Assembly: GCA_950097015.1 (NCBI GenBank)
Contig: CATNEN010000001.1
Span: forward strand, 9,982,001-10,046,000
Length of the DNA stretch: 64,000 bases
DNA from: Macrostomum hystrix
Lineage: Eukaryota > Animalia > Platyhelminthes
Direction: 5' to 3'
Below the pieces are notes generated by a model. It made no database searches. It saw nothing but the letters and a program-made list of their open reading frames with translations, and was not told the origin of the DNA. Made by a program: the position numbers and the translations under genes. Below, one piece after another: positions 1 to 64,000 of this stretch. Each line of letters begins with the position of its first letter. The stretch's first letter is position 1.

Positions 1-981
1 TGACCCATTTTTCGTGAAAATCCATCATCTGAATCAAATTTTTCTGCCCTATACGATGAACTAACTTTCAAAGTCGTCCGACGGCAGCATCGTTGTGATA
101 TTCAGCAATTCTTGTCGGAGACCCTGGTGACAAGGACAACTAACATTGCTCAACATAAAACTATTTGGTGAATCCATATTGGTTAAAAATGAAAAAAGAA
201 ACATTTTAATCAATCCAAAATAGTCAACAATGACAGCCGACATTACTACATGATAATGTAGTGACATTTCTGAGCAAAAATTGCTACTTTAAATTAGTTT
301 TTTATGCCACCAGACACCCTGACAAGAATCATTGAATATCTCAATGATGCCAATGTTTTGTAATTCTGGAAGTTGTTTCACCGGATAGAGCAGAAAATTT
401 TAGCCAGTGTTCTGGATTTTCATGACATTTTTTTGAATATTTTGTGAGATACAGAAAAAAATTGTGGGTATCTGAAATGCCCCGTGGTAATTTAAATGCT
501 AAAGGGTGGGATGAGAGTTGAAAATCCATTATAGAATGATAGAAAAGCAAATGAAAGGGAAAACAAATATTCACAATATTATTTCTTTGTTTATATGAAT
601 GTGCTAATTGCATTAATCCATAATAAATTGCATTATTTTTTAATTGCTGGATGTGGTACAAGTTTATGAAAATGGAATGCTACTTTAAAGTTTAAAACCC
701 AATTTCTGGTATGACTTTGCAGTGAAAACCCTGCTATATACACTCATTGATACCCATTCTAAAGGAGATTCATAGATGTATGAGCCTGAGCACCATATCT
801 ATAATCTATAACTATCTATAACTATAAGCACCATATCTAACCTAGTCACTTGTCAACTGATGTTTTGTCAAATGGTTGATGAAGTGACAAGAATTAAGAG
901 TGCCCTAAATAGTAGTTGACAAATTGACCAGATTTGCTGAGGCTAGAAATCTGTGGTTGACAAAGTGACCTAGCTTTCTTG

Positions 982-1341
982 GGGTGCATTTAAACAGCTT
1001 AGAATGATTTAAACTGGATTAAAACTGCATTATATCAATTATTTTTTTGATTAAATTTGGTAAAACATTTTATTTCAGGAGACATTCACAACTTTTCCTA
1101 AGTGTATTCATTCTTACAATACAACTAACTGCTCTAAAATATAAAAAACATGCTTGGACTAACAATGATCCGAAAATATTAACCAAAGGCATTACAAGAT
1201 GCTTAAACTGCAATTGACTAAAGCACACCAAATTTATCATCAAATTTCCATAAATTTACTTTGTTTTACTGATGTAGTTAAAATGTTGTTCTAAGCCAGT
1301 TTAAATAGATTTAAGCCATTCTAAGCTGCTTGAATGCACCC
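982..1341. mobile_element. MITE-like element with ~45-bp imperfect terminal inverted repeats
   Basis: Left end gggtgcatttaaacagcttagaatgatttaaa (from 982) matches the reverse complement of the right end tttaagccattctaagctgcttgaatgcaccc (to 1341). AT-rich non-coding interior; no clear TSD. Confidence 0.55.
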
Positions 1342-4220
1342 TTAGCTGTTTTGTAAACTTGTTTTCAACTAGCTGTAGAATATAATATGCAAAGTGCAAT
1401 ATGCAACATAACTATGAATATGAACATTAAATCCACTTGGTTTACTACATACACTGCTACTTTAGTCCCCCACCAGTCATTGGATCCATGCCATCATCCA
1501 CCTTTTCTCTCAACATGAAATGCAAAGTAAAGAGCTGATTGACTATACATGTAACTACGTGTTAGTATATGACTACATATATAATAATTGTACATGTTAC
1601 ATGTACACCCGCCCAATAATGGCCAACATAATTGCTACCTGATGTGCATGAGTTTACATGGCTATACTAAACGGGGCAAACCTTGCTAATTGGTTCATTG
1701 GTCCTCTGCTAAAGGGGGCTAACCTTGCTAAAGGGAGCATAGTTTCTCTGCTAATGAGAGGCATTGTTCTTTGCTAAAGTAGTTCTCTACTATAGAGGGC
1801 ACAACAAGACTTTCCAGAAAAAATCACCAATGTTGTTGATTACATGCTTGCTGAACAAGGCATCAGCAAATAGCAGCCATCCTTTATTGAACATATTCAG
1901 GCCATGGAATATGTTTGGGGATAAATGTAGTAAATAATAAACTCAAATATATAGTATATATGTAACTTTTTTATGCCTATACCTTTTGGCTCTTAACTAG
2001 AAATCATTGCCTTTGACTTTGTGCCTAGCACCTAGCCTAATAATACAGTTTAGTTTGTATAGCAGTATATATAGTAGGCTTATGCCTATGTACACAGTTA
2101 CTACATAATTGGCTAGTTGACAAAGTGACCAAATACAGGGATAAGTCCAGTTGATGAACATTTGACAAAATGACAGTTAATAAAATGATTAGCACCCAAT
2201 AAATTATGTTGTCCAATACTGTGTGTTTTATTACTATAACTTGTAACAATTAGGCCTACCAGGCTTAATAATTGATTTTGCAACTTAATACCAGTTCTAG
2301 TAGTACTCAGCACTCTTAACAATCAATATTTATTATTCAACGAATTAAAACTCATAAAAACGCAATAAGGAAATCTAGAAAATTTCTTCAATATGCTAGG
2401 GTCTATATTTATACATATTTGTTGGCACAGTTTTGTATAACTAAGCAATATAATGTACTTTTACTTACTTCATCTTATTTGCTGGCATTTTCAATGTCTG
2501 TATATGCCTTTTAAAAAATATTTACAAAGCTTTAAAAAAAACAAAAAAATAGAGGTTTTTTATTGGCTAATTAAATTTAGATTGAAATGTGAACTAAACT
2601 TGGCCTAACTAAATTTTCAGGAAGCTAGAATCTTAATATATAATTTTTATTTCTTCATTTTTACTGACTTCAAAGATCAATTGCTTATTTCAAACATATT
2701 AGTGAATGAGCCTTATGGCAGCATATGTTTTAGATTCTTATGAGCAAAATACACACATCCCTTTGTACTGGACATAAAAAACAAAGTCAACTCATAACCC
2801 TATGCAGACAGGTGCACAGTTCTATTACTATCACATTACTTACCAGTACTCAATAGAAACTATTACAGGTTGCGACATGGCGATCGACAGAAGTGCTCAG
2901 TAGAAAGGTAAAGTACAGAGTTGATTTAGTTTACTTAATTAAATTAACTCGCGACTCGAAAATGGCCATGAGAAGACCGCTCGAATCTGTATAGTTCAGT
3001 GATAAACAAAGATTTCACGTATAACAAATATATATACATAGCTTAATTTTTTTAACAATATTTATTGTCAAGAATATTCTTATTTTTGTCAATACATTTT
3101 TTAGCAAATAAATGTTCAAAAGTTAAAAGGTTCTTTCTTAACGCCTTTGTCTTTCTGTCGACATTTAAATGACGGTATACAAGTGAATGATACGAGTCGA
3201 AAATCATAACAACTTTTTATAAACGACAGGGGGTTTACAAAACATCCCTTGAAGCCAAGTACCGCCTAGGAAGCGAGCGAGCCGCAACCATAACTAGCAA
3301 TTCAACTTAAATAAGCAGGCAGTACTATATATAAAAAAATTGAAAGTCATTAGTCTGCAGAATTAATTGTAAGCCTGCTTAAGTCACCATTAAGCAGATT
3401 TAAACAATTTTTGAGCACCATACAGTTGATACACTTCATATCTCACACTCTCTCGGTAGATTCTGTGATATACACAACTTACGATCCTTCTGAACTACTA
3501 GCGAAAAATTGTTTCGCAGGCTCACAATCGATAAAATTATATAAAACGAATTTTTGCCAAAATTGTTAAACAAGAAAAGTGAAACTGATACAGCTCAAGA
3601 TTTTAAGTAACCAAGCAACAATCTCCTAGACGACCTGCGAGCGATTCTTTTGGATCCGATGCTGAATGAAGCAGTTCGTTTCTTCAGTGTGCAGATATGC
3701 TGAGCGAGAGTACACGAATTTAAACAACATTCTTATGTTCAAATTCCACCTTGAATTTCAAAATATCTTTGGACAAAACCAAAGCGTTAAAAATGATTAA
3801 ACTTAAAATTTGCTTTTATGGCCTTCGACGTCCAATTATCTATTAAACTTTGCTATAGTAATTCAGTTTCAATCCAAAAAACAGAAGCTTAAAATTATAA
3901 AAATAGTCAATTTGTGCAAAACTGTCACTTACAGTCTGCATACTTTATAAAAAACGAAATAGTGTCGTACCATATATTTAAAATTATTTATCTTCACATG
4001 TCGTCAAGTTTTAATTTCAAGATCTTATCATCAATAAACAGAACAGCACTCAAGTAAAAAACCGCTCAATGAACAGTATGCGTGTTTATGGAAGCAAATT
4101 TGAGTTGTGAAAGTGACTAAAAAACTACAGTGTCGCACAGGTCTCTGCAATAGTGCTCTATATAGTGCTCTGCAATAGGTCCGTAATAAAAAAGTTGATA
4201 AACTCGTAGATTCGCTTGGC

Positions 4221-7200
4221 TCACTCGCGCATGTAGCATTCGCACATGCAGGTGGAAATCTCCTCGATCCAGCACCAGCTCGCTGAAACGTGAAAAATGT
4301 GAGTCCACATCAGTATTAGCAGCTCTCACACAAGCTTTTGGTTCGCAATTCAGTCAGTTCTGAGGCGGACTTACGGTGCACCATGTTCTGCAGATCGTCG
4401 TAGGTGGCGGGCAGCGAGCTGAACGGCACAACGCCTGAGGCAGCCAGACCGATGAAGTTCAGAACCTAAGAATTCCAGGTAGAAGGCATTGCTTAGAGTT
4501 GGATTCGGTCTCAGAATAAGTTTAAGCATGAGGACTTACCTCTCCGATGGAAGTCTTGGCGGTGAGGGTCATGACGGAGCCGCCGGTGGCCTTGGCCAGG
4601 TAGTCAAACTCTCCCTTGTACACCGAGGGACCGCAGAAAGTGCCAGTGGCGATCACGTACAGCTTGATCTTCTTGGACACCAGCAAGGCGGCGACGTCGG
4701 CGGTCTTGTTCGCGTCTTTGGCAGCCGCGTCGGTGAACAGGATGAGCACGGATTTGTCGAGGGCCTCCTTCGCCGCGTCCTCGATGCCCGACATGGCGTA
4801 CTCTGGACAGTCGCCTCCGCCCGACGGAGCGATGCCATCCACGAAGCTCTGAATGACGCTCTCGTTGCTGGATCGGATGACATTCTTCACGTATGGATCG
4901 CCGAACCGAGCAACCACGTAGTCCTTGAAGACCGAGTTGTTGGCCATGATTGCTCCCACCTGACTGCGCACGGCGAAGATCTCGGCTCCCATCGATCCGC
5001 TGTCGTCAATGACGAATCCCAGAGAGCCAACCGGCTTCGGCTTGCAGGCTTTGGGCGGGGCACAGACCTTGTTGCGCATGGTCACTCGCTTGTATCCAGG
5101 CGGGCAGGGCGCTGCAATATTCATAGTAAGCGTTTGCAATCAACAGGTTAAATCAGAATCAGCAGTTATTGCATTGCAGGTATGCAATATTCGCTATAGA
5201 TTTAATAGATATAGATATAGATATAGATTTAAATTCTCACGCTTAATAGGCTTGCACTTGTGCACAATGACCCACTTGCAGCAATCTGAAGTGAAAGGGA
5301 TCGATAAAACTCATTCTTTTTAATCTAACATTGTATGGAAAATTCATTGAAACTTATTGTATTCGCAACACCAACTTACGCTCGGGCTTCCTCTTCCGAA
5401 TATCTTTCAGGTGGCGAGGGAACGGCTTCAACGAGCATTTGCCCGATGCAACCAAAGCGACAAACTCGAGAACCTAAATTTTAGGTCGATTAAAAGAGCT
5501 AAATAGAGTCGCTAAACAAAGTTCTAAAATCGATTGACTGTTTCTAAAGTTAATGAGAGCAAGATACGCACCTCGTTCACAGACGTCTTGGAAGTTAGCA
5601 TCATCACATCACCGCCTGTTGCCTTGGCTAGGTCGTCGAACTCTCCTTTGTACTCGCCTTTGCCACAGAAGGTGCCAGTGGCGATGACGAACAGTTTCGT
5701 GTTCTTGGACAGCAACAGAGCCTTCACAGCTGCCAGCTTGCTTGCGTCCTTGGCCGATGCGTCAGTGAACAAGATCAGCACGGAGTTCTTCCTCGCCTCC
5801 TTCGCAGCGTCCTCGATGCCCGACATGGCGTACTCGGGACAGTCGCCTCCGCCCGATGGAGCAATGCTATCCACGAAGCTCTGGATGACGGCCGGGTTGC
5901 TGGATCTGGTGACATTCTTTACGTAGGGATCGCCGAACCGAGCAACGACGTAGTCCTTAAAGATGGTGTTGTTGGCCATGATGGCTCCCACATGAGTTCG
6001 CACGGCGAAGATCTCGGCTCCCATCGACCCGGTGTCGTCAATGACGAATCCAAGAGAGCCGTACTTGTGCTTCTTGCAAGGACCGGGTTTGCAGACCTTC
6101 TTCTTCACCTCGACCTGCTCGTAGCCCTTAGGACAAGGACAGCTCTTTGTCTCAGGTGGAATGCACACGAGGTTCTCAACGCTGGTCTTGCACGAGCAGG
6201 CTGCATGAGGAGGTGAGGTAAATGCATTTCGTTAATTTTTGCCAGTGAAAATACCAAATTGGCTCTGAGAATGAGACTGCAGTTACTCACTTCCGTTGGC
6301 GATCGCCTTCAGATCTTCCAGAGTTGACGGCATGCCGCGGATGAAACGAATGCCCAGCTTGGCAAAGTTCTTGATGTAGTTCATCACGTAGTCCACGTCC
6401 GACTTGTCGGGTGTCATGTAGATGGTTCCATTGGTCGCGCTGGTGAGTCGGCCGAACTCGGCACCCATGCCGCAGAGATTTCCAGTCGCCAGCACATTCA
6501 GCCGGATGTTCTTGGATACCAGCAGAGCCTTCACCGCCGGTTCCAGAGTGAGGTCCTTGGCGCTCGCGTCAGTGAACACGAAGATCACGGATCCGGGACT
6601 CACTCGGTTCGCCACCTCCTGAATCCCACTCAGTGCCATCTCCGGGCAGTCGCCGCCGGCATGAGCGTTGATGGTGCTCACGAATCCGTTCAGGGCAGTG
6701 GCGTCTGACGACTCGAACACGTTCGACACGTACGGGTCGTTGAATGTTCCGATCACAAACTTGTTGAAGATTTTGTGCGTGGCAGCTAAATTAGGAAAGT
6801 GAAGAAGGGCGTCATCAGCGTCTTCTCAGTCTTTCAGGGTTCACTACAAATGCACAAGAAGTAATATGGATTGTAAACTCACCGACGACAGCCTGGATGC
6901 TTGCCTTCACGGACGCGATCTCCGTCGACATGCTGCCCGTGTCATCCACAACGAAGCCAATTGACACGTTGTAGTACTCGCGGTCTCCCGGGTCGACAAT
7001 CTCGATGGTGCGGTTCAGGCCGCTGCAACTGCACGACAGTCGCTTATCGTAGGTGCAGTTCTTCGACGGACAGCTGTCGCACACGGGATCTGCTTGTGGA
7101 ATATGCGAGGACTTATTTTTGTGGTCTTTTTTTCAGGAATGCCTATTCGGACTAAATATGACGAATAAATATGAGCTCATCGAAGGATTGTTCTACTCAA

Positions 7201-7321
7201 TTGATTCTCTGGTTTGGGACTGCAGAGACATGTCATCAGGCAGGAGAAACTCACCGAGCTGAGCTGAAACTTGAAGAACGAGGGCGGAGCCCAGAATGAG
7301 AAGCAGAGATTGAGCCTTCAT
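4221..7321 (-). CDS. Secreted triple-VWA-domain protein (hemicentin/VWA7-type VWA), copy A, ~753 aa, 9 exons
   Basis: Exons 7321-7255, 7089-6883, 6785-6291, 6200-5572, 5473-5380, 5285-5241, 5111-4540, 4465-4375, 4282-4221; all introns GT-AG and in phase (2262 nt). Signal peptide MKAQSLLLILGSALVLQVSAQ. Three VWA domains with FV(V/I)DD(T/S)GSM MIDAS, GGDCPE and FTDA motifs, separated by Cys/Pro/Lys-rich linkers. Ends WCWIEEISTCMCECYMRE*. Confidence 0.88.
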
Positions 7322-7420
7322 GGCGGCTTGCTTGCAGGCTTGCAGCTGAAATCTTTCTTGCAGAGAGGCTTGTGATTGCAGCAGCGAGTCTTTGAGATTG
7401 TGAGACCGTTTCAGCGTTTC

Positions 7421-7427
7421 TTATATA
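7421..7427 (-). promoter_or_regulatory. Candidate TATA box of VWA gene copy A
   Basis: Minus-strand TATATAA ~100 nt upstream of the ATG at 7321. Confidence 0.35.
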
Positions 7428-8399
7428 GACAGCTGTCGAATGTTTTCGCGCCGAAGTTTACAGGCATTGGTTGGGGGGTTTGCCATAAACACGATCTAAA
7501 TGATGTGATGCCTTGTATGGCTTTAGAAACCGACTGCAAGCACCTTGTAGCTCTCATTGTAGGAGCCTATCTGGGTTTTCGATGGTAAATAAACATTATG
7601 TTTTTCTTATGGTTAGCTGACAACCACTCTAGACTATTTTCGCCGAGTTTTTTTCTACTTCTAACCCGATTTTAAGGTTCAGTGATGTGGAGGCGAGAGT
7701 GATAAAAACGCTGTTGACTAATTTTCAATCCATTGTGCTGCTTACACACAATTGCCACAGTTCTTTTATTTGCTATTTAGTGATACTTTATATGATCTAT
7801 GTGAAAGCTCATGCTTCACATTTTAGAATTATCAAAAGCATCGAATGATTTTGAGTCGCAGTGCTCGATGCCGACGTTTTTTGCGATCGCTTCGCTTGGA
7901 GTCTGTGTCGGGTCCACAGTTTCGAAAGCAGGAATTGTGGAGAATCTGAAAGAACTGTAAAGCCATACTCGATCAAAACGCAAATTATATGTAGTGGTAA
8001 GCTACGAGAATGCTTCCCCGACTAAAATATCAATAAAGGGGTCGGAAATGGAAAACTCTATGCCGCCATCAGCATGCAGCCCTCAAATCTCCTAAATCGA
8101 TGGTCAGATCTCAATTGCTCCTTGCAATCTCGTATATCTTGCCGTCTCATCTGCTCCCATTCTCATCCCTCCTCCGTTTTGATGTCTGCCCTGCTTTGTC
8201 TCATCGCTGTCTCATCTCTTATCTTGTCGTATCTCACCCTCATTCATTACTACCCTGTCGCATTATCTCCGCTCTCTTGTCCAGATAACAGTCTCTTCTC
8301 CCCCGTCTTGTCTCTCCCATTTATCATCTCTCTGGTCTGTCTCATTACCTATATTGCTTATTTCTCTAATTTATGTCTTATCATTCTGGTGTTTCATTT

Positions 8400-8937
8400 T
8401 TCTATGGTGTCTCATCTCTCCTGTGTTTACAATTCTCACTCGTGTCTCATCGTTATTGTGTTACAATTCTCTCCCGTGCCTCATCTCTGCTATATTGCGA
8501 TTCTCTCTCGTGACTCATCTCTCCTGTGTTACAATCCTCTCTCGTGTCTCATCTCTCCTGTGTTACAATCCTCTCTCGTGTCTCATCTCTCCTGTGTTAC
8601 GATTCTCTCTCGTTTCTCATCATTATTGTGTTACAATTCTCTCTCATGTCTCATCTCTCCTGTGTTACAATCCTCTCTCGTGACTCATCTCTCCTGTGTT
8701 ACAATTCTCTCTCATGTCTCATCTCTCCTGTGTTACAATCCTCTCTCGTGTCTCATCTCTCTTTTGTTACAATCCTCTCTCGTGTCTCATCTCTCCTGTG
8801 TTACAATCCTCTCTCGTGTCTCATCTCTCTTTTGTTACAATTCTCTCTCGTGACTCATCTCTCCTGTATTTCATTCTCTCTCCTGTCGAATCTCTCCCGT
8901 GTTTCAATTCTCTCTCGTGACTCATCTCTCTTGTGTT
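8400..8937. repeat. ~35-bp minisatellite (gtctcatctctcctgtgttacaatcctctctcgt-like unit)
   Basis: Direct tandem repetition; contains the gtctcatctc core shared with the 16-bp GAGATGAGAC arrays; generates spurious repetitive ORFs. Confidence 0.9.
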
Positions 8938-9629
8938 AATCCGGTCCACTTTGGGTTCGCTTTTTTTCCAGCAGGAGGCACATATTTTTGTCAACTCCAG
9001 CTTCTACTCAAAAACATTCTGTACCCGTTTTTGTTATGAAATATTTACGAAAAATTTCGTTGGAAACAAATTCTGTAAGAAACTAATTACGTTCTTACAG
9101 TACTAGAATTGAAAGCAGTAAACAACAGGCTTATTTTACAGTAGAAAACATTTCTGCAGTAAATCTCGTACAACACGTAGTTTAGATGCAGTTGCTATTT
9201 ACAATCATGTTTCAAGTGCAGAACTTAGCATGAGCGCCTATGTTTAAACAATATCAATTCTTATTTTGAAGCTCACCATTGTCAGGAACGTCCCATGTCG
9301 AAACAAACTTACTTATCGGTTTGAATAAAATGTCAACGAAGTCGTTAAGATTGCAAAGTACAGGCCCTTGTACAATGTGGGTGAGCTGGTTTCAATCAAA
9401 GCTCCATTCAAAGTATTTCGAATTCTCAAATTAGGCATGCTCATTGTGTATTTTAAAAACGTTAAACTTTTAATTCATCAGAAACTAGACTTCGTGATTC
9501 TTTTGATTTCACAGACGTATTTGTTACGTCTTTGGGACGTCTTTGTCACACTCTATTAATCCATGAACCGGACGTTTTCTGCGTGCTATCTGCTTCCTTA
9601 CGCGAAAGCCACTGTTGAACCAAGAGTTC

Positions 9630-10310
9630 CTAAGACTTCAGACCTGACTTGACTCACTTGACTTATCTGCAGGGTGCACCGGCCCGAGCGGATGCAGCGA
9701 GGAGGCGTCAGAAGCCGCCCATTTCGCTAGTCCCTGGCAACCAGACGATCCACCAGACGAGTGGGGAAGAAGTCGGCTCTCCCTGTTTCCCTGCGGTACC
9801 GGGCAAGCAGCGGGATGCTCTCAGGCCCGCAAACGTCAGAAATGGTTGGGTTTGGCCCAAGGTATTTTATCCGTGCCCTCGTAAAGACTAGGCAGTGGCA
9901 GATAAAGTGCTCCGCATTTTCGCTGGCGGACTGGCAAAATGGGCACTGCTCCCCTGGTATCTGGCCCTGGAGGAAGCGGTGACGGGAAGCAGCCGTGCCC
10001 CTAAAGGGCCATACTGACCGCTCTGAGGTCTCTGCGATTGAGCTTTAGGTGAGCTTTACGCACGTTGTGCGAAGGATAAGGGACCGCGAGCTTGGACTGG
10101 CGACAGTTCTGGGTGTTCGTCCACCTCTCCTGGTGTTTAGATTACTCGTACATCCATCGCCTGATCTTGTTGCAGATCACTGAGGATGGGATCGGGGCCC
10201 CTGGTCCCGGGCCTGTCCGGGAGCCGGCTGCTGCAGCTCTTGTGACCTGGTCCGCCTTCTCGTTTCCCGGGAAGCCCGCATGGCCTGGGTTGACTTCAGA
10301 CCAGACGAAG
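9630..10310 (-). mobile_element. 5'-truncated, degraded non-LTR retrotransposon 3' end (RNase H C-terminus plus CCHC zinc knuckle)
   Basis: Minus-strand translation gives PGHAGFPGNEKADQVTRAAA (RNase H GH..GNE.AD motif), then GHGCF and CPFCQSASENAEHFICHC (LINE ORF2 C-terminal knuckle). Contains stops and a frameshift near 9985. GC-rich island. Confidence 0.8.
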
Positions 10311-11198
10311 GAGCTCAATGCGAAGTACAATGCTCTGTGTTACAGTATAAAAGCTGCTCACAAAATTCACAATCCAATCATCGAAAGCGATATTTCGGCC
10401 GTCTTTTCTTTACTTTTCTTTATTTTGAAAGGTCCGTGTGGAGCATCCTTATATTCGTTCTAGTTCGCATCTTGATTTACCTGTTGATAACAGAAAGTAA
10501 ACCGACGAGCATGACTTTAAGGTATTAAACTATGCCCTAATTCATGGCCACAATAACGAATTGTTACGAACAAACGAAAATAAACGTCTATTCAATAATG
10601 ACTGCATGAAAGTCGATGGTCGTTTACCCCCCTACATCATTCACTACGGCTGAATTGTAAGTTTGATAACTAATAACCACATTTTTTCAAGAAATAAATA
10701 AAGTGCGAGCTTTTTGTGTAAATATTTTCGGTAAATTTTTTGTTTACAAATTTTCACGAAAAGTTTAAGCATTCAGTTCGGTTAATACGTAAAATTATTA
10801 TCACTTATCACAAAGACGTGCTGAATGCAGGGAAGCAATGAAATTGTGACATCGCGTAATGGGGAGCATGGATAATAGCGAACACGAGGATTTCCTTCAG
10901 ACAAATAAGCAGCTCAAAAGAACACTTTTTCCGCACGACACTATTATGACAAGCGGGTTTTAGTAAAATAAATAATTTCTTGTCTTCCATTAGAATCAAC
11001 TAACAGTCCCTAGGTTCTGAGAACCGAGAGTAGTTAACACCGAGTTGAAACTGACGAATACCAGAGTTGAAAAATCAATTACACAAGAGACTACATGTTA
11101 ATCGCAGAAAAATGTCACAAGCTTTCTGTGATCTCAGAGTCTCACAGTAATACTCGCATAATTAAACTCGCAGATGACGGCTTTCGAATTCGCTTGGC

Positions 11199-14100
11199 TC
11201 ACTCGCGCATGTAGCATTTGCACATGCAGGTGGAAATCTCCTCGATCCAGCACCAGCTCGCTGAAACGTGAAAAATGTGAGTCCACATCAGTATTAGCAG
11301 CTCTCACACAAAACTAAAGCTTTTGGTTCGCAAGTCAGTCAGTTCTGAGGCGGACTTACGGTGCACCATGTTCTGCAGATCGTCGTAGGTGGCGGGCAGC
11401 GAGCTGAACGGCACAACGCCTGAGGCAGCCAGACCGATGAAGTTCAGAACCTAAGAATTCCAGGTAGAAGGCATTGCTTAGAGTTGGATTCGGTCTCAGA
11501 ATAAGCTAAGCATGAGGACTTACCTCTCCGATGGAAGTCTTGGCGGTGAGGGTCATGACGGAGCCGCCGGTGGCCTTGGCCAGGTAGTCAAACTCTCCCT
11601 TGTACACCGAGGGACCGCAGAAAGTGCCAGTGGCGATCACGTACAGCTTGATCTTCTTGGACACCAGCAAGGCGGCGACGTCGGCGGTCTTGTTCGCGTC
11701 TTTGGCAGCCGCGTCGGTGAACAGGATGAGCACGGATTTGTCGAGGGCCTCCTTTGCCGCGTCCTCGATGCCCGACATGGCGTACTCTGGACAGTCGCCT
11801 CCGCCCGACGGAGCGATGCCGTCCACAAAGCTCTGAATGACGCTCTCGTTGCTGGATCGGATGACATTCTTCACGTATGGATCGCCGAACCGAGCAACCA
11901 CGTAGTCCTTGAAGACCGAGTTGTTGGCCATGATGGCTCCCACCTGACTGCGCACGGCGAAGATCTCGGCTCCCATCGATCCGCTGTCGTCAATGACGAA
12001 TCCCAGAGAGCCGACCGGCTTCGGCTTGCAGGCTTTGGGCGGGGCACAGACCTTGTTGCGCATGGTCACTCGCTTGTATCCAGGCGGGCAGGGCGCTGCA
12101 ATGATCCACAGATAGGTTGAACGATTCGCCAAAAATAATGCGAAATGGCATCATTTAGAGATTTGTTTAATTTCTATATGTTTTACCTTTAATAGGTTTG
12201 CACTTGCGAACAACCACCCACTTGCAACAGTCTGCAATTAAGATTCAAGGTAAATTTAAAGTTGATTAGACTGCATTAGTTAAGAAACAAATTTGTCATG
12301 AGATATTTTACACTCACGCAGTGGCTTCATTTTCCGCAAGTCATCCAAGCAGCGTGGGAAAGGCTCCAGTGAGTACTTTCCTGCTGCAGCCAGTGCGAGG
12401 AAATCGAGCACCTAGAATCAAAAGGAGAAATTTCGTTCAATTCAAGCAAATATAATGGCAGCAAAAATAAACTTTTTTTCTGAATTTTGTTTTACCTCGT
12501 GCACGGATGTCTTCGATGTTAAAGTCATCACATCACCGCCAGTTGCCTTTGCCAGGTCGTCGAACTCTCCTTTGTACACTGATGGACCGCAGAAGGTGCC
12601 AGTGGCGATGACGAACAGTTTCGTGTTCTTGGATAGCAACAGAGCCTTCACAGCTGCCAGCTTGCTTGCGTCCTTGGCCGATGCGTCAGTGAACAAGATC
12701 AGCACGGAGTTCTTCCTCGCCTCCTTCGCAGCGTCCTCGATGCCCGACATGGCGTACTCGGGACAGTCGCCTCCATCTGTTGGCACGATCGCATTGACAA
12801 AGTTTTGGATGACGACTTTGTCGTCGGATCTGATGAGATTCTTCTTGTACGGGTCTCCAAACCGAGCAACGACGTAGTCCTTAAAGATGGTGTTGTTGGC
12901 CATGATGGCTCCCACATGAGTTCGCACGGCGAAGATCTCGGCTCCCATCGACCCGGTGTCGTCAATGACGAATCCAAGAGAGCCGTACTTGTGCTTCTTG
13001 CAAGGACCGGGTTTGCAGACCTTCTTCTTCACCTCGACCTGCTCGTAGCCCTTAGGACAAGGACAGCTCTTTGTCTCAGGTGGAATGCACACGAGGTTCT
13101 CAACGCTGGTCTTGCACGAGCAGGCTGCATGAGGAGGTGAGGTAAATGCATTTCGTTAATTTTTGCCAGTGAAAATACCAAATTGGCTGTGAGAATGAGA
13201 CTGCAGTTACTCACTTCCGTTGGCGATCGCCTTCAGATCTTCCAGAGTTGACGGCATGCCGCGGATGAAACGAATGCCCAGCTTGGCAAAGTTCTTGATG
13301 TAGTTCATCACGTAGTCCACGTCCGACTTGTCGGGTGTCATGTAGATGGTTCCATTGGTCGCGCTGGTGAGTCGGCCGAACTCGGCACCCATGCCGCAGA
13401 GATTTCCAGTCGCCAGCACATTCAGCCGGATGTTCTTGGATACCAGCAGAGCCTTCACCGCCGGTTCCAGAGTGAGATCCTTGGCGCTCGCGTCAGTGAA
13501 CACGAAGATCACGGATCCGGGACTCACTCGGTTCGCCACCTCCTGAATCCCACTCAGTGCCATCTCCGGGCAGTCGCCGCCGGCATGAGCGTTGATGGTG
13601 CTCACGAATCCGTTCAGGGCAGTGGCGTCTGACGACTCGAACACGTTCGACACGTACGGGTCGTTGAATGTTCCGATCACAAACTTGTTGAAGATTTTGT
13701 GCGTGGCAGCTAAATTAGGAAAGTGAAGAAGGGCGTCATCAGCGTCTTCTCAGTCTTTCAGGGTTCACTACAAATGCACAAGAAGTAATATAGATTGTAA
13801 ACTCACCGACGACAGCCTGGATGCTTGCCTTCACGGACGCGATCTCCGTCGACATGCTGCCCGTGTCATCCACAACGAAGCCAATTGACACGTTGTAGTA
13901 CTCGCGGTCTCCCGGGTCGACAATCTCGATGGTGCGGTTCAGGCCGCTGCAACTGCACGACAGTCGCTTATCGTAGGTGCAGTTCTTCGACGGACAGCTG
14001 TCGCACACGGGATCTGCTTGTGGAATATGCGAGGACTTATTTTTGTGGTCTTTTTTTCAGGAATGCCTATTCGGACTAAATATGACGAATAAATATGAGC

Positions 14101-14245
14101 TCATCGAAGGATTGTTCTACTCAATTGATTCTCTGGTTTGGGACTGCAGAGACATGTCATCAGGCAGGAGAAACTCACCGAGCTGAGCTGAAACTTGAAG
14201 AACGAGGGCAGAGCCCAGAATGAGAAGCAGAGATTGAGCCTTCAT
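11199..14245 (-). CDS. Secreted triple-VWA-domain protein, copy B, ~753 aa, 9 exons
   Basis: Exons 14245-14179, 14013-13807, 13709-13215, 13124-12496, 12411-12318, 12231-12187, 12095-11524, 11450-11360, 11260-11199. Exon lengths identical to copy A; GT-AG introns; same signal peptide and three MIDAS-bearing VWA domains. Confidence 0.88.
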
Positions 14246-15317
14246 GGCGTCTTGCAGGCTTGAATATTTCGCGTGTAAATATCGGTAATGCTAGGTTTCG
14301 GCAGTGCTATGCCTTTGAATGTGTGAGACTCTTGTCATCGAGATTAAATAGCAATATGGGTCGCATGTTTACTGTTTTTGGTGTGCATGTTTTCATAAAC
14401 AAGAACTTGATCAGATTTTTTATTATGCCTTGTCAAGACATGAAAAATACGTGGGCGTTGATGTGGACAGGCTAGCAGGACTGCATCTCGGAAAACAGCT
14501 CGTGTTTACCAGGCAGAGTTGGCGGCATGGGCTTGCGCAAGCAGCTCATTATGCGCTGCTATTGTTGTTCTTCATCGCCCCTAGCTGTGGGTGTTTTTTC
14601 ATAAAAAATATCTGCCCCTCCATGTTATCAATAAAGCTTGGCTGTCATTGCTACATTAGAAGCGAAACCCAGCGGTGTGAGAGTAAAGTCTCGTGTTTCT
14701 ATTGTCATATTATTTACAGAGCCAGACGATGAGTGCGTTCCTTTGCCAGTTGCGCAAACAGGCAATTGCTGCTTCTATTGTTTCGGGGTCTAAAAAACTT
14801 TGTAACTAGAATTTAAAGCGTCAAGTTGCCGAGACTAACGAAAATATGTTTATCGTTGCATGTTTTTATCATCCAAGCAATTAACGACTTGGCTAGTAAA
14901 CCTGACTGGACCTCGTGATGCCACTAAAGGATCCTTAAATTTAGGTGAGTGACAGGGTTAGGTACGTGAGCATTTTCCGCTGCGAGGCCACATTAATTTG
15001 GCGCGCAGCCGCGGAGTCAAGACTTGAGGGCTTGTCGTGCAATTCACGCCCTTGAGAGCAAAATATCCAGTGCCCACAGCCCGCCTGAAAATATTTTCAT
15101 GATTATTAACCTAAGTTTTAAAGGACACTTTGGATTCAGAAAACAGGGTGCCGAGAAAGGCTCCATTAGAATCAATTAAATCGTATAGATTGTGTTTTAG
15201 AAAGCATAATAATGCTAGTGTTTTACTGACGGTCACTTGTTCTTTCGTCTACCTCGTATAAATATTGGAGAACTGCCAGCATTGTAAAACTTGATCTCAG
15301 TGATTACACAGTTATTC

Positions 15318-18300
15318 ACAGCTGATTCTAGCTACAGCTGATTCTAGCTACAGTAGATTCCAGCTACAGCAGATTCTAGCTACAGCGTATTCTAGCTACA
15401 GCAGATTCTAGCTACACCAGATTCTAGCTACAGCAGATTCTAGCTGCATTGGATTCTAGCTGGAGCAGATTCTAGCTACAGCAGATTCTAGCTACACCAG
15501 ATTCCAGCTACAGCAGATTCTAGCTACAGCAGATTCTAGCTGCAGCAGATTCTAGCTACACCAGATTCTAGCTACAGCAGATTCTAGCTGCAGTGGATTC
15601 TAGCTGGAGCAGATTCTAGCTACAGCAGATTCTAGCTACAGCAGATTCCAGCTACAGCAGATTCTAGCTACAGCAGATTCTAGCTACACCAGATTCTAGC
15701 TACACCAGATTCCAGCTACAGCAGATTCTAGCTACAGCAGATTCTAGCTACAGCGTATTCTAGCTACAGCAGATTCTAGCTACAGCAGATTCTAGCTACA
15801 GCTGATTCTAGCTACAGCAGATTCTAGCTACAGCGTATTCTAGCTACAGCAGATTCCAGCTACACCAGATTCTAGCTACAGCAGATTCTAGCTACAGCAG
15901 ATTCTAGCTACAGCAGATTCTAGCTACAGCAGATTCTAGCTACAGCAGATTCCAGCTACACCAGATTCTAGCTACAGCAGATTCTAGCTACAGCAGATTC
16001 TAGCTACAGCAGATTCTAGCTACAGCAGATTCTAGCTACACCAGATTCTAGCTACAGCAGATTCTAGCTACAGCAGATTCTAGCTACAGCAGATTCTAGC
16101 TACAGCAGATTCTAGCTACAGTGTATTCTAGCTACAGCAGATTCTAGCTACAGCAGATTCTAGCTACAGCAGATTCTAGCTACAGCAGATTCTAGCTACA
16201 GCAGATTCTAGCTACAGCAGATTCTAGCTACAGTGTATTCTAGCTACAGCAGATTCCAGCTACACCAGATTCTAGCTACAGCAGATTCTAGCTGCAGTGG
16301 ATTCTAGCTGCAGCAGATTCTAGCTACAGCAGATTCTAGCTACAGCGGATTCTAGCTGGAGCAGATTCTAGCTACAGCAGATTCTAGCTACACCAGATTC
16401 CAGCTACAGCAGATTCTAGCTATTCTAGCTACAGCGTATTCTAGCTACAGCAGATTCTAGCTACAGCAGATTCTAGCTACAGCGTATTCTAGCTACAGCA
16501 GATTCTAGCTACAGCAGATTCTAGCTACAGCTGATTCTAGCTACAGCAGATTCTAGCTACAGCGTATTCTAGCTACAGCAGATTCCAGCTACACCAGATT
16601 CTAGCTACAGCAGATTCTAGCTACAGCAGATTCTAGCTACAGCAGATTCTAGCTACAGCAGATTCTAGCTACAGCAGATTCTAGCTACAGTGTATTCTAG
16701 CTACAGCAGATTCCAGCTACACCAGATTCTAGCTACAGCAGATTCTAGCTGCAGTGGATTCTAGCTGCAGCAGATTCTAGCTACAGCAGATTCTAGCTAC
16801 AGCGGATTCTAGCTGGAGCAGATTCTAGCTACAGCAGATTCTAGCTACACCAGATTCCAGCTACAGCAGATTCTAGCTACAGCGTATTCTAGCTACAGCA
16901 GATTCTAGCTACAGCAGATTCTAGCTACAGCTGATTCTAGCTACAGCAGATTCTAGCTACAGCAGATTCTAGCTACAGCAGATTCCAGCTACACCAGATT
17001 CTAGCTACAGCAGATTCTAGCTACAGCAGATTCTAGCTACAGCAGATTCTAGCTACAGCAGATTCCAGCTACACCAGATTCTAGCTACAGCAGATTCTAG
17101 CTACAGCAGATTCTAGCTACAGCAGATTCTAGCTACAGCAGATTCTAGCTACAGCAGATTCTAGCTACAGCAGATTCTAGCTGCAGTGGATTCTAGCTGC
17201 AGCAGATTCTAGCTACAGCAGATTCTAGCTACACCAGATTCCAGCTACAGCAGATTCTAGCTATTCTAGCTACAGCGTATTCTAGCTACAGCAGATTCTA
17301 GCTACAGCAGATTCTAGCTACACCAGATTCCAGCTACAGCAGATTCTAGCTATTCTAGCTACAGCGTATTCTAGCTACAGCAGATTCTAGCTACAGCAGA
17401 TTCTAGCTACAGCAGATTCTAGCTACAGTGTATTCTAGCTACAGCAGATTCCAGCTACACCAGATTCTAGCTACAGCAGATTCTAGCTGCAGTGGATTCT
17501 AGCTGCAGCAGATTCTAGCTACAGCAGATTCTAGCTACAGCGGATTCTAGCTGGAGCAGATTCTAGCTACAGCAGATTCTAGCTACACCAGATTCCAGCT
17601 ACAGCAGATTCTAGCTATTCTAGCTACAGCGTATTCTAGCTACAGCAGATTCTAGCTACAGCAGATTCTAGCTACAGCGTATTCTAGCTACAGCAGATAC
17701 CAGCTACACCAGATTTTAGCTACAGCAGATTCTAGCTGCAGTGGATTCTAGCTGGAGCAGATTCTAGCTACAGCAGATTCCAGCTACACCAGATTCTAGC
17801 TACAGCAGATTCTAGCTGCAGTGGATTCTAGCTGGAGCAGATTCTAGCTACACCAGATTCTAGCTACAGCGTATTCTAGCTACAGCAGATCCTAGCTACA
17901 GCGTATTCTAGCTACAGCAGATTCCAGCTACACCAGATTCTAGCTACAGCAGATTCTAGCTGCAGTGGATTCTAGCTGGAGCAGATTCTAGCTACACCAG
18001 ATTCTAGCTACAGCGTATTCTAGCTACAGCAGATCCTAGCTACAGCGAATTCTAGCTACAGCAGATTCTAGCTACACCAGATTCTAGCTACAGCGTATTC
18101 TAGCTACAGCAGATCCTAGCTACAGCGTATTCTAGCTACAGCAGATTCCAGCTACACCAGATTCTAGCTACAGCAGATTCTAGCTGCAGTGGATTCTAGC
18201 TGCAGCAGATTCTAGCTACAGCAGATTCTAGCTACAGCAGATTCTAGCTGCAGTGGATTCTAGCTGCAGCAGATTCTAGCTACAGCAGATTCTAGCTACA

Positions 18301-18822
18301 GCAGATTCTAGCTGCAGTGGATTCTAGCTGGAGCAGATTCTAGCTACAGCAGATCCTAGCTACAGCGTATTCTAGCTGCAGCAGATCCTAGCTACAGCGT
18401 ATTCTAGCTACAGCAGATCCTAGCTACAGCGTATTCTAGCTGCAGCAGATTCTAGCTACAGCAGATTCTAGCTACAGCAGATTCTAGCTGCAGTGGATTC
18501 TAGCTGGAGCAGATTCTAGCTACATTGGATTCTAGCTACAGCAGATTCTAGCTACAGCAGATTCCAGCTACAGCAGATTCTAGCTACAGCGTATTCTAGC
18601 TACAGCAGATTCCAGCTACACCAGATTCTAGCTACAGCAGATTCTAGCTGCAGTGGATTCTAGCTGCAGCAGATTCTAGCTACAGCAGATTCTAGCTACA
18701 GCAGATTCTAGCTGCAGTGGATTCTAGCTGGAGCAGATTCTAGCTACACCGGATTCTAGCTACAGCAGATTCCAGCTACAGCAGATTCCAGCTACACCAG
18801 ATTCTAGCTACAGCAGATTCAA
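15318..18822. repeat. 16-bp satellite (gcagattctagctaca)n, ~3.5 kb
   Basis: Roughly 220 tandem units with recurring variants (ccagattcc, gtggattctagctgg, cgtattc). Confidence 0.97.
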
Positions 18823-19036
18823 GCAGTGATTATGGTAAAGCTCGAGTAAGCTTTAAAAGGCTCGCATACTGCCTGATTATTGTTATCTCTATAATTTTAT
18901 TTTCAATAAACAACCCACATTACATGCTTTTTCAGACATTATCTCGCTCAGCACAGAAAAAGGCTTTCCTATTCACTTCTTTATTATTTCTAATAGTTTT
19001 TTTTCGTTATACTTTATGAGACCTTCTTTCTCATTC

Positions 19037-19190
19037 CCGATCTGACCCACTTTATATACCTGATCTGACCCACTTTACATACCTGATCTGACCCACTTTA
19101 TTCACCTGATCTGACCCACTTTACATACCTGATCTGACCCACTTTATTCACCTGATCTGACCCACTTTACATACCTGATCTGACCCACTT
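19037..19190. repeat. 23-bp minisatellite (cctgatctgacccactttacata), ~7 copies
   Basis: Tandem units with alternating acata/attca variants. Confidence 0.9.
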
Positions 19191-21076
19191 TCTCATTTTA
19201 AATCGAAACCATTTCTGTGTCTTCTCTGAGCCAATTTCTCACAAGATCTAGATCATTTTCTCATCCCAATAACAAAAGAATAATTTGCAAATAATTTTCC
19301 ATGTTATCCAGAAAAATGGGAAAAAATAAACAAGCAAATAAATACCTTAAGGATCATTGCACCTTAAATATAAAGCATGCATTAACTAATTAATAAGATT
19401 TGCTCATGTGCCATTGTGCACTACAATATATTCAGATTAAGAAGCTAAGCAGACACACAAAAACAATCCAAATAATTTAAAATAAGTTTTCTGTTGTAAA
19501 TGTAGCATCAAGGCACTGTGGCCAGCAGTGAAGTTAGAAAAAAACACCAGAGCATACATAGCTCGTATAATGCATTCTAAATTATTAATAAAATCGACCG
19601 AACTACAAAAAAATGCGCCGTACTCTACTATCCAGTAGCTGGATAGTAGTCAGCCGCGGGAAGAAGGAATTTTAAGTGAATTTAAATTAATAAACAGCCA
19701 AAAAAGTAAACACTGGCAATTGGTTTAAACCGCATTTTTAATCAATAGAGGAAGCAAAAGCATGTAAATCAACAAATTTTTAACGGAAGTGATTGCAATT
19801 CAAATTTTTACTCCAATGTGCAACAATTATATAACGCTTGACATGCACACACTATATTTGTCCCATTTAACAAAACTAAACAAAAGTTCATTACCTAATT
19901 AAGAAAAAACTGATTTAATTAAAAAGTTTTTATGTGATTCTAGTGACTATAAAATGTAGGTCAAAATAACATATCTAATTTGTTTGAATTGACTACTTTA
20001 ACTGTAAGATACACAACAAAATTATCATCGGTTAAAAATACTATTATAACAATTTTTTGTTATAAAAATTGGCTAAAGACTGCGTATGTCATAATGACCA
20101 AATACAAAACTGAGAAATCAAATATTCCTTCACATAGAAGAAAAAAACGTGAATTTAAAGCACAGCCACCGAAAAAATAAACAGGTGTAAAACAGTAGGA
20201 ATATTGCAAACAATAAATAAATAAAAATAACTGCTAGAAACGTAGTAGCAAAAATAATACAGCGAGCTCATTATAAAAAATGACTCCAGTGTTTTCTTGA
20301 CTAATGGTATCATGTGCTTTGTGTGCATAATATAACAAAGTTATACCATTTTATTTTTCTAAACTAATAAATATTAGAATATTATAAGAAGTGTCTTCGG
20401 TATAAACATTAAACAATTGATGCTTATAACTATTATACCTATGTTTTATAGGTAAAAATATGCAAAGTAGATGTCTCAACATGTTTATCTTGCCCGATAC
20501 AAAAAGTTCTTGAAGGGTAGAAAATTAGAAATTAATATGAACCAAAACCAATGAAAAAAGCCAGAATCATTTAAACAGCCCGAATAGTCAATTTTCACGG
20601 AAAGCAAATGAGCTCTTGATAAATGAAAGAAAGAAATCAATAAATATCACTAGACCGATTTAGTGAGGAAAATGTCGCTTTGACTTTAAAAAAAGCTTTA
20701 ATACTTTAATTCAACTTAACTTGATACACATTGATATTGCATGCGTTTAGTACTTTTATATTTATTTTCTTAAGAGTTTTTTTAGGATTGTTCATCAAAG
20801 TTTAATTTAAAACGTTTTTTATCGACGGTAACTTTCGAAACGCAAATGCATAATTTTTATAAAAAATTACCTTATAATTTAATCTACGCTACTGTTACAT
20901 AAGCTACTTCTGTCTATAATCAACATTATTTCGCGTTATTTTAATCATCGATACGTGAAAGTTTAGAATCGTGTTGTATATTAAAAAACTAACGTAAGAT
21001 CCAAAGACAGCAGACAAAAATTAATACTTTGGGCCACAACCGCATTGAGGGATAGTGACGGCTTAGAGAAATTGCA

Positions 21077-23444
21077 TCACTTATGACCAGCGATTTCCGG
21101 ATTGATTTCGTCCAAAGACAAACTCGCTGTAGGCCTCATCAGCGGCGGCTTCACAGGCAGCTGCTGACGTGCCGGCGGGTCCAGCTTGTCGAAATAGTGC
21201 TGGACAATGTCGCGGTCAGCTGGGCAGCTGGACACAAAGGCGGCAGTTTTGTACATGCTGTCCATGTACTGGTGCAGGAACCGCAGCTCGGAGCTCGGGA
21301 TTTCGTAATTGCGGTAGGCCTTCATAGCAGGGAATGGGGAGGAACAGGCAATGATTCACTGCCCAACATCTGCAAGAAAACCTACTTGGCAACAGCCGCA
21401 GCTATTGCGCGGCGCATCTGAACACTGCGCACGGCTGTTCAGTCCATGGACTGGTGGAACGTCACACCCACCATCAATCACCCCAGTTAATGCTGGTGCC
21501 CATTTAATAACTGGGTGAACTGAAGCAATGCAGAGTTATGTGTCTTTAAGGACACAAAATTGTTTCAGTGAAGTCGGGACTCGAACCCCCAACCTTCGAT
21601 TCATGAGTCCAACGCACTAACCACTAGGCTAGTGGCTAGTGATTAGACTCTCACAAGGAATTTCGGAGCTAAATCAGCTTTGAGACACAAACTAGCACAA
21701 ATTTCACCTCAAAGACGATGAAAAAGTCTGGGCAGATGTACACACCTGTGTGTGCGTGTGCTGAGTAGTCAGGGAAATGGGCAGAATTGCCTTTTCGCTG
21801 GCTGCAGGTCAAGTGTCACGAAACGATGTCACTATGAGGGCAGCCCTCTTGCCAAACATTATTTAGCGAAAAATGAGTCAGGCATTCCCAGCATCAGCAG
21901 CAGTGCTCAGCTCACTTTGGCAGCAATCCTGGCGTGATGCAGCTTGGGCATGAGCTGACAATCCGCATAGCTCAACTCAGGACCAATGAGGTACTGCTGG
22001 CTGGGCCGCTCAGCCAAATAGTTGTTGATCTTGAACAATGAGCTCCTCAGCTTGGTGTCGGAGCCGCTCTTCAGGAACATGTTTAGTCCGGTGTACAGGT
22101 CAGCGAAGCATCTTTCAGCGGCAGCCTCGTCTGGACTGTCCTTCGGCAGGGCGAGAGCCGGGCAGTGCCAGACGTCCATGAGCTGCTCGATTTCGTCGTT
22201 GGTGTCGCAGACGAGATTCTCCAGATCCGTTCCCTTCAAATCGCGACCTTTGATAACGCGAGCAACTGGCAGTCTCTTGCCAACATCCAAAGACTGATAG
22301 GCCTCCGGGGGCAGGTCCGGATTGACCGTGGTGACAAACAGATTCAGGACCTTTTTTTCGGCTAGCAGGTAGAACACCATGAACCACTGCTGGCTGATTG
22401 GGCAGGGACCTTTGTCTTCTCGGCCAATGGGCGAGACCTACAAATGTGTTGCAATCAGGAAAATTAAATTACTTTGAGCATTGAGAAACTAGTACGACAA
22501 TTAGATTAAAGACAGTTATTTTCTACTCAATAAAGGTACAACAGACAAATGCTTAACATGCGTCTCAGGCAAGCTCAAATTCTATGACAAAATCTGTGAG
22601 GTGTAAAGAGTGTAGTCCCTTGGTTTTTTAGGTAGACTTGACTGAGAATGGGATACCACTGAAATTCCTAAGTTTAGTTATTCTCTACATGGTTCTTCTT
22701 TGTACACATCAAAGATGTGTAAAATCTCTTACAACTTTAACAACTTCTCTATAGTAAAAAATAATGACCAACAACCTACAATCAACAAGCCACTCAGATG
22801 TCATAGTAGTGTGCTCAGACAGTGTAGTGGTGTGCCACCAAGAAAAAAATGTTGCCAAAGGTAACAAGGCAAGAATGAAATCATCTTTCCCTCATAGTAT
22901 TTCCTGCCTTTTATCTTCGGTTTTGGCTATAGCTAAGCACCGCAAAGTCATTTGAAAACCTTGTCTGTTAAAGTTGTCTGTTTAAATTACTTGCAGTAGC
23001 TGAGAAATTTCTTATCTTTAGAAAAAATGTTTAAATGCAAAACTAAATAACTGCCTCTTTGTATTGTAGGTTCTGGCTAGCTAGGACAGACAATGAGATA
23101 AAATAGTATAAGACTATGGGTTTAATTTAATGTATTCTTAAAGGCCCTACTATGAATACTGACATATAGCTATGTTTAGCAAATAAAAAGTTGTAAACCA
23201 TAATAGGTGGGTCTCATGTCATATAGTAAAATATAAGTAATAACAATATATGTCCACATCATGGCAATATTATTCTTATTATTTACTTTACATAAAATAA
23301 TACATCTTTAGAAATACCACTATGCGAAATAGTTAATAGTTAAAAATGCTGCAGTTTCATTAGCAAAGCTAGGCCCGGTCATGTAAATTATAAAAAGTAT
23401 GTATTTACCTTTATGAAAAGTTCGATTACTGGTTTGTCATCCAT
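21077..23444 (-). CDS. clic: Chloride intracellular channel (CLIC/EXC-4-like, GST fold), ~266 aa, 3 coding exons
   Basis: Exons 23444-23409 (MDDKPVIELFIK), 22437-21916 (VSPIGREDKGPCPISQQWFMVFYL...VTTVN...YLIGPELSYADCQLMPKLHHARIAAK), 21319-21077 (AYRNYEIP...FVSSCPADRDIVQHY). All phase 0, GT-AG. Matches CLIC hallmarks IELF(V/I)K, CPxSQ, ADCxLxPKLH and CPxD. Confidence 0.9.
21480..21640 (-). mobile_element. tRNA-derived SINE-like element in CLIC intron 2
   Basis: Minus strand reads TAGCCTAGTGGTTAGTGCG (A box) ... GGTTCGAGTCCC (B box), then ttgtgtccttaaagacacataactctgcattgcttcagttcacccagttattaaatgggcacc, which resembles CORE/Meta-type SINE central domains. Cloverleaf stems are imperfect. Confidence 0.65.
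21712..21840 (+). repeat. Copy of a dispersed repeat family (gacgatgag..agtcagggcagatgtacacacctgtgtg)
   Basis: Homologous to 39600-39880 (-), 43290-43470 (+) and 47119-47340 (+). Confidence 0.75.
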
Positions 23445-25394
23445 TATGACTTTGTTTCGACTGAGTGCAAGCAACAAAAAGACTAATTTTTTCTATAGCG
23501 TGAGCTAACTTTCCGACTAAGTCAAATGAACAGGAAACCTGAGAGTGAGATCTGCATACACAGGCTGTATTCGCTTTAACCTTAAGATCCGCAAGCAAAA
23601 TGCAAAAATACGTAAAAGTTGTCATTTTGAAATTTGTTTTCAGGGCGTTGTTAGTAATCATTATAACTATGTGCATTTATTTTTTCTTGAATTAAATCGA
23701 GATTTTTTAAAGACATTTGGTTCTGGCTCAATAAAATACAGATGCAGATCAGCTATTAAAAAAGAACAATTTCAATACAATAAGGTGCTTTAGTTTTATT
23801 GACAACCTTGCATATAAAAAATGCATGAGCCCCCTTTCTGTTTTTTTAAGTTTTACCATTTCCCGTCCTTTGGCTAATAGTTGACTAGACTACAGGGCTG
23901 TTGTTGAGTATATTTTTAGTACGTCCTGCTTTATTATTACGCTGCAAGACTATTATTAGTTGATGATCGTCACTATACTTCTCTCTTAACGGTTCATCGA
24001 ACGTACTCACACAAATCAAACACAGATCAAGATTTCAGCTTATAAATTTCTTTAAGAGAATGTCAAGGCCATGCTGAAACATTTTCTAAATGTATGCATT
24101 CAAATTATAATTATATATAGCGTTTTTTACAAGTTTTGACATGTTTTTTATAACGGCTGCTTTGGGCGAATATTATTACTTTTACTTCATTGGTTGAACT
24201 AAAAACCTTATAAACATGGTATCGAAGCTTTAAATGTTTAAATTATGCTTTAATTATGAATACTTTAATTTTTGAAAAGACAATTAGTTATTTCCTGTAT
24301 AGACAGTTTTTCCTGTTTGACTTTAGAGTTACTAACATATTTTGCGAGTGCATCTACTTATAGTAGGCTATTACTACCAAGCCAATCGACTCTGTAAAAT
24401 ACGAAACAATTCAGTGAGGGCATGTGAACGGCGAAATTATCACTTGCTTGTTGTTTGTGGTGAAATCGTAATTAAGCAGTTAGATGGTGTGTGTTAAAAT
24501 TTCTCAGCGCCTAACATTTTTCTCCAACAGATGCCATATTCAATCGTCCTCATCGATAGGCCTCACCAACTTACACAGCTTCTTGTTATCGAGGAAAATT
24601 ATATTATTCGCATATAATCTTTCATCACTAATTGGATCTAATTTTATTGTACTCGCTGTTGTGATTCATTTAGGCAAACTATTTGTTTTACAAAGCTTTG
24701 TTTGGCTTAAAGTACATGCATGTCTGCCCAGACGTGCTCATCTAATTTGCTTTCGGATAAATAATGAGAGACAATATTCTCAGACCGCAAATATATTGCT
24801 AGGATATGCTGCTCTTGTTTGCACACTGGAGTGCCACATTACGCTTCAGTACTTTATATTGATAGACACGGCGAGAAGCAGGCTACACTAACCTGTCAAT
24901 CTGTTTAATTTCCGTTCCTTTGTCATCACTCTTCTGGGGGCTGAGAAGTATGCATGCAAGTTGAGTTCATGGCACAACTGTATTTCACATTGTATCTATG
25001 GACTAATGCGAACCCAAAGTTTACACAAGCAACAGAAACTTATTGTGCATGGCTGCATGCCCTGCTTCTAGAAGAGAAGTACCCAGTCTCACCGCATCAG
25101 TTTTATGCTCGACGCCGTGATGCAAGCTACGAATTTATGACTTTCCGCGGTTATTCATTTAAAGCGAACACGACGAAGGATGTTATTCAAATGAACTCAG
25201 TGCGTGACAACTGTATTCGAAAATTGTATTTTCTCCCAGATAAAAATTCTCCTTTTTAATTCATCGGTCATCTTGGGTCCTCAAAGTACGAGCGAAAAGC
25301 AATCATAATTGTTCAGTGTAAACAACTGCCGAGGCCGTATTCATTGCATCAGGCTGCACTGTCAATAGAATAACACATGGAAGAGATGAAGCTG

Positions 25395-26265
25395 GGGAGA
25401 GATGAGACAGGAGTGAGATGAGACAGGAGAGAGATGAGACAGGAGTGAGATGAGACAGGAGTGAGATGAGACAGGAGTGAGATGAGACAGGAGAGAGATG
25501 AGACAGGAGTGAGATGAGACAGGAGTGAGATGAGACAGGAGTGAGATGAGACAGGAGTGAGATGAGACAGGAGTGAGATGAGACAGGAGTGAGATGAGAC
25601 AGGGGTGAGATGAGACAGGAGTGAGATGAGACAGGAGTGAGATTAAACAGGGGTGAGATGAGACAGGAGTGAGATGAGACAGGAGTGACATGAGACAGGA
25701 GTGAGATGAGACAGGGGTGAGATGAGACAGGAGTGAGATTAAACAGGGGTGAGATGAGACAGGAGTGAGATGAGACAGGAGTGACATGAGACAGGAGTGA
25801 GATGAGACAGGAGTGAGATGAGACAGGAGTGAGATTAAACAGGGGTGAGATGAGACAGGAGTGAGATGAGACAGGAGTGACATGAGACAGGAGTGAGATG
25901 AGACAGGGGTGAGATGAGACAGGAGTGAGATTAAACAGGGGTGAGATGAGACAGGAGTGAGATGAGACAGGAGTGAGATGAGACAGGAGTGAGATGAGAC
26001 AGAGGGGCTACAGGAGTGAGATGAGACAGGAGTGAGATGAGGCAGGAGTGAGATGAGACAGGAGTGAGATGAGACAGGAGTGAGATGAGACAAGAGTGAG
26101 ATGAACCAGGAGTGAGATGAGACAGAGGTGGGATGAGACAGGAGTCAGATGAGTCAGGAGTGAGATTAGACAGGTGTCCCCGATCAGATGATGGACGAGG
26201 AGTGACTGGAGAGATGAGGCAGGGAAGAAATGAGACGGTTGACACAGAAGAGATGAGACAGAGTA
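25395..26265. repeat. 16-bp minisatellite (gagatgagacaggagt)n
   Basis: Direct tandem repetition, degenerating at the right end. Confidence 0.95.
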
Positions 26266-26362
26266 GAGTAGGTGTCAAAAGGGGTCAGGGGCAGATTTAG
26301 GAGCTTTGCATAATACTAGGACCGCATCTGGCCCGTGGGCCGGAGGTTGTAATCCCCATCTA
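26265..26362. mobile_element. Possible hAT/Charlie-like MITE remnant
   Basis: Begins taggtgtcaaa and ends ggaccgcatctggcccgtgggccggaggttgtaatcccc, resembling Charlie-type termini with GGCCCGCGGGCC motifs. Degenerate. Confidence 0.3.
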
Positions 26363-27362
26363 AGGATGTATTGAGTTGTTGGGCATGAGATTGCGATCAT
26401 TATATATTTCTTTCCTAACGGGGAGTTACTTTGGTTCATAGGACTAAACAGCCCCTGTGAGAGAGAGGAGATGACAAGGAGGGAGAGAGGTAAAGAGGAA
26501 GGATTTCACTCTGGCAGGGATGGCGAAATGAAGTGCTTGTTCTGTTCCCTGTACGCGCTAACGCACACTGCTGAATTTAGTAAAGGGTGGATCTAAATCT
26601 GACTCGCCTAGGAAACTCTTCTCCCTTCTGTCGCCCATATATCCCAATCGATCGATGGGAAGACTGTATAGTTGGCGTACAGTGAGGCCAAGCAATGAGC
26701 TGTGTGTACTTGGGCAAAGAGAGAGAGAAGCAGAGAGGGAGAATGAGGCCGCAGCTGTTGCCTTCTGGGTTTCGGTTGGCTGAAGCGTCTACGCTGTAAT
26801 AGAATTCAGAAGGACAGCGGAGGAGGTGGGAGGCGGGCAGAACCGACACTGTAGCTGGTAGGACGAGCCCAAAGGATGACTGACGTTCGCGGAGGTTGAG
26901 GTTGGTTGACCTTGGTCTCTCTCTGGGAGTAGCGCTCTTCACATGGAGGGGAGAGAGGGGTGGCCAATGGGGCTTGCTGGGCGAGAAAACTTACTAAATT
27001 TTTGCAGTACTTCATGCTTATATATAACCATTAAATTCATTACATTGAATACTAGATCTTGAAAACACTTTTTTACTGAACAGCAGCCCCAACCTCCGCC
27101 TATCGGTGTCCAGCTGTACTGATTTTTTGTTTGGCTCAGACCAGAGTCGACGTGCAAAGAATTTTTCAGAGTCCGGACCGCCACCCCACCGCCACTCAGC
27201 CAGCCACCTCAATTTATTATTATTTAGGCAACACAAAGGGAGAGAGAGTTAGAGAGAGAAGAGAGCTAGCGTCGATAACAAAGCGTTTCAGCGATATCAA
27301 TAAAGTTGCGCGTGACTTAGCCGTCATCCATTTAGCCATCAGTTCGCATTGCCTAACAGATC

Positions 27363-30300
27363 ATGGGCAACCAAGTTACTAACCAGCAGCAGCAGCAGTC
27401 GCAGGAGCAGCCAAAGCAGCTGCAGACGCGACAACCCGTCAAACGAAAGGATCGGACGCAGATAAAGAAGCCAAGCTGGCTGACTGGAAAGCAGCAGCAG
27501 CAGAGCTCATCATCGGCTGCAGCAGTGAGCAAAAGCAGCGGCAGTGCTGTCAAATCTGGCAGTCAGAACAACGGCAACAGCAACAGCAAGAAGGAACGAC
27601 AGACCCAACCGCCGACAACTCTGGTTCAACCTGCCACCGATGCAAACAACAGGTCCAAGGTCAGAGAGGACAGCTTGACTAAAGTTGCTGCGAGCAACAC
27701 CGCCGCTGTCGTGCCCGCTGAGCTGACTCCGACCCCTGACTCGGCTAACCGCACCTGGTCCGATGAGACCTCGCTACCGCCACAGTCAACGCTGGAGCGG
27801 CAGCTGGAGCCAACGGTCGATAACGAAGAGAATAATAAAAAGCCATTCATGAGCGGTCATCGGCAGAGGGACAGTGGCATCTCGCAGTTGAGCACGGAAG
27901 AATTCGAGCGTGCCTTTGAAGAGCTGGCTGCTCGCTGCGCATTGGACCAGCAGCAGCATTCGTCACCAACATCTCCTGAAGTAGCTGTAGATGCTGAAAC
28001 TGAAATTCAAGAGCTTCTGGTTCCGCGCCTTCGGCCGAAGCATTCTCCGCCACTGCGTCATCAGGCCAGAGGCGCTCAGGAGGCTGCAGCCGCCGCTCTC
28101 GTGGCCACGGAGGAGCAGCTTCTGCTGCGCCAGGAGCTGCTGCTGCTGACACCGTCAAGCACAGCAGACGACTCTGGCAGGCACTCGGCCTGCAGCGTCG
28201 TCAACGACGATCACCTGTTCCCGGACTCCGTGACGCCGTGCAAAGTGGACAGCGGGCTGCTCAACGATTACGACGTGCCCTACATGGACGACGAGACCTT
28301 CTTTGTGCTGGACGATTGGTACATCACTGACGACAGGCGCTGGTCCTATCTGCGCAGGTCGGGCACTCCACAGCTCGCCAGCTGGGAAGATTGCCAGCTC
28401 ACGGTGTCCGGTGAGTTGCATTTCCAGCTTTGCTTGAAGTTAATTACTGGTCGTAGGCTATGTGGTTAGAACGTCAGACTCACGACTTGAAGGTCGGGGG
28501 TTCAATTTACGACTCTCTTGGAACATTTTGCGTACTTTAGCAATATGCTTAAACTCTACTGGGGTAGACTTTTTATCTTCATCCTCGGATTCGAACCCAG
28601 GACCCTCTGTTCCGTTCTAGGAAGTCACTTTCGTCGTCCAGTGTCAGTTTATGAGTTAATTTATTCCAATCTTTCCCGAAATTAGCTCAGTGAAAAGAAG
28701 ATCTCTGGATTACTCCAAAAAGTGAATAAATTCCCGATTCTTATTGAAGCATTCCCTCTTTTATCTGCGGACTGCAGGCTTGGCTGATGAAGCCTTTGGG
28801 GAATTCGTAGTGGGCAGAAATATTCACAGAAGAAAGAAATTCAAGACACGGACAGAATGAAAATAGTTGGGATTGGGATAAGCTACGGCCGAGTTTCCTA
28901 GATTAGTAACTTCCTTCTATCCTAGAAAAGATAGGTGTATGCTAATACTGAACAGTTTTTTGCCCAACATAGAACGCTATGCCCATTAGACTGCCCGGAC
29001 AGATAATTTACGACTTGTAAAATGCGCAGATTGGATAAATTTCATACATATTTCTTTAAAACCTTACAATGTATTATTGTAGTGTTTCACAATATGCCTA
29101 CATGTGGCTGGGTATAGTTTTTTTCGCTGTCTTGTCGCGCGTGATCAAGCATGAGTAGGCATGGTTCGCTAGATTTCCAGTAGGAAAATGCGAAGACTAA
29201 TGCGAGTAGGTTTTCAGGTCAGTTGTTACTGAGCAATTAGCTGAGTAGCTTTGCTATCTATGAGCCTTATTGTCTTCTACATGCCAACTTTCCTGCTATC
29301 TATGAGCCTTATTGTCTTCTACATGCCAACTTTCCTGCTATCTATGAGCCTTATTGTCTTCTACATGCCAACTTTCCTGCTATCTATGAGCCTTTTTCTC
29401 TTCTACATGCCAACTTTCCTGCTATCTATGAGCCTTTTTCTCTTCTCTCAATCTCTCACGCTCTCACTCTCTCACTCTCTCACTCTCTCACTCTCTCAAT
29501 CTCTCACTCTCTCAATCTCTCACTCTCTCACTCTCTCACTCTCTCACTCTCTCACTCTCTCACTCTCTCACTCTCTCACTCTCTCACTCTCTCACTCTCT
29601 CACTCTCTCACTCTCTCACTCTCTCAATCTCTCACTCTCTCACTCTCTCAATCTCTCACTCTCTCACTCTCTCACTCTCTCACTCTCTCACTCTCTCACT
29701 CTCTCACTCTCTCACTCTCTCGATCTCTCAATCTCTCAATCTCTCACTCTCTCACTCTCTCCCTCTCTCACTCTCTCACTCTCTCACTCTCTCACTCTCT
29801 CACTCTCTCAATCTCTCACTCTCTCACTCTCTCACTCTCTCACTCTCTCACTCTCTCACTCTCTCACTCTCTCACTCTCTCGATCTCTCACTCTCTCACT
29901 CTCTCACTCTCTCACTCTCTCGATCTCTCACTCTCTCACTCTCTCACTCTCTCACTCTCTCACTCTCTCACTCTCTCACTCTCTCGATCTCTCAATCTCT
30001 CACTCTCTCACTATCTCACTCTCTCACTCTCTCACTCTCTCACTCTCTCACTCTCTCACTCTCTCACTCTCTCTCTCTCACTCTCTCGATCTCTCACTCT
30101 CTCACTCTTTCACTCTCTCACTCTCTCAATCTCTCACTCTCTCACTCTCTCACTCTCTCACTCTCTCACTCTCTCAATCTCTCACTCTCTCAATCTCTCA
30201 ATCTCTCACTCTCTCACTCTCTCACTCTCTCACTCTCTCACTCTCTCACTCTCTCGATCTCTCACTCTCTCACTCTCTCACTCTCTCACTCTCTCAATCT

Positions 30301-30488
30301 CTCACTCTCTCGATCTCTCACTCTCTCACTCTCTCAATCTCTCACTCTCTCAATCTCTCACTCTCTCGATCTCTCGATCTCTCACTCTCTCACTCTCTCA
30401 CTCTCTCACTCTCTCACTCTCTCCCTCTCTCACTATCTCACTCTCTCACTCTCTCACTCTCTCACTCTCTCACTCTCTCACTCTCTCA

Positions 30489-30521
<33 letters not shown>

Positions 30522-30621
30522 TCACTCTCTCACTCTCTCACTCTCTCACTCTCTCACTCTCTCACTCTCTCTCTCTCTCTCTCACTCTCTCACTCTCTCA
30601 CTCTCTCACTCTCTCACTCTC

Positions 30622-30659
<38 letters not shown>

Positions 30660-30860
30660 TCGATCTCTCACTCTCTCACTCTCTCACTCTCTCACTCTCT
30701 CGATCTCTCACTCTCTCACTCTCTCACTCTCTCACTCTCTCAATCTCTCACTCTCTCACTCTCTCACTCTCTCACTCTCTCACTCTCTCACTCTCTCACT
30801 CTCTCTCTCTCTCTCTCTCACTCTCTCACTCTCTCACTCTCTCACTCTCTCACTCTCTCA

Positions 30861-30891
<31 letters not shown>

Positions 30892-30939
30892 TCACTCTCT
30901 CACTCTCTCACTCTCTCACTCTCTCACTCTCTCACTCTC

Positions 30940-30979
<40 letters not shown>

Positions 30980-33900
30980 TCGATCTCTCACTCTCTCACT
31001 CTCTCACTCTCTCACTCTCTCAATCTCTCACTCTCTCGATCTCTCACTCTCTCACTCTCTCACTCTCTCACTCTCTCACTCTCTCCCTCTCTCACTCTCT
31101 CACTCTCTCACTCTCTCCCTCTCTCACTATCTCACTCTCTCACTCTCTCACTCTCTCACTCTCTCACTCTCTCACTCTCTCACTCTCTCTCTCTCTCTCA
31201 CTCTCTCACTCTCTCACTCTCTCACTCTCTCACTCTCTCACTCTCTCACTCTCTCACTCTCTCGATCTCTCACTCTCTCACTCTCTCACTCTCTCACTCT
31301 CTCGATCTCTCACTCTCACACTCTCACACTCTCAATAATTAAATGTGTGCACAACTGCAAATCACGGAAAGTGTCACTTTGACTAACTTATACTAAATTA
31401 GCTGCTGGATAATTAGCAACTTATCGTTTTTTATTTCGTCGACTTCAGACTTCAGAGTCAAGAGTGGCATAATTCTGCCCTAGATGTGTACAATCTGTGG
31501 CTTCCGTGTGGTTAGACTTGAAGGAGATTAATTACCAGAGCCTCACTGTTTATCCCCTCCGTTATTTATCCCTGTTTTTCTTTCTCCTCAACGCCTTATC
31601 GCCATATTTTTCGGCAACTGTATCGCATTTGATTACACAGCATCGAGTCTAACCCCTGCGATTGCAGTTGAAGCTATTTCCAGAAGTCGGCATGGCACTT
31701 TGCCCAAACGAATCGCTGATTTTATTTACCAAAGCAGGGCTAGCCCTGGGCGAAATCGCAGCTCTTTATTCGTTATCGTATATCCGAGTAATGAAATTAA
31801 CTATCCGAATTTATGCGACTTTAAAGCACGAGTAGAGACAGAAATATAAGATGCTTTATAGAAATTATTGGCTTAAAAAGTTTTTTATCTAGATTTAACA
31901 TTATTAGCGTATTCTGGGTGTCAATAAGAAAATTTTTGTTTCTAAAAATAGAACTACCCGATTCCGCATGTTCACATGCAACTGTACATCATGTGGGTAA
32001 GAAAGATTTTCATGAATGAATCTAAAAATAGAGTAGCCAATCAAATCTCGCCTTGACTTTGTCCTAAAAAGAATTAACGTGTTATAATGTCAGCAGAAAC
32101 AAAAAGCTAAAACTCCTTTGTTCAGTATTTAAAACAAGTAGCACTGATATATCTGCAGGCTATTCTGGCCAGCAAGAATGCTTTTCGATGCTTGAATTAA
32201 TGCACAATAACAGACTTTAGCCACAGTTTAATCAAAAGTTTTTGTGCACTTTCCGCAGGATGCAATTAGTAAATTGTCACTTCATCGGTGGCATTTAGAA
32301 ACAACTGCTTGGTCGATAGCAATCTTAAGAAAAAGCGTTTAGTTAATCCCACCCAATCCTCTTTTTCAAGTTCTTTGCTTCGGAGATTATATATTTTTTC
32401 TCAGCTCGCCAAATAAGTTTGGAGGCTCACTGGGCCTGGGATTAGACTTTGCAATTACTGCCTTAGTGGACCAGCTAAACTCATTCGGTCGATCTAGTGG
32501 CAGCAAATTAGCATGAATTTGTTTACATCCTTGGCCCCAGTTGATTTCTCCGGTCTTTATTAAGAGGCTCGCTTTAACAAACACCCTTCCGTATGAACTG
32601 ACCCGGTCTATTAAACTGCGCAATGAGACATTTTTTCTTTTTGAAGATATAGTAAATTAGCAAAGTAAACTTGGTACTGTATAGTTGTTTCATAAAGTTA
32701 GTCTTTCAGTTTGACTTTTACGAAAGTATCATCAGAATCTGAAAATTACTATCTTAGTACATTCTTGTCTGCGCGTCCCACGTTCTACTGTGGTCTCGAA
32801 AATCGTTAACAAGTTATTTCCTTATTAACGAAGATATAAAAGTCGAACTATAATTTCTTGAGTTTTTACTGGTTGTTAACTTTTGGGTTTTTCCGAAATA
32901 GGGATAATGAGAATCTTTGTTGTTCTGTTCTGATAAATATCTCACTTCATCTCAGCACAGACTTTTTCTGGTTTGAAAAATCTCTAAAGGAAATATTTTA
33001 ACGTACGAAATTAAGTCTGCATTACCTAAACGTATATTAGCAATCGAATTTTAAGTAAACGAAGTGATTAGCTGAGATTAAGATAATTAAACAGCTTTAT
33101 TTACTTTATTGTTTAGAGAAAGTTTTCGATTTAATATACCGTTCTTAACACATTGAGGCGAGCTCCGCTGCCTATGTAAATGTTTTGCTTGGATTAAAAA
33201 AATTCCCCATGTTAAGTTAATATTCAGTTGTAACATGTAGCCAGGGTAAATGGCTGCGCTTAAACGGTCCACGCATATTGATTATTGGGTCCTAAATCAA
33301 TAGAATTCCTATTTCTTATAAGGCGTGTTTTTTTCAATTTCTCTAAGTTTGCATTTAAATTCAGGAGCTAATGTTGGCTAGCTTCAAATTAATCCCGTTT
33401 ACTTGCTTATTGAATGTCAGTAAAAAGCTAAATAATTTGAAATTAATATTTAATTTTCAGAGCGTGGGCGTTGGGGAACCTACACACAGACAAATACATT
33501 ATAGGGTGGCGTAATGAGTTAAATACCGACAAAATTACAGGCATATACCCAGTGATTCTGGAATTTGAGACAGCCAGACAGTGACTATGACAGTGACATC
33601 GTATAAGAGAAGTAACAGACGTACAGACACACCGACGTACAGACACACCGACGTACAGACACACCGACGTACAGACACACCGACGTACAGACACACCGAC
33701 GTACAGACACACCGACGTACAGACACACCGACGTACAGACACACCGACGTACAGACACACCGACGTACAGACACAAACAAATACACACAAACAAAGACAC
33801 ACAGAAACAAAGACACACAGAAACAAAGACACACAGAAACAAAGACACACAAACAATGACACACAAACAATGACACACAAACAAAGACACACAAACAAAG

Positions 33901-34211
33901 ACACACAGAGACAAAGACACACAGAGACAAAGAAAAACAAATGTACCCACAAGATGCTTACAAACGTTCAGACGTATTACAGCAATGAAAAGCGGCTATA
34001 AAAATGCTGACAAATCCAAATTTTTAGACAGTATCACAGAAGAAACAAATATGGCTCTTATAATACAAAAAATGGTTTCAAAAATCCTTGCTCGCAATCC
34101 ACGCGTTATTTGTTCTCGACAATTGCAGCTCCCATCAGTCCAAAGCCGACTCCTAAAGTGTCCCGCCGTGGTCTGTTCGGCCTCTGCTTCGGAATGAAGT
34201 CGAGAGCATAA
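27363..34211 (+). CDS. Uncharacterised, largely disordered protein, ~376 aa (exon 27363-28410 plus probable terminal exon 34129-34211)
   Basis: GC-rich ORF starting MGNQVT with a strong donor G|gtgagt at 28411. An in-phase acceptor (ttgcag) at 34128 gives APISPKPTPKVSRRGLFGLCFGMKSRA*. The terminal exon choice is inferred; internal exons are possible. Confidence 0.6.
28452..28560 (+). mobile_element. Degenerate tRNA-derived SINE copy, related to the one at 21480-21640
   Basis: taggctatgtggttagaacgtcagactcacgacttgaaggtcgggggttcaat...acattttgcgtacttt parallels the head and start of the body of the CLIC-intron SINE. A further B-box (GGTTCGAATCC, minus strand) lies at ~28586-28600. Confidence 0.5.
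29250..29445. repeat. 42-bp minisatellite, ~4.5 copies
   Basis: tgctatctatgagccttattgtcttctacatgccaactttcc repeated in tandem, directly abutting the CT array. Confidence 0.9.
29445..31335. repeat. (CTCTCTCA)n 8-bp/CT-rich simple repeat, ~1.9 kb
   Basis: Strongly pyrimidine-biased strand; source of the spurious 695-aa SLSH ORF. Confidence 0.97.
33614..33930. repeat. 16-bp (acagacacaccgacgt)n grading into 14-16-bp (acacacagaaacaaag) units
   Basis: Direct tandem repetition with a unit switch near 33775. Confidence 0.9.
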
Positions 34212-36989
34212 ACACCGTTGTACTAACACACCCTACTAACTACTGATCTGGTTCATCGAGTAGTGTGATATGCGCATGATATTAACAAACTCAGCATGTT
34301 TGCTAATTTGATGCAAAATTTCCAGTAAGTTTTTCCTTCGCAAAAATGTTGGACAAAATCGCTTTTACTTAATTTCGGTGTTGTTTACTTGTCAATTCGT
34401 AGCGAATGAAGTTTGGACATTAATAGTTGTTGTTTGTCTTTTGTCTTTATTAATTGATAATTTTGTATCTCGGCATAACTCGAGTTGAAATTGTTCTACT
34501 TTGAATGAGGAGATCATTTGGCACATCTTGAAACTAAGCCTCCAGTGATCCTTGTACAGTCCCAGCAATTGCTTCCGTTTTTTGACATGCCTTGATTGCA
34601 CCTTTTTCAGTTTAGTTTTCCCATGTTATAACTGGAAGGGGCCAGAGAGTGTCTTCCATGGCCTTCAATTAAACAGCTTTATTTACTTTATTGATTGTGT
34701 CTTACCTGATTGAAATGAATAAGTTTAGTTTTGTTGTTGCGATACAATTTTTTGCTTTTGTTTATCTTGTCGCTTGTACTTTAGCTAATGATCAGCGCGT
34801 TAAAACTTGATTTCGGAATTCTCCCCTTTATCAACACGTTAATTATCAAATTTATCTAATCTATTTTTTCTGTTTTCCCATTGCTAAGTCATTTTTGCTT
34901 TGCCTTTAGTACATTTGACGAAATGATTATGTACACCAGAGTTCACCAATCAGAAGCCATACCCACCTCTGCCACCCACCCCACTCCGTGTCCCCCAATT
35001 ATTTTTACCCAAGAACTTGTTGATTTTCGGTGCCCGCTCGCTAATCGTTTATGAACTTCATTTAATCCAATGCTTCTATGAGTATGTATGAGTATGAGTA
35101 TGTTTCTATGTCAATGCTAGCTTATCAGTTCACTCTACCGAGTTGGCATTCCGATGGCAACAACAACGGCAGCCAACAGCTCCATCATGTTATCCGCATG
35201 GTCCTCTGGACTACGCATTAAGAACTTGACGAAACCGTTTAACAGGAAAAAACTTTTTTGCTCTAGTAGAGTTTCATAGTTACATAATTCAATTATTGAT
35301 TGCAGACAGCCACCCAACTCACTCTGTGATCACTCAGCCAATCGGAAGATTCGTGTATTTTGTTCTTACCATTCCGATGGGTTGGTTATAATTGATTATG
35401 AATATTTAGCGACTTCACTCGACTCTGCATGGACCAATCTTTACACTTTTCGCGCACACCAAGAGTTTCTGTTCAATGTAGTTTTTATTTTCTTATGATC
35501 TATTGTTTTTGGTGATTTTCAGTGAGTTTGCTTTCTACAGAGTTGAGACTGCTGTGTTCGTGAGATCCGGGCGCATGTTTGTAGTGAGGTTTCGCACTAA
35601 ATATTGATTGCGATTGTTACTTAAATAGGCCACTCGTTTGACATCAGCTCACTCTAAGTCGCTTGTCAGAGCTCCCCACTAAACTTGTGGGGTTCGGCCG
35701 TTTTTTTCAACACCTCCGCTGCACGGATGGCAACATCCAGTGACAGAGGAGGTGGCGGTGCTGCTAGCGCGTGTGCTGCTGTGTCGCATTGGTGGCTGCT
35801 AGGAAATTGCACTCTAGTCTTATAAGCTAGTTTCTTTAAAGTGCGAGTACAATGCGTCCATCTTATCAATTTAGCAGTCTCAAACATCTCCAAAGTTTAT
35901 CAGCTTTGATACGTTTATCAGTGTGTGCCGTGAATGAGTGTTTATTAGAGAACTGGAATACACAGTCGTTTACAATTTAACCTGCGAATGTATTATCAAG
36001 CGCTAAACTGCCCTTTGTTGCACTGATCTTTGTTGGTGTACATTTTTGTCTGTCAAATCGTACACCGATTGAGAAAGAGAGCAGTTATCATCTGTCATCT
36101 GTATTTCGCCTACCTGTTTGCCGTGTATCCATATTTAGGACATCGGAAACTGCAGCTTGTGTTGTGTATTTCAATACTTCATTTTAATACGAGCGTACTC
36201 ATAATTATGCGTGTACTTTCATTATCCATCAGTTTTGTCGTTAATATCCCTTTATGTTGCGTCACCTGTTTTCAAACATCGCGCCATTTCATTTGCTATT
36301 TTCTGTGTTCTGTTTTTCTTTAATTGTTATCGCGAAATCGACTAGATCTGACTTTGAAAATGGAATTTCCAGAAGTTTGCAAAAAATTCGCACGTGAAAT
36401 TGATTTATCAACATTGTAGTTTTGTTTCAGTTGCAAATACTCAAACTGTTATATTAACATTCGGTTAAGTATCTGCGTGCAAGTCTCATGTCTTATGCCA
36501 GTTCTCATTGACTAAAGTTATTTAACTCTCTAGATATTCGGGTTGGTTCAAATTAGTTTAAGATTTCCAATAGTGGTAAAATAAATAACGTTTTTTGGTG
36601 TTCGTTATCCAAGTGCTTAACTTAACAGCACCGAGTTATCTGATTAATTGTTTTCATTTATTTTTGTTACAAATGTATTAAACAAAATGGAAAATCCTTG
36701 CTATTTTTGAGTCGGAAATCAGATAAAAGCGGCATACACACTAGTTCTTAAGCGGTACCGGGAAAATGATAGTAGGTTACAAGTCTAGTTTTAGATAAGA
36801 AGCTCAGTGGCCTTAACCAACAGTTGCTTCAACTCCCTCCGCCCGTCTCTGGTTGCCCGCTCGCATTTTCAGCTTATCTGGTGCAGTCAATCAGCATAGA
36901 AGCGGGTGACGACAATAAAAGCAGCAGTCAGTTTTGCTCACTCTGCAATTTCCCAGAGCCTCTGCTTCAGTCCTAGCCTGACAAGACAG

Positions 36990-39900
36990 ATGCCCCGCTC
37001 GTTCAGCAGTTTGTCAGCCGCATCGGCTGGCAGCTTTTTGAAGCCGTCCACTGTAACCGCAGCAGCAGCAGCGGCAGCAGCCGCCGCAGTCGGCATGCTC
37101 GGCGCCTCTCGCCTTCTGCTTCGCTGGCGTCGTTCTCGTCGACTGACTGAGCTGCGGACGCGTCGGCAAGCGGAGAAGCGCGAGGCGAAGGCTCGATTCG
37201 GAGAACAGCTGAGCGCCGAACTGCGCAAGCAGCAGCTCACGGAAAGTGAGCGCTCTGCCATACTCAGCCTGAGCACAGGGGAGCTGCTGAGCAGGCTGCG
37301 GGCCAAAGCGCTGGACCCAGCCCGAGTGCTTCTGGCCTACCAGTCGCGAGCTTATGAAGTTGACCGCGAGCTAAACTGCGTTATAGAATTTCTTCAGCCA
37401 GATCTGGCCGGCGTCAATCTAGACGGTCCACTGGCTGGCTTGCCAGTTAGCGTCAAGGAGAACATGGCAGTTGCTGGGCACTACAGCTGCTTTGGACTGG
37501 CAGCCTTTGCGGATCTGCCCCTGCCTACACAGGACTGCATCACTGTGGCGATGCTGCGCTCGCTCGGAGGCGTTCCGTTCGTTCGGACTGGCGTGCCGCA
37601 GACCATGATGACCGTGCTTAGCCACAACCCCATCGATGGGGCAGTGAAGAACCCGGCTGGTGAAGGCCGCTCTCCAGGCGGCAGCAGCTCCGGCGAGGCC
37701 GCCTTGGTCGCCGCTGGCGGTTCTCCGCTGGGTCTCGGTACCGACATCGGCGGCAGCATTCGCCTGCCCGCCGCCTGGTGCGGCGTCGCCGGATTCAAGC
37801 CAACAGCGGGTCGACTTTCGCGTCAGGGTCACCGAGGAATCGGCGTTCAGAAGCTCGTGCCCTCTTCTTGGGGACCCATCGGGCCAGATGTGGATTCACT
37901 GGCCACCATCACAGCAGCGTTCTGTACCAGCGACCTGCACGAACATCGAGACCCAAGTATTCCGCCGCTGGGATTCAATGCCAGCGTCTATTCCGACACG
38001 CGTCCATTGCGCATCGGCTACTACCTTCACGATCATCAGTTCCAGGCGGTGCCAAGCGCTGAACGGGCCGTCAGGGAAACAGTCGACCGGCTTGCCAGCC
38101 GAGGCCACACCCTCGTGCCCTGGGACCCCCCGATCCGACAGCTGAAGCTGCTGGAGACCTACCTGCGCGCTGTGACCTGTGACGGTGCTGCTGTTCTTGA
38201 CGCTGCTTTGGACGGCGATCAAGTGTCCTACGCTGTGAAGCTCGGGCTTCATGCCATTCAGGTGAGACTTGTTTCAGATATGATAGGAGTGAGACCTAAC
38301 CTATCAGTTGAGACAACTCATATTGAGTAGACTTATTAATTTGCCAAATAATTTTCTCGAAAAGAATTCTAGAGGTATTTGCGAGTATTATACACCCGCT
38401 GAAGGATCTAGGATCTAAGGATCTAGAAGAGATCACTCTAAGGATCTAGAAGAGATCACTCTAAGGATCTAGAAGAGATCACTCTAAGGATATAGAAGAG
38501 ATCACTCTAAGGATCTAGAAGAGATCACTCTAAGGATCTAGAAGAGATCACTCTAAGGATCTAGAAGAGATCACTCTAAAGATCTAGAAGAGATCACTCT
38601 AAGGATATAGAAGAGATCACTCTAAGGATCTAGAAGAGATCACTCTAAGGATCTATATAAGATCACTCTAAGGATCCAGAAGAGATCACTCTAAGGATTC
38701 AGAAGAGATCACTCTAAGGAAATAGAAGAGATCACTCTAAGGATCTAGAAGAGATCACTCTAAGGATCTATATAAGATCACTCTAAGGATCCAGAAGAGA
38801 TCACTCTAAGGATCTATATAAGATCACTCTAAGGATCCAGAAGAGATCACTCTAAGGATCCATAAGAGATCACTCTAAGGATCCAGAAGAGATCACTCTA
38901 AGGATCCAGAAGAGATCACTCTAAGGATCTACATGAGATCACTCTAAGGATCTAGAAGAGATCCCTCTAAGGATCTAGAAGAGATCACTCTAAGGATCTA
39001 AATGAGATCACTCTAAGGATCTACATGAGATCACTCTAAGGATCTACATGAGATCACTCTAAGGATCTACATGAGATCACTCTAAGGATCTACATGAGAT
39101 CACTCTAAGGATCTACATGAGATCACTCTAAGGATCTAGAGGTCGAGTCCAATCATATTTGACGCTGCGGTTGAAAAATTCCTATAGAACAGGAATTCGG
39201 TGGGTGTTGAAAAATTGAACCTCTTGAAAAACTCCATGCAGAACAGAGCAGATCTGGGCTGTTGGTTTGGATTGTGGGCCACTCTGCACCATAGACAAAT
39301 GTTCATTAAAAAAAGCAATGGAAAGGGTTCAGATAATTGGTCCTTTTAAAGTCGTGAGAAGCTTTCCTTCCTACAGAACGAAAAGCCAATAAATACGCAA
39401 CATTAGAGTATTTGTGGAGGTTTAACAGGAAGCGAACTGTGTTCTAGTATCTCATTCATGCTCTTCGATTTGTCAATTAGTAGAATAAACCCCCCTAAAT
39501 TTAAATTTAGGAGACAAATTAGCTTCAACTGTTAACACCGATGTCGATGTGTCTTGTGTTAGTATGAGTACTTGAAATACTCGTAGTTACTCGTAAACTG
39601 GAGGGCTGCAGGCCTTGGAACCTTTAGTGACCTTTTAGTGACACTAGAACTGTAGCCAGCTAGAAGGAAATTCTGCCCATTTCGCTGACTCCCGAGCACA
39701 CAGATACTGTACGCACACACTGTAGGCACACACTCACACAGGTGTGTACATCTGCCCTGACTCATCGTCTGGCAGTGTACACTCTCACTGTGCCTTGGAG
39801 GTTGGCCGTCAACTGCGTAAATTGCACGACAAGCCCCCAAGCCTTCTCTCCGCAGCCGCGCCCCAAATAAATGTGGCTGACGCCCTGTTGCTTTGTAGTT

Positions 39901-40480
39901 GCTGGAGTATTAAGTTTGCTCACAAGGACTCTATAATAGCCGCTTCCGCTTCTTGCCTTCCCTAAAGATTCCGTGGCCGGGACGATGGCTGCGTCAGCGC
40001 TGGTGTCAGCTGACTGGCAACTGGGAGAGTGCGGCATGGCTGTCAGCCAGTGTCCCAATGCCCAGCGTGCTGGCCATGTGGAGCTTCAACCAGCAGCTCG
40101 CCGACTTGCGTGACAACTTCATGAACCGCTGGCGAGATGACAAATTAGACGCAGTCCTGTGTCCGGCTGTCGGTTGTCCCGCCGTTCACCTGGAACCAAA
40201 GGAACAGTTTATAGGCTGCCTAAGCTACCTGGTGTTGTACAATCTGATCAACTTCCCAGCTGGAAGTGTGCCCGTAGGCAGAGTATCATCGGCTGACGTC
40301 GCTGCCATGTCAACTTATCCTGTTGGCAAATCTATCAGCCATGCCAGCGTGGCTAGAATGCAGCCGGGCAGCGAAGACCTTCCAGTGAGTGTGCAGTGCG
40401 TTGCCCTGCCGTGGCGCGATGAGACATGCCTGCGACTCATGCGAGAAGTGGAAACTGCCTGGCAAGATCATGACAATTGA
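36990..40480 (+). CDS. faah: Fatty acid amide hydrolase-like amidase (amidase signature family), ~594 aa, 2 exons
   Basis: Exons 36990-38261 and 39968-40480, phase 0, GT-AG. Lys-Ser-Ser catalytic motifs GLPVSVKE, PGGSSSGE and GTDIGGSIRLPAAWCG; FVRTGVPQ; RIGYY; C-terminal YNLINFPAGSVPV and LPVSVQCVALPWRDETCLRLMREVE as in FAAH1. Start codon inferred. Confidence 0.9.
38418..39138. repeat. 23-bp minisatellite (aaggatctagaagagatcactct)n in the FAAH intron
   Basis: ~31 tandem units; variants are polarised (ctagaa, then ccagaa/ctatat, then ctacat). Confidence 0.95.
39600..39880 (-). repeat. Copy of the dispersed repeat family (probable second SINE family)
   Basis: Reverse complement matches 47119-47340: gggggcttgtcgtgcaatttacgc...cagtgagagtgtacactgcc.gacgatgag..tcagggcagatgtacacacctgtgtgagtgtgtgcct. 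Confidence 0.8.
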
Positions 40481-40526
40481 AGCTTAACGCTTCACTTAGC
40501 TTTAACAATCATGTTTGTGAACTCGC

Positions 40527-41885
40527 GACCAGATTGTGTCTGTGTGACCAGATTGTGTCTGTGTGACCAGATTGTGTCTGTGTGACCAGATTGTGTCTGT
40601 GTGACCAGATTGTGTCTGTGTGACCAGATTGTGTCTGTGTGACCAGATTGTGAATGTGAACCTGTGTGACAAGACTGTGAACCTGTGTGACCAGACTGTG
40701 AATGTGAACCTATGTGACCAGACTGTGAACCTATGTGACCAGACTGTGAACCTGTGTGACCAGACTGTGAACCTATGTGACCAGACTGTGAACCTGTGTG
40801 ACCAGACTGTGAACCTGTGTGACCAGACTGTGAACCTGTGTGACCAGACTGTGAACCTATGTGACCAGATTGTGAATGTGAACCTGTGTGACCAGATTGT
40901 GAATGTGAACCTGTGTGACCAGACTATGAACCTATGTGACCAGACTGTGAACCTATGTGACCAGACTGTGAACCTGTGTGGCCAGACTGTGAACCTGTGT
41001 GACCAGACTGTGAACCTGTGTGACCAGACTGTGAACCTATGTGACCAGACTGTGAACCTGTGGGACCAGACTGTGAACCTATGTGACCAGACTGTGAACC
41101 TTTGTGACCAGACTGTGAACCTATGTGACCAGACTGTGAACCTATGTGACCAGATTGTGAATGTGAACCTGTGTGACTAGACTGTGAACCTATGTGACCA
41201 GATTGGTAATGTGAACCTGTGTGACCAGACTGTGAGCCTATGTGACCAGATTGTGAATGTGAACCTGTGTGACCAGACTGTGAACCTATGTGACCAGATT
41301 GTGAATGTGAACTTGTGTGACCAGACTGTGAACCTATGTGACCAGATTGTGAATGTGAACCTGTGTGACTAGACTGTGAACCTATGTGACCAGATTGGTA
41401 ATGTGAACCGGTGTGACCAGACTGTGAACCTATGTGACCATGCAGATTGTGAATGTGAACCTGGTTGACCAGACTGTGAACTTATGTGACCAGACCGTGA
41501 ACTTATGTGACCAAACTGTGAACCTGTGTGACCAAACTGTGAACCTGTGTGACCAGACTGTGAACCTGTGTGACCAGACTGTGAACCTGTGTGACCAGAT
41601 TGTGAATGTGAACCTGTGTGACCAGACTGTGAACTTATGTGACCAGACCGTGAACTTATGTGACCAGACTGTGAACCTGTGTGACCAGATTGTGAACCTG
41701 TGTGACCAGACCGTGAACTTATGTGACCAGACCGTGAACCTATGTGACCAAACTGTGAACCTGTGTGACCAGATTGTGAATGTGAACCCGTGACCAGATT
41801 GTAAATGTAAAACCTTGACCAGATTGGGAATCTTTGTGACCAGACTGACCAGATTGTGTGAACTTGTAACCAGATCGTGAACATC
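40527..41885. repeat. 19/21/27-bp minisatellite (gaccagactgtgaacctgtgt)n directly after the FAAH stop codon
   Basis: Tandem units; AATAAA at ~41923 follows the array. Confidence 0.95.
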
Positions 41886-42191
41886 ATTTAGTATGACATA
41901 TTGTGAACCTTTAGGACCTTGTTAATAAAAGAGCTTGTCTCGTTTTGTTTGTCAAATTGTCATCGGCTTTCTAAGGAATTATGAGCGCACATAAGATAAT
42001 TCCAACCTAAAAGATTCCATATGCAATGTGCCCGAAATGAAATGGCTTGCAACAAAAAATAATGAATTAATTATTTAAAGTTATAGACAATTAAATCGTT
42101 TTAAACTTTTTTTTCTTTGTTGTTTTATGCATTGTATTTGTGTTCACGTGATTTGACCGTCAGTCTCTTGTCTGATTGATCAAAAATTAGA

Positions 42192-42650
42192 ATCTGGAGT
42201 GACCTTACCTATCTGGAGTGACCTTACCTATCTGGAGTGACCTTACCTATCTGGAGTGACCTTACCTATCTGGAGTGACCTTACCTATTTGGAGTGACCT
42301 ATCTGGAGTGTAACACACTAAAAGTGGGCAGACCTCGCGCTGGCAGACCGAGACCGGTTTCTGGCTTGTTTGCCTTCGTCAGTCAGCCATAGCCACACGC
42401 AGTCCTCTCCCACCAATCTCAGTGTGCACAGAAGTCTCTTTTAACCTTGCCATTTTTATGGCGATACTTTTGGTGTTATGTGAGAGTTTTGCAGCCAAGC
42501 CTTTACTTTTCTACTGTTGTCAGTAGTCTGAATTGTATCTCACATGGAGTGACCTTACCAATCTAGAGTGACCTTACCTTTATGGAGTGCCTTACCAATC
42601 TAGAGTGACCTTACCTTTATGGAGTGCCTTACCAATCTAGAGTGACCCAT
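42192..42650. repeat. 19-bp minisatellite (tctggagtgaccttaccta) interrupted by an inserted element
   Basis: Units at 42192-42310 resume at ~42544-42648. Confidence 0.85.
42310..42543 (+). mobile_element. ~235-bp dispersed element, copy 1
   Basis: gtaacacactaaaagtggg...cctcgcgctggcagaccgagaccggtttctggc...gtagtctgaattgtatctc; closely matches 63502-63740 with shared ends. Confidence 0.75.
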
Positions 42651-43289
42651 CCGTTGCTTTAGTCTATGGCCTATAGTCCTAGTTGTCTTGATGTGCAGTT
42701 GATTGCACTATGCTGCGCAGAATCGCTGAGCAATCCACCGACGACAGTCTCGTTGAACCGAAAGTGCCAAAATTGTTAAATTAGATGGAAATCCCATAGC
42801 AGACACAACTTTAATTACTAATAATTGATAGTACGACCCGAATCCAGTCGTACAATGAACAAGTTTGCGTTGTCAAATTCAAATAATGATATAATTCTTT
42901 CGTCCAAACAGACACCTAGTTAATCTGTGATTCAAGTTAAAGAGTGCATTCAAAATCTGATACTGGGTAACATATGCAACCGACAAGACAGAACGTTGTA
43001 GCCTCCACCGTCTAAACAAAAAGTTTCATGGCAACCCCAGTCACTGACGTTCTGTTCCAAAAGCTAGACATTTTTCATGCAGCACATACCGCAATGCACT
43101 GAAAGCCAGCTGGTGGTCCATGTGTTCTGTCAGCACCTGTTGCAATCAAGCTTTGATTCTATGTTAAACCGTCTGCAGATTTTGTCATTCGGCCCTGATA
43201 TACGGACAGTCTGTGGTGCCTTGCGTTTGGGCTAACAAACCAGCTGATTTAGAATTTGGGGAGAAAAGTTAATGTTTATATTTCAAGGT

Positions 43290-43470
43290 TCCTTCGCTCG
43301 AATCCGTGGCAAGTCCACATTAATTTGTTGCGCTTGTAACGGTAGAGTGTACACTGCTGACGGTGAGAAAGTCAGGGCAGATGTACATACATGTGTGTGT
43401 GTGCCTGTATGTGCCCAGGTGGCAGCAGAATGGACATAATTGCCTCCATTGCCTCCTCACTGGCTGCGGT
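43290..43470 (+). repeat. Copy of the dispersed repeat family, with an upstream B-box-like gctcgaatcc
   Basis: ccacattaatttg...agagtgtacactgctgacggtgagaaagtcagggcagatgtaca matches the 39.7 and 47.2 kb copies. Confidence 0.65.
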
Positions 43471-44170
43471 TTGACATTTGACTTATGATCACACTCAGAG
43501 GCAAGTGCAGTAACCTGTACTATTACATAAGTAATCTGGCTTAGAAGATCGCCAGTGTTGGTGGGTCGCCTCGACTTGTCAAGAATACTTCAGGGTCTTC
43601 AGAAAAATCATCGAAAATTAGGAGACAAATCTATGGTCGCTGTGAAAATTGGTCGCTTCAAGTTGGTTACTGTGAAAATTCTCCCCGTTGCGTTCCGGAA
43701 CGGAATTCCACTTTTTCGCAGTTCCTAGTTCGCCATCAACGAACAAAAGCTTGTACCCTCCCCGGCTTGATAAGCAGCATGAGTGCTTCAAAGCTGAACT
43801 TTTTCACCTCTGATGCTTAGGGCACCATTCACAGCGCTCTTGCTGTCTGAAGATGCCACTGATAGGTATGGACGCATGGGAACTGTTCTAGTGCCACACA
43901 CCCCTCATCCCCAGAAAATTCTAACTTCTGTTGCTGACTTCCCGCTGTGCAACCTCGACATTTTTTGGATTTCTCCCGCATGTTGCGCCTGCTTATTAAT
44001 TTCTAAACTCGACATCCAAGGATGAGGTTTGGCGAGTTTGTGAGGTCAGGAGCATGAACTGACTTCCCATTGGTTCTCAGGCCGTTTCCATTTTTACTTT
44101 GCAAGCGTTTTAACTTTCCCATACAAGATCTGGCTAGCAAAGAAAGCCAGCAAAACACAGCTGCTTCAGC

Positions 44171-47100
44171 ATGCCTCCAAACCTCAAGGCTGCCGCAGCT
44201 GTACTTCACGACTATGGTCAGCGGTCGACGCTTCATGGCCTCAGCCACATGCACCAGAGCGGCGATCCGTGGCGCCGCGCCTTCTGGGTGATCCTGACTT
44301 TCGGAGGCTGCGCCGCCTGCTTCTACCATACTTACGCTACCATCCTGAACTACCTGGAGTCGCCCATCACAAGCATCTTCCGTGACGAGGGCGTCCCGGC
44401 TGGCTTTCCCGACGTAACTATCTGCAATCTGAAGCCTGTGTCAGAGACGCTGCTGCACACTCCGTCAGAACGGCATCTGCTGTTCCAGCACCTGGAAACC
44501 AACTGGAACTTCTTCCGGAACTGGCTGCCCGAGGAGCGAAAGCGTCGAGTCAACGAGACTCGCGTCGATTACAAGCTGCGTCAGAGGGAGCTGTTCAAGA
44601 CCTATATGGACGTGTTCTGGGCAACCGATGACACCAGAGACTTTGGTCAGAGCGATCTGTACATGCTGCTGTCGTGCATTTACAAAGGCCGTCCTTGCAA
44701 CAGCGCCAGCCTCAAGCTGATTCAGCACAATCGCTACTGGAATTGCTACACCTTTCTGCCTCCTGCAAGCGATAGAAGCATCGACAGCAGTGATCAGAAT
44801 AGTGGACTCCAGCTGATCCTGTTCACAGACTCGAACTTTGACTCCGACAGACTCAATGACCAGGTGCAGTACCTGCGCAAAAAACGCACCAATGAAGAGA
44901 TGAGCGATCCCTACGATCTAATGGAGTATCTGAGCTTTGGTGACAGAACCATGAACCAGGTTCTCACAGGCAATAGTTGGGAGGCCGAGGGCTTGCGCAT
45001 TTTCGTCAACCGGGATGGCCAGCATCCAATGACTGCCGGACTGGCTTTCGATATTTCAAGCGGCGCCTCAACCACAATAGAATTCTCTGAGGTGCAGGTG
45101 AATGCGCTTAATAGCCCACCGGAGCACGTGTGCAACGAGAAACCCGCGGAGGAAATCTGTTATGTGCGATTCTTTGGAGACGGTGCAACGAGGACTGGCT
45201 ACAAAACCTATAGCCTGACCCAATCCCTAGCTGTGATTGAGGCCAAACAGAGCTATGTGTACGACAAATGCAGCTGCTACTCTCACCTGTTACCGTTTCG
45301 TCACAACACCTCCCAGTTGTGCCTGTTCGCACAGCTTGGCGAACGTCACCGGCCAACACAGGCGCTGCTGGACAGACTTCGCTGCCATGCGGCTGCCTAT
45401 CGAGAGGCCGAGAGTCGAACCGCCGACCTCATGAAGAAGATGGAGTCCTTCACACCGTGTGTCAACTGGAAGCTGCACGCGACCAAAGCTGAGGTGCCCT
45501 GGCCGCGAGCTGACGAATTGATTGATTTTATCAATTATATCGTAATACCTCGCTTCATTGAGCCGGAGAACGACGGAACATCCCGAATGCATCACCTGCT
45601 GGGCAGTTCCAACTCGAGTCGTGGCCAATCAGTGCTTAGAAATCTGTTCAACTCGAGCTGCAGGCCGGGCGGTGCCAATGCCAGCCTGGAGGACGCGTGG
45701 TGCCTCTCCAAACACAAACTCGTCTCCAATGTGGCCAGGGTGTGGATCAAACCGGACTCACCCAGGGCTGCGGTTTACCTGGAGGATTACAGCTACGACT
45801 GGCCCGAGGCGCTTAGCGAAATCGGTGGCATATTCGGACTGTGGATGGGTGAGGCTCGTGAGTGCGCTTGTAGCCCAATGGTCCGGAGTTCCAATTCAGT
45901 CCAAAGGAAGCTACTCGTATTTATAACTCTAAGCAAGACAGTTAACTTGAAGAGGTGATCGGCAGAGGGGGTAACGCGTTTGACTCTCGCAACAAGGTCC
46001 CTGAGCCCGAGACAATTTTAATTTGGGGCGCAGCCACCGATAGTACTTGCAGTTATAGAATTAATTAAAAAATGTAATTAATTATAAATAAAATAAAATT
46101 TATATTATCAGTATTATAAGACACTTAACGGCCGTTGCCTTCACCCCATCCAGCTGCAAAATGGGTAGCTGCATCAGCTGTGGTAAAAACTGTGCTGGTT
46201 GTTGCAGCCTCCGCCGCCCTTTGGACTGCGCCAGCGCTACTGGCTTTACATCTACCTAGTTGATAATGTAATTTGCGATGAAGGTTCATTAGTTTTTTAA
46301 GTGCCTTACTTAAGTGCAGTAAGTATAGCCTATTTCGTCTTATTTAAGTAGGGATTATATCTGGAGTCAGGAGTGATGACGAAGACGAACCAAGGAGAGC
46401 GAATCCACGCTGTCAACAGTTTCTTTTAATCCGAACCCAAAGTGGATGCTGTTTATTCAGGTGACACAAGTGACGGAAGTCGCAAACCTATTAGTTGGGC
46501 CCAGTTTTCAACTAACCAATCTAGCCAGGATGCAAAACTGATATGCGCAGAACACGCCAGCAAAACAGAATCGTGTGACTCCAGTCTGAAGGTCAGGACA
46601 GAAAGATGCTTTGAAAAAACATCACCTAGCTGTCTAGCTATAGTTTGGTTACTGCCAGTGGCACAAACATTGGGGTCAGAAATTCCTTAGCAAGTCTGTA
46701 CATTGCCTTTCACCAGCTAAAACTTACGTGTTAAAAAATTAATAGTTAATTCATGCAAAAATCGTATAATCGATGAGACCTATGAAGCAGATTTCAGTGA
46801 CTGACAGAAGATCAGTTGATAATCAAATCTAAGATGTGAGATGCTGTAATTGAATTATTTTTTAGCACTTGAGCACTATACTATAATAGTCCAGACCAAG
46901 TCCACAAGTGTGTTATATCGTTAGTTCTTTATCACAGCAGTTGGCTAACGTGGCTCGTAGTTCGTATTGCGAAAATATAAACCATCCTAATAGAGAGACT
47001 TTCTCCAGAGAAAAGAACCTGTGTCTAAGCTATTAATTTCAGATGGATAGATATTAGATATGACAGCCACCTTGGTAGAGTCAGTGTCACAGCCGCAGCT

Positions 47101-47997
47101 ATTGCACAACCCTGCGAACGGGGGGCTTGTTGTGCAATTTACGCCCTAGAGGGCCAACCTCAAAAGTACAGTGAGAGTGTACACTGCCTGACGATGAGAA
47201 AGTCAGGGCAGATGTACACACCTGTGTGAGTGTGTGCCTGCGTACAGTATCTGTGAGCGTGTGCGCTCAGGAGTCAGTCAGTCAGAAATGGGCAGAATTG
47301 CCCCCTCGCTGGCTGAGTGTCTGGTGTCACCAAGTTATGTGCGATTGCCAGCAGCCCTCCTGCAATTATTATAATTATTATTAACTCTGCGAACTTCTGT
47401 ATAGTCCATGGACTGGGGGCTGCCAAATGCATCTGAATTTCTCCTACGAGAACTATTATTACTAGAACCGGGTGTACTAAAGCAGTTGAGAATTGATTAG
47501 ATCGTTCCATCTAGGCCATTGCTTCCTTCCAGCATCCTTGCACTTCGCTCTAACATCTAGGCAACATGCGGTTGTACAAGCGTTGCTAAAATTCGTACTA
47601 AAAACAATAACCAAACGATTTCCCGGCAGGCATTTCCCTGTTGAGCGTCTGCGAGTTTATCGAGCTGATCTTCATTCTAGCCAGCGCCTGCAGCAGCAAG
47701 AGTGTCGGCGACGGGCGCTTGCTGCGTCTGCAGGACGTCTGCGGCAGTGTAGGAGGCGCCGCTGCCACCGGTTTGACCCCTGCCGAAATGGAAGCCCTTC
47801 TGCGTCAGGCACTACTCAACCAGAGCTTAGAAGAGGAGGACATGTTAAGCCTCTGGTCAGCCAGAGTTGTCAAGCAGCAGCAGCAGCAGCAGCAGCAGCC
47901 GCTTGACCAAGAGCTGCCAAGCAAAGCCGACGATGGGTATCGGAACTCACCAACAAATAGGCAGCCGATGCAATTTCAGCAGCAGCCCCAGATTTGA
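44171..47997 (+). CDS. DEG/ENaC superfamily channel subunit, FaNaC-like, ~681 aa, 2 exons
   Basis: Exons 44171-45848 and 47630-47997, phase 1, GT-AG. STLHG motif, TM1 RRAFWVILTF, FPDVTICN, YWNCYTF, GLQLILF, Cys-rich thumb. TM2 LSEIGGIFGLWMG|ISLLSVCEFIEL with the GxS filter completed by splicing. Poly-Q tail. Confidence 0.9.
47119..47340 (+). repeat. Copy of the dispersed repeat family in the DEG/ENaC intron
   Basis: Homologous to the 39.6-39.9 kb, 43.3 kb and 21.7 kb copies. Confidence 0.8.
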
Positions 47998-48149
47998 CCC
48001 TTCCACAGTTAGATGCGCTGGTTTGCGTCTTGAATGGCCGAATTCCCTAATAAATCATTTCGAATGAGGTCGGGACCCCAAGGACCCTCGAATAGTGCAT
48101 TTCAATTCGAACGCAATGCAAATTAATTCTGAAGACAATTTTCGGTAAT

Positions 48150-50962
48150 GGAAGAGATGAGACAGTGGAGAGATGAGACACATGATAGATGAGACAGGAA
48201 TGAGATGAGACACGGGATAGATGAGACAGTTGAGAGATGAGACAGGAAAGAGATGAGATAGGGGAGAGATGAGACACGGGATAGATGAGACAGTTGAGAG
48301 ATGAGACAGGAAAGAGATGAGATAGGGGAGAGATGAGACAGGGGATAGATGAGACAGATGGGAGATGAGACAGTTGGGAGATGAGACGGGAAAGAGATGA
48401 GACAGGGGAGAGATGAGACAGTTGAGAGATGAGACACGGGATAGATGAGACAGTTGAGAGATGAGACAGGAAAGAGATGAGACGGGAAAGAGATGAGACA
48501 GGGGAGAGATGAGACACGGGATAGATGAGACAGATGGGAGATGAGACAGTTGGGAGATGAGACGGGAAAGAGATGAGACAGGGGAGAGATGAGACACGGG
48601 AGAGATGAGACAGTAGAGAGATGACACAAGGGAGAGATGAGACACGGGAGAGATGAGACACGGGAGAGATAAGACACGGGAGTTATGAGACAGGAAAGAG
48701 ATGAGACAGGGGACTGATGAGACACGGGATATATGAGACAGTTGGGAGATAAGACAAGAAAAAGATGAGGCAGGGGAGAGATAAGACAGGGGAGATATGA
48801 GACAGTTGAGAGATGAGACAGGAAAGAGATGAGACAGGGGAGAGATGAGACAGAGGAGAGATGAGGCACGGGAGAGATGAGACAGGAGAGAGATGAGACA
48901 AGGGAGAGATGATACACGGGAGATATGAGACACGGGAGAGATGAGACAGGGGAGAGATGAGACAGTTGAGTGATGAGACAGGAAAGAGATGAGACACGGG
49001 AGAGATGAGACACGGGAGATATGAGACACGGGAGAGATGAGACAGGGGAGAGATGAGACAGTTGAGTGATGAGACAGGAAAGAGATGAGACAGGTTAGAG
49101 ATGAGACAGGGGAGAGATGAGACACGGGATATATGAGACAGTTGGGAGATAAGACAAGAAAGAGATGAGACAGGGGAGAGATGAGACATGGGAGATATGA
49201 GACAGGGGAGAGATGAGACAGGGGAGAGATGAGACAGTTGAGAGATGAGACAGGAAAGAGATGAGACAGGGGAGAGATGAGACAGAGGAGAGATGAGACA
49301 CGGGAGAGATGAGACACGAGAGAGATGAGACAGGGGAGAGAAGAGAAACACGAGAGAGAGATGAGACACGAGAGAGATGAGACAGGGGAGAGATGAGACA
49401 TGAGAGAGATGAGACAGGGGAGAGATGAGACAGGGGAGAGATGAGACACGGGATATATGAGACAGTTGGGAGATAAGACAAGAAAGAGATGAGACAGGGG
49501 AGATATGAGATAGGGGAGAGATGAGACAGGGGAGAGATGAGACAGGGGAGAGATGAGACAGTAAAGAGATGAGACAGGAAAGAGATTAGACAGGGGAGAG
49601 ATGAGACAGAGGAGGGATGAGACACGGGAGAGATGAGACAGGAGAGAGATGAGACAAGGGAGAGATGATATACGGGAGAGATGAGACACGGTAGAGATGA
49701 GACAGGGGAGAGATGAGACAGGGGAGAGATGAGACAGTTGAGAGATGAGACAGGAAAGAGATGAGACAGGGGAGAGATGAGACAGGGGAGATATGAGATA
49801 GGGGAGAGATGAGACAGGGGAGAGATAAGACAGGGGATAGATGAGACAGTTGAGAGATGAGACAGGAAAGAGATGAGACAAGGGAGAGATGAGACAGAGG
49901 AGAGATGAGACACGGGAGAGATGAGACACGAGAGAGAGATGAGACACGAGAGAGATGAGACAGGGGAGAGATGAGACACGAGAGAGATGAGACACGAGAG
50001 AGATGAGACAGGGGAGAGATGAGACACGAGAGAGATGAGACAGGGGAGAGATGAGACAGGGGAGAGATGAGACTGGGGAGAGATGAGACAGGGGAGAGAT
50101 GAGACAGGGGAGAGATGAGACAGGGGAGAGATGAGACAGGGGAGAGATGAGACAGGGGAGAGATGAGACAGGGGAGAGATGAGACACGGGAAAGAGATGA
50201 AACACGGGAGAGATGAGACAGGGGAGAGATGAGACAGGGGAGAGATGAGACAGAGGAGAGATGAGACAGGGGAGAGATGAGACAGGGGAGAGATGAGACT
50301 GGGGAGAGATGAGACAGGGGAGAGATGAGACAGGGGAGAGATGAGACAGGGGAGAGATGAGACAGGGGAGAGATGAGACAGGGGAGAGATGAGACAGGGG
50401 AGAGATGAGACAGGGGAGAGATGAGACTGGGGAGAGATGAGACAGGGGAGAGATGAGACAGGGGAGAGATGAGACAGGGGAGAGATGAGACAGGGGAGAG
50501 ATGAGACACGGGAAAGAGATGAAACACGGGAGAGATGAGACAGGGGAGAGATGAGACAGGGGAGAGATGAGACAGGGGAGAGATGAGACAGGGGAGAGAT
50601 GTGACAGGGGAGAGATGAGACAGGGGAGAGATGAGACAGGGGAGAGATGAGACAGGGGAGAGATGAGACAGGGGAGAGATGAGACAGGGGAGAGATGAGA
50701 CAGGGGAGAGATGAGACAGGGGAGAGATGAGACAGGGGAGAGATGAGACAGGGGAGAGATGAGACAGGGGAGAGATGAGACAGGGGAGAGATGAGACAGG
50801 GGAGAGATGAGACAGGGGAGAGATGAGACAGGGGAGAGATGAGACACAGGAGAGATGAGACAGGGGAGAGATGAGACAGGGGAGAGATGAGATAGTGTAG
50901 AGATGATACAATGGAGAGATGAGAAAAGGAGCAGAAAATGCATGAGATAGATAAGACAGGAG
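48150..50962. repeat. 16-bp minisatellite (gagatgagacagggga)n, ~2.8 kb
   Basis: Purine-rich tandem array, heterogeneous at left and homogeneous at right; source of the 962/635/441-aa pseudo-ORFs. Confidence 0.97.
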
Positions 50963-51231
50963 ACGTAAACGCAGGGTTTTTTTTACTATAAAAATTATGC
51001 ACAGTTTTTGTATTTCATATTGGAACTTGCGCTATCGCTTAAGTAACTTCTTACGTTATTTTCAAAGATCGTCGCGCTTATGCCAATGTACTTACAAGTT
51101 TTCCACGCAGGATATCCTTGATAAAACTGATATGTTTATAGCTCTTCATCAAAGTTGCAGTTTGACCAAGTCACTTTTGTAAATGTAAAGACTTTCACTT
51201 GAATTTCGATGTTAATTTCACACAGACAGAA

Positions 51232-51815
51232 GTATAGAATAATACCCCCCCTGATTTGGCCTAGGAAAGGCTGAGGACGCGTTTCTTGGCCGAGGCGAAG
51301 CCGAGGTCCAGAAGCGCAGTGCGAAGCCGTTCCAAGGCCATAGACAACGATTTCAGAGGGGTATTATAGTATTTAATCCTAAAGCTTGGCCCGGCTCACG
51401 AGATTGCAAACCTAAAACTGTTTATAGCAACTGTGACCATAGACTATATGTTTAATCGGCCTAGGCCGTTAAATCATTTAACCGCCTAGGCCGATTAAAT
51501 AATAAATGCACAGAATTAATAGCCAATAGGCCAATAGCCAATAGCCAATAGGCCAAGCTGGGGATTAAGTATAAGTTATCACCCACTTTTTTTATTTATT
51601 TTGGCCGGGAACGGCTGAGGACTCGTTTATTGGCCGAGGCCAATAGATAAGTCAAACAAGTGGGTGATAATGTATTTATTCCACAGTTGAAGCCAGATAA
51701 TTGTCACCGGACCAGATTAATGTTTATCTGTCCCGGCCAGATAAATTTCAACGGCCAAAAAAATAAATTTATCTGGTCTATGGGCCAATCCAACTGGGGA
51801 ATAAATAAGGCTATA
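51232..51815. mobile_element. Two adjacent hairpin-rich non-autonomous elements (ccgaggcgaagccgagg type, possibly Crypton-like)
   Basis: Nested inverted repeats: ataatacccccctga/tcagaggggtattat; palindrome tttaatcggcctaggc..gcctaggccgattaaa (51451-51499); ttatcacccactt/aagtgggtgataa; tatttattcc..agttg/caactggggaataaata. The motif ggctgaggac.cgttt.ttggccgaggc occurs twice. Confidence 0.5.
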
Positions 51816-52395
51816 AGTAAAAATGGCAATCGAACTGCTCACATTTTCGAGTATCGAGACAGAATGACAAATTGGGGGTTCCCCATTTGTAAGGGCAAAT
51901 TATTATTATTATTAAATCATTTCGCATTGGAAAATATCCAAAAGAGATTCTATGTAATCATATACGCTATACGAGCTACATTACTGTAACACGGTTTGCA
52001 GAAAGAATCAGAGAAACATTGCAGAGGATAATTCAAACATTCCAATTCAGTTAGGCGACCGTGGCCAGAAATCAAGGCAAGGTTTAGTGTGCTCAGATCA
52101 AACTTGCTTCCCGACAAGATCATGGTGAGCTCAGGTTGAGCTCTCTTGTGAGACGGCTGTTGTTCTCTGCTAGGTCGCATTGAGGAGAGTTCTAGATAAT
52201 AAATACAGACTCAGACTGTATCAGACTAAATGTTGCGACCCGCCCAGTCCCCCGCGGCACTCAAATCAGGCCAACTCTGCGAGGGGAGTGCCAGAATTTT
52301 TTTAGAATGTGTTTTAGACGAGCTCTGCCAAGTTTGATTAAAAAGCAAATTAGCACGGCAAACCAAACAGTGCGCGGTGTTGACCTGAGCGACTG

Positions 52396-55300
52396 TCAGA
52401 AGAGGAGATGAGCACCGAGTCGGGACTGATCGCTGCTCTCCAAGATGACTCGATGCTCCTTGACGAGCTTCTCAGCCTCAGCTCGGCAGAAGTTACGGTG
52501 TTCCTCCCGCGAACTGTACCAAGCCAAGGTCAGCAGCTCTTCCAGGTCGGGGTATGTCAGCAGCTCTTCGCGCCACTGGTTCGCAGCCTCCTCTTTCAGG
52601 CCAAAAAATTCGGCTTGCAAGCTCCAGGACAAGCACCGGAAGTTGATGTAGATGTGAGACGACTGCAGCTGCTCGGACAGTCTAGCGGTGAGCAGACTCT
52701 GTGTAAACTCTGGCAAAAAGTTCAAATTAAGTGGAAAGTCCAAAGTCCAGCTCGGAATGCAGAAGCGCCAAGCCCAATCTGAGCTGTCATCCTGTTCGAT
52801 GCCGAGTCGAATTGAGTCCGGATGCCAGCCTCGTTTCACATTGTGACCATTCAAGTCTAGCAGTAGAGCTCTAGCTTCATCAGCCCGATCAAACTTCAAG
52901 CAAGTCATCGCCTTCAGACACACGGCAGCGGACTTGCAAGTGTCTGGCAGCTCATTCAGTTTGCTCATGATTTGCTGGAAAGTGCTTCGGCCGCTAAACA
53001 GTTCTAGCAGAGTGTGCTCAACAGTCTGGTATAACTTGCCGAGTTGGCTCGCTCCAAACTCTGCTGTCTCTGGTCTAAAAGTACTTCGCCGAGGACTCAA
53101 TGGAAGCCAGGTGAACGGATGAAAGTGCAGCAAATTGGTTTGGAGTGGCTGCAAGAAATTAAATAGGTCATGGAAGACGAGCCAGATGTTGTTGTGCAGA
53201 TGGTCTAGCTCATTTCTGACGCGCTGTTTGCAGGCCTCCAAGCCCACAACCTCAGCATCTTTGACGTAAAGCCAGCACTCTCGCAAAAACGGGTGAGGCA
53301 TTGCTTTTTTATTTGAGTCGCTCTTCGCATCTAGGAAGGCTATCATCAGGCGCAGGGCCTCTCGGAACAGTTGTACTAAGTTCTCCGTCTGCCAGACAGT
53401 CTCACCGTCGCTACTGTGCCTTTTTAGCATGTGAAGCAACAGTGACTTGGCGTGGTAGCTCTTCAGGCCGAATCCGATTCTCTTCCTGAAGGTGAACTTT
53501 ATCAGCACAAACAGGTGGCCCTGCGTGTCATTCAGCTCCCTGATTTGTCGTCTTTCCCAGCAGTTTGAGCTGATTCGCAGCTCCCTCGAGCGGCCAGGAC
53601 GCACCGCCCTGACGAGACTCTCGGGATGGTAGATCAGGAGTGCGGACTCAGGACCCTGGCAGCAGGGAAAGGCGAAGCACAGGTCTGTCTGTGGACGAAC
53701 CCCGCATGCAGGCGACGTCAGCGCCGGCTGAGAGCCTGCAAATGATCAATAAGTTCAATAAACTGAACCGAATAATCAGATAATCAGCAATGCAGCAGCT
53801 AATAGAGTTTCAAGCCTTGATTTCTACACCTGCTGCTGCAGATACAAAATAATATAGGCGTGACTGTTGCGCCTGTTAATAGAAGCACTTTGCTGTTCAG
53901 TCTTACCATCTGAAACTGGAACTTGAGCGTAGCCGTCCTCGACTCGCAGCAGCTGGACAGTCGTGTCATCGCACTTGCAGTATCCTTCCAAGTGATAGGG
54001 GTGACGATCGATTACAAGCGTCCAATCGATGTCTGAGTCGACTGGAACTCTGCCATCAACTCTGTGCGGAATAATTCCCCAGACCTCTGAGAAGCTGCCA
54101 GCAACGATGATGTTTTCCCCAGTCACCGTCTTTGCCAGCTTTGACATGAAGTCCGCCATGCAGGCAAGACCTGTCATTCGCTGTGTCGTGAAGCCCGACT
54201 GCACTAACACTTTTGCCAACGCTTGGCTCTTCTCGACATCGTATCGCCAAAGGTCGAAGCTCGACCGAGCACTGAAAGTCGGTAAAAAACTAAGTGAGAA
54301 ATGGGCTTATAAAAAGTGCAGGATAACAACTCATTGTCATTCAGAATTAGGCAGAAAAAGCAATACGCAATGTTCTGAAGCGGTACAAAGCAGTGTGCTC
54401 ACCAAAGAGTGCTCAGAATGTTGCTATGGTTTCTTTGTTCCGCCAAATTGGCACAGCTTCTGTCCTTGTGGTCGCGATGATTGATGTCGGAGCCCAGCCT
54501 GAGGAGTTCTTGAACAGCACACGCGTGACCCTTGATGCACGCCCATGAAAGAGCGGTGAAGCCATGCTTGTCGATGCGGGTGACGGATGCCCCGTACTCT
54601 ACAAGGTTTGGAAGGAATGTGTGCTGTCCGTGCTTCGCTGTCATCATCAGTGCAGTTAGGCCGCTCTCGTCAGGTTCGTCCACGTCGACGAGATGTGGCA
54701 GCAGCTCCAATGCCAGACCAATATTTCCATTCGGAATGCACTGAAAGATTAGCTTCAACAGCAGACTAGGTTGCATCTGACGCAACAGTTTTTCATAGTT
54801 CAGAGGTCGGGGGTTATTCATTGTGAAACGGTTCAGCATTAGCACCAGCTCCTTGTTCTCAACAATCATGGATGCACAAATTGGGAGCTTCTCGCATAGA
54901 TGAAGTGCATTCGCATCTTTCATAACATTTAACGCTTCATGCAAATAGAGTGACTTCATCGAAGCACTGATCGTAGACTCCAGAACTTCGCCTATCACTG
55001 TGACCTCGCTGGCCCTTACGAGGAGCGGCAGGATGACCACGCAGCATTTGTAGCGCTCCTCCTCACTACTAATCTGATGAAAAAACGCACCGATGCATCG
55101 CCAATGATTCAGTTTGGCAGACTGTTCGTGAGCCTTGCGGAAGCTTTCATCTCGCATTGAATAGTTGGAGAGCTGCTTCACAATGCTCGATAGGCTGAGG
55201 ATGCTTCTGTGGTCGCTATCGCGAGTCCATGCAGCAATTTGACTGTCAACAGTTGATAAGCAATACCTGTCCCTGGCAGTGCTATTAGCCATTGACGCAA

Positions 55301-58300
55301 TTATGTTAACTGCGTGATCAAATTGTCCCAGTTGAATAGCCCAGTCAGCAACTCGAGCACGGTGGCCATCAACAAGTTCAAAACGGAAGTCGCCTATCGA
55401 TTGGAAGAACTGTGCTGCTTCTAACAACCTCTCTTGTTCGAACACCAAGTCAAGTGCTGCATGAAGGCAATGGTCTGCCACTGTCACCTCAACCAAACCT
55501 TTGATGAGTTCAGCAGCCCTTCTAGTTGAACCCTGTCGGATCATTTGCCTCGTCTGATCAGCGCAAAAGCATGCCTTCGAGTTCTGATCCCACAGTCCAT
55601 TAATGAATCGATGTGCAGATGCCAGCAAGTCCATATTGAGACTCACCGCTGCTGCTAACTTGCAGTACTTGTTCCTCAGTTGTTTATCAGGGCCAAGCAT
55701 CTCAAGCGCTTCGATCCAGACAGCTGGTTGGATACTTCGGACAAAGTATTCAAGGTGTTGGCCATTTTTATCAGTGCGAGACAAAAGAATGGCTTCGATG
55801 AGACAAACGGACTGCAAGTCGTCTGACAAGGTAGAAAGGAAGCGGCAAGCTTGATTTGAGCAGCCATGCTCAACTGCTGTCCTCACGGCATAGATACAAC
55901 AGTTCCTGTACATTTGAGAGTCGTCAGTAAAGGATAGTATGACTCCAACAGTAGCCATGTCTCCGATAGAAGCTGCACCATGGACTCCGACGAGCGGCTT
56001 TGGAAATTCCAACTGAGTCGCAATCTTAACGCAGCACTGTCTTCTGATGTGCGCATCTCGAATGTCACCAAGAACTGACTTTGCAAGGTCTAGGTAGCCG
56101 CCTCTTGCTGCCAGTATGGCACACTTTGAAGCTGTTGTGTCTCGCGCCAGCTCATTGTCTGCTAGGCACAGAAGAATTCGCTGAGCCTTCTCTAAGTGCC
56201 CACCAGAAGCAGCAATTTTTGCCTCTTTCACGCACCATTTATTCCTAATTCTGCTTTCACTAATCATTCCAACTGTTTCGCAAGCTTCATCCACATGACC
56301 TGTACTGACCTCTTCGCTGGCTTTTGTGCAGAAGCAATAATCTAGGTTTAGAGTTGCAATCGAGCTCCAGTTAGGGTCGGGTGAGAGTTTGGTTCTTGAG
56401 CACCACCTGATCGCTTCGCTTGTGTTTTTTATGCTGCGCACAAAGAGAGTCACCATCTCATCTTGCCTGCAATCCAGCGCGAACTGTGCAGCATCCAGCA
56501 GGCATCGTGTCTGCTCTTCTGCATTAGAAATGCTTTCGGCTACGACCTTAGCATTGTGCCAGAGCCGTCGACTAAAGAGCAGCTTTGCAGTATGAATTCG
56601 GAGGCCGTCCTTCAGCCTGGGCTCGTCGGTGTCATCCAACAAAGACTGAAAAATCGGCAGTAGAATTCCTGTTCGCTGAGCCTCCACTTCCAGTGGGCTT
56701 GCATTGCAGCACTTCATTCCTTCGTCTGGCTGCTCAGCGTGCTGCATTTCAACTACCTGCGCTGTCTGCTGCTCGGCAGGGCAACACCGAGTGCACTGAT
56801 CACAGGTGTGAATTATTGTGCGCCAGCTAATCGATACTCTCAGTCCGGTTGGCATCGCCATTAAAAGCTGGTTAGTGCAATTTCTGCAGCTTGATATGCT
56901 ACTCAGAGCGCTGTCTAAAACGCTTTGCTTTCTAGCCAAACCAGAAGCCTTTGAAATCACTGCAGCCGTCTCTGGCCAGTTTCCATGCTCAGCCGCAATC
57001 TTTGCTAATTTTTCGCAAAAGGAATCAATCAAGTTACCTGAAACTCTTAATTCAACCCATCTTGCCATTATACTGCTTGCAGTTTGCCAGTTTTTCTTTC
57101 GGGCCGCAGCCAATACCGACATCTCGAAGCAGCTATCGCGAGCTCTTTGAGTGTTGAGGCGGCCAAAGAAGTCTAGAAAGATCTCAAAATGACTCATGGA
57201 GGCTGCTAACTTGGCAGTTTCACAGCATCTGCAAATCCTGACTTGTGCGTCAGTGCTTTGGTTGAAGCTCAGACTCCAACATTCATTGGCTAATTGTTGC
57301 CAGCCCTTGAGGGCTGAGAGAAGAACTAGATTCCAGCAGTGCTCTTTCCTGGTGTCATCGTTGCTGATTTCTTGAAGTAGACGCACTGCAGTAGTGATAT
57401 TTTCGGAACTAATAGCTTCTTGAGCCACTCGAATCAGAGCCTGGTCTCTCAGTGAAGTCACTTGGATCCCGTTGAGTAGCCTGAGAGTCGAGAATGTTAA
57501 CAGGAATTCGGTTAGTTAGCTTTTGCGGCAAAACAGTCCAGTACATTAGCATGCTTTCATGAATGAATTCGGCCGACGTCGTGTCCTGTGGAAGATCGCA
57601 TTCTATTAAAAACCGATTAATGACTTCTGTCGATTTGTTTACAGCGGTAACCAAAAGTAAAGAGGTGGATACTTTTTGACCTTCAGTCACCCTTACGTGC
57701 TTCCTTCTAGTAGTCTTTGTTCTCATCACTGCAGCCAAGCAAACCAATGCGTCGATTGTAATCCAATGAGTTACTGGGAAACTATTTCAGAACTATTCAG
57801 AACTCAAGAACTATTTGACAGAAGTCATTAATCGGGTTTTAATAGAATGCGATCTTTCACAGGACACGACGTCGGCCGAATTCATTCATGAATTTACTTG
57901 TAATTTACTCGAAAGACGAATTCTACGGTGTGACAAATTGTACGGCAATAAACTTGGGCTAAGCTAAAAGTCTCGCGCATTTGAAAGCGTTTGCTCTCAA
58001 CTCACCTCAAAGCGTATTCTTCATACTCCGTCATTTTTACTGCCTTCAGTGCCAGATCCACAATGACTTCCGGCTGACCTTCAGGCAGCAAGCACCAATC
58101 TAGGAGTTGTCGTTGACCCAGTTTGAAGCCGCCATCGTTCAGCACAGACCGGCTGATGTCGCCAATGCATCTCTCCTGGATCTGACGATCTCTAATCGCT
58201 GCAACTATGGTCGCCGGTTCAAGTCTCACAGATGACAGCGAATCGATTCGAGTTGTGCCTTCGCTGTTAAGCTCAACTTCCGGCAGGCACGCAGACAAGT

Positions 58301-58343
58301 TGCTGCGGCCTGTGCAGATGTCCTCCACGATGCTTGTGTTCAT
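52396..58343 (-). CDS. Helical-repeat + ankyrin + Mab-21/cGAS-like (cGLR) nucleotidyltransferase fusion protein, ~1706 aa, 4 exons
   Basis: Exons 58343-58006, 57480-54403, 54271-53907, 53735-52396; GT-AG, phases 2/2/1 consistent (5121 nt). Ankyrin repeats GLTALMMTAKHG and GFTALSWACIKGH. NTase core IIVAGSFSE...DSDIDWTLV...TDLCFAFPC. Mab-21 C-lobe ELRISSNCWERRQI...FVLIK...LKSYHAKSLLLH...W..ENL...MPHPFL. Start codon uncertain (possible acceptor near 58380). Confidence 0.82.
57556..57892. mobile_element. MITE/foldback element with 76-bp near-perfect inverted arms in intron 1 of the cGLR gene
   Basis: 57556-57631 ttcatgaatgaattcggccgacgtcgtgtcctgtg...aatgacttctgtc is the reverse complement of 57817-57892 with only a few mismatches. 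Confidence 0.8.
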
Positions 58344-58811
58344 CGAGTGGCGTTGACAATACCCGGCCACGGTGGAGCCCTTGTTGAAGATAATTTTTAT
58401 ATTAATAGTTTCACGCAAAATTTAAGCAAAATGCATGCAGTGGTGCAGTGGTTAGTTAAGTACTTTTGAAAGCATTGCGTCAGCTCCAGTTTCAGCTGCC
58501 AATTAAAACACCAAGAAAACTGCCAAGACAAACAGTTTGTTTATCTTCAAAAATTAACTTAAATGTGTTGTCCAGCCAATTTTGGCTAGTAAAAACAGGA
58601 TATATTTTATTTCTCAGAACAAGCGTACCTTACAAGACAAATTTAAGAGGCTTCTAAGTAGGAGAAAGTCATCGCTGAAGCTTAAGAAGTCCAGGTAATG
58701 CCACTTTAATTTTGCGGCGGGTTTCAAATATACGGATAGCGTTTCGTTGATTTGTTCCTTTTAACTTGCGCAAAATGTTCCAAGACTTTTTTTACTTTTA
58801 GACAAACTGTG

Positions 58812-58945
58812 CACCTGTTAGGCACGCTTAACACCTGTTAGACACACTGTTCACCTGTTAGACACACTGTTCACCTGTTAGACACACTGTACAGTAGTTA
58901 GACACACTGTACACCCGTTAGACACACTCTACACCTGTTAGACGC
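58812..58945. repeat. 20-bp minisatellite (cacctgttagacacactgtt)
   Basis: ~6-7 degenerate tandem units. Confidence 0.8.
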
Positions 58946-59100
58946 TTAGCACGCGCTTTTTATTAGCTGCTGTACATTATTCGCGTTTTACGTAAAGTTC
59001 ACATCACTTTTGTGTTAAGCTTTGTTTAAATAAATTAAGCTTGGGCTAATTGGCAGCCTCTTATGTACAGCTTGAATCTGGAATTCGTAGACCAAGTTTG

Positions 59101-62100
59101 TTAGCACCAAATGCACCATTCAGGGACTTTGCAATCGCTGTCAACATTCGTCCAGCCTGTAGGAGTATAAAAATGTTAAATTTGCAAGTAAAACGGAAGT
59201 TCTAAAAATAATTTTCTACGAATTGACCCTTTTAAAGAGGTTAGGCTGAGAACGGCTTCTCAGGGTAAGAGTTGTCAGAGACAGGGGGTTGTCAGGGTGA
59301 GAGTTGTCAGAGACAGGGGGCTGTCAGTGAGAGAGTTGTCAGAGACAGGGGGTTGTCAGGGTGAGAGTTGTCTGAGACAGGGGGTTGTCAGGGAGAGAGT
59401 AGAGATAGACAGTTTGTCAGGGACAGAGCGGTTTCAGTGTGAGGGTTGTCAGTTCAGGGTCGCCAGAGAAAAGCCAGCTGTCAGAGGAGGTTCGCACCAT
59501 CGAGGCAGACTTTGTCGCCGTCAGCTGAGCAGCGGTAGTGTCCATTATTGTCGTCATTATATGGGACGCATTTATTTTCGCACAGAGGTCCGTATTGATT
59601 GGCCTTACACTTGAACTGATAGTTTACCTGCAGTCTGTTGCAGGATGTGAAATCGGATGCTAATTTTTAGAAAAGCATGACTGACTGATCAGTGCGACTA
59701 GTTACTCGTAATTGGCTCAAGCAGGACGCTTACGTGCGATCCGCAGTCGAGCCGGTCAAGGTGCGATTCTGCTGGGTTCTCACAGGCTCCAGCATCAGGA
59801 CGAAGATGTCCATCAGTTGTTTCTGTTCGCCGCTCCTTTCGTCATGTTCGACGGTTACTTTGAGAAAGATATGCTTCTGAAAGCAAGGAGAAAGGCGAGA
59901 TGATTGACTGTGACAAAATCTTACTGTCCAAGCTAAACAATGCGAGAAACACTTACTAAGTCATTCATTCGAACCTCGCAAACAATGGGATTTCTCATGG
60001 CACCGATAGTTCCGTTGAATTCGATGAACTTCTTATCCGGCGGCGTGTCTCCAATTTTATATTCATTTGTTTGCCGATAATTCAAGTTCTTCAATCTGGG
60101 GAGCGGGTGTTTCAGCGCACTCTGATCGATGTGAGACACAATATAGTTACTAGAGTCAAGTAAGTAGGGCTTCTTTTAGAGAACTTAGCGGAAGTAAGAT
60201 CACTGATTTATAAAGTAACGCAATAAGAACTAATGCTGAGTAAAGTAGCGGAAGTAGGAATACTGAATAAAGTAATAAGTAATAAAGTAATAAAGTAGCG
60301 GAAATATGATTAGTGATAGATAAGGTAGCGGAAATATGATTAGTGACAGATAAAGTAGCGGAAATATGATTAGTGATAGAAAAAGTAGCGGAAATATGAT
60401 TAGTGACAGATAAAGTAGCGGAAATATGATTAGTGTTAGATAAAGTAGCGGAAATATGATTTGTGTTAGATAAAGTAGCGGAAATATGCTCAGTGATAGA
60501 TAAGGAAGCGGAAATATGATTAGTGATAGAAAAAGTAGCGGAAATATGATTAGTGACAGATAAAGTAGCGGAAATATGATTAGTGCTAGATAAAGTAGCG
60601 GATATATGATTAGTGACAGATAAGGTAGCGGAAATATGATTAGTGACAGATAAAGTAGCGGAAATATGATTAGTGACAGATAAAGTAGCGGAAATATGAT
60701 TAGTGATAGATAAAGTAGCGGAAATATGCTTAGTGATAGATAAGGTAGCGGAAATATGATTAGTGACAGATAAGGTAGCGGAAATATGATTAGTGACAGA
60801 TAAAGTAGCGGAAATATGATTAGTGACAGATAAAGTAGCGGAAATATGATTAGTGATAGATAAGGTAGCGGAAATATGATTAGTGACAGATAAAGTAGCG
60901 GAAATATGATTAGTGATAGATAAAGTAGCGGAAATATGATTAGTGACAGATAAAGTAGCGGAAATATGATTAGTGATAGATAAAGTAGCGGAAATATGAT
61001 TTGTGTTAGATAAAGTAGCGGAAATATGATTAGTGATAGATAAAGTAGCGGAAATATGATTAGTGACAGATAAAGTAGCGGAAATATGATTAGTGATAGA
61101 TAAAGTAGCGGAAATATGATTTGTGTTAGATAAAGTAGCGGAAATATGCTTAGTGACAGATAAAGTAGCGGAAATATGATTAGTGATAGATAAGGTAGCG
61201 GAAATATGATTAGTGTTAGATAAAGTAGCGGAAATATGATTAGTGTTAGATAAAGTAGCGGAAATATGATTAGTGTTAGATAAAGTAGCGGAAATATGAT
61301 TAGTGTTAGATAAAGTAGCGGAAATATGCTTAGTGATAGATAAGGTAGCGGAAATATGATTAGTGATAGATAAAGTAGCGGAAATATGATTAGTGACAGA
61401 TAAAGTAGCGGAAATATGATTAGTGATAGATAAAGTAGCGGAAATATGATTAGTGACAGATAAAGTAGCGGAAATATGATTAGTGACAGATAAAGTAGCG
61501 GAAATATGATTAGTGATAGATAAAGTAGCGGAAATATGATTAGTGTTAGATAAAGTAGCGGAAATATGATTAGTGTTAGATAAAGTAGCGGTTTTAGAAT
61601 TGCTAACGGATAAATGATTGCAACCAGGAGTACCAATTATTAATAGCAGGGACTATTAAATAAAAGAGCCACTAAAATGCACAAGTACAATGAAAATTAA
61701 CGTTCCGTTACCCATCGTTGGATTCGCGAATAACTTCAAAGCGAAACACGGCGTTGCACTTGAGTTTCTTGTTAGTGGGCGACAGACTGACGATGCTGCA
61801 CGGCTCTCCATTGACCAGAGCGAGATTGGGATTTTCGTAACGAATTATTTCAATTTTCAAGTCCGAGCTGATTATCGACTCCCTGGCGCAGTCTGGCCCA
61901 CCCGACTGGCCCTGACGATACAGGGTTTGGGAAACTGATTCTCTACATTGGCGAACACCCATTTTAAGCGTTTCAATATGCAATCAGGCCGCCATAGGAC
62001 GCCAGAACCTACTTGGTTTGATGATTGAACAGCTGAAACTAGCCTTGCAGAGATGAGACAGGGGGAGATGAGACACGGAAGAGATGAGACACAGGAGAGA

Positions 62101-63125
62101 TGAGACACTGGAGAGATGAGACAGGGGAGAGATGAGACACTGGAGAGATGAGACACAGGAGAGATGAGACACTGGAGAGATGAGACAGGGGAGAGATGAG
62201 ACACGGGAGAGATGACGCACGGCATAGATGACACACGGCATAGATGAGACACGGCAGAGATGAGACACGGCAGAGATGAGACAGGGGAGAGATGAGACAC
62301 GAGAGAGAGATGAGACAGGGGAGAGATGAGACACGGGAGAGATGAGACAGGGGAGAGATGAGACAGGGGAGAGATGAGACAGGGGAGAGATGATCGACAG
62401 GGGAGAGATGAGACAGGGGAGAGATGATCGACAGGGAAGAGATGAGACAGGGGAGAGATGATCGACAGGGGAGAGATGAGACAGGGGAGAGATGAGACAG
62501 GGGAGAGATGAGACAGGGGAGAGATGAGACAGGGGAGAGATGAGACAGGGGAGAGATGATCGACAGGGGAGAGATGAGACAGGGGAGAGATGATCGACAG
62601 GGGAGAGATGAGACAGGGGAGAGATGAGACACAGGAGAGATGAGACAGGGGAGAGATGAGACAGGGGAGAGATGAGACAGGGGAGAGATGAGACACAGGA
62701 GAGATGAGACAGGGGAGAGATGAGACAGGGGAGAGATGAGACAGGGGAGAGATGAGACAGGGGAGAGATGAGACAGGGGAGAGATGATCGACAGGGGAGA
62801 GATGAGACAGGGGAGAGATGATCGACAGGGGAGAGATGAGACAGGGGAGAGATGAGACAGGGGAGAGATGAGACAGGGGAGAGATGAGACAGGGGAGAGA
62901 TGAGACAGGGGAGAGATGAGACAGGGGAGAGATGAGACACAGGAGAGATGAGACAGGGGAGAGATGAGACAGGGGAGAGATGAGACAGGGGAGCATATTT
63001 AAGCATATTTAAAAGACATTTCTTATGGAGACGGACTAATGCACTTGTCCACTTACATGAGCAGCTGATATCCAGAACAGAGCGCTGATAACTAAGACAG
63101 AGTATTGAAAGGAGAGGGCCCGCAT
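59101..63125 (-). CDS. Secreted Delta/Serrate-like Notch ligand: signal peptide + C2/MNNL + DSL only, ~265 aa, 6 exons
   Basis: Exons 63125-63057 (MRALSFQYSVLVISALFWISAAH), 61911-61712 (LKIEIIRYENPNLALVNGEPC...C.AVFRF), 60149-59957 (NPIVCEV), 59876-59734 (IFLKVTVEHD...LMDIF), 59634-59498 (VNYQFKCKANQYGPLCENKCVPYNDDNNGHYRCSADGDKVCLDG), 59156-59101 (WTNVDSDCKVPEWCIWC*). All GT-AG and in phase (798 nt). Six-Cys DSL signature complete. Confidence 0.85.
59262..59425. repeat. ~33-bp degenerate minisatellite (gttgtcagagacagggggttgtcagggtgaga) in the last DSL intron
   Basis: 3-4 tandem units. Confidence 0.75.
60290..61591. repeat. 30-bp minisatellite (taaagtagcggaaatatgattagtgataga)n in DSL intron 2
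   Basis: ~43 exact-length units; source of the spurious 468-aa hydrophobic ORF. Confidence 0.97.
62049..62992. repeat. 16-bp minisatellite (gagatgagacagggga)n in DSL intron 1
   Basis: Same unit as 48150-50962, plus 17-bp gatcgac variants. Confidence 0.97.
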
Positions 63126-63209
63126 TCTTGTGGCTTATCCGGGTTAATTTGCAAGCCGAAAATGGTTTTAGTTCAGCTCATCGATTATGCTCTGTGCAGC
63201 CCGCAGATC

Positions 63210-63216
63210 CTATATA
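63210..63216 (-). promoter_or_regulatory. Candidate TATA box of the DSL gene
   Basis: Minus-strand TATATAG ~85 nt upstream of the ATG at 63125. Confidence 0.35.
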
Positions 63217-63501
63217 CACTAGATGGTTCACTCAATGCTTAATTTTGTTCTGTCTATGGTTGGAATCGAACTTAGCTAATCTTAGAAATTATGTATGCTA
63301 TATAGTGTACGAGCGTATGTAGGATCTACGAGCGTATGGGTGGTGCGTTAATGTTAAACCCAAGGACAACTTAATAACTTAATAACATGATTTATTAAGT
63401 TGTCCTTGGTTAAACCTAAATTACTAATGAACTCATCCATATGAAATCCATACTTTTCAAGCTATAAGTAGCATCATCAGATTTTATAGTACTTGTTTAT
63501 A

Positions 63502-63740
63502 GTAACACACTAAAAGTGGGGAACGAACCTCGCGCTGGCAGACCGAGACCGGTTTCTGGCTTGTTTGCCTTCGTCATTCAACCATAGCCACACGCCGTCC
63601 TCTCTCACCACTCTTAGTATGCACAGAAGTCTTTTTTAAGCTTTCCATTTTATGGCGATACTTTTTTAGTGTTATGTGAGAGTTTTGCAGTCAAATCTTT
63701 GCTTTTCTACTGTTGTCAGTAGTCTGAATTGTATCTCTCA
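63502..63740 (+). mobile_element. ~235-bp dispersed element, copy 2
   Basis: Co-linear and highly similar to 42310-42543; similarity stops at the same two ends. Confidence 0.75.
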
Positions 63741-63877
63741 AAGTACTGAAATAGAACACAAAGCAGTAGCAACAGGATACATAATAAACACCAACGTCAC
63801 ACCTCTTCTAACCTGGCATCTTGCCAACACAAGTCAGTATCGTCTTGAAATACAAGCGTAGGAGCGATGATGCGTTA

Positions 63878-64000
63878 TATGGGATATGGACATTGGGATG
63901 TCAACAGTGGGATAGAAACTGTGTGATAGAAACAGTGGGATGTGGACAGTGGGATATGGACAGTGGGATATGGACAGTGGGATGTGGACAGTGGGATATG
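63878..64000. repeat. 14-bp minisatellite (tgggatatggacag)n, running off the window
   Basis: Tandem units at the window end. Confidence 0.85.

What the first reader, a model, noticed from the sequence alone, without database searches (positions are those of the whole stretch)
52396..58343. Giant cGAS-like receptor: ~1000-aa helical-repeat solenoid + ankyrin repeats fused to a catalytically intact Mab-21 NTase
Seen: four separately listed ORFs splice in phase into one ~1706-aa protein. Order is an N-terminal helical-repeat region, 3-4 ankyrin repeats, an NTase core (hGS, DIDWT, and a third Asp in TDLCFAF), the Mab-21 C-lobe (ELRIS..E, LKSYHAK, PHPF) and a ~250-aa C-terminal helical extension. 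Established: Mab-21-fold cGLRs with these acidic residues make cyclic dinucleotide second messengers in animal innate immunity, and some invertebrate cGLRs carry ankyrin or TPR fusions. Inference: this is a sensor-enzyme receptor whose solenoid and ankyrin arm may detect a protein ligand rather than nucleic acid, i.e. NLR-like logic wired to a cGAS-type output.
Basis: partly seen in the sequence, partly recalled or inferred. Interest (0 to 1): 0.82.

Follow-up and report, generated by a model that had tools for sequence, protein, structure and literature searches.

The report
Flatworm ankyrin-arm cGAS-like receptor gene
This is a real, intact four-exon flatworm gene for a 1,706-residue protein that joins a long, decayed ankyrin-type helical arm to a cGAS-like signalling enzyme with its catalytic residues in place, but it is one of more than 100 such genes in this genome and the fusion class is already catalogued.

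Summary
Four minus-strand exons (58343-58006, 57480-54403, 54271-53907, 53735-52396) join in phase at GT-AG sites into 1,706 codons. A transcript-derived Macrostomum lignano protein (PAA72057.1, 1,676 aa) matches all four exons collinearly.

The enzyme part belongs to the cGAS/Mab-21 (cGLR) fold family. A family profile hits only cGLR, cGAS and MAB21L1 among solved structures. A confident model of a 41-43% identical relative superposes on oyster and coral cGLRs (Z 15.2 and 13.7). The G-S, D-x-D and third-Asp motifs are present.

The "solenoid" is real: about 22-24 helical hairpins, then four canonical ankyrin repeats. It is probably not a separate repeat type. Part of it aligns in register with Pfam-recognised 33-residue ankyrin arrays of paralogues, so I read it as a degenerate ankyrin array.

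The genome matches the published M. hystrix assembly in size and contig count. It holds at least 95-140 related loci and about 12 divergent STING-like genes.

Li et al. 2023 already list M. lignano ankyrin-cGLRs, and the two whose entries I read are not flagged active. Two other reports of this scan found the same family in this genome. Product, ligand and the NLR-like logic remain untested. Verdict: a new member of a known kind, of moderate interest.

The parts
58006..58343 (-). Exon 1 (ATG 58343-58341; 112 codons plus 2 bases), an N-terminal region with no known domain.
   Evidence: Sequence read. The donor GTGAGT starts at 58005. P0090 residues 2-105 match 58334-58011 at 38.5% identity. Pfam finds nothing.
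57481..58005 (-). Intron 1 (525 nt). It holds an 84-bp inverted duplication at 57556-57639 and 57809-57892.
   Evidence: GT...AG ends read. The inverted self-matches were seen (query 6357-6440 and 6610-6693, 94% identity, opposite strand).
54810..57480 (-). Exon 2, arm (exon-2 residues 1-890). It is all-alpha, with about 22-24 hairpins of a 17-residue and a 9-residue helix, period about 33-37 residues. I read it as a degenerate ankyrin-type array.
   Evidence: AlphaFold2 on exon 2: mean pLDDT 79.2, helices only. Foldseek puts ankyrin-B (24 repeats, 4rlv) among the top hits with 882 aligned columns. Self-comparison by hhalign matches 5-499 to 317-829 at 85% probability. The arm is 31% identical over 1,057 columns to P0090. 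No relatives were found outside Macrostomum.
56010..56342 (-). The part of the arm (exon-2 residues 380-490) that is demonstrably homologous to the ankyrin-type 33-residue repeats of paralogues.
   Evidence: phmmer gives 18 in-register alignments to the 1,809-aa repeat exon of the paralogue at C1:13.85 Mb, with i-E down to 6.8e-12. Pfam scores that exon as Ank_2 at E 3.4e-161 over 32 stretches. Many further own-genome hits fall on the same query range.
56685..56825 (-). A Cys-rich, predicted-disordered insert in the arm (exon-2 residues 219-265). It is flanked by C-x2-C motifs that are also present in the M. lignano orthologue.
   Evidence: pLDDT is below 50 at residues 219-228 and 233-265. 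A zinc-binding role is inference only.
54405..54797 (-). Exon 2, four canonical ankyrin repeats (exon-2 residues about 895-1025). Pfam Ank_2 covers 54489-54761.
   Evidence: Ank_2 at E 1.5e-14, 54.8 bits, residues 907-997. Helix pairs at 895-1024 with pLDDT around 90.
53907..54271 (-). Exon 3, the first part of the NTase N-lobe: spine helix, G-S (54099-54094) and D-S-D-I-D (54039-54025).
   Evidence: Sequence read. There are 140 own-genome matches. G-S plus D-x-D is kept in 56 of 60 sampled paralogues and in about 66 of 73 matches among the stored relatives, mostly M. lignano. The exon matches P0016 residues 110-216, which lie in the cGLR-fold part of the model.
53140..53735 (-). Exon 4, first about 198 residues: the strand with the third catalytic Asp (53685-53683), then the Mab-21 C-lobe (Pfam Mab-21_C at 53404-53595, with the LRIS, KSYHAK and PHPF motifs).
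   Evidence: The third Asp is kept in 9 of 9 paralogues read. The family profile hits Sp-cGLR1 8gjy at E 1.9e-4, then cGAS and MAB21L1 only. The model of P0016 has its cGLR fold at residues 101-429; these correspond to exon 4 up to about residue 198 by the alignment.
52396..53139 (-). Exon 4, the family-specific C-terminal extension (about 247 residues, mostly helical with two short strands) and the stop codon at 52398-52396.
   Evidence: In the P0016 model, residues 430-690 lie outside every cGLR or MB21D2 superposition yet have pLDDT of roughly 80-95. The extension is conserved to query residue about 439 in more than 45 paralogues.
51978..58397 (.). The extent of the 6.4-kb segment duplicated 308 kb away (G000:C1:10342022-10348419, 99% identical). 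It is essentially the gene alone.
   Evidence: The alignment shows that the other copy carries a 22-bp deletion at window 56805-56826, which shifts the frame in exon 2. The window copy is the intact one.

Best explanation
The locus is one intact gene of a flatworm. The genome matches the published Macrostomum hystrix assembly in size and contig count.

The gene encodes a 1,706-residue cGAS-like receptor (cGLR) family protein with these parts, in order:
- A short N-terminal segment.
- An arm of about 890 residues made of degenerate ankyrin-type helical hairpins.
- Four canonical ankyrin repeats.
- A Mab-21/cGAS-fold nucleotidyltransferase with the G-S, D-x-D and third-Asp active-site motifs.
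- A family-specific C-terminal domain of about 247 residues.

Shown here: the gene structure, its conservation as one collinear protein in M. lignano, the fold family, the presence of the catalytic motifs, and membership in an expansion of more than 100 genes.

Inferred: the repeat arm acts as a ligand-binding or regulatory surface. Binding switches on the transferase, which makes a nucleotide second messenger. That messenger is read by the divergent STING-like proteins encoded elsewhere in the genome. The nature of the ligand and of the product is unknown.
For: Gene model:
- Canonical in-phase GT-AG junctions and 1,706 codons with no internal stop.
- Four collinear tblastn matches of PAA72057.1 coincide with the four exons.
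- That M. lignano annotation comes from an RNA-seq-guided transcriptome assembly (PMC5730564).
- Exon 2 is 31% identical to it over 1,057 columns, E 2e-141.

Fold:
- The family profile hits only cGLR, cGAS and MAB21L1 in the PDB.
- AlphaFold2 of P0016 gives pLDDT 86.8. P0016 is 41% identical to exon 4 at E 3e-92 and also matches exon 3.
- Foldseek's top 50 hits for that model are all cGAS, Cv-cGLR1 or MAB21L1, with E from 3.5e-7.
- VIA-align gives Cv-cGLR1 Z 15.2 (268 residues aligned, rmsd 3.6), MB21D2 Z 14.0 and Sp-cGLR1 Z 13.7.

Catalytic motifs: they are present in the window and kept in 56 of 60 sampled paralogues, in 9 of 9 for the third Asp, and in about 66 of 73 matches among the stored relatives, mostly M. 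lignano.

Arm.

Family size: 95 exon-4 matches, 140 exon-3 matches and 103 Mab-21_C loci.

Possible receptor: about 12 STING_LBD-like genes.

Precedent: Li et al. 2023 list M. lignano proteins as cGLRs, some with Ank_2.
Against: - No expression data for this gene in this species were available to me.
- The canonical Pfam Mab-21 N-terminal model (PF03281) does not match, and Mab-21_C is borderline (23-25 bits).
- The fold was modelled on a 41-43% identical relative, not on the window protein itself, because the enzyme is split over two exons and the joined model was not to be folded.
- The two M. lignano family members whose entries I read in the Li et al. biochemical screen (#89, #90) carry no 'active' note. 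Catalysis in this family is therefore undemonstrated.
- The STING-like genes score just under Pfam's cut-off (25 vs 27 bits).
- Only about 110 of the 890 arm residues show significant sequence similarity to ankyrin-type repeats. The modelled hairpins (17 + 9 residues, no beta-hairpin finger) differ from canonical ankyrin.
Confidence: 0.72

Rival explanations
1. The protein has the cGAS fold and its motifs but is not a second-messenger synthase. It would act as a scaffold or nucleotide-binding adaptor, as proposed for MAB21L1 and MB21D2, with the ankyrin arm mediating protein interactions.
For: MB21D2 is among the best structural matches (Z 14.0). The M. lignano relatives #89 and #90 in the Li et al. 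screen are not flagged as active. The PF03281 model does not match.
Against: G-S, D-x-D and the third Asp are retained in the window gene and in more than 90% of sampled paralogues across a large, otherwise fast-diverging family. That argues for selection on catalysis. The best structural and profile matches are active invertebrate cGLRs. Most cGLRs in that screen were inactive without their unknown ligand (PMC9980059).
Confidence: 0.2
2. The N-terminal arm of about 890 residues is an independent, novel TPR-like solenoid. Only residues 380-490 would be borrowed from or convergent with ankyrin-type repeats.
For: Pfam finds no Ank in residues 1-890. The helix lengths (17 + 9) and the lack of beta-hairpin fingers are TPR-like. 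TPR solenoids (IFT-A, Ski3, Ctr9) are also among the Foldseek hits. No BLAST self-similarity was found.
Against: There are 18 in-register alignments to a Pfam-certified ankyrin array. The 33-residue register, with the G-H or G-G turn between the two helices, is the ankyrin one. The arm runs without a break into canonical ankyrin repeats. Paralogues carry ankyrin arrays at the same position. Ankyrin-B aligns over 882 columns. No Pfam TPR model matches.
Confidence: 0.2
3. The four exons are not one gene. The ankyrin ORF and the transferase exons would be neighbours joined by chance in-phase sites.
For: No transcript evidence from this species was examined.
Against: The transcript-derived M. lignano orthologue runs through all three junctions without a gap, and the residues at the junctions are conserved. 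Ank followed by exon-3-like and exon-4-like segments occurs in that order in dozens of M. lignano proteins. The exon 3/4 intron position is identical in 9 of 9 paralogues. The duplicated 6.4-kb unit spans exactly ATG to stop.
Confidence: 0.03
4. The window copy is a decaying or unexpressed duplicate in a fast birth-and-death family and has no present function.
For: Its 99% identical twin has a frameshifting 22-bp deletion. The two copies differ by 21 non-synonymous and 11 synonymous changes, which suggests relaxed constraint on at least one of them. The gene sits between satellite arrays and a dispersed repeat.
Against: 5,121 nt are open with intact splice sites and catalytic motifs. Full-length collinearity with an orthologue from another species at 31-48% identity implies long-term purifying selection on the lineage.
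Confidence: 0.07

Closest known systems
Macrostomum lignano PAA72057.1 (BOX15_Mlig024769g1, 1,676 aa, 'hypothetical protein')
   Same: It is a collinear orthologue over the whole length. It shares the N-terminal segment, the arm (31% identity), four ankyrin repeats, the NTase (46-48% identity) and the C-terminal extension.
   Different: It is from another species and is uncharacterised. I did not find it in the parts of the Li et al. tables that are held.
Ankyrin-repeat cGLR fusions catalogued by Li et al. 2023 (PMC9980059; e.g. M. lignano PAA67649.1 and PAA58690.1 in Table S2, and Stylophora pistillata ANK-cGLRs)
   Same: The domain logic is the same: an ankyrin array N-terminal to a cGLR nucleotidyltransferase with a predicted active site. 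The M. lignano entries share motifs with this family (G-S-F-A-E-x-W-G, D-x-D-V/W), judged by eye from the sequence excerpts; no alignment was run.
   Different: Here most of the array has diverged beyond Pfam recognition and has lengthened first helices. There is also a conserved C-terminal domain of about 247 residues that is not part of the cGLR fold.
Cv-cGLR1 (8gjw) and Sp-cGLR1 (8gjy), active invertebrate cGLRs
   Same: They are the best non-ankyrin structural matches to the family model (Z 15.2 and 13.7, about 267 residues aligned). Sp-cGLR1 is also the best profile hit (E 1.9e-4).
   Different: They share about 14-15% identity only. Both are single-domain enzymes without repeat arms or the C-terminal extension. 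Their ligands and products are known, whereas none is known here.
Human cGAS and MB21D2
   Same: They share the bilobal Mab-21 NTase fold (Foldseek E 3.5e-7, TM about 0.5-0.58 on the target; MB21D2 Z 14.0) and the S/T-Y-H-x-K C-lobe motif.
   Different: No cGAS-type zinc thumb was identified at the cGAS position. Instead the family has a conserved H-x5-C-x-C motif between the D-x-D strand and the third Asp. There is no evidence of DNA binding.
NLR-type receptors (NACHT or NB-ARC plus repeat arm)
   Same: There is a large, tandemly amplified, fast-diverging family with a repeat arm fused to a signalling module.
   Different: No NACHT or NB-ARC domain is present, and the repeats are ankyrin-type rather than LRR. 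The resemblance is functional analogy only and is untested.

Membership tests
cGLR / Mab-21 (cGAS-like) nucleotidyltransferases | Bilobal cGAS-type NTase fold (spine helix, N-lobe sheet, helical C-lobe). | tested here: met
   This was tested on P0016, a relative 41-43% identical to exon 4 that also matches exon 3, not on the window protein itself. AlphaFold2 gave pLDDT 86.8. Foldseek's top 50 hits are all cGAS, cGLR or MAB21L1. VIA-align gave Z 15.2, 14.0 and 13.7 over about 267 residues.
cGLR / Mab-21 (cGAS-like) nucleotidyltransferases | Active-site motifs: h-G-S, [D/E]-h-[D/E]-h, and a third acidic residue on a later strand. | tested here: met
   G-S is at 54099-54094, D-I-D-W within D-S-D-I-D at 54039-54025, and the third Asp at 53685-53683. 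The columns are conserved in family alignments.
cGLR / Mab-21 (cGAS-like) nucleotidyltransferases | Pfam Mab-21_C (PF20266) over the gathering score. | tested here: inconclusive
   hmmscan gives 23.0 bits against a cut-off of 24.1. The six-frame genome search gives 25.4 bits, over the cut-off. 102 other loci in the genome pass.
cGLR / Mab-21 (cGAS-like) nucleotidyltransferases | Pfam Mab-21 N-terminal NTase model (PF03281). | tested here: not met
   There is no hit on exon 3 or exon 4. The genome-wide search finds only the canonical Mab-21 gene on C24. The model does not reach this divergent clade, and fold and motifs argue for membership regardless.
cGLR / Mab-21 (cGAS-like) nucleotidyltransferases | Sequence-profile similarity to solved family members. 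| tested here: met
   The profile of 15 relatives hits Sp-cGLR1 at E 1.9e-4, cGAS at 3.7e-3 and MAB21L1 at 0.19. Nothing else scores at E below 1.
cGLR / Mab-21 (cGAS-like) nucleotidyltransferases | Ligand-activated synthesis of a cyclic or linear nucleotide second messenger. | not testable with these tools
   This needs biochemistry. The M. lignano relatives #89 and #90 in the Li et al. screen carry no 'active' note.
cGLR-STING pathway | A STING-type receptor encoded in the same genome. | tested here: inconclusive
   There are about 12 paralogues. PF15009 is the only Pfam family hit in 6 of 10 of them, best E 1.4e-5 at 25 bits against a cut-off of 27. Single-sequence PDB hits are all STING; the profile of ten paralogues also hits NEMO coiled coils through the C-terminal tail. 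No fold was predicted.
Ankyrin repeat proteins | Pfam Ank models over threshold, with 33-residue helix-turn-helix repeats. | tested here: met
   For exon-2 residues 907-997, Ank_2 scores 54.8 bits. For residues 1-890 there is no Pfam hit, but residues 380-490 are homologous to a Pfam-certified array and the structure resembles ankyrin-B.
TPR proteins | Pfam TPR models, or 34-residue repeats with the TPR signature. | tested here: not met
   No TPR family appears at E up to 1. TPR solenoids appear only as generic Foldseek matches with TM of 0.15 or less.
NLR (NACHT/NB-ARC) receptors | A central NACHT or NB-ARC ATPase. | tested here: not met
   No such domain is found in any exon, and none appears in the exon-2 model, which is helical repeats throughout.

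The most novel reading that the evidence does not exclude
Macrostomum flatworms belong to a phylum reported to have mostly lost cGLR signalling. They may run a greatly expanded recognition system of more than 100 genes. In it, ankyrin-derived arms of very different length and sequence (from 4 repeats to about 50 or more) serve as variable ligand-binding surfaces for cGAS-like enzymes. The enzymes would signal to a co-expanded set of about 12 divergent STING-like receptors. This gene would be an old, orthologue-conserved member whose arm has evolved into a new helical-hairpin variant of the ankyrin repeat that recognises a protein ligand.
Probability: 0.25. Interest if true: 0.65.

Novelty: new member of a known kind. 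Interest (0 to 1): 0.36.

Why it matters
cGAS-like receptors are a major but mostly ligand-orphan class of animal innate immune sensors. Repeat-fused members are the best candidates for sensing something other than nucleic acid.

This gene adds a well-defined case: it is conserved between species and has a complete set of catalytic motifs. It comes from a tractable flatworm genus, since M. lignano has transgenesis (PMC5730564).

It also shows that a long 'unknown' helical arm can be a decayed ankyrin array.

The family's size, and the presence of STING-like genes, qualify the statement that most flatworms lack cGLR signalling.

None of this changes the known picture of the class. Without a product or a ligand, it remains an annotation-level result.

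Tried and rejected
- **Exon 4 against PDB sequences:** phmmer found nothing useful. The family profile was needed instead.
- **Exon 2 against the 5.8-billion-protein index:** only the ankyrin part found relatives.
- **Same index restricted to residues 1-890:** this found nothing, not even the known orthologue. The blank therefore has little weight.
- **ESM Atlas:** it could not take the window sequence. With the orthologue's arm, all scores were 0.84 or less and gave no lead.
- **BLAST of the arm against itself:** no repeats were found. hhalign self-comparison gave only a moderate signal (85%).
- **An HMM built from 40 near-identical paralogue repeat units:** it was too narrow to detect the window's units, with scores no better than shuffles. 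The reverse search with phmmer worked.
- **VIA-align re-ranking of the Foldseek hits:** the list was filled by ankyrin designs and said nothing about the enzyme. The wide search gave the enzyme ranges.
- **Other NTase classes:** I considered an OAS-like or other NTase class and rejected it, because no such entry appears among the top structural or profile hits.
- **Joined model:** Each exon was handled apart. In one search a script walked the four exons' coordinates only to count codons, stops and synonymous and non-synonymous differences.
Full report
**Observation**

The region holds four minus-strand ORFs. Reading the sequence gives one gene.
- Exon 1 runs from ATG 58343 to 58006 and is followed by GTGAGT.
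- Exon 2 runs 57480-54403, preceded by AG and followed by GTGAGC.
- Exon 3 runs 54271-53907, preceded by AG and followed by GTAAGA.
- Exon 4 runs 53735-52396, preceded by AG and ending in TGA.

The phases fit. The sum is 5,121 nt, or 1,706 codons, with no internal stop.

All searches used the exons apart: exon 2 as window:54405-57479:-, exon 3 as window:53908-54270:-, and exon 4 as window:52399-53733:-. The script walked the exon coordinates only to count codons, stops and substitutions.

**Is it one gene?**

An exhaustive phmmer search of 1.84 billion representative proteins with exon 4 gave 75 hits. All ten that I looked up are from Macrostomum lignano or are unnamed metagenome fragments.

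One cluster member, PAA72057.1 (P0090, 1,676 aa), is collinear with the whole model. tblastn on the window gives four matches:
- Residues 2-105 match 58334-58011.
- Residues 108-1107 match 57479-54405.
- Residues 1112-1208 match 54261-53971.
- Residues 1229-1675 match 53736-52399.

The orthologue's sequence runs through each junction, and the junction residues are conserved. Exon 2 alone is 31% identical to it over 1,057 columns, E 2e-141.

The GenBank annotation of M. lignano was made from an RNA-seq-guided transcriptome assembly (PMC5730564). The orthologue is therefore a transcript-derived single mRNA. Direct RNA evidence for this species was not available to me.

**Organism**

The window's assembly has 220,453,370 bases in 42 contigs. 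That matches the M. hystrix assembly of Wiberg et al. 2023, which is about 220 Mb in 42 contigs (PMC10468722). The nearest public proteins are from M. lignano. I take the organism to be M. hystrix, inferred from these two facts.

**The enzyme**

Sequence evidence:
- Pfam gives Mab-21_C at 23.0 bits (cut-off 24.1) on exon 4 and nothing on exon 3.
- The six-frame genome search scores the locus at 25.4 bits, along with 102 other loci.
- The canonical Mab-21 N-terminal model finds only one gene in the genome, on contig 24.
- A profile of 15 compact relatives (A1) hits only Sp-cGLR1 8gjy (E 1.9e-4), cGAS (3.7e-3 and weaker) and MAB21L1 (0.19) among 177,635 PDB sequences. The alignment runs through the L-K-S/T-Y-H-x-K motif.

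Structural evidence comes from a relative, because the enzyme is split over exons 3 and 4.
- I folded a natural relative that contains it uninterrupted: P0016, 709 aa. It is 41% identical to exon 4 at E 3e-92, and exon 3 matches its residues 110-216.
- AlphaFold2 with 36 family sequences gave mean pLDDT 86.8 and pTM 0.82.
- Foldseek's top 50 PDB matches are all cGAS, Cv-cGLR1 or MAB21L1, with E from 3.5e-7 and target-normalised TM of 0.48-0.58.
- A Foldseek-independent scan gave three enzyme matches:
  - Cv-cGLR1 at Z 15.2 (268 residues aligned, rmsd 3.6, model residues 104-417).
  - Human MB21D2 at Z 14.0 (model residues 101-429).
  - Sp-cGLR1 at Z 13.7 (model residues 103-424).

The window gene has G-S (54099-54094), D-S-D-I-D (54039-54025) and the third Asp (53685-53683). 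The same columns are conserved elsewhere:
- In about 66 of 73 matches among the stored relatives, mostly M. lignano.
- In 56 of 60 sampled own-genome paralogues.
- For the third Asp, in 9 of 9 paralogues read.

So 'Mab-21-fold cGLR-type NTase with intact catalytic motifs' is supported, by homology for the fold and directly for the motifs.

Model residues 430-690 fall outside all cGLR superpositions but are confidently modelled. By the alignment they correspond to exon-4 residues of about 199-445. It is a hallmark of the family, conserved to residue about 439 in more than 45 paralogues. Its fold was not identified.

**The arm**

AlphaFold2 of exon 2, using a shallow alignment of 10 sequences, gave mean pLDDT 79.2 and an all-helical chain.
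- It has about 22-24 hairpins of a helix of about 17 residues and one of about 9 residues, with a period of about 33-37.
- It has a disordered Cys-rich insert at residues 219-265.
- It ends in four canonical ankyrin repeats at about 895-1024.

So a helical-repeat solenoid is there. It has no Pfam match and no detectable relatives outside Macrostomum.

I do not think it is a separate repeat class, for four reasons.
- Own-genome searches showed many paralogues matching exon-2 residues 380-490 repeatedly.
- One such paralogue, at C1:13.85 Mb, has an 1,809-residue exon with about 45 almost perfect 33-residue repeats. Pfam scores it as Ank_2 at E 3.4e-161 over 32 stretches.
- phmmer aligns window residues 380-490 to that array 18 times, always in the same register, with i-E down to 6.8e-12. 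The turn between the two helices (G-G-H-L-E in the window, K-G-H-L-E in the paralogue) is the ankyrin G-H turn.
- Foldseek's second-best match to the exon-2 model is the 24-repeat ankyrin-B solenoid, aligned over 882 columns. hhalign also finds internal similarity between the arm's halves.

The most economical reading is a degenerate ankyrin-type array. In it, the first helix has grown at the expense of the beta-hairpin finger, and the array continues into four still-canonical repeats. I put this at about 0.65. The alternative of an independent TPR-like solenoid is not excluded, because only about 110 of 890 residues show significant similarity.

**Family and context**

Exon 4 finds 95 loci in the genome, exon 3 finds 140, and Mab-21_C finds 103. 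Many lie in tandem clusters on contig 1.
- Of 35 longer homologues from the representative-library search (mostly M. lignano), 27 carry ankyrin repeats and 3 carry a caspase domain.
- The window gene is about 45% identical to its nearest paralogues, but it has a 99% identical twin 308 kb away. The duplicated unit of 6.4 kb is essentially the gene alone.
- The twin carries a 22-bp deletion at window 56805-56826 that shifts the frame. The copies differ by 21 non-synonymous and 11 synonymous changes. The window copy is the intact one.

- PF15009 finds a 337-residue open frame at C2:9104028-9105038, at 25-25.6 bits against a cut-off of 27, covering profile positions 3-145 of 182.
- All 14 single-sequence PDB hits are STING.
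- There are about 12 paralogues.
- A profile of ten of them again hits invertebrate STINGs first, with E about 1e-3.
- 6 of the 10 have STING_LBD as their only Pfam match.

A divergent STING-like family is therefore probably present, but I did not fold it.

**Comparison with what is known**

Li et al. 2023 (PMC9980059) defined cGLRs across animals.
- They state that 87% are stand-alone enzymes but that some carry TPR or ankyrin modules.
- They state that nematodes and most platyhelminths have only Mab21-like proteins.
- Their Table S3 includes five M. lignano proteins cloned for the screen. The two I read (#89 PAA86972.1, #90 PAA45980.1) share motifs with this family by eye and have an empty 'Note' column, where active enzymes are named.
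- Their Table S2 lists M. lignano accessions with Ank_2.

The class is thus catalogued, though no member of this clade has a known product or ligand.

Two other reports of this scan, on other pieces of the same genome (s1-846133 and s1-842795), reached the same view of the family. My own tests agree with them.

**Mechanism**

Shown: the architecture, the fold family, the motifs, and the conservation.

Inferred, from how cGAS and characterised cGLRs work (PMC9980059):
- The repeat arm binds a ligand or holds the enzyme inactive.
- Binding or oligomerisation orders the active site.
- The enzyme joins two NTPs into a second messenger.
- A STING-like protein reads that messenger.

Whether the ligand is a protein is unknown. 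No NACHT or NB-ARC domain exists, so 'NLR-like' is an analogy only.

**Verdict**

This is a new member of a known kind, the ankyrin-fused cGLR, with an unusually decayed and remodelled ankyrin arm and a conserved orthologue. Interest is moderate, at 0.36.

Noticed in passing
G000:C2:9104028-9105038 (L030 1501-2511, minus strand) and about 11 paralogues at C2:8.97-9.10 Mb, C39:4.23-4.25 Mb, C39:19.16 Mb, C38:7.50 Mb and C7:13.14 Mb: A divergent STING ligand-binding-domain-like gene family of about 12 copies. PF15009 is the only Pfam hit in 6 of 10 copies (best 25 bits, cut-off 27). Single-sequence PDB hits are all STING; the profile also hits NEMO coiled coils through the C-terminal tail. Flatworms listed in Li et al. 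2023 Table S5 have no STING, and Macrostomum is not in that table.
   Followed up: partly
G000:C1:10342022-10348419 (L042 1501-7898), compared with window 51978-58397: A 99% identical second copy of the gene lies 308 kb away. It has a 22-bp deletion (window 56805-56826) that shifts the frame in exon 2, so it is probably a young pseudogene. The copies differ by 21 non-synonymous and 11 synonymous changes. An inverted 200-bp fragment of the ankyrin part lies next to it (C1:10341108-10341308).
   Followed up: yes
L104 2857-8283 (G000:C1:13854356-13859782, minus strand): A paralogue has an 1,809-residue single exon with about 45 nearly identical 33-residue Cys-Cys-containing ankyrin repeats (Ank_2 E 3e-161), followed by NTase exons. 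The near-identity of the units suggests very recent repeat amplification or homogenisation.
   Followed up: partly
P0017 (PAA59752.1) and P0095 (PAA80948.1), M. lignano: Relatives have the order cGLR-like NTase, then ankyrin repeats, then a C-terminal caspase domain (Peptidase_C14 at E 2.7e-25). This would be a sensor-enzyme fused to a protease effector, if the gene models are right.
   Followed up: no
window 53980-54000, and the same columns in 60 paralogues: A conserved H-x5-C-x-C motif lies between the D-x-D strand and the third Asp, and a C-C pair follows the third Asp. This may be a zinc site at a different place from the cGAS zinc thumb. Geometry was not checked.
   Followed up: no
window 56685-56890 (exon-2 residues about 198-265): A Cys-rich, low-confidence insert in the arm has two C-x2-C motifs that are also present in the M. 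lignano orthologue. It may be a small zinc-binding module.
   Followed up: no
window 51230-51810: A dispersed repeat of about 300-580 bp with internal inverted segments, downstream of the gene's 3' end, has dozens of copies at 83-95% identity on many contigs. It looks like a non-autonomous transposon.
   Followed up: no
window 57556-57639 and 57809-57892: An 84-bp inverted duplication (94% identity) lies inside intron 1 and is also present in the second gene copy.
   Followed up: no
window 48153-50924, 62049-62993 and 60290-61591: The same 16-bp satellite (AGAGATGAGACAGGGG) occurs 173 and 58 times on either side of the gene, and a 30-bp satellite occurs 43 times. Together these account for the long artefactual ORFs there. 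The 62-63 kb array overlaps the span of another first-stage note (s1-847247).
   Followed up: partly
window 44171-45958 (+), 36906-40480 (+), 5524-6168 (-) and 12442-13092 (-): The neighbouring genes are ordinary: a DEG/ENaC-type channel (ASC, E 6e-42), an amidase in at least two exons, and two tandem VWA-domain exons.
   Followed up: partly
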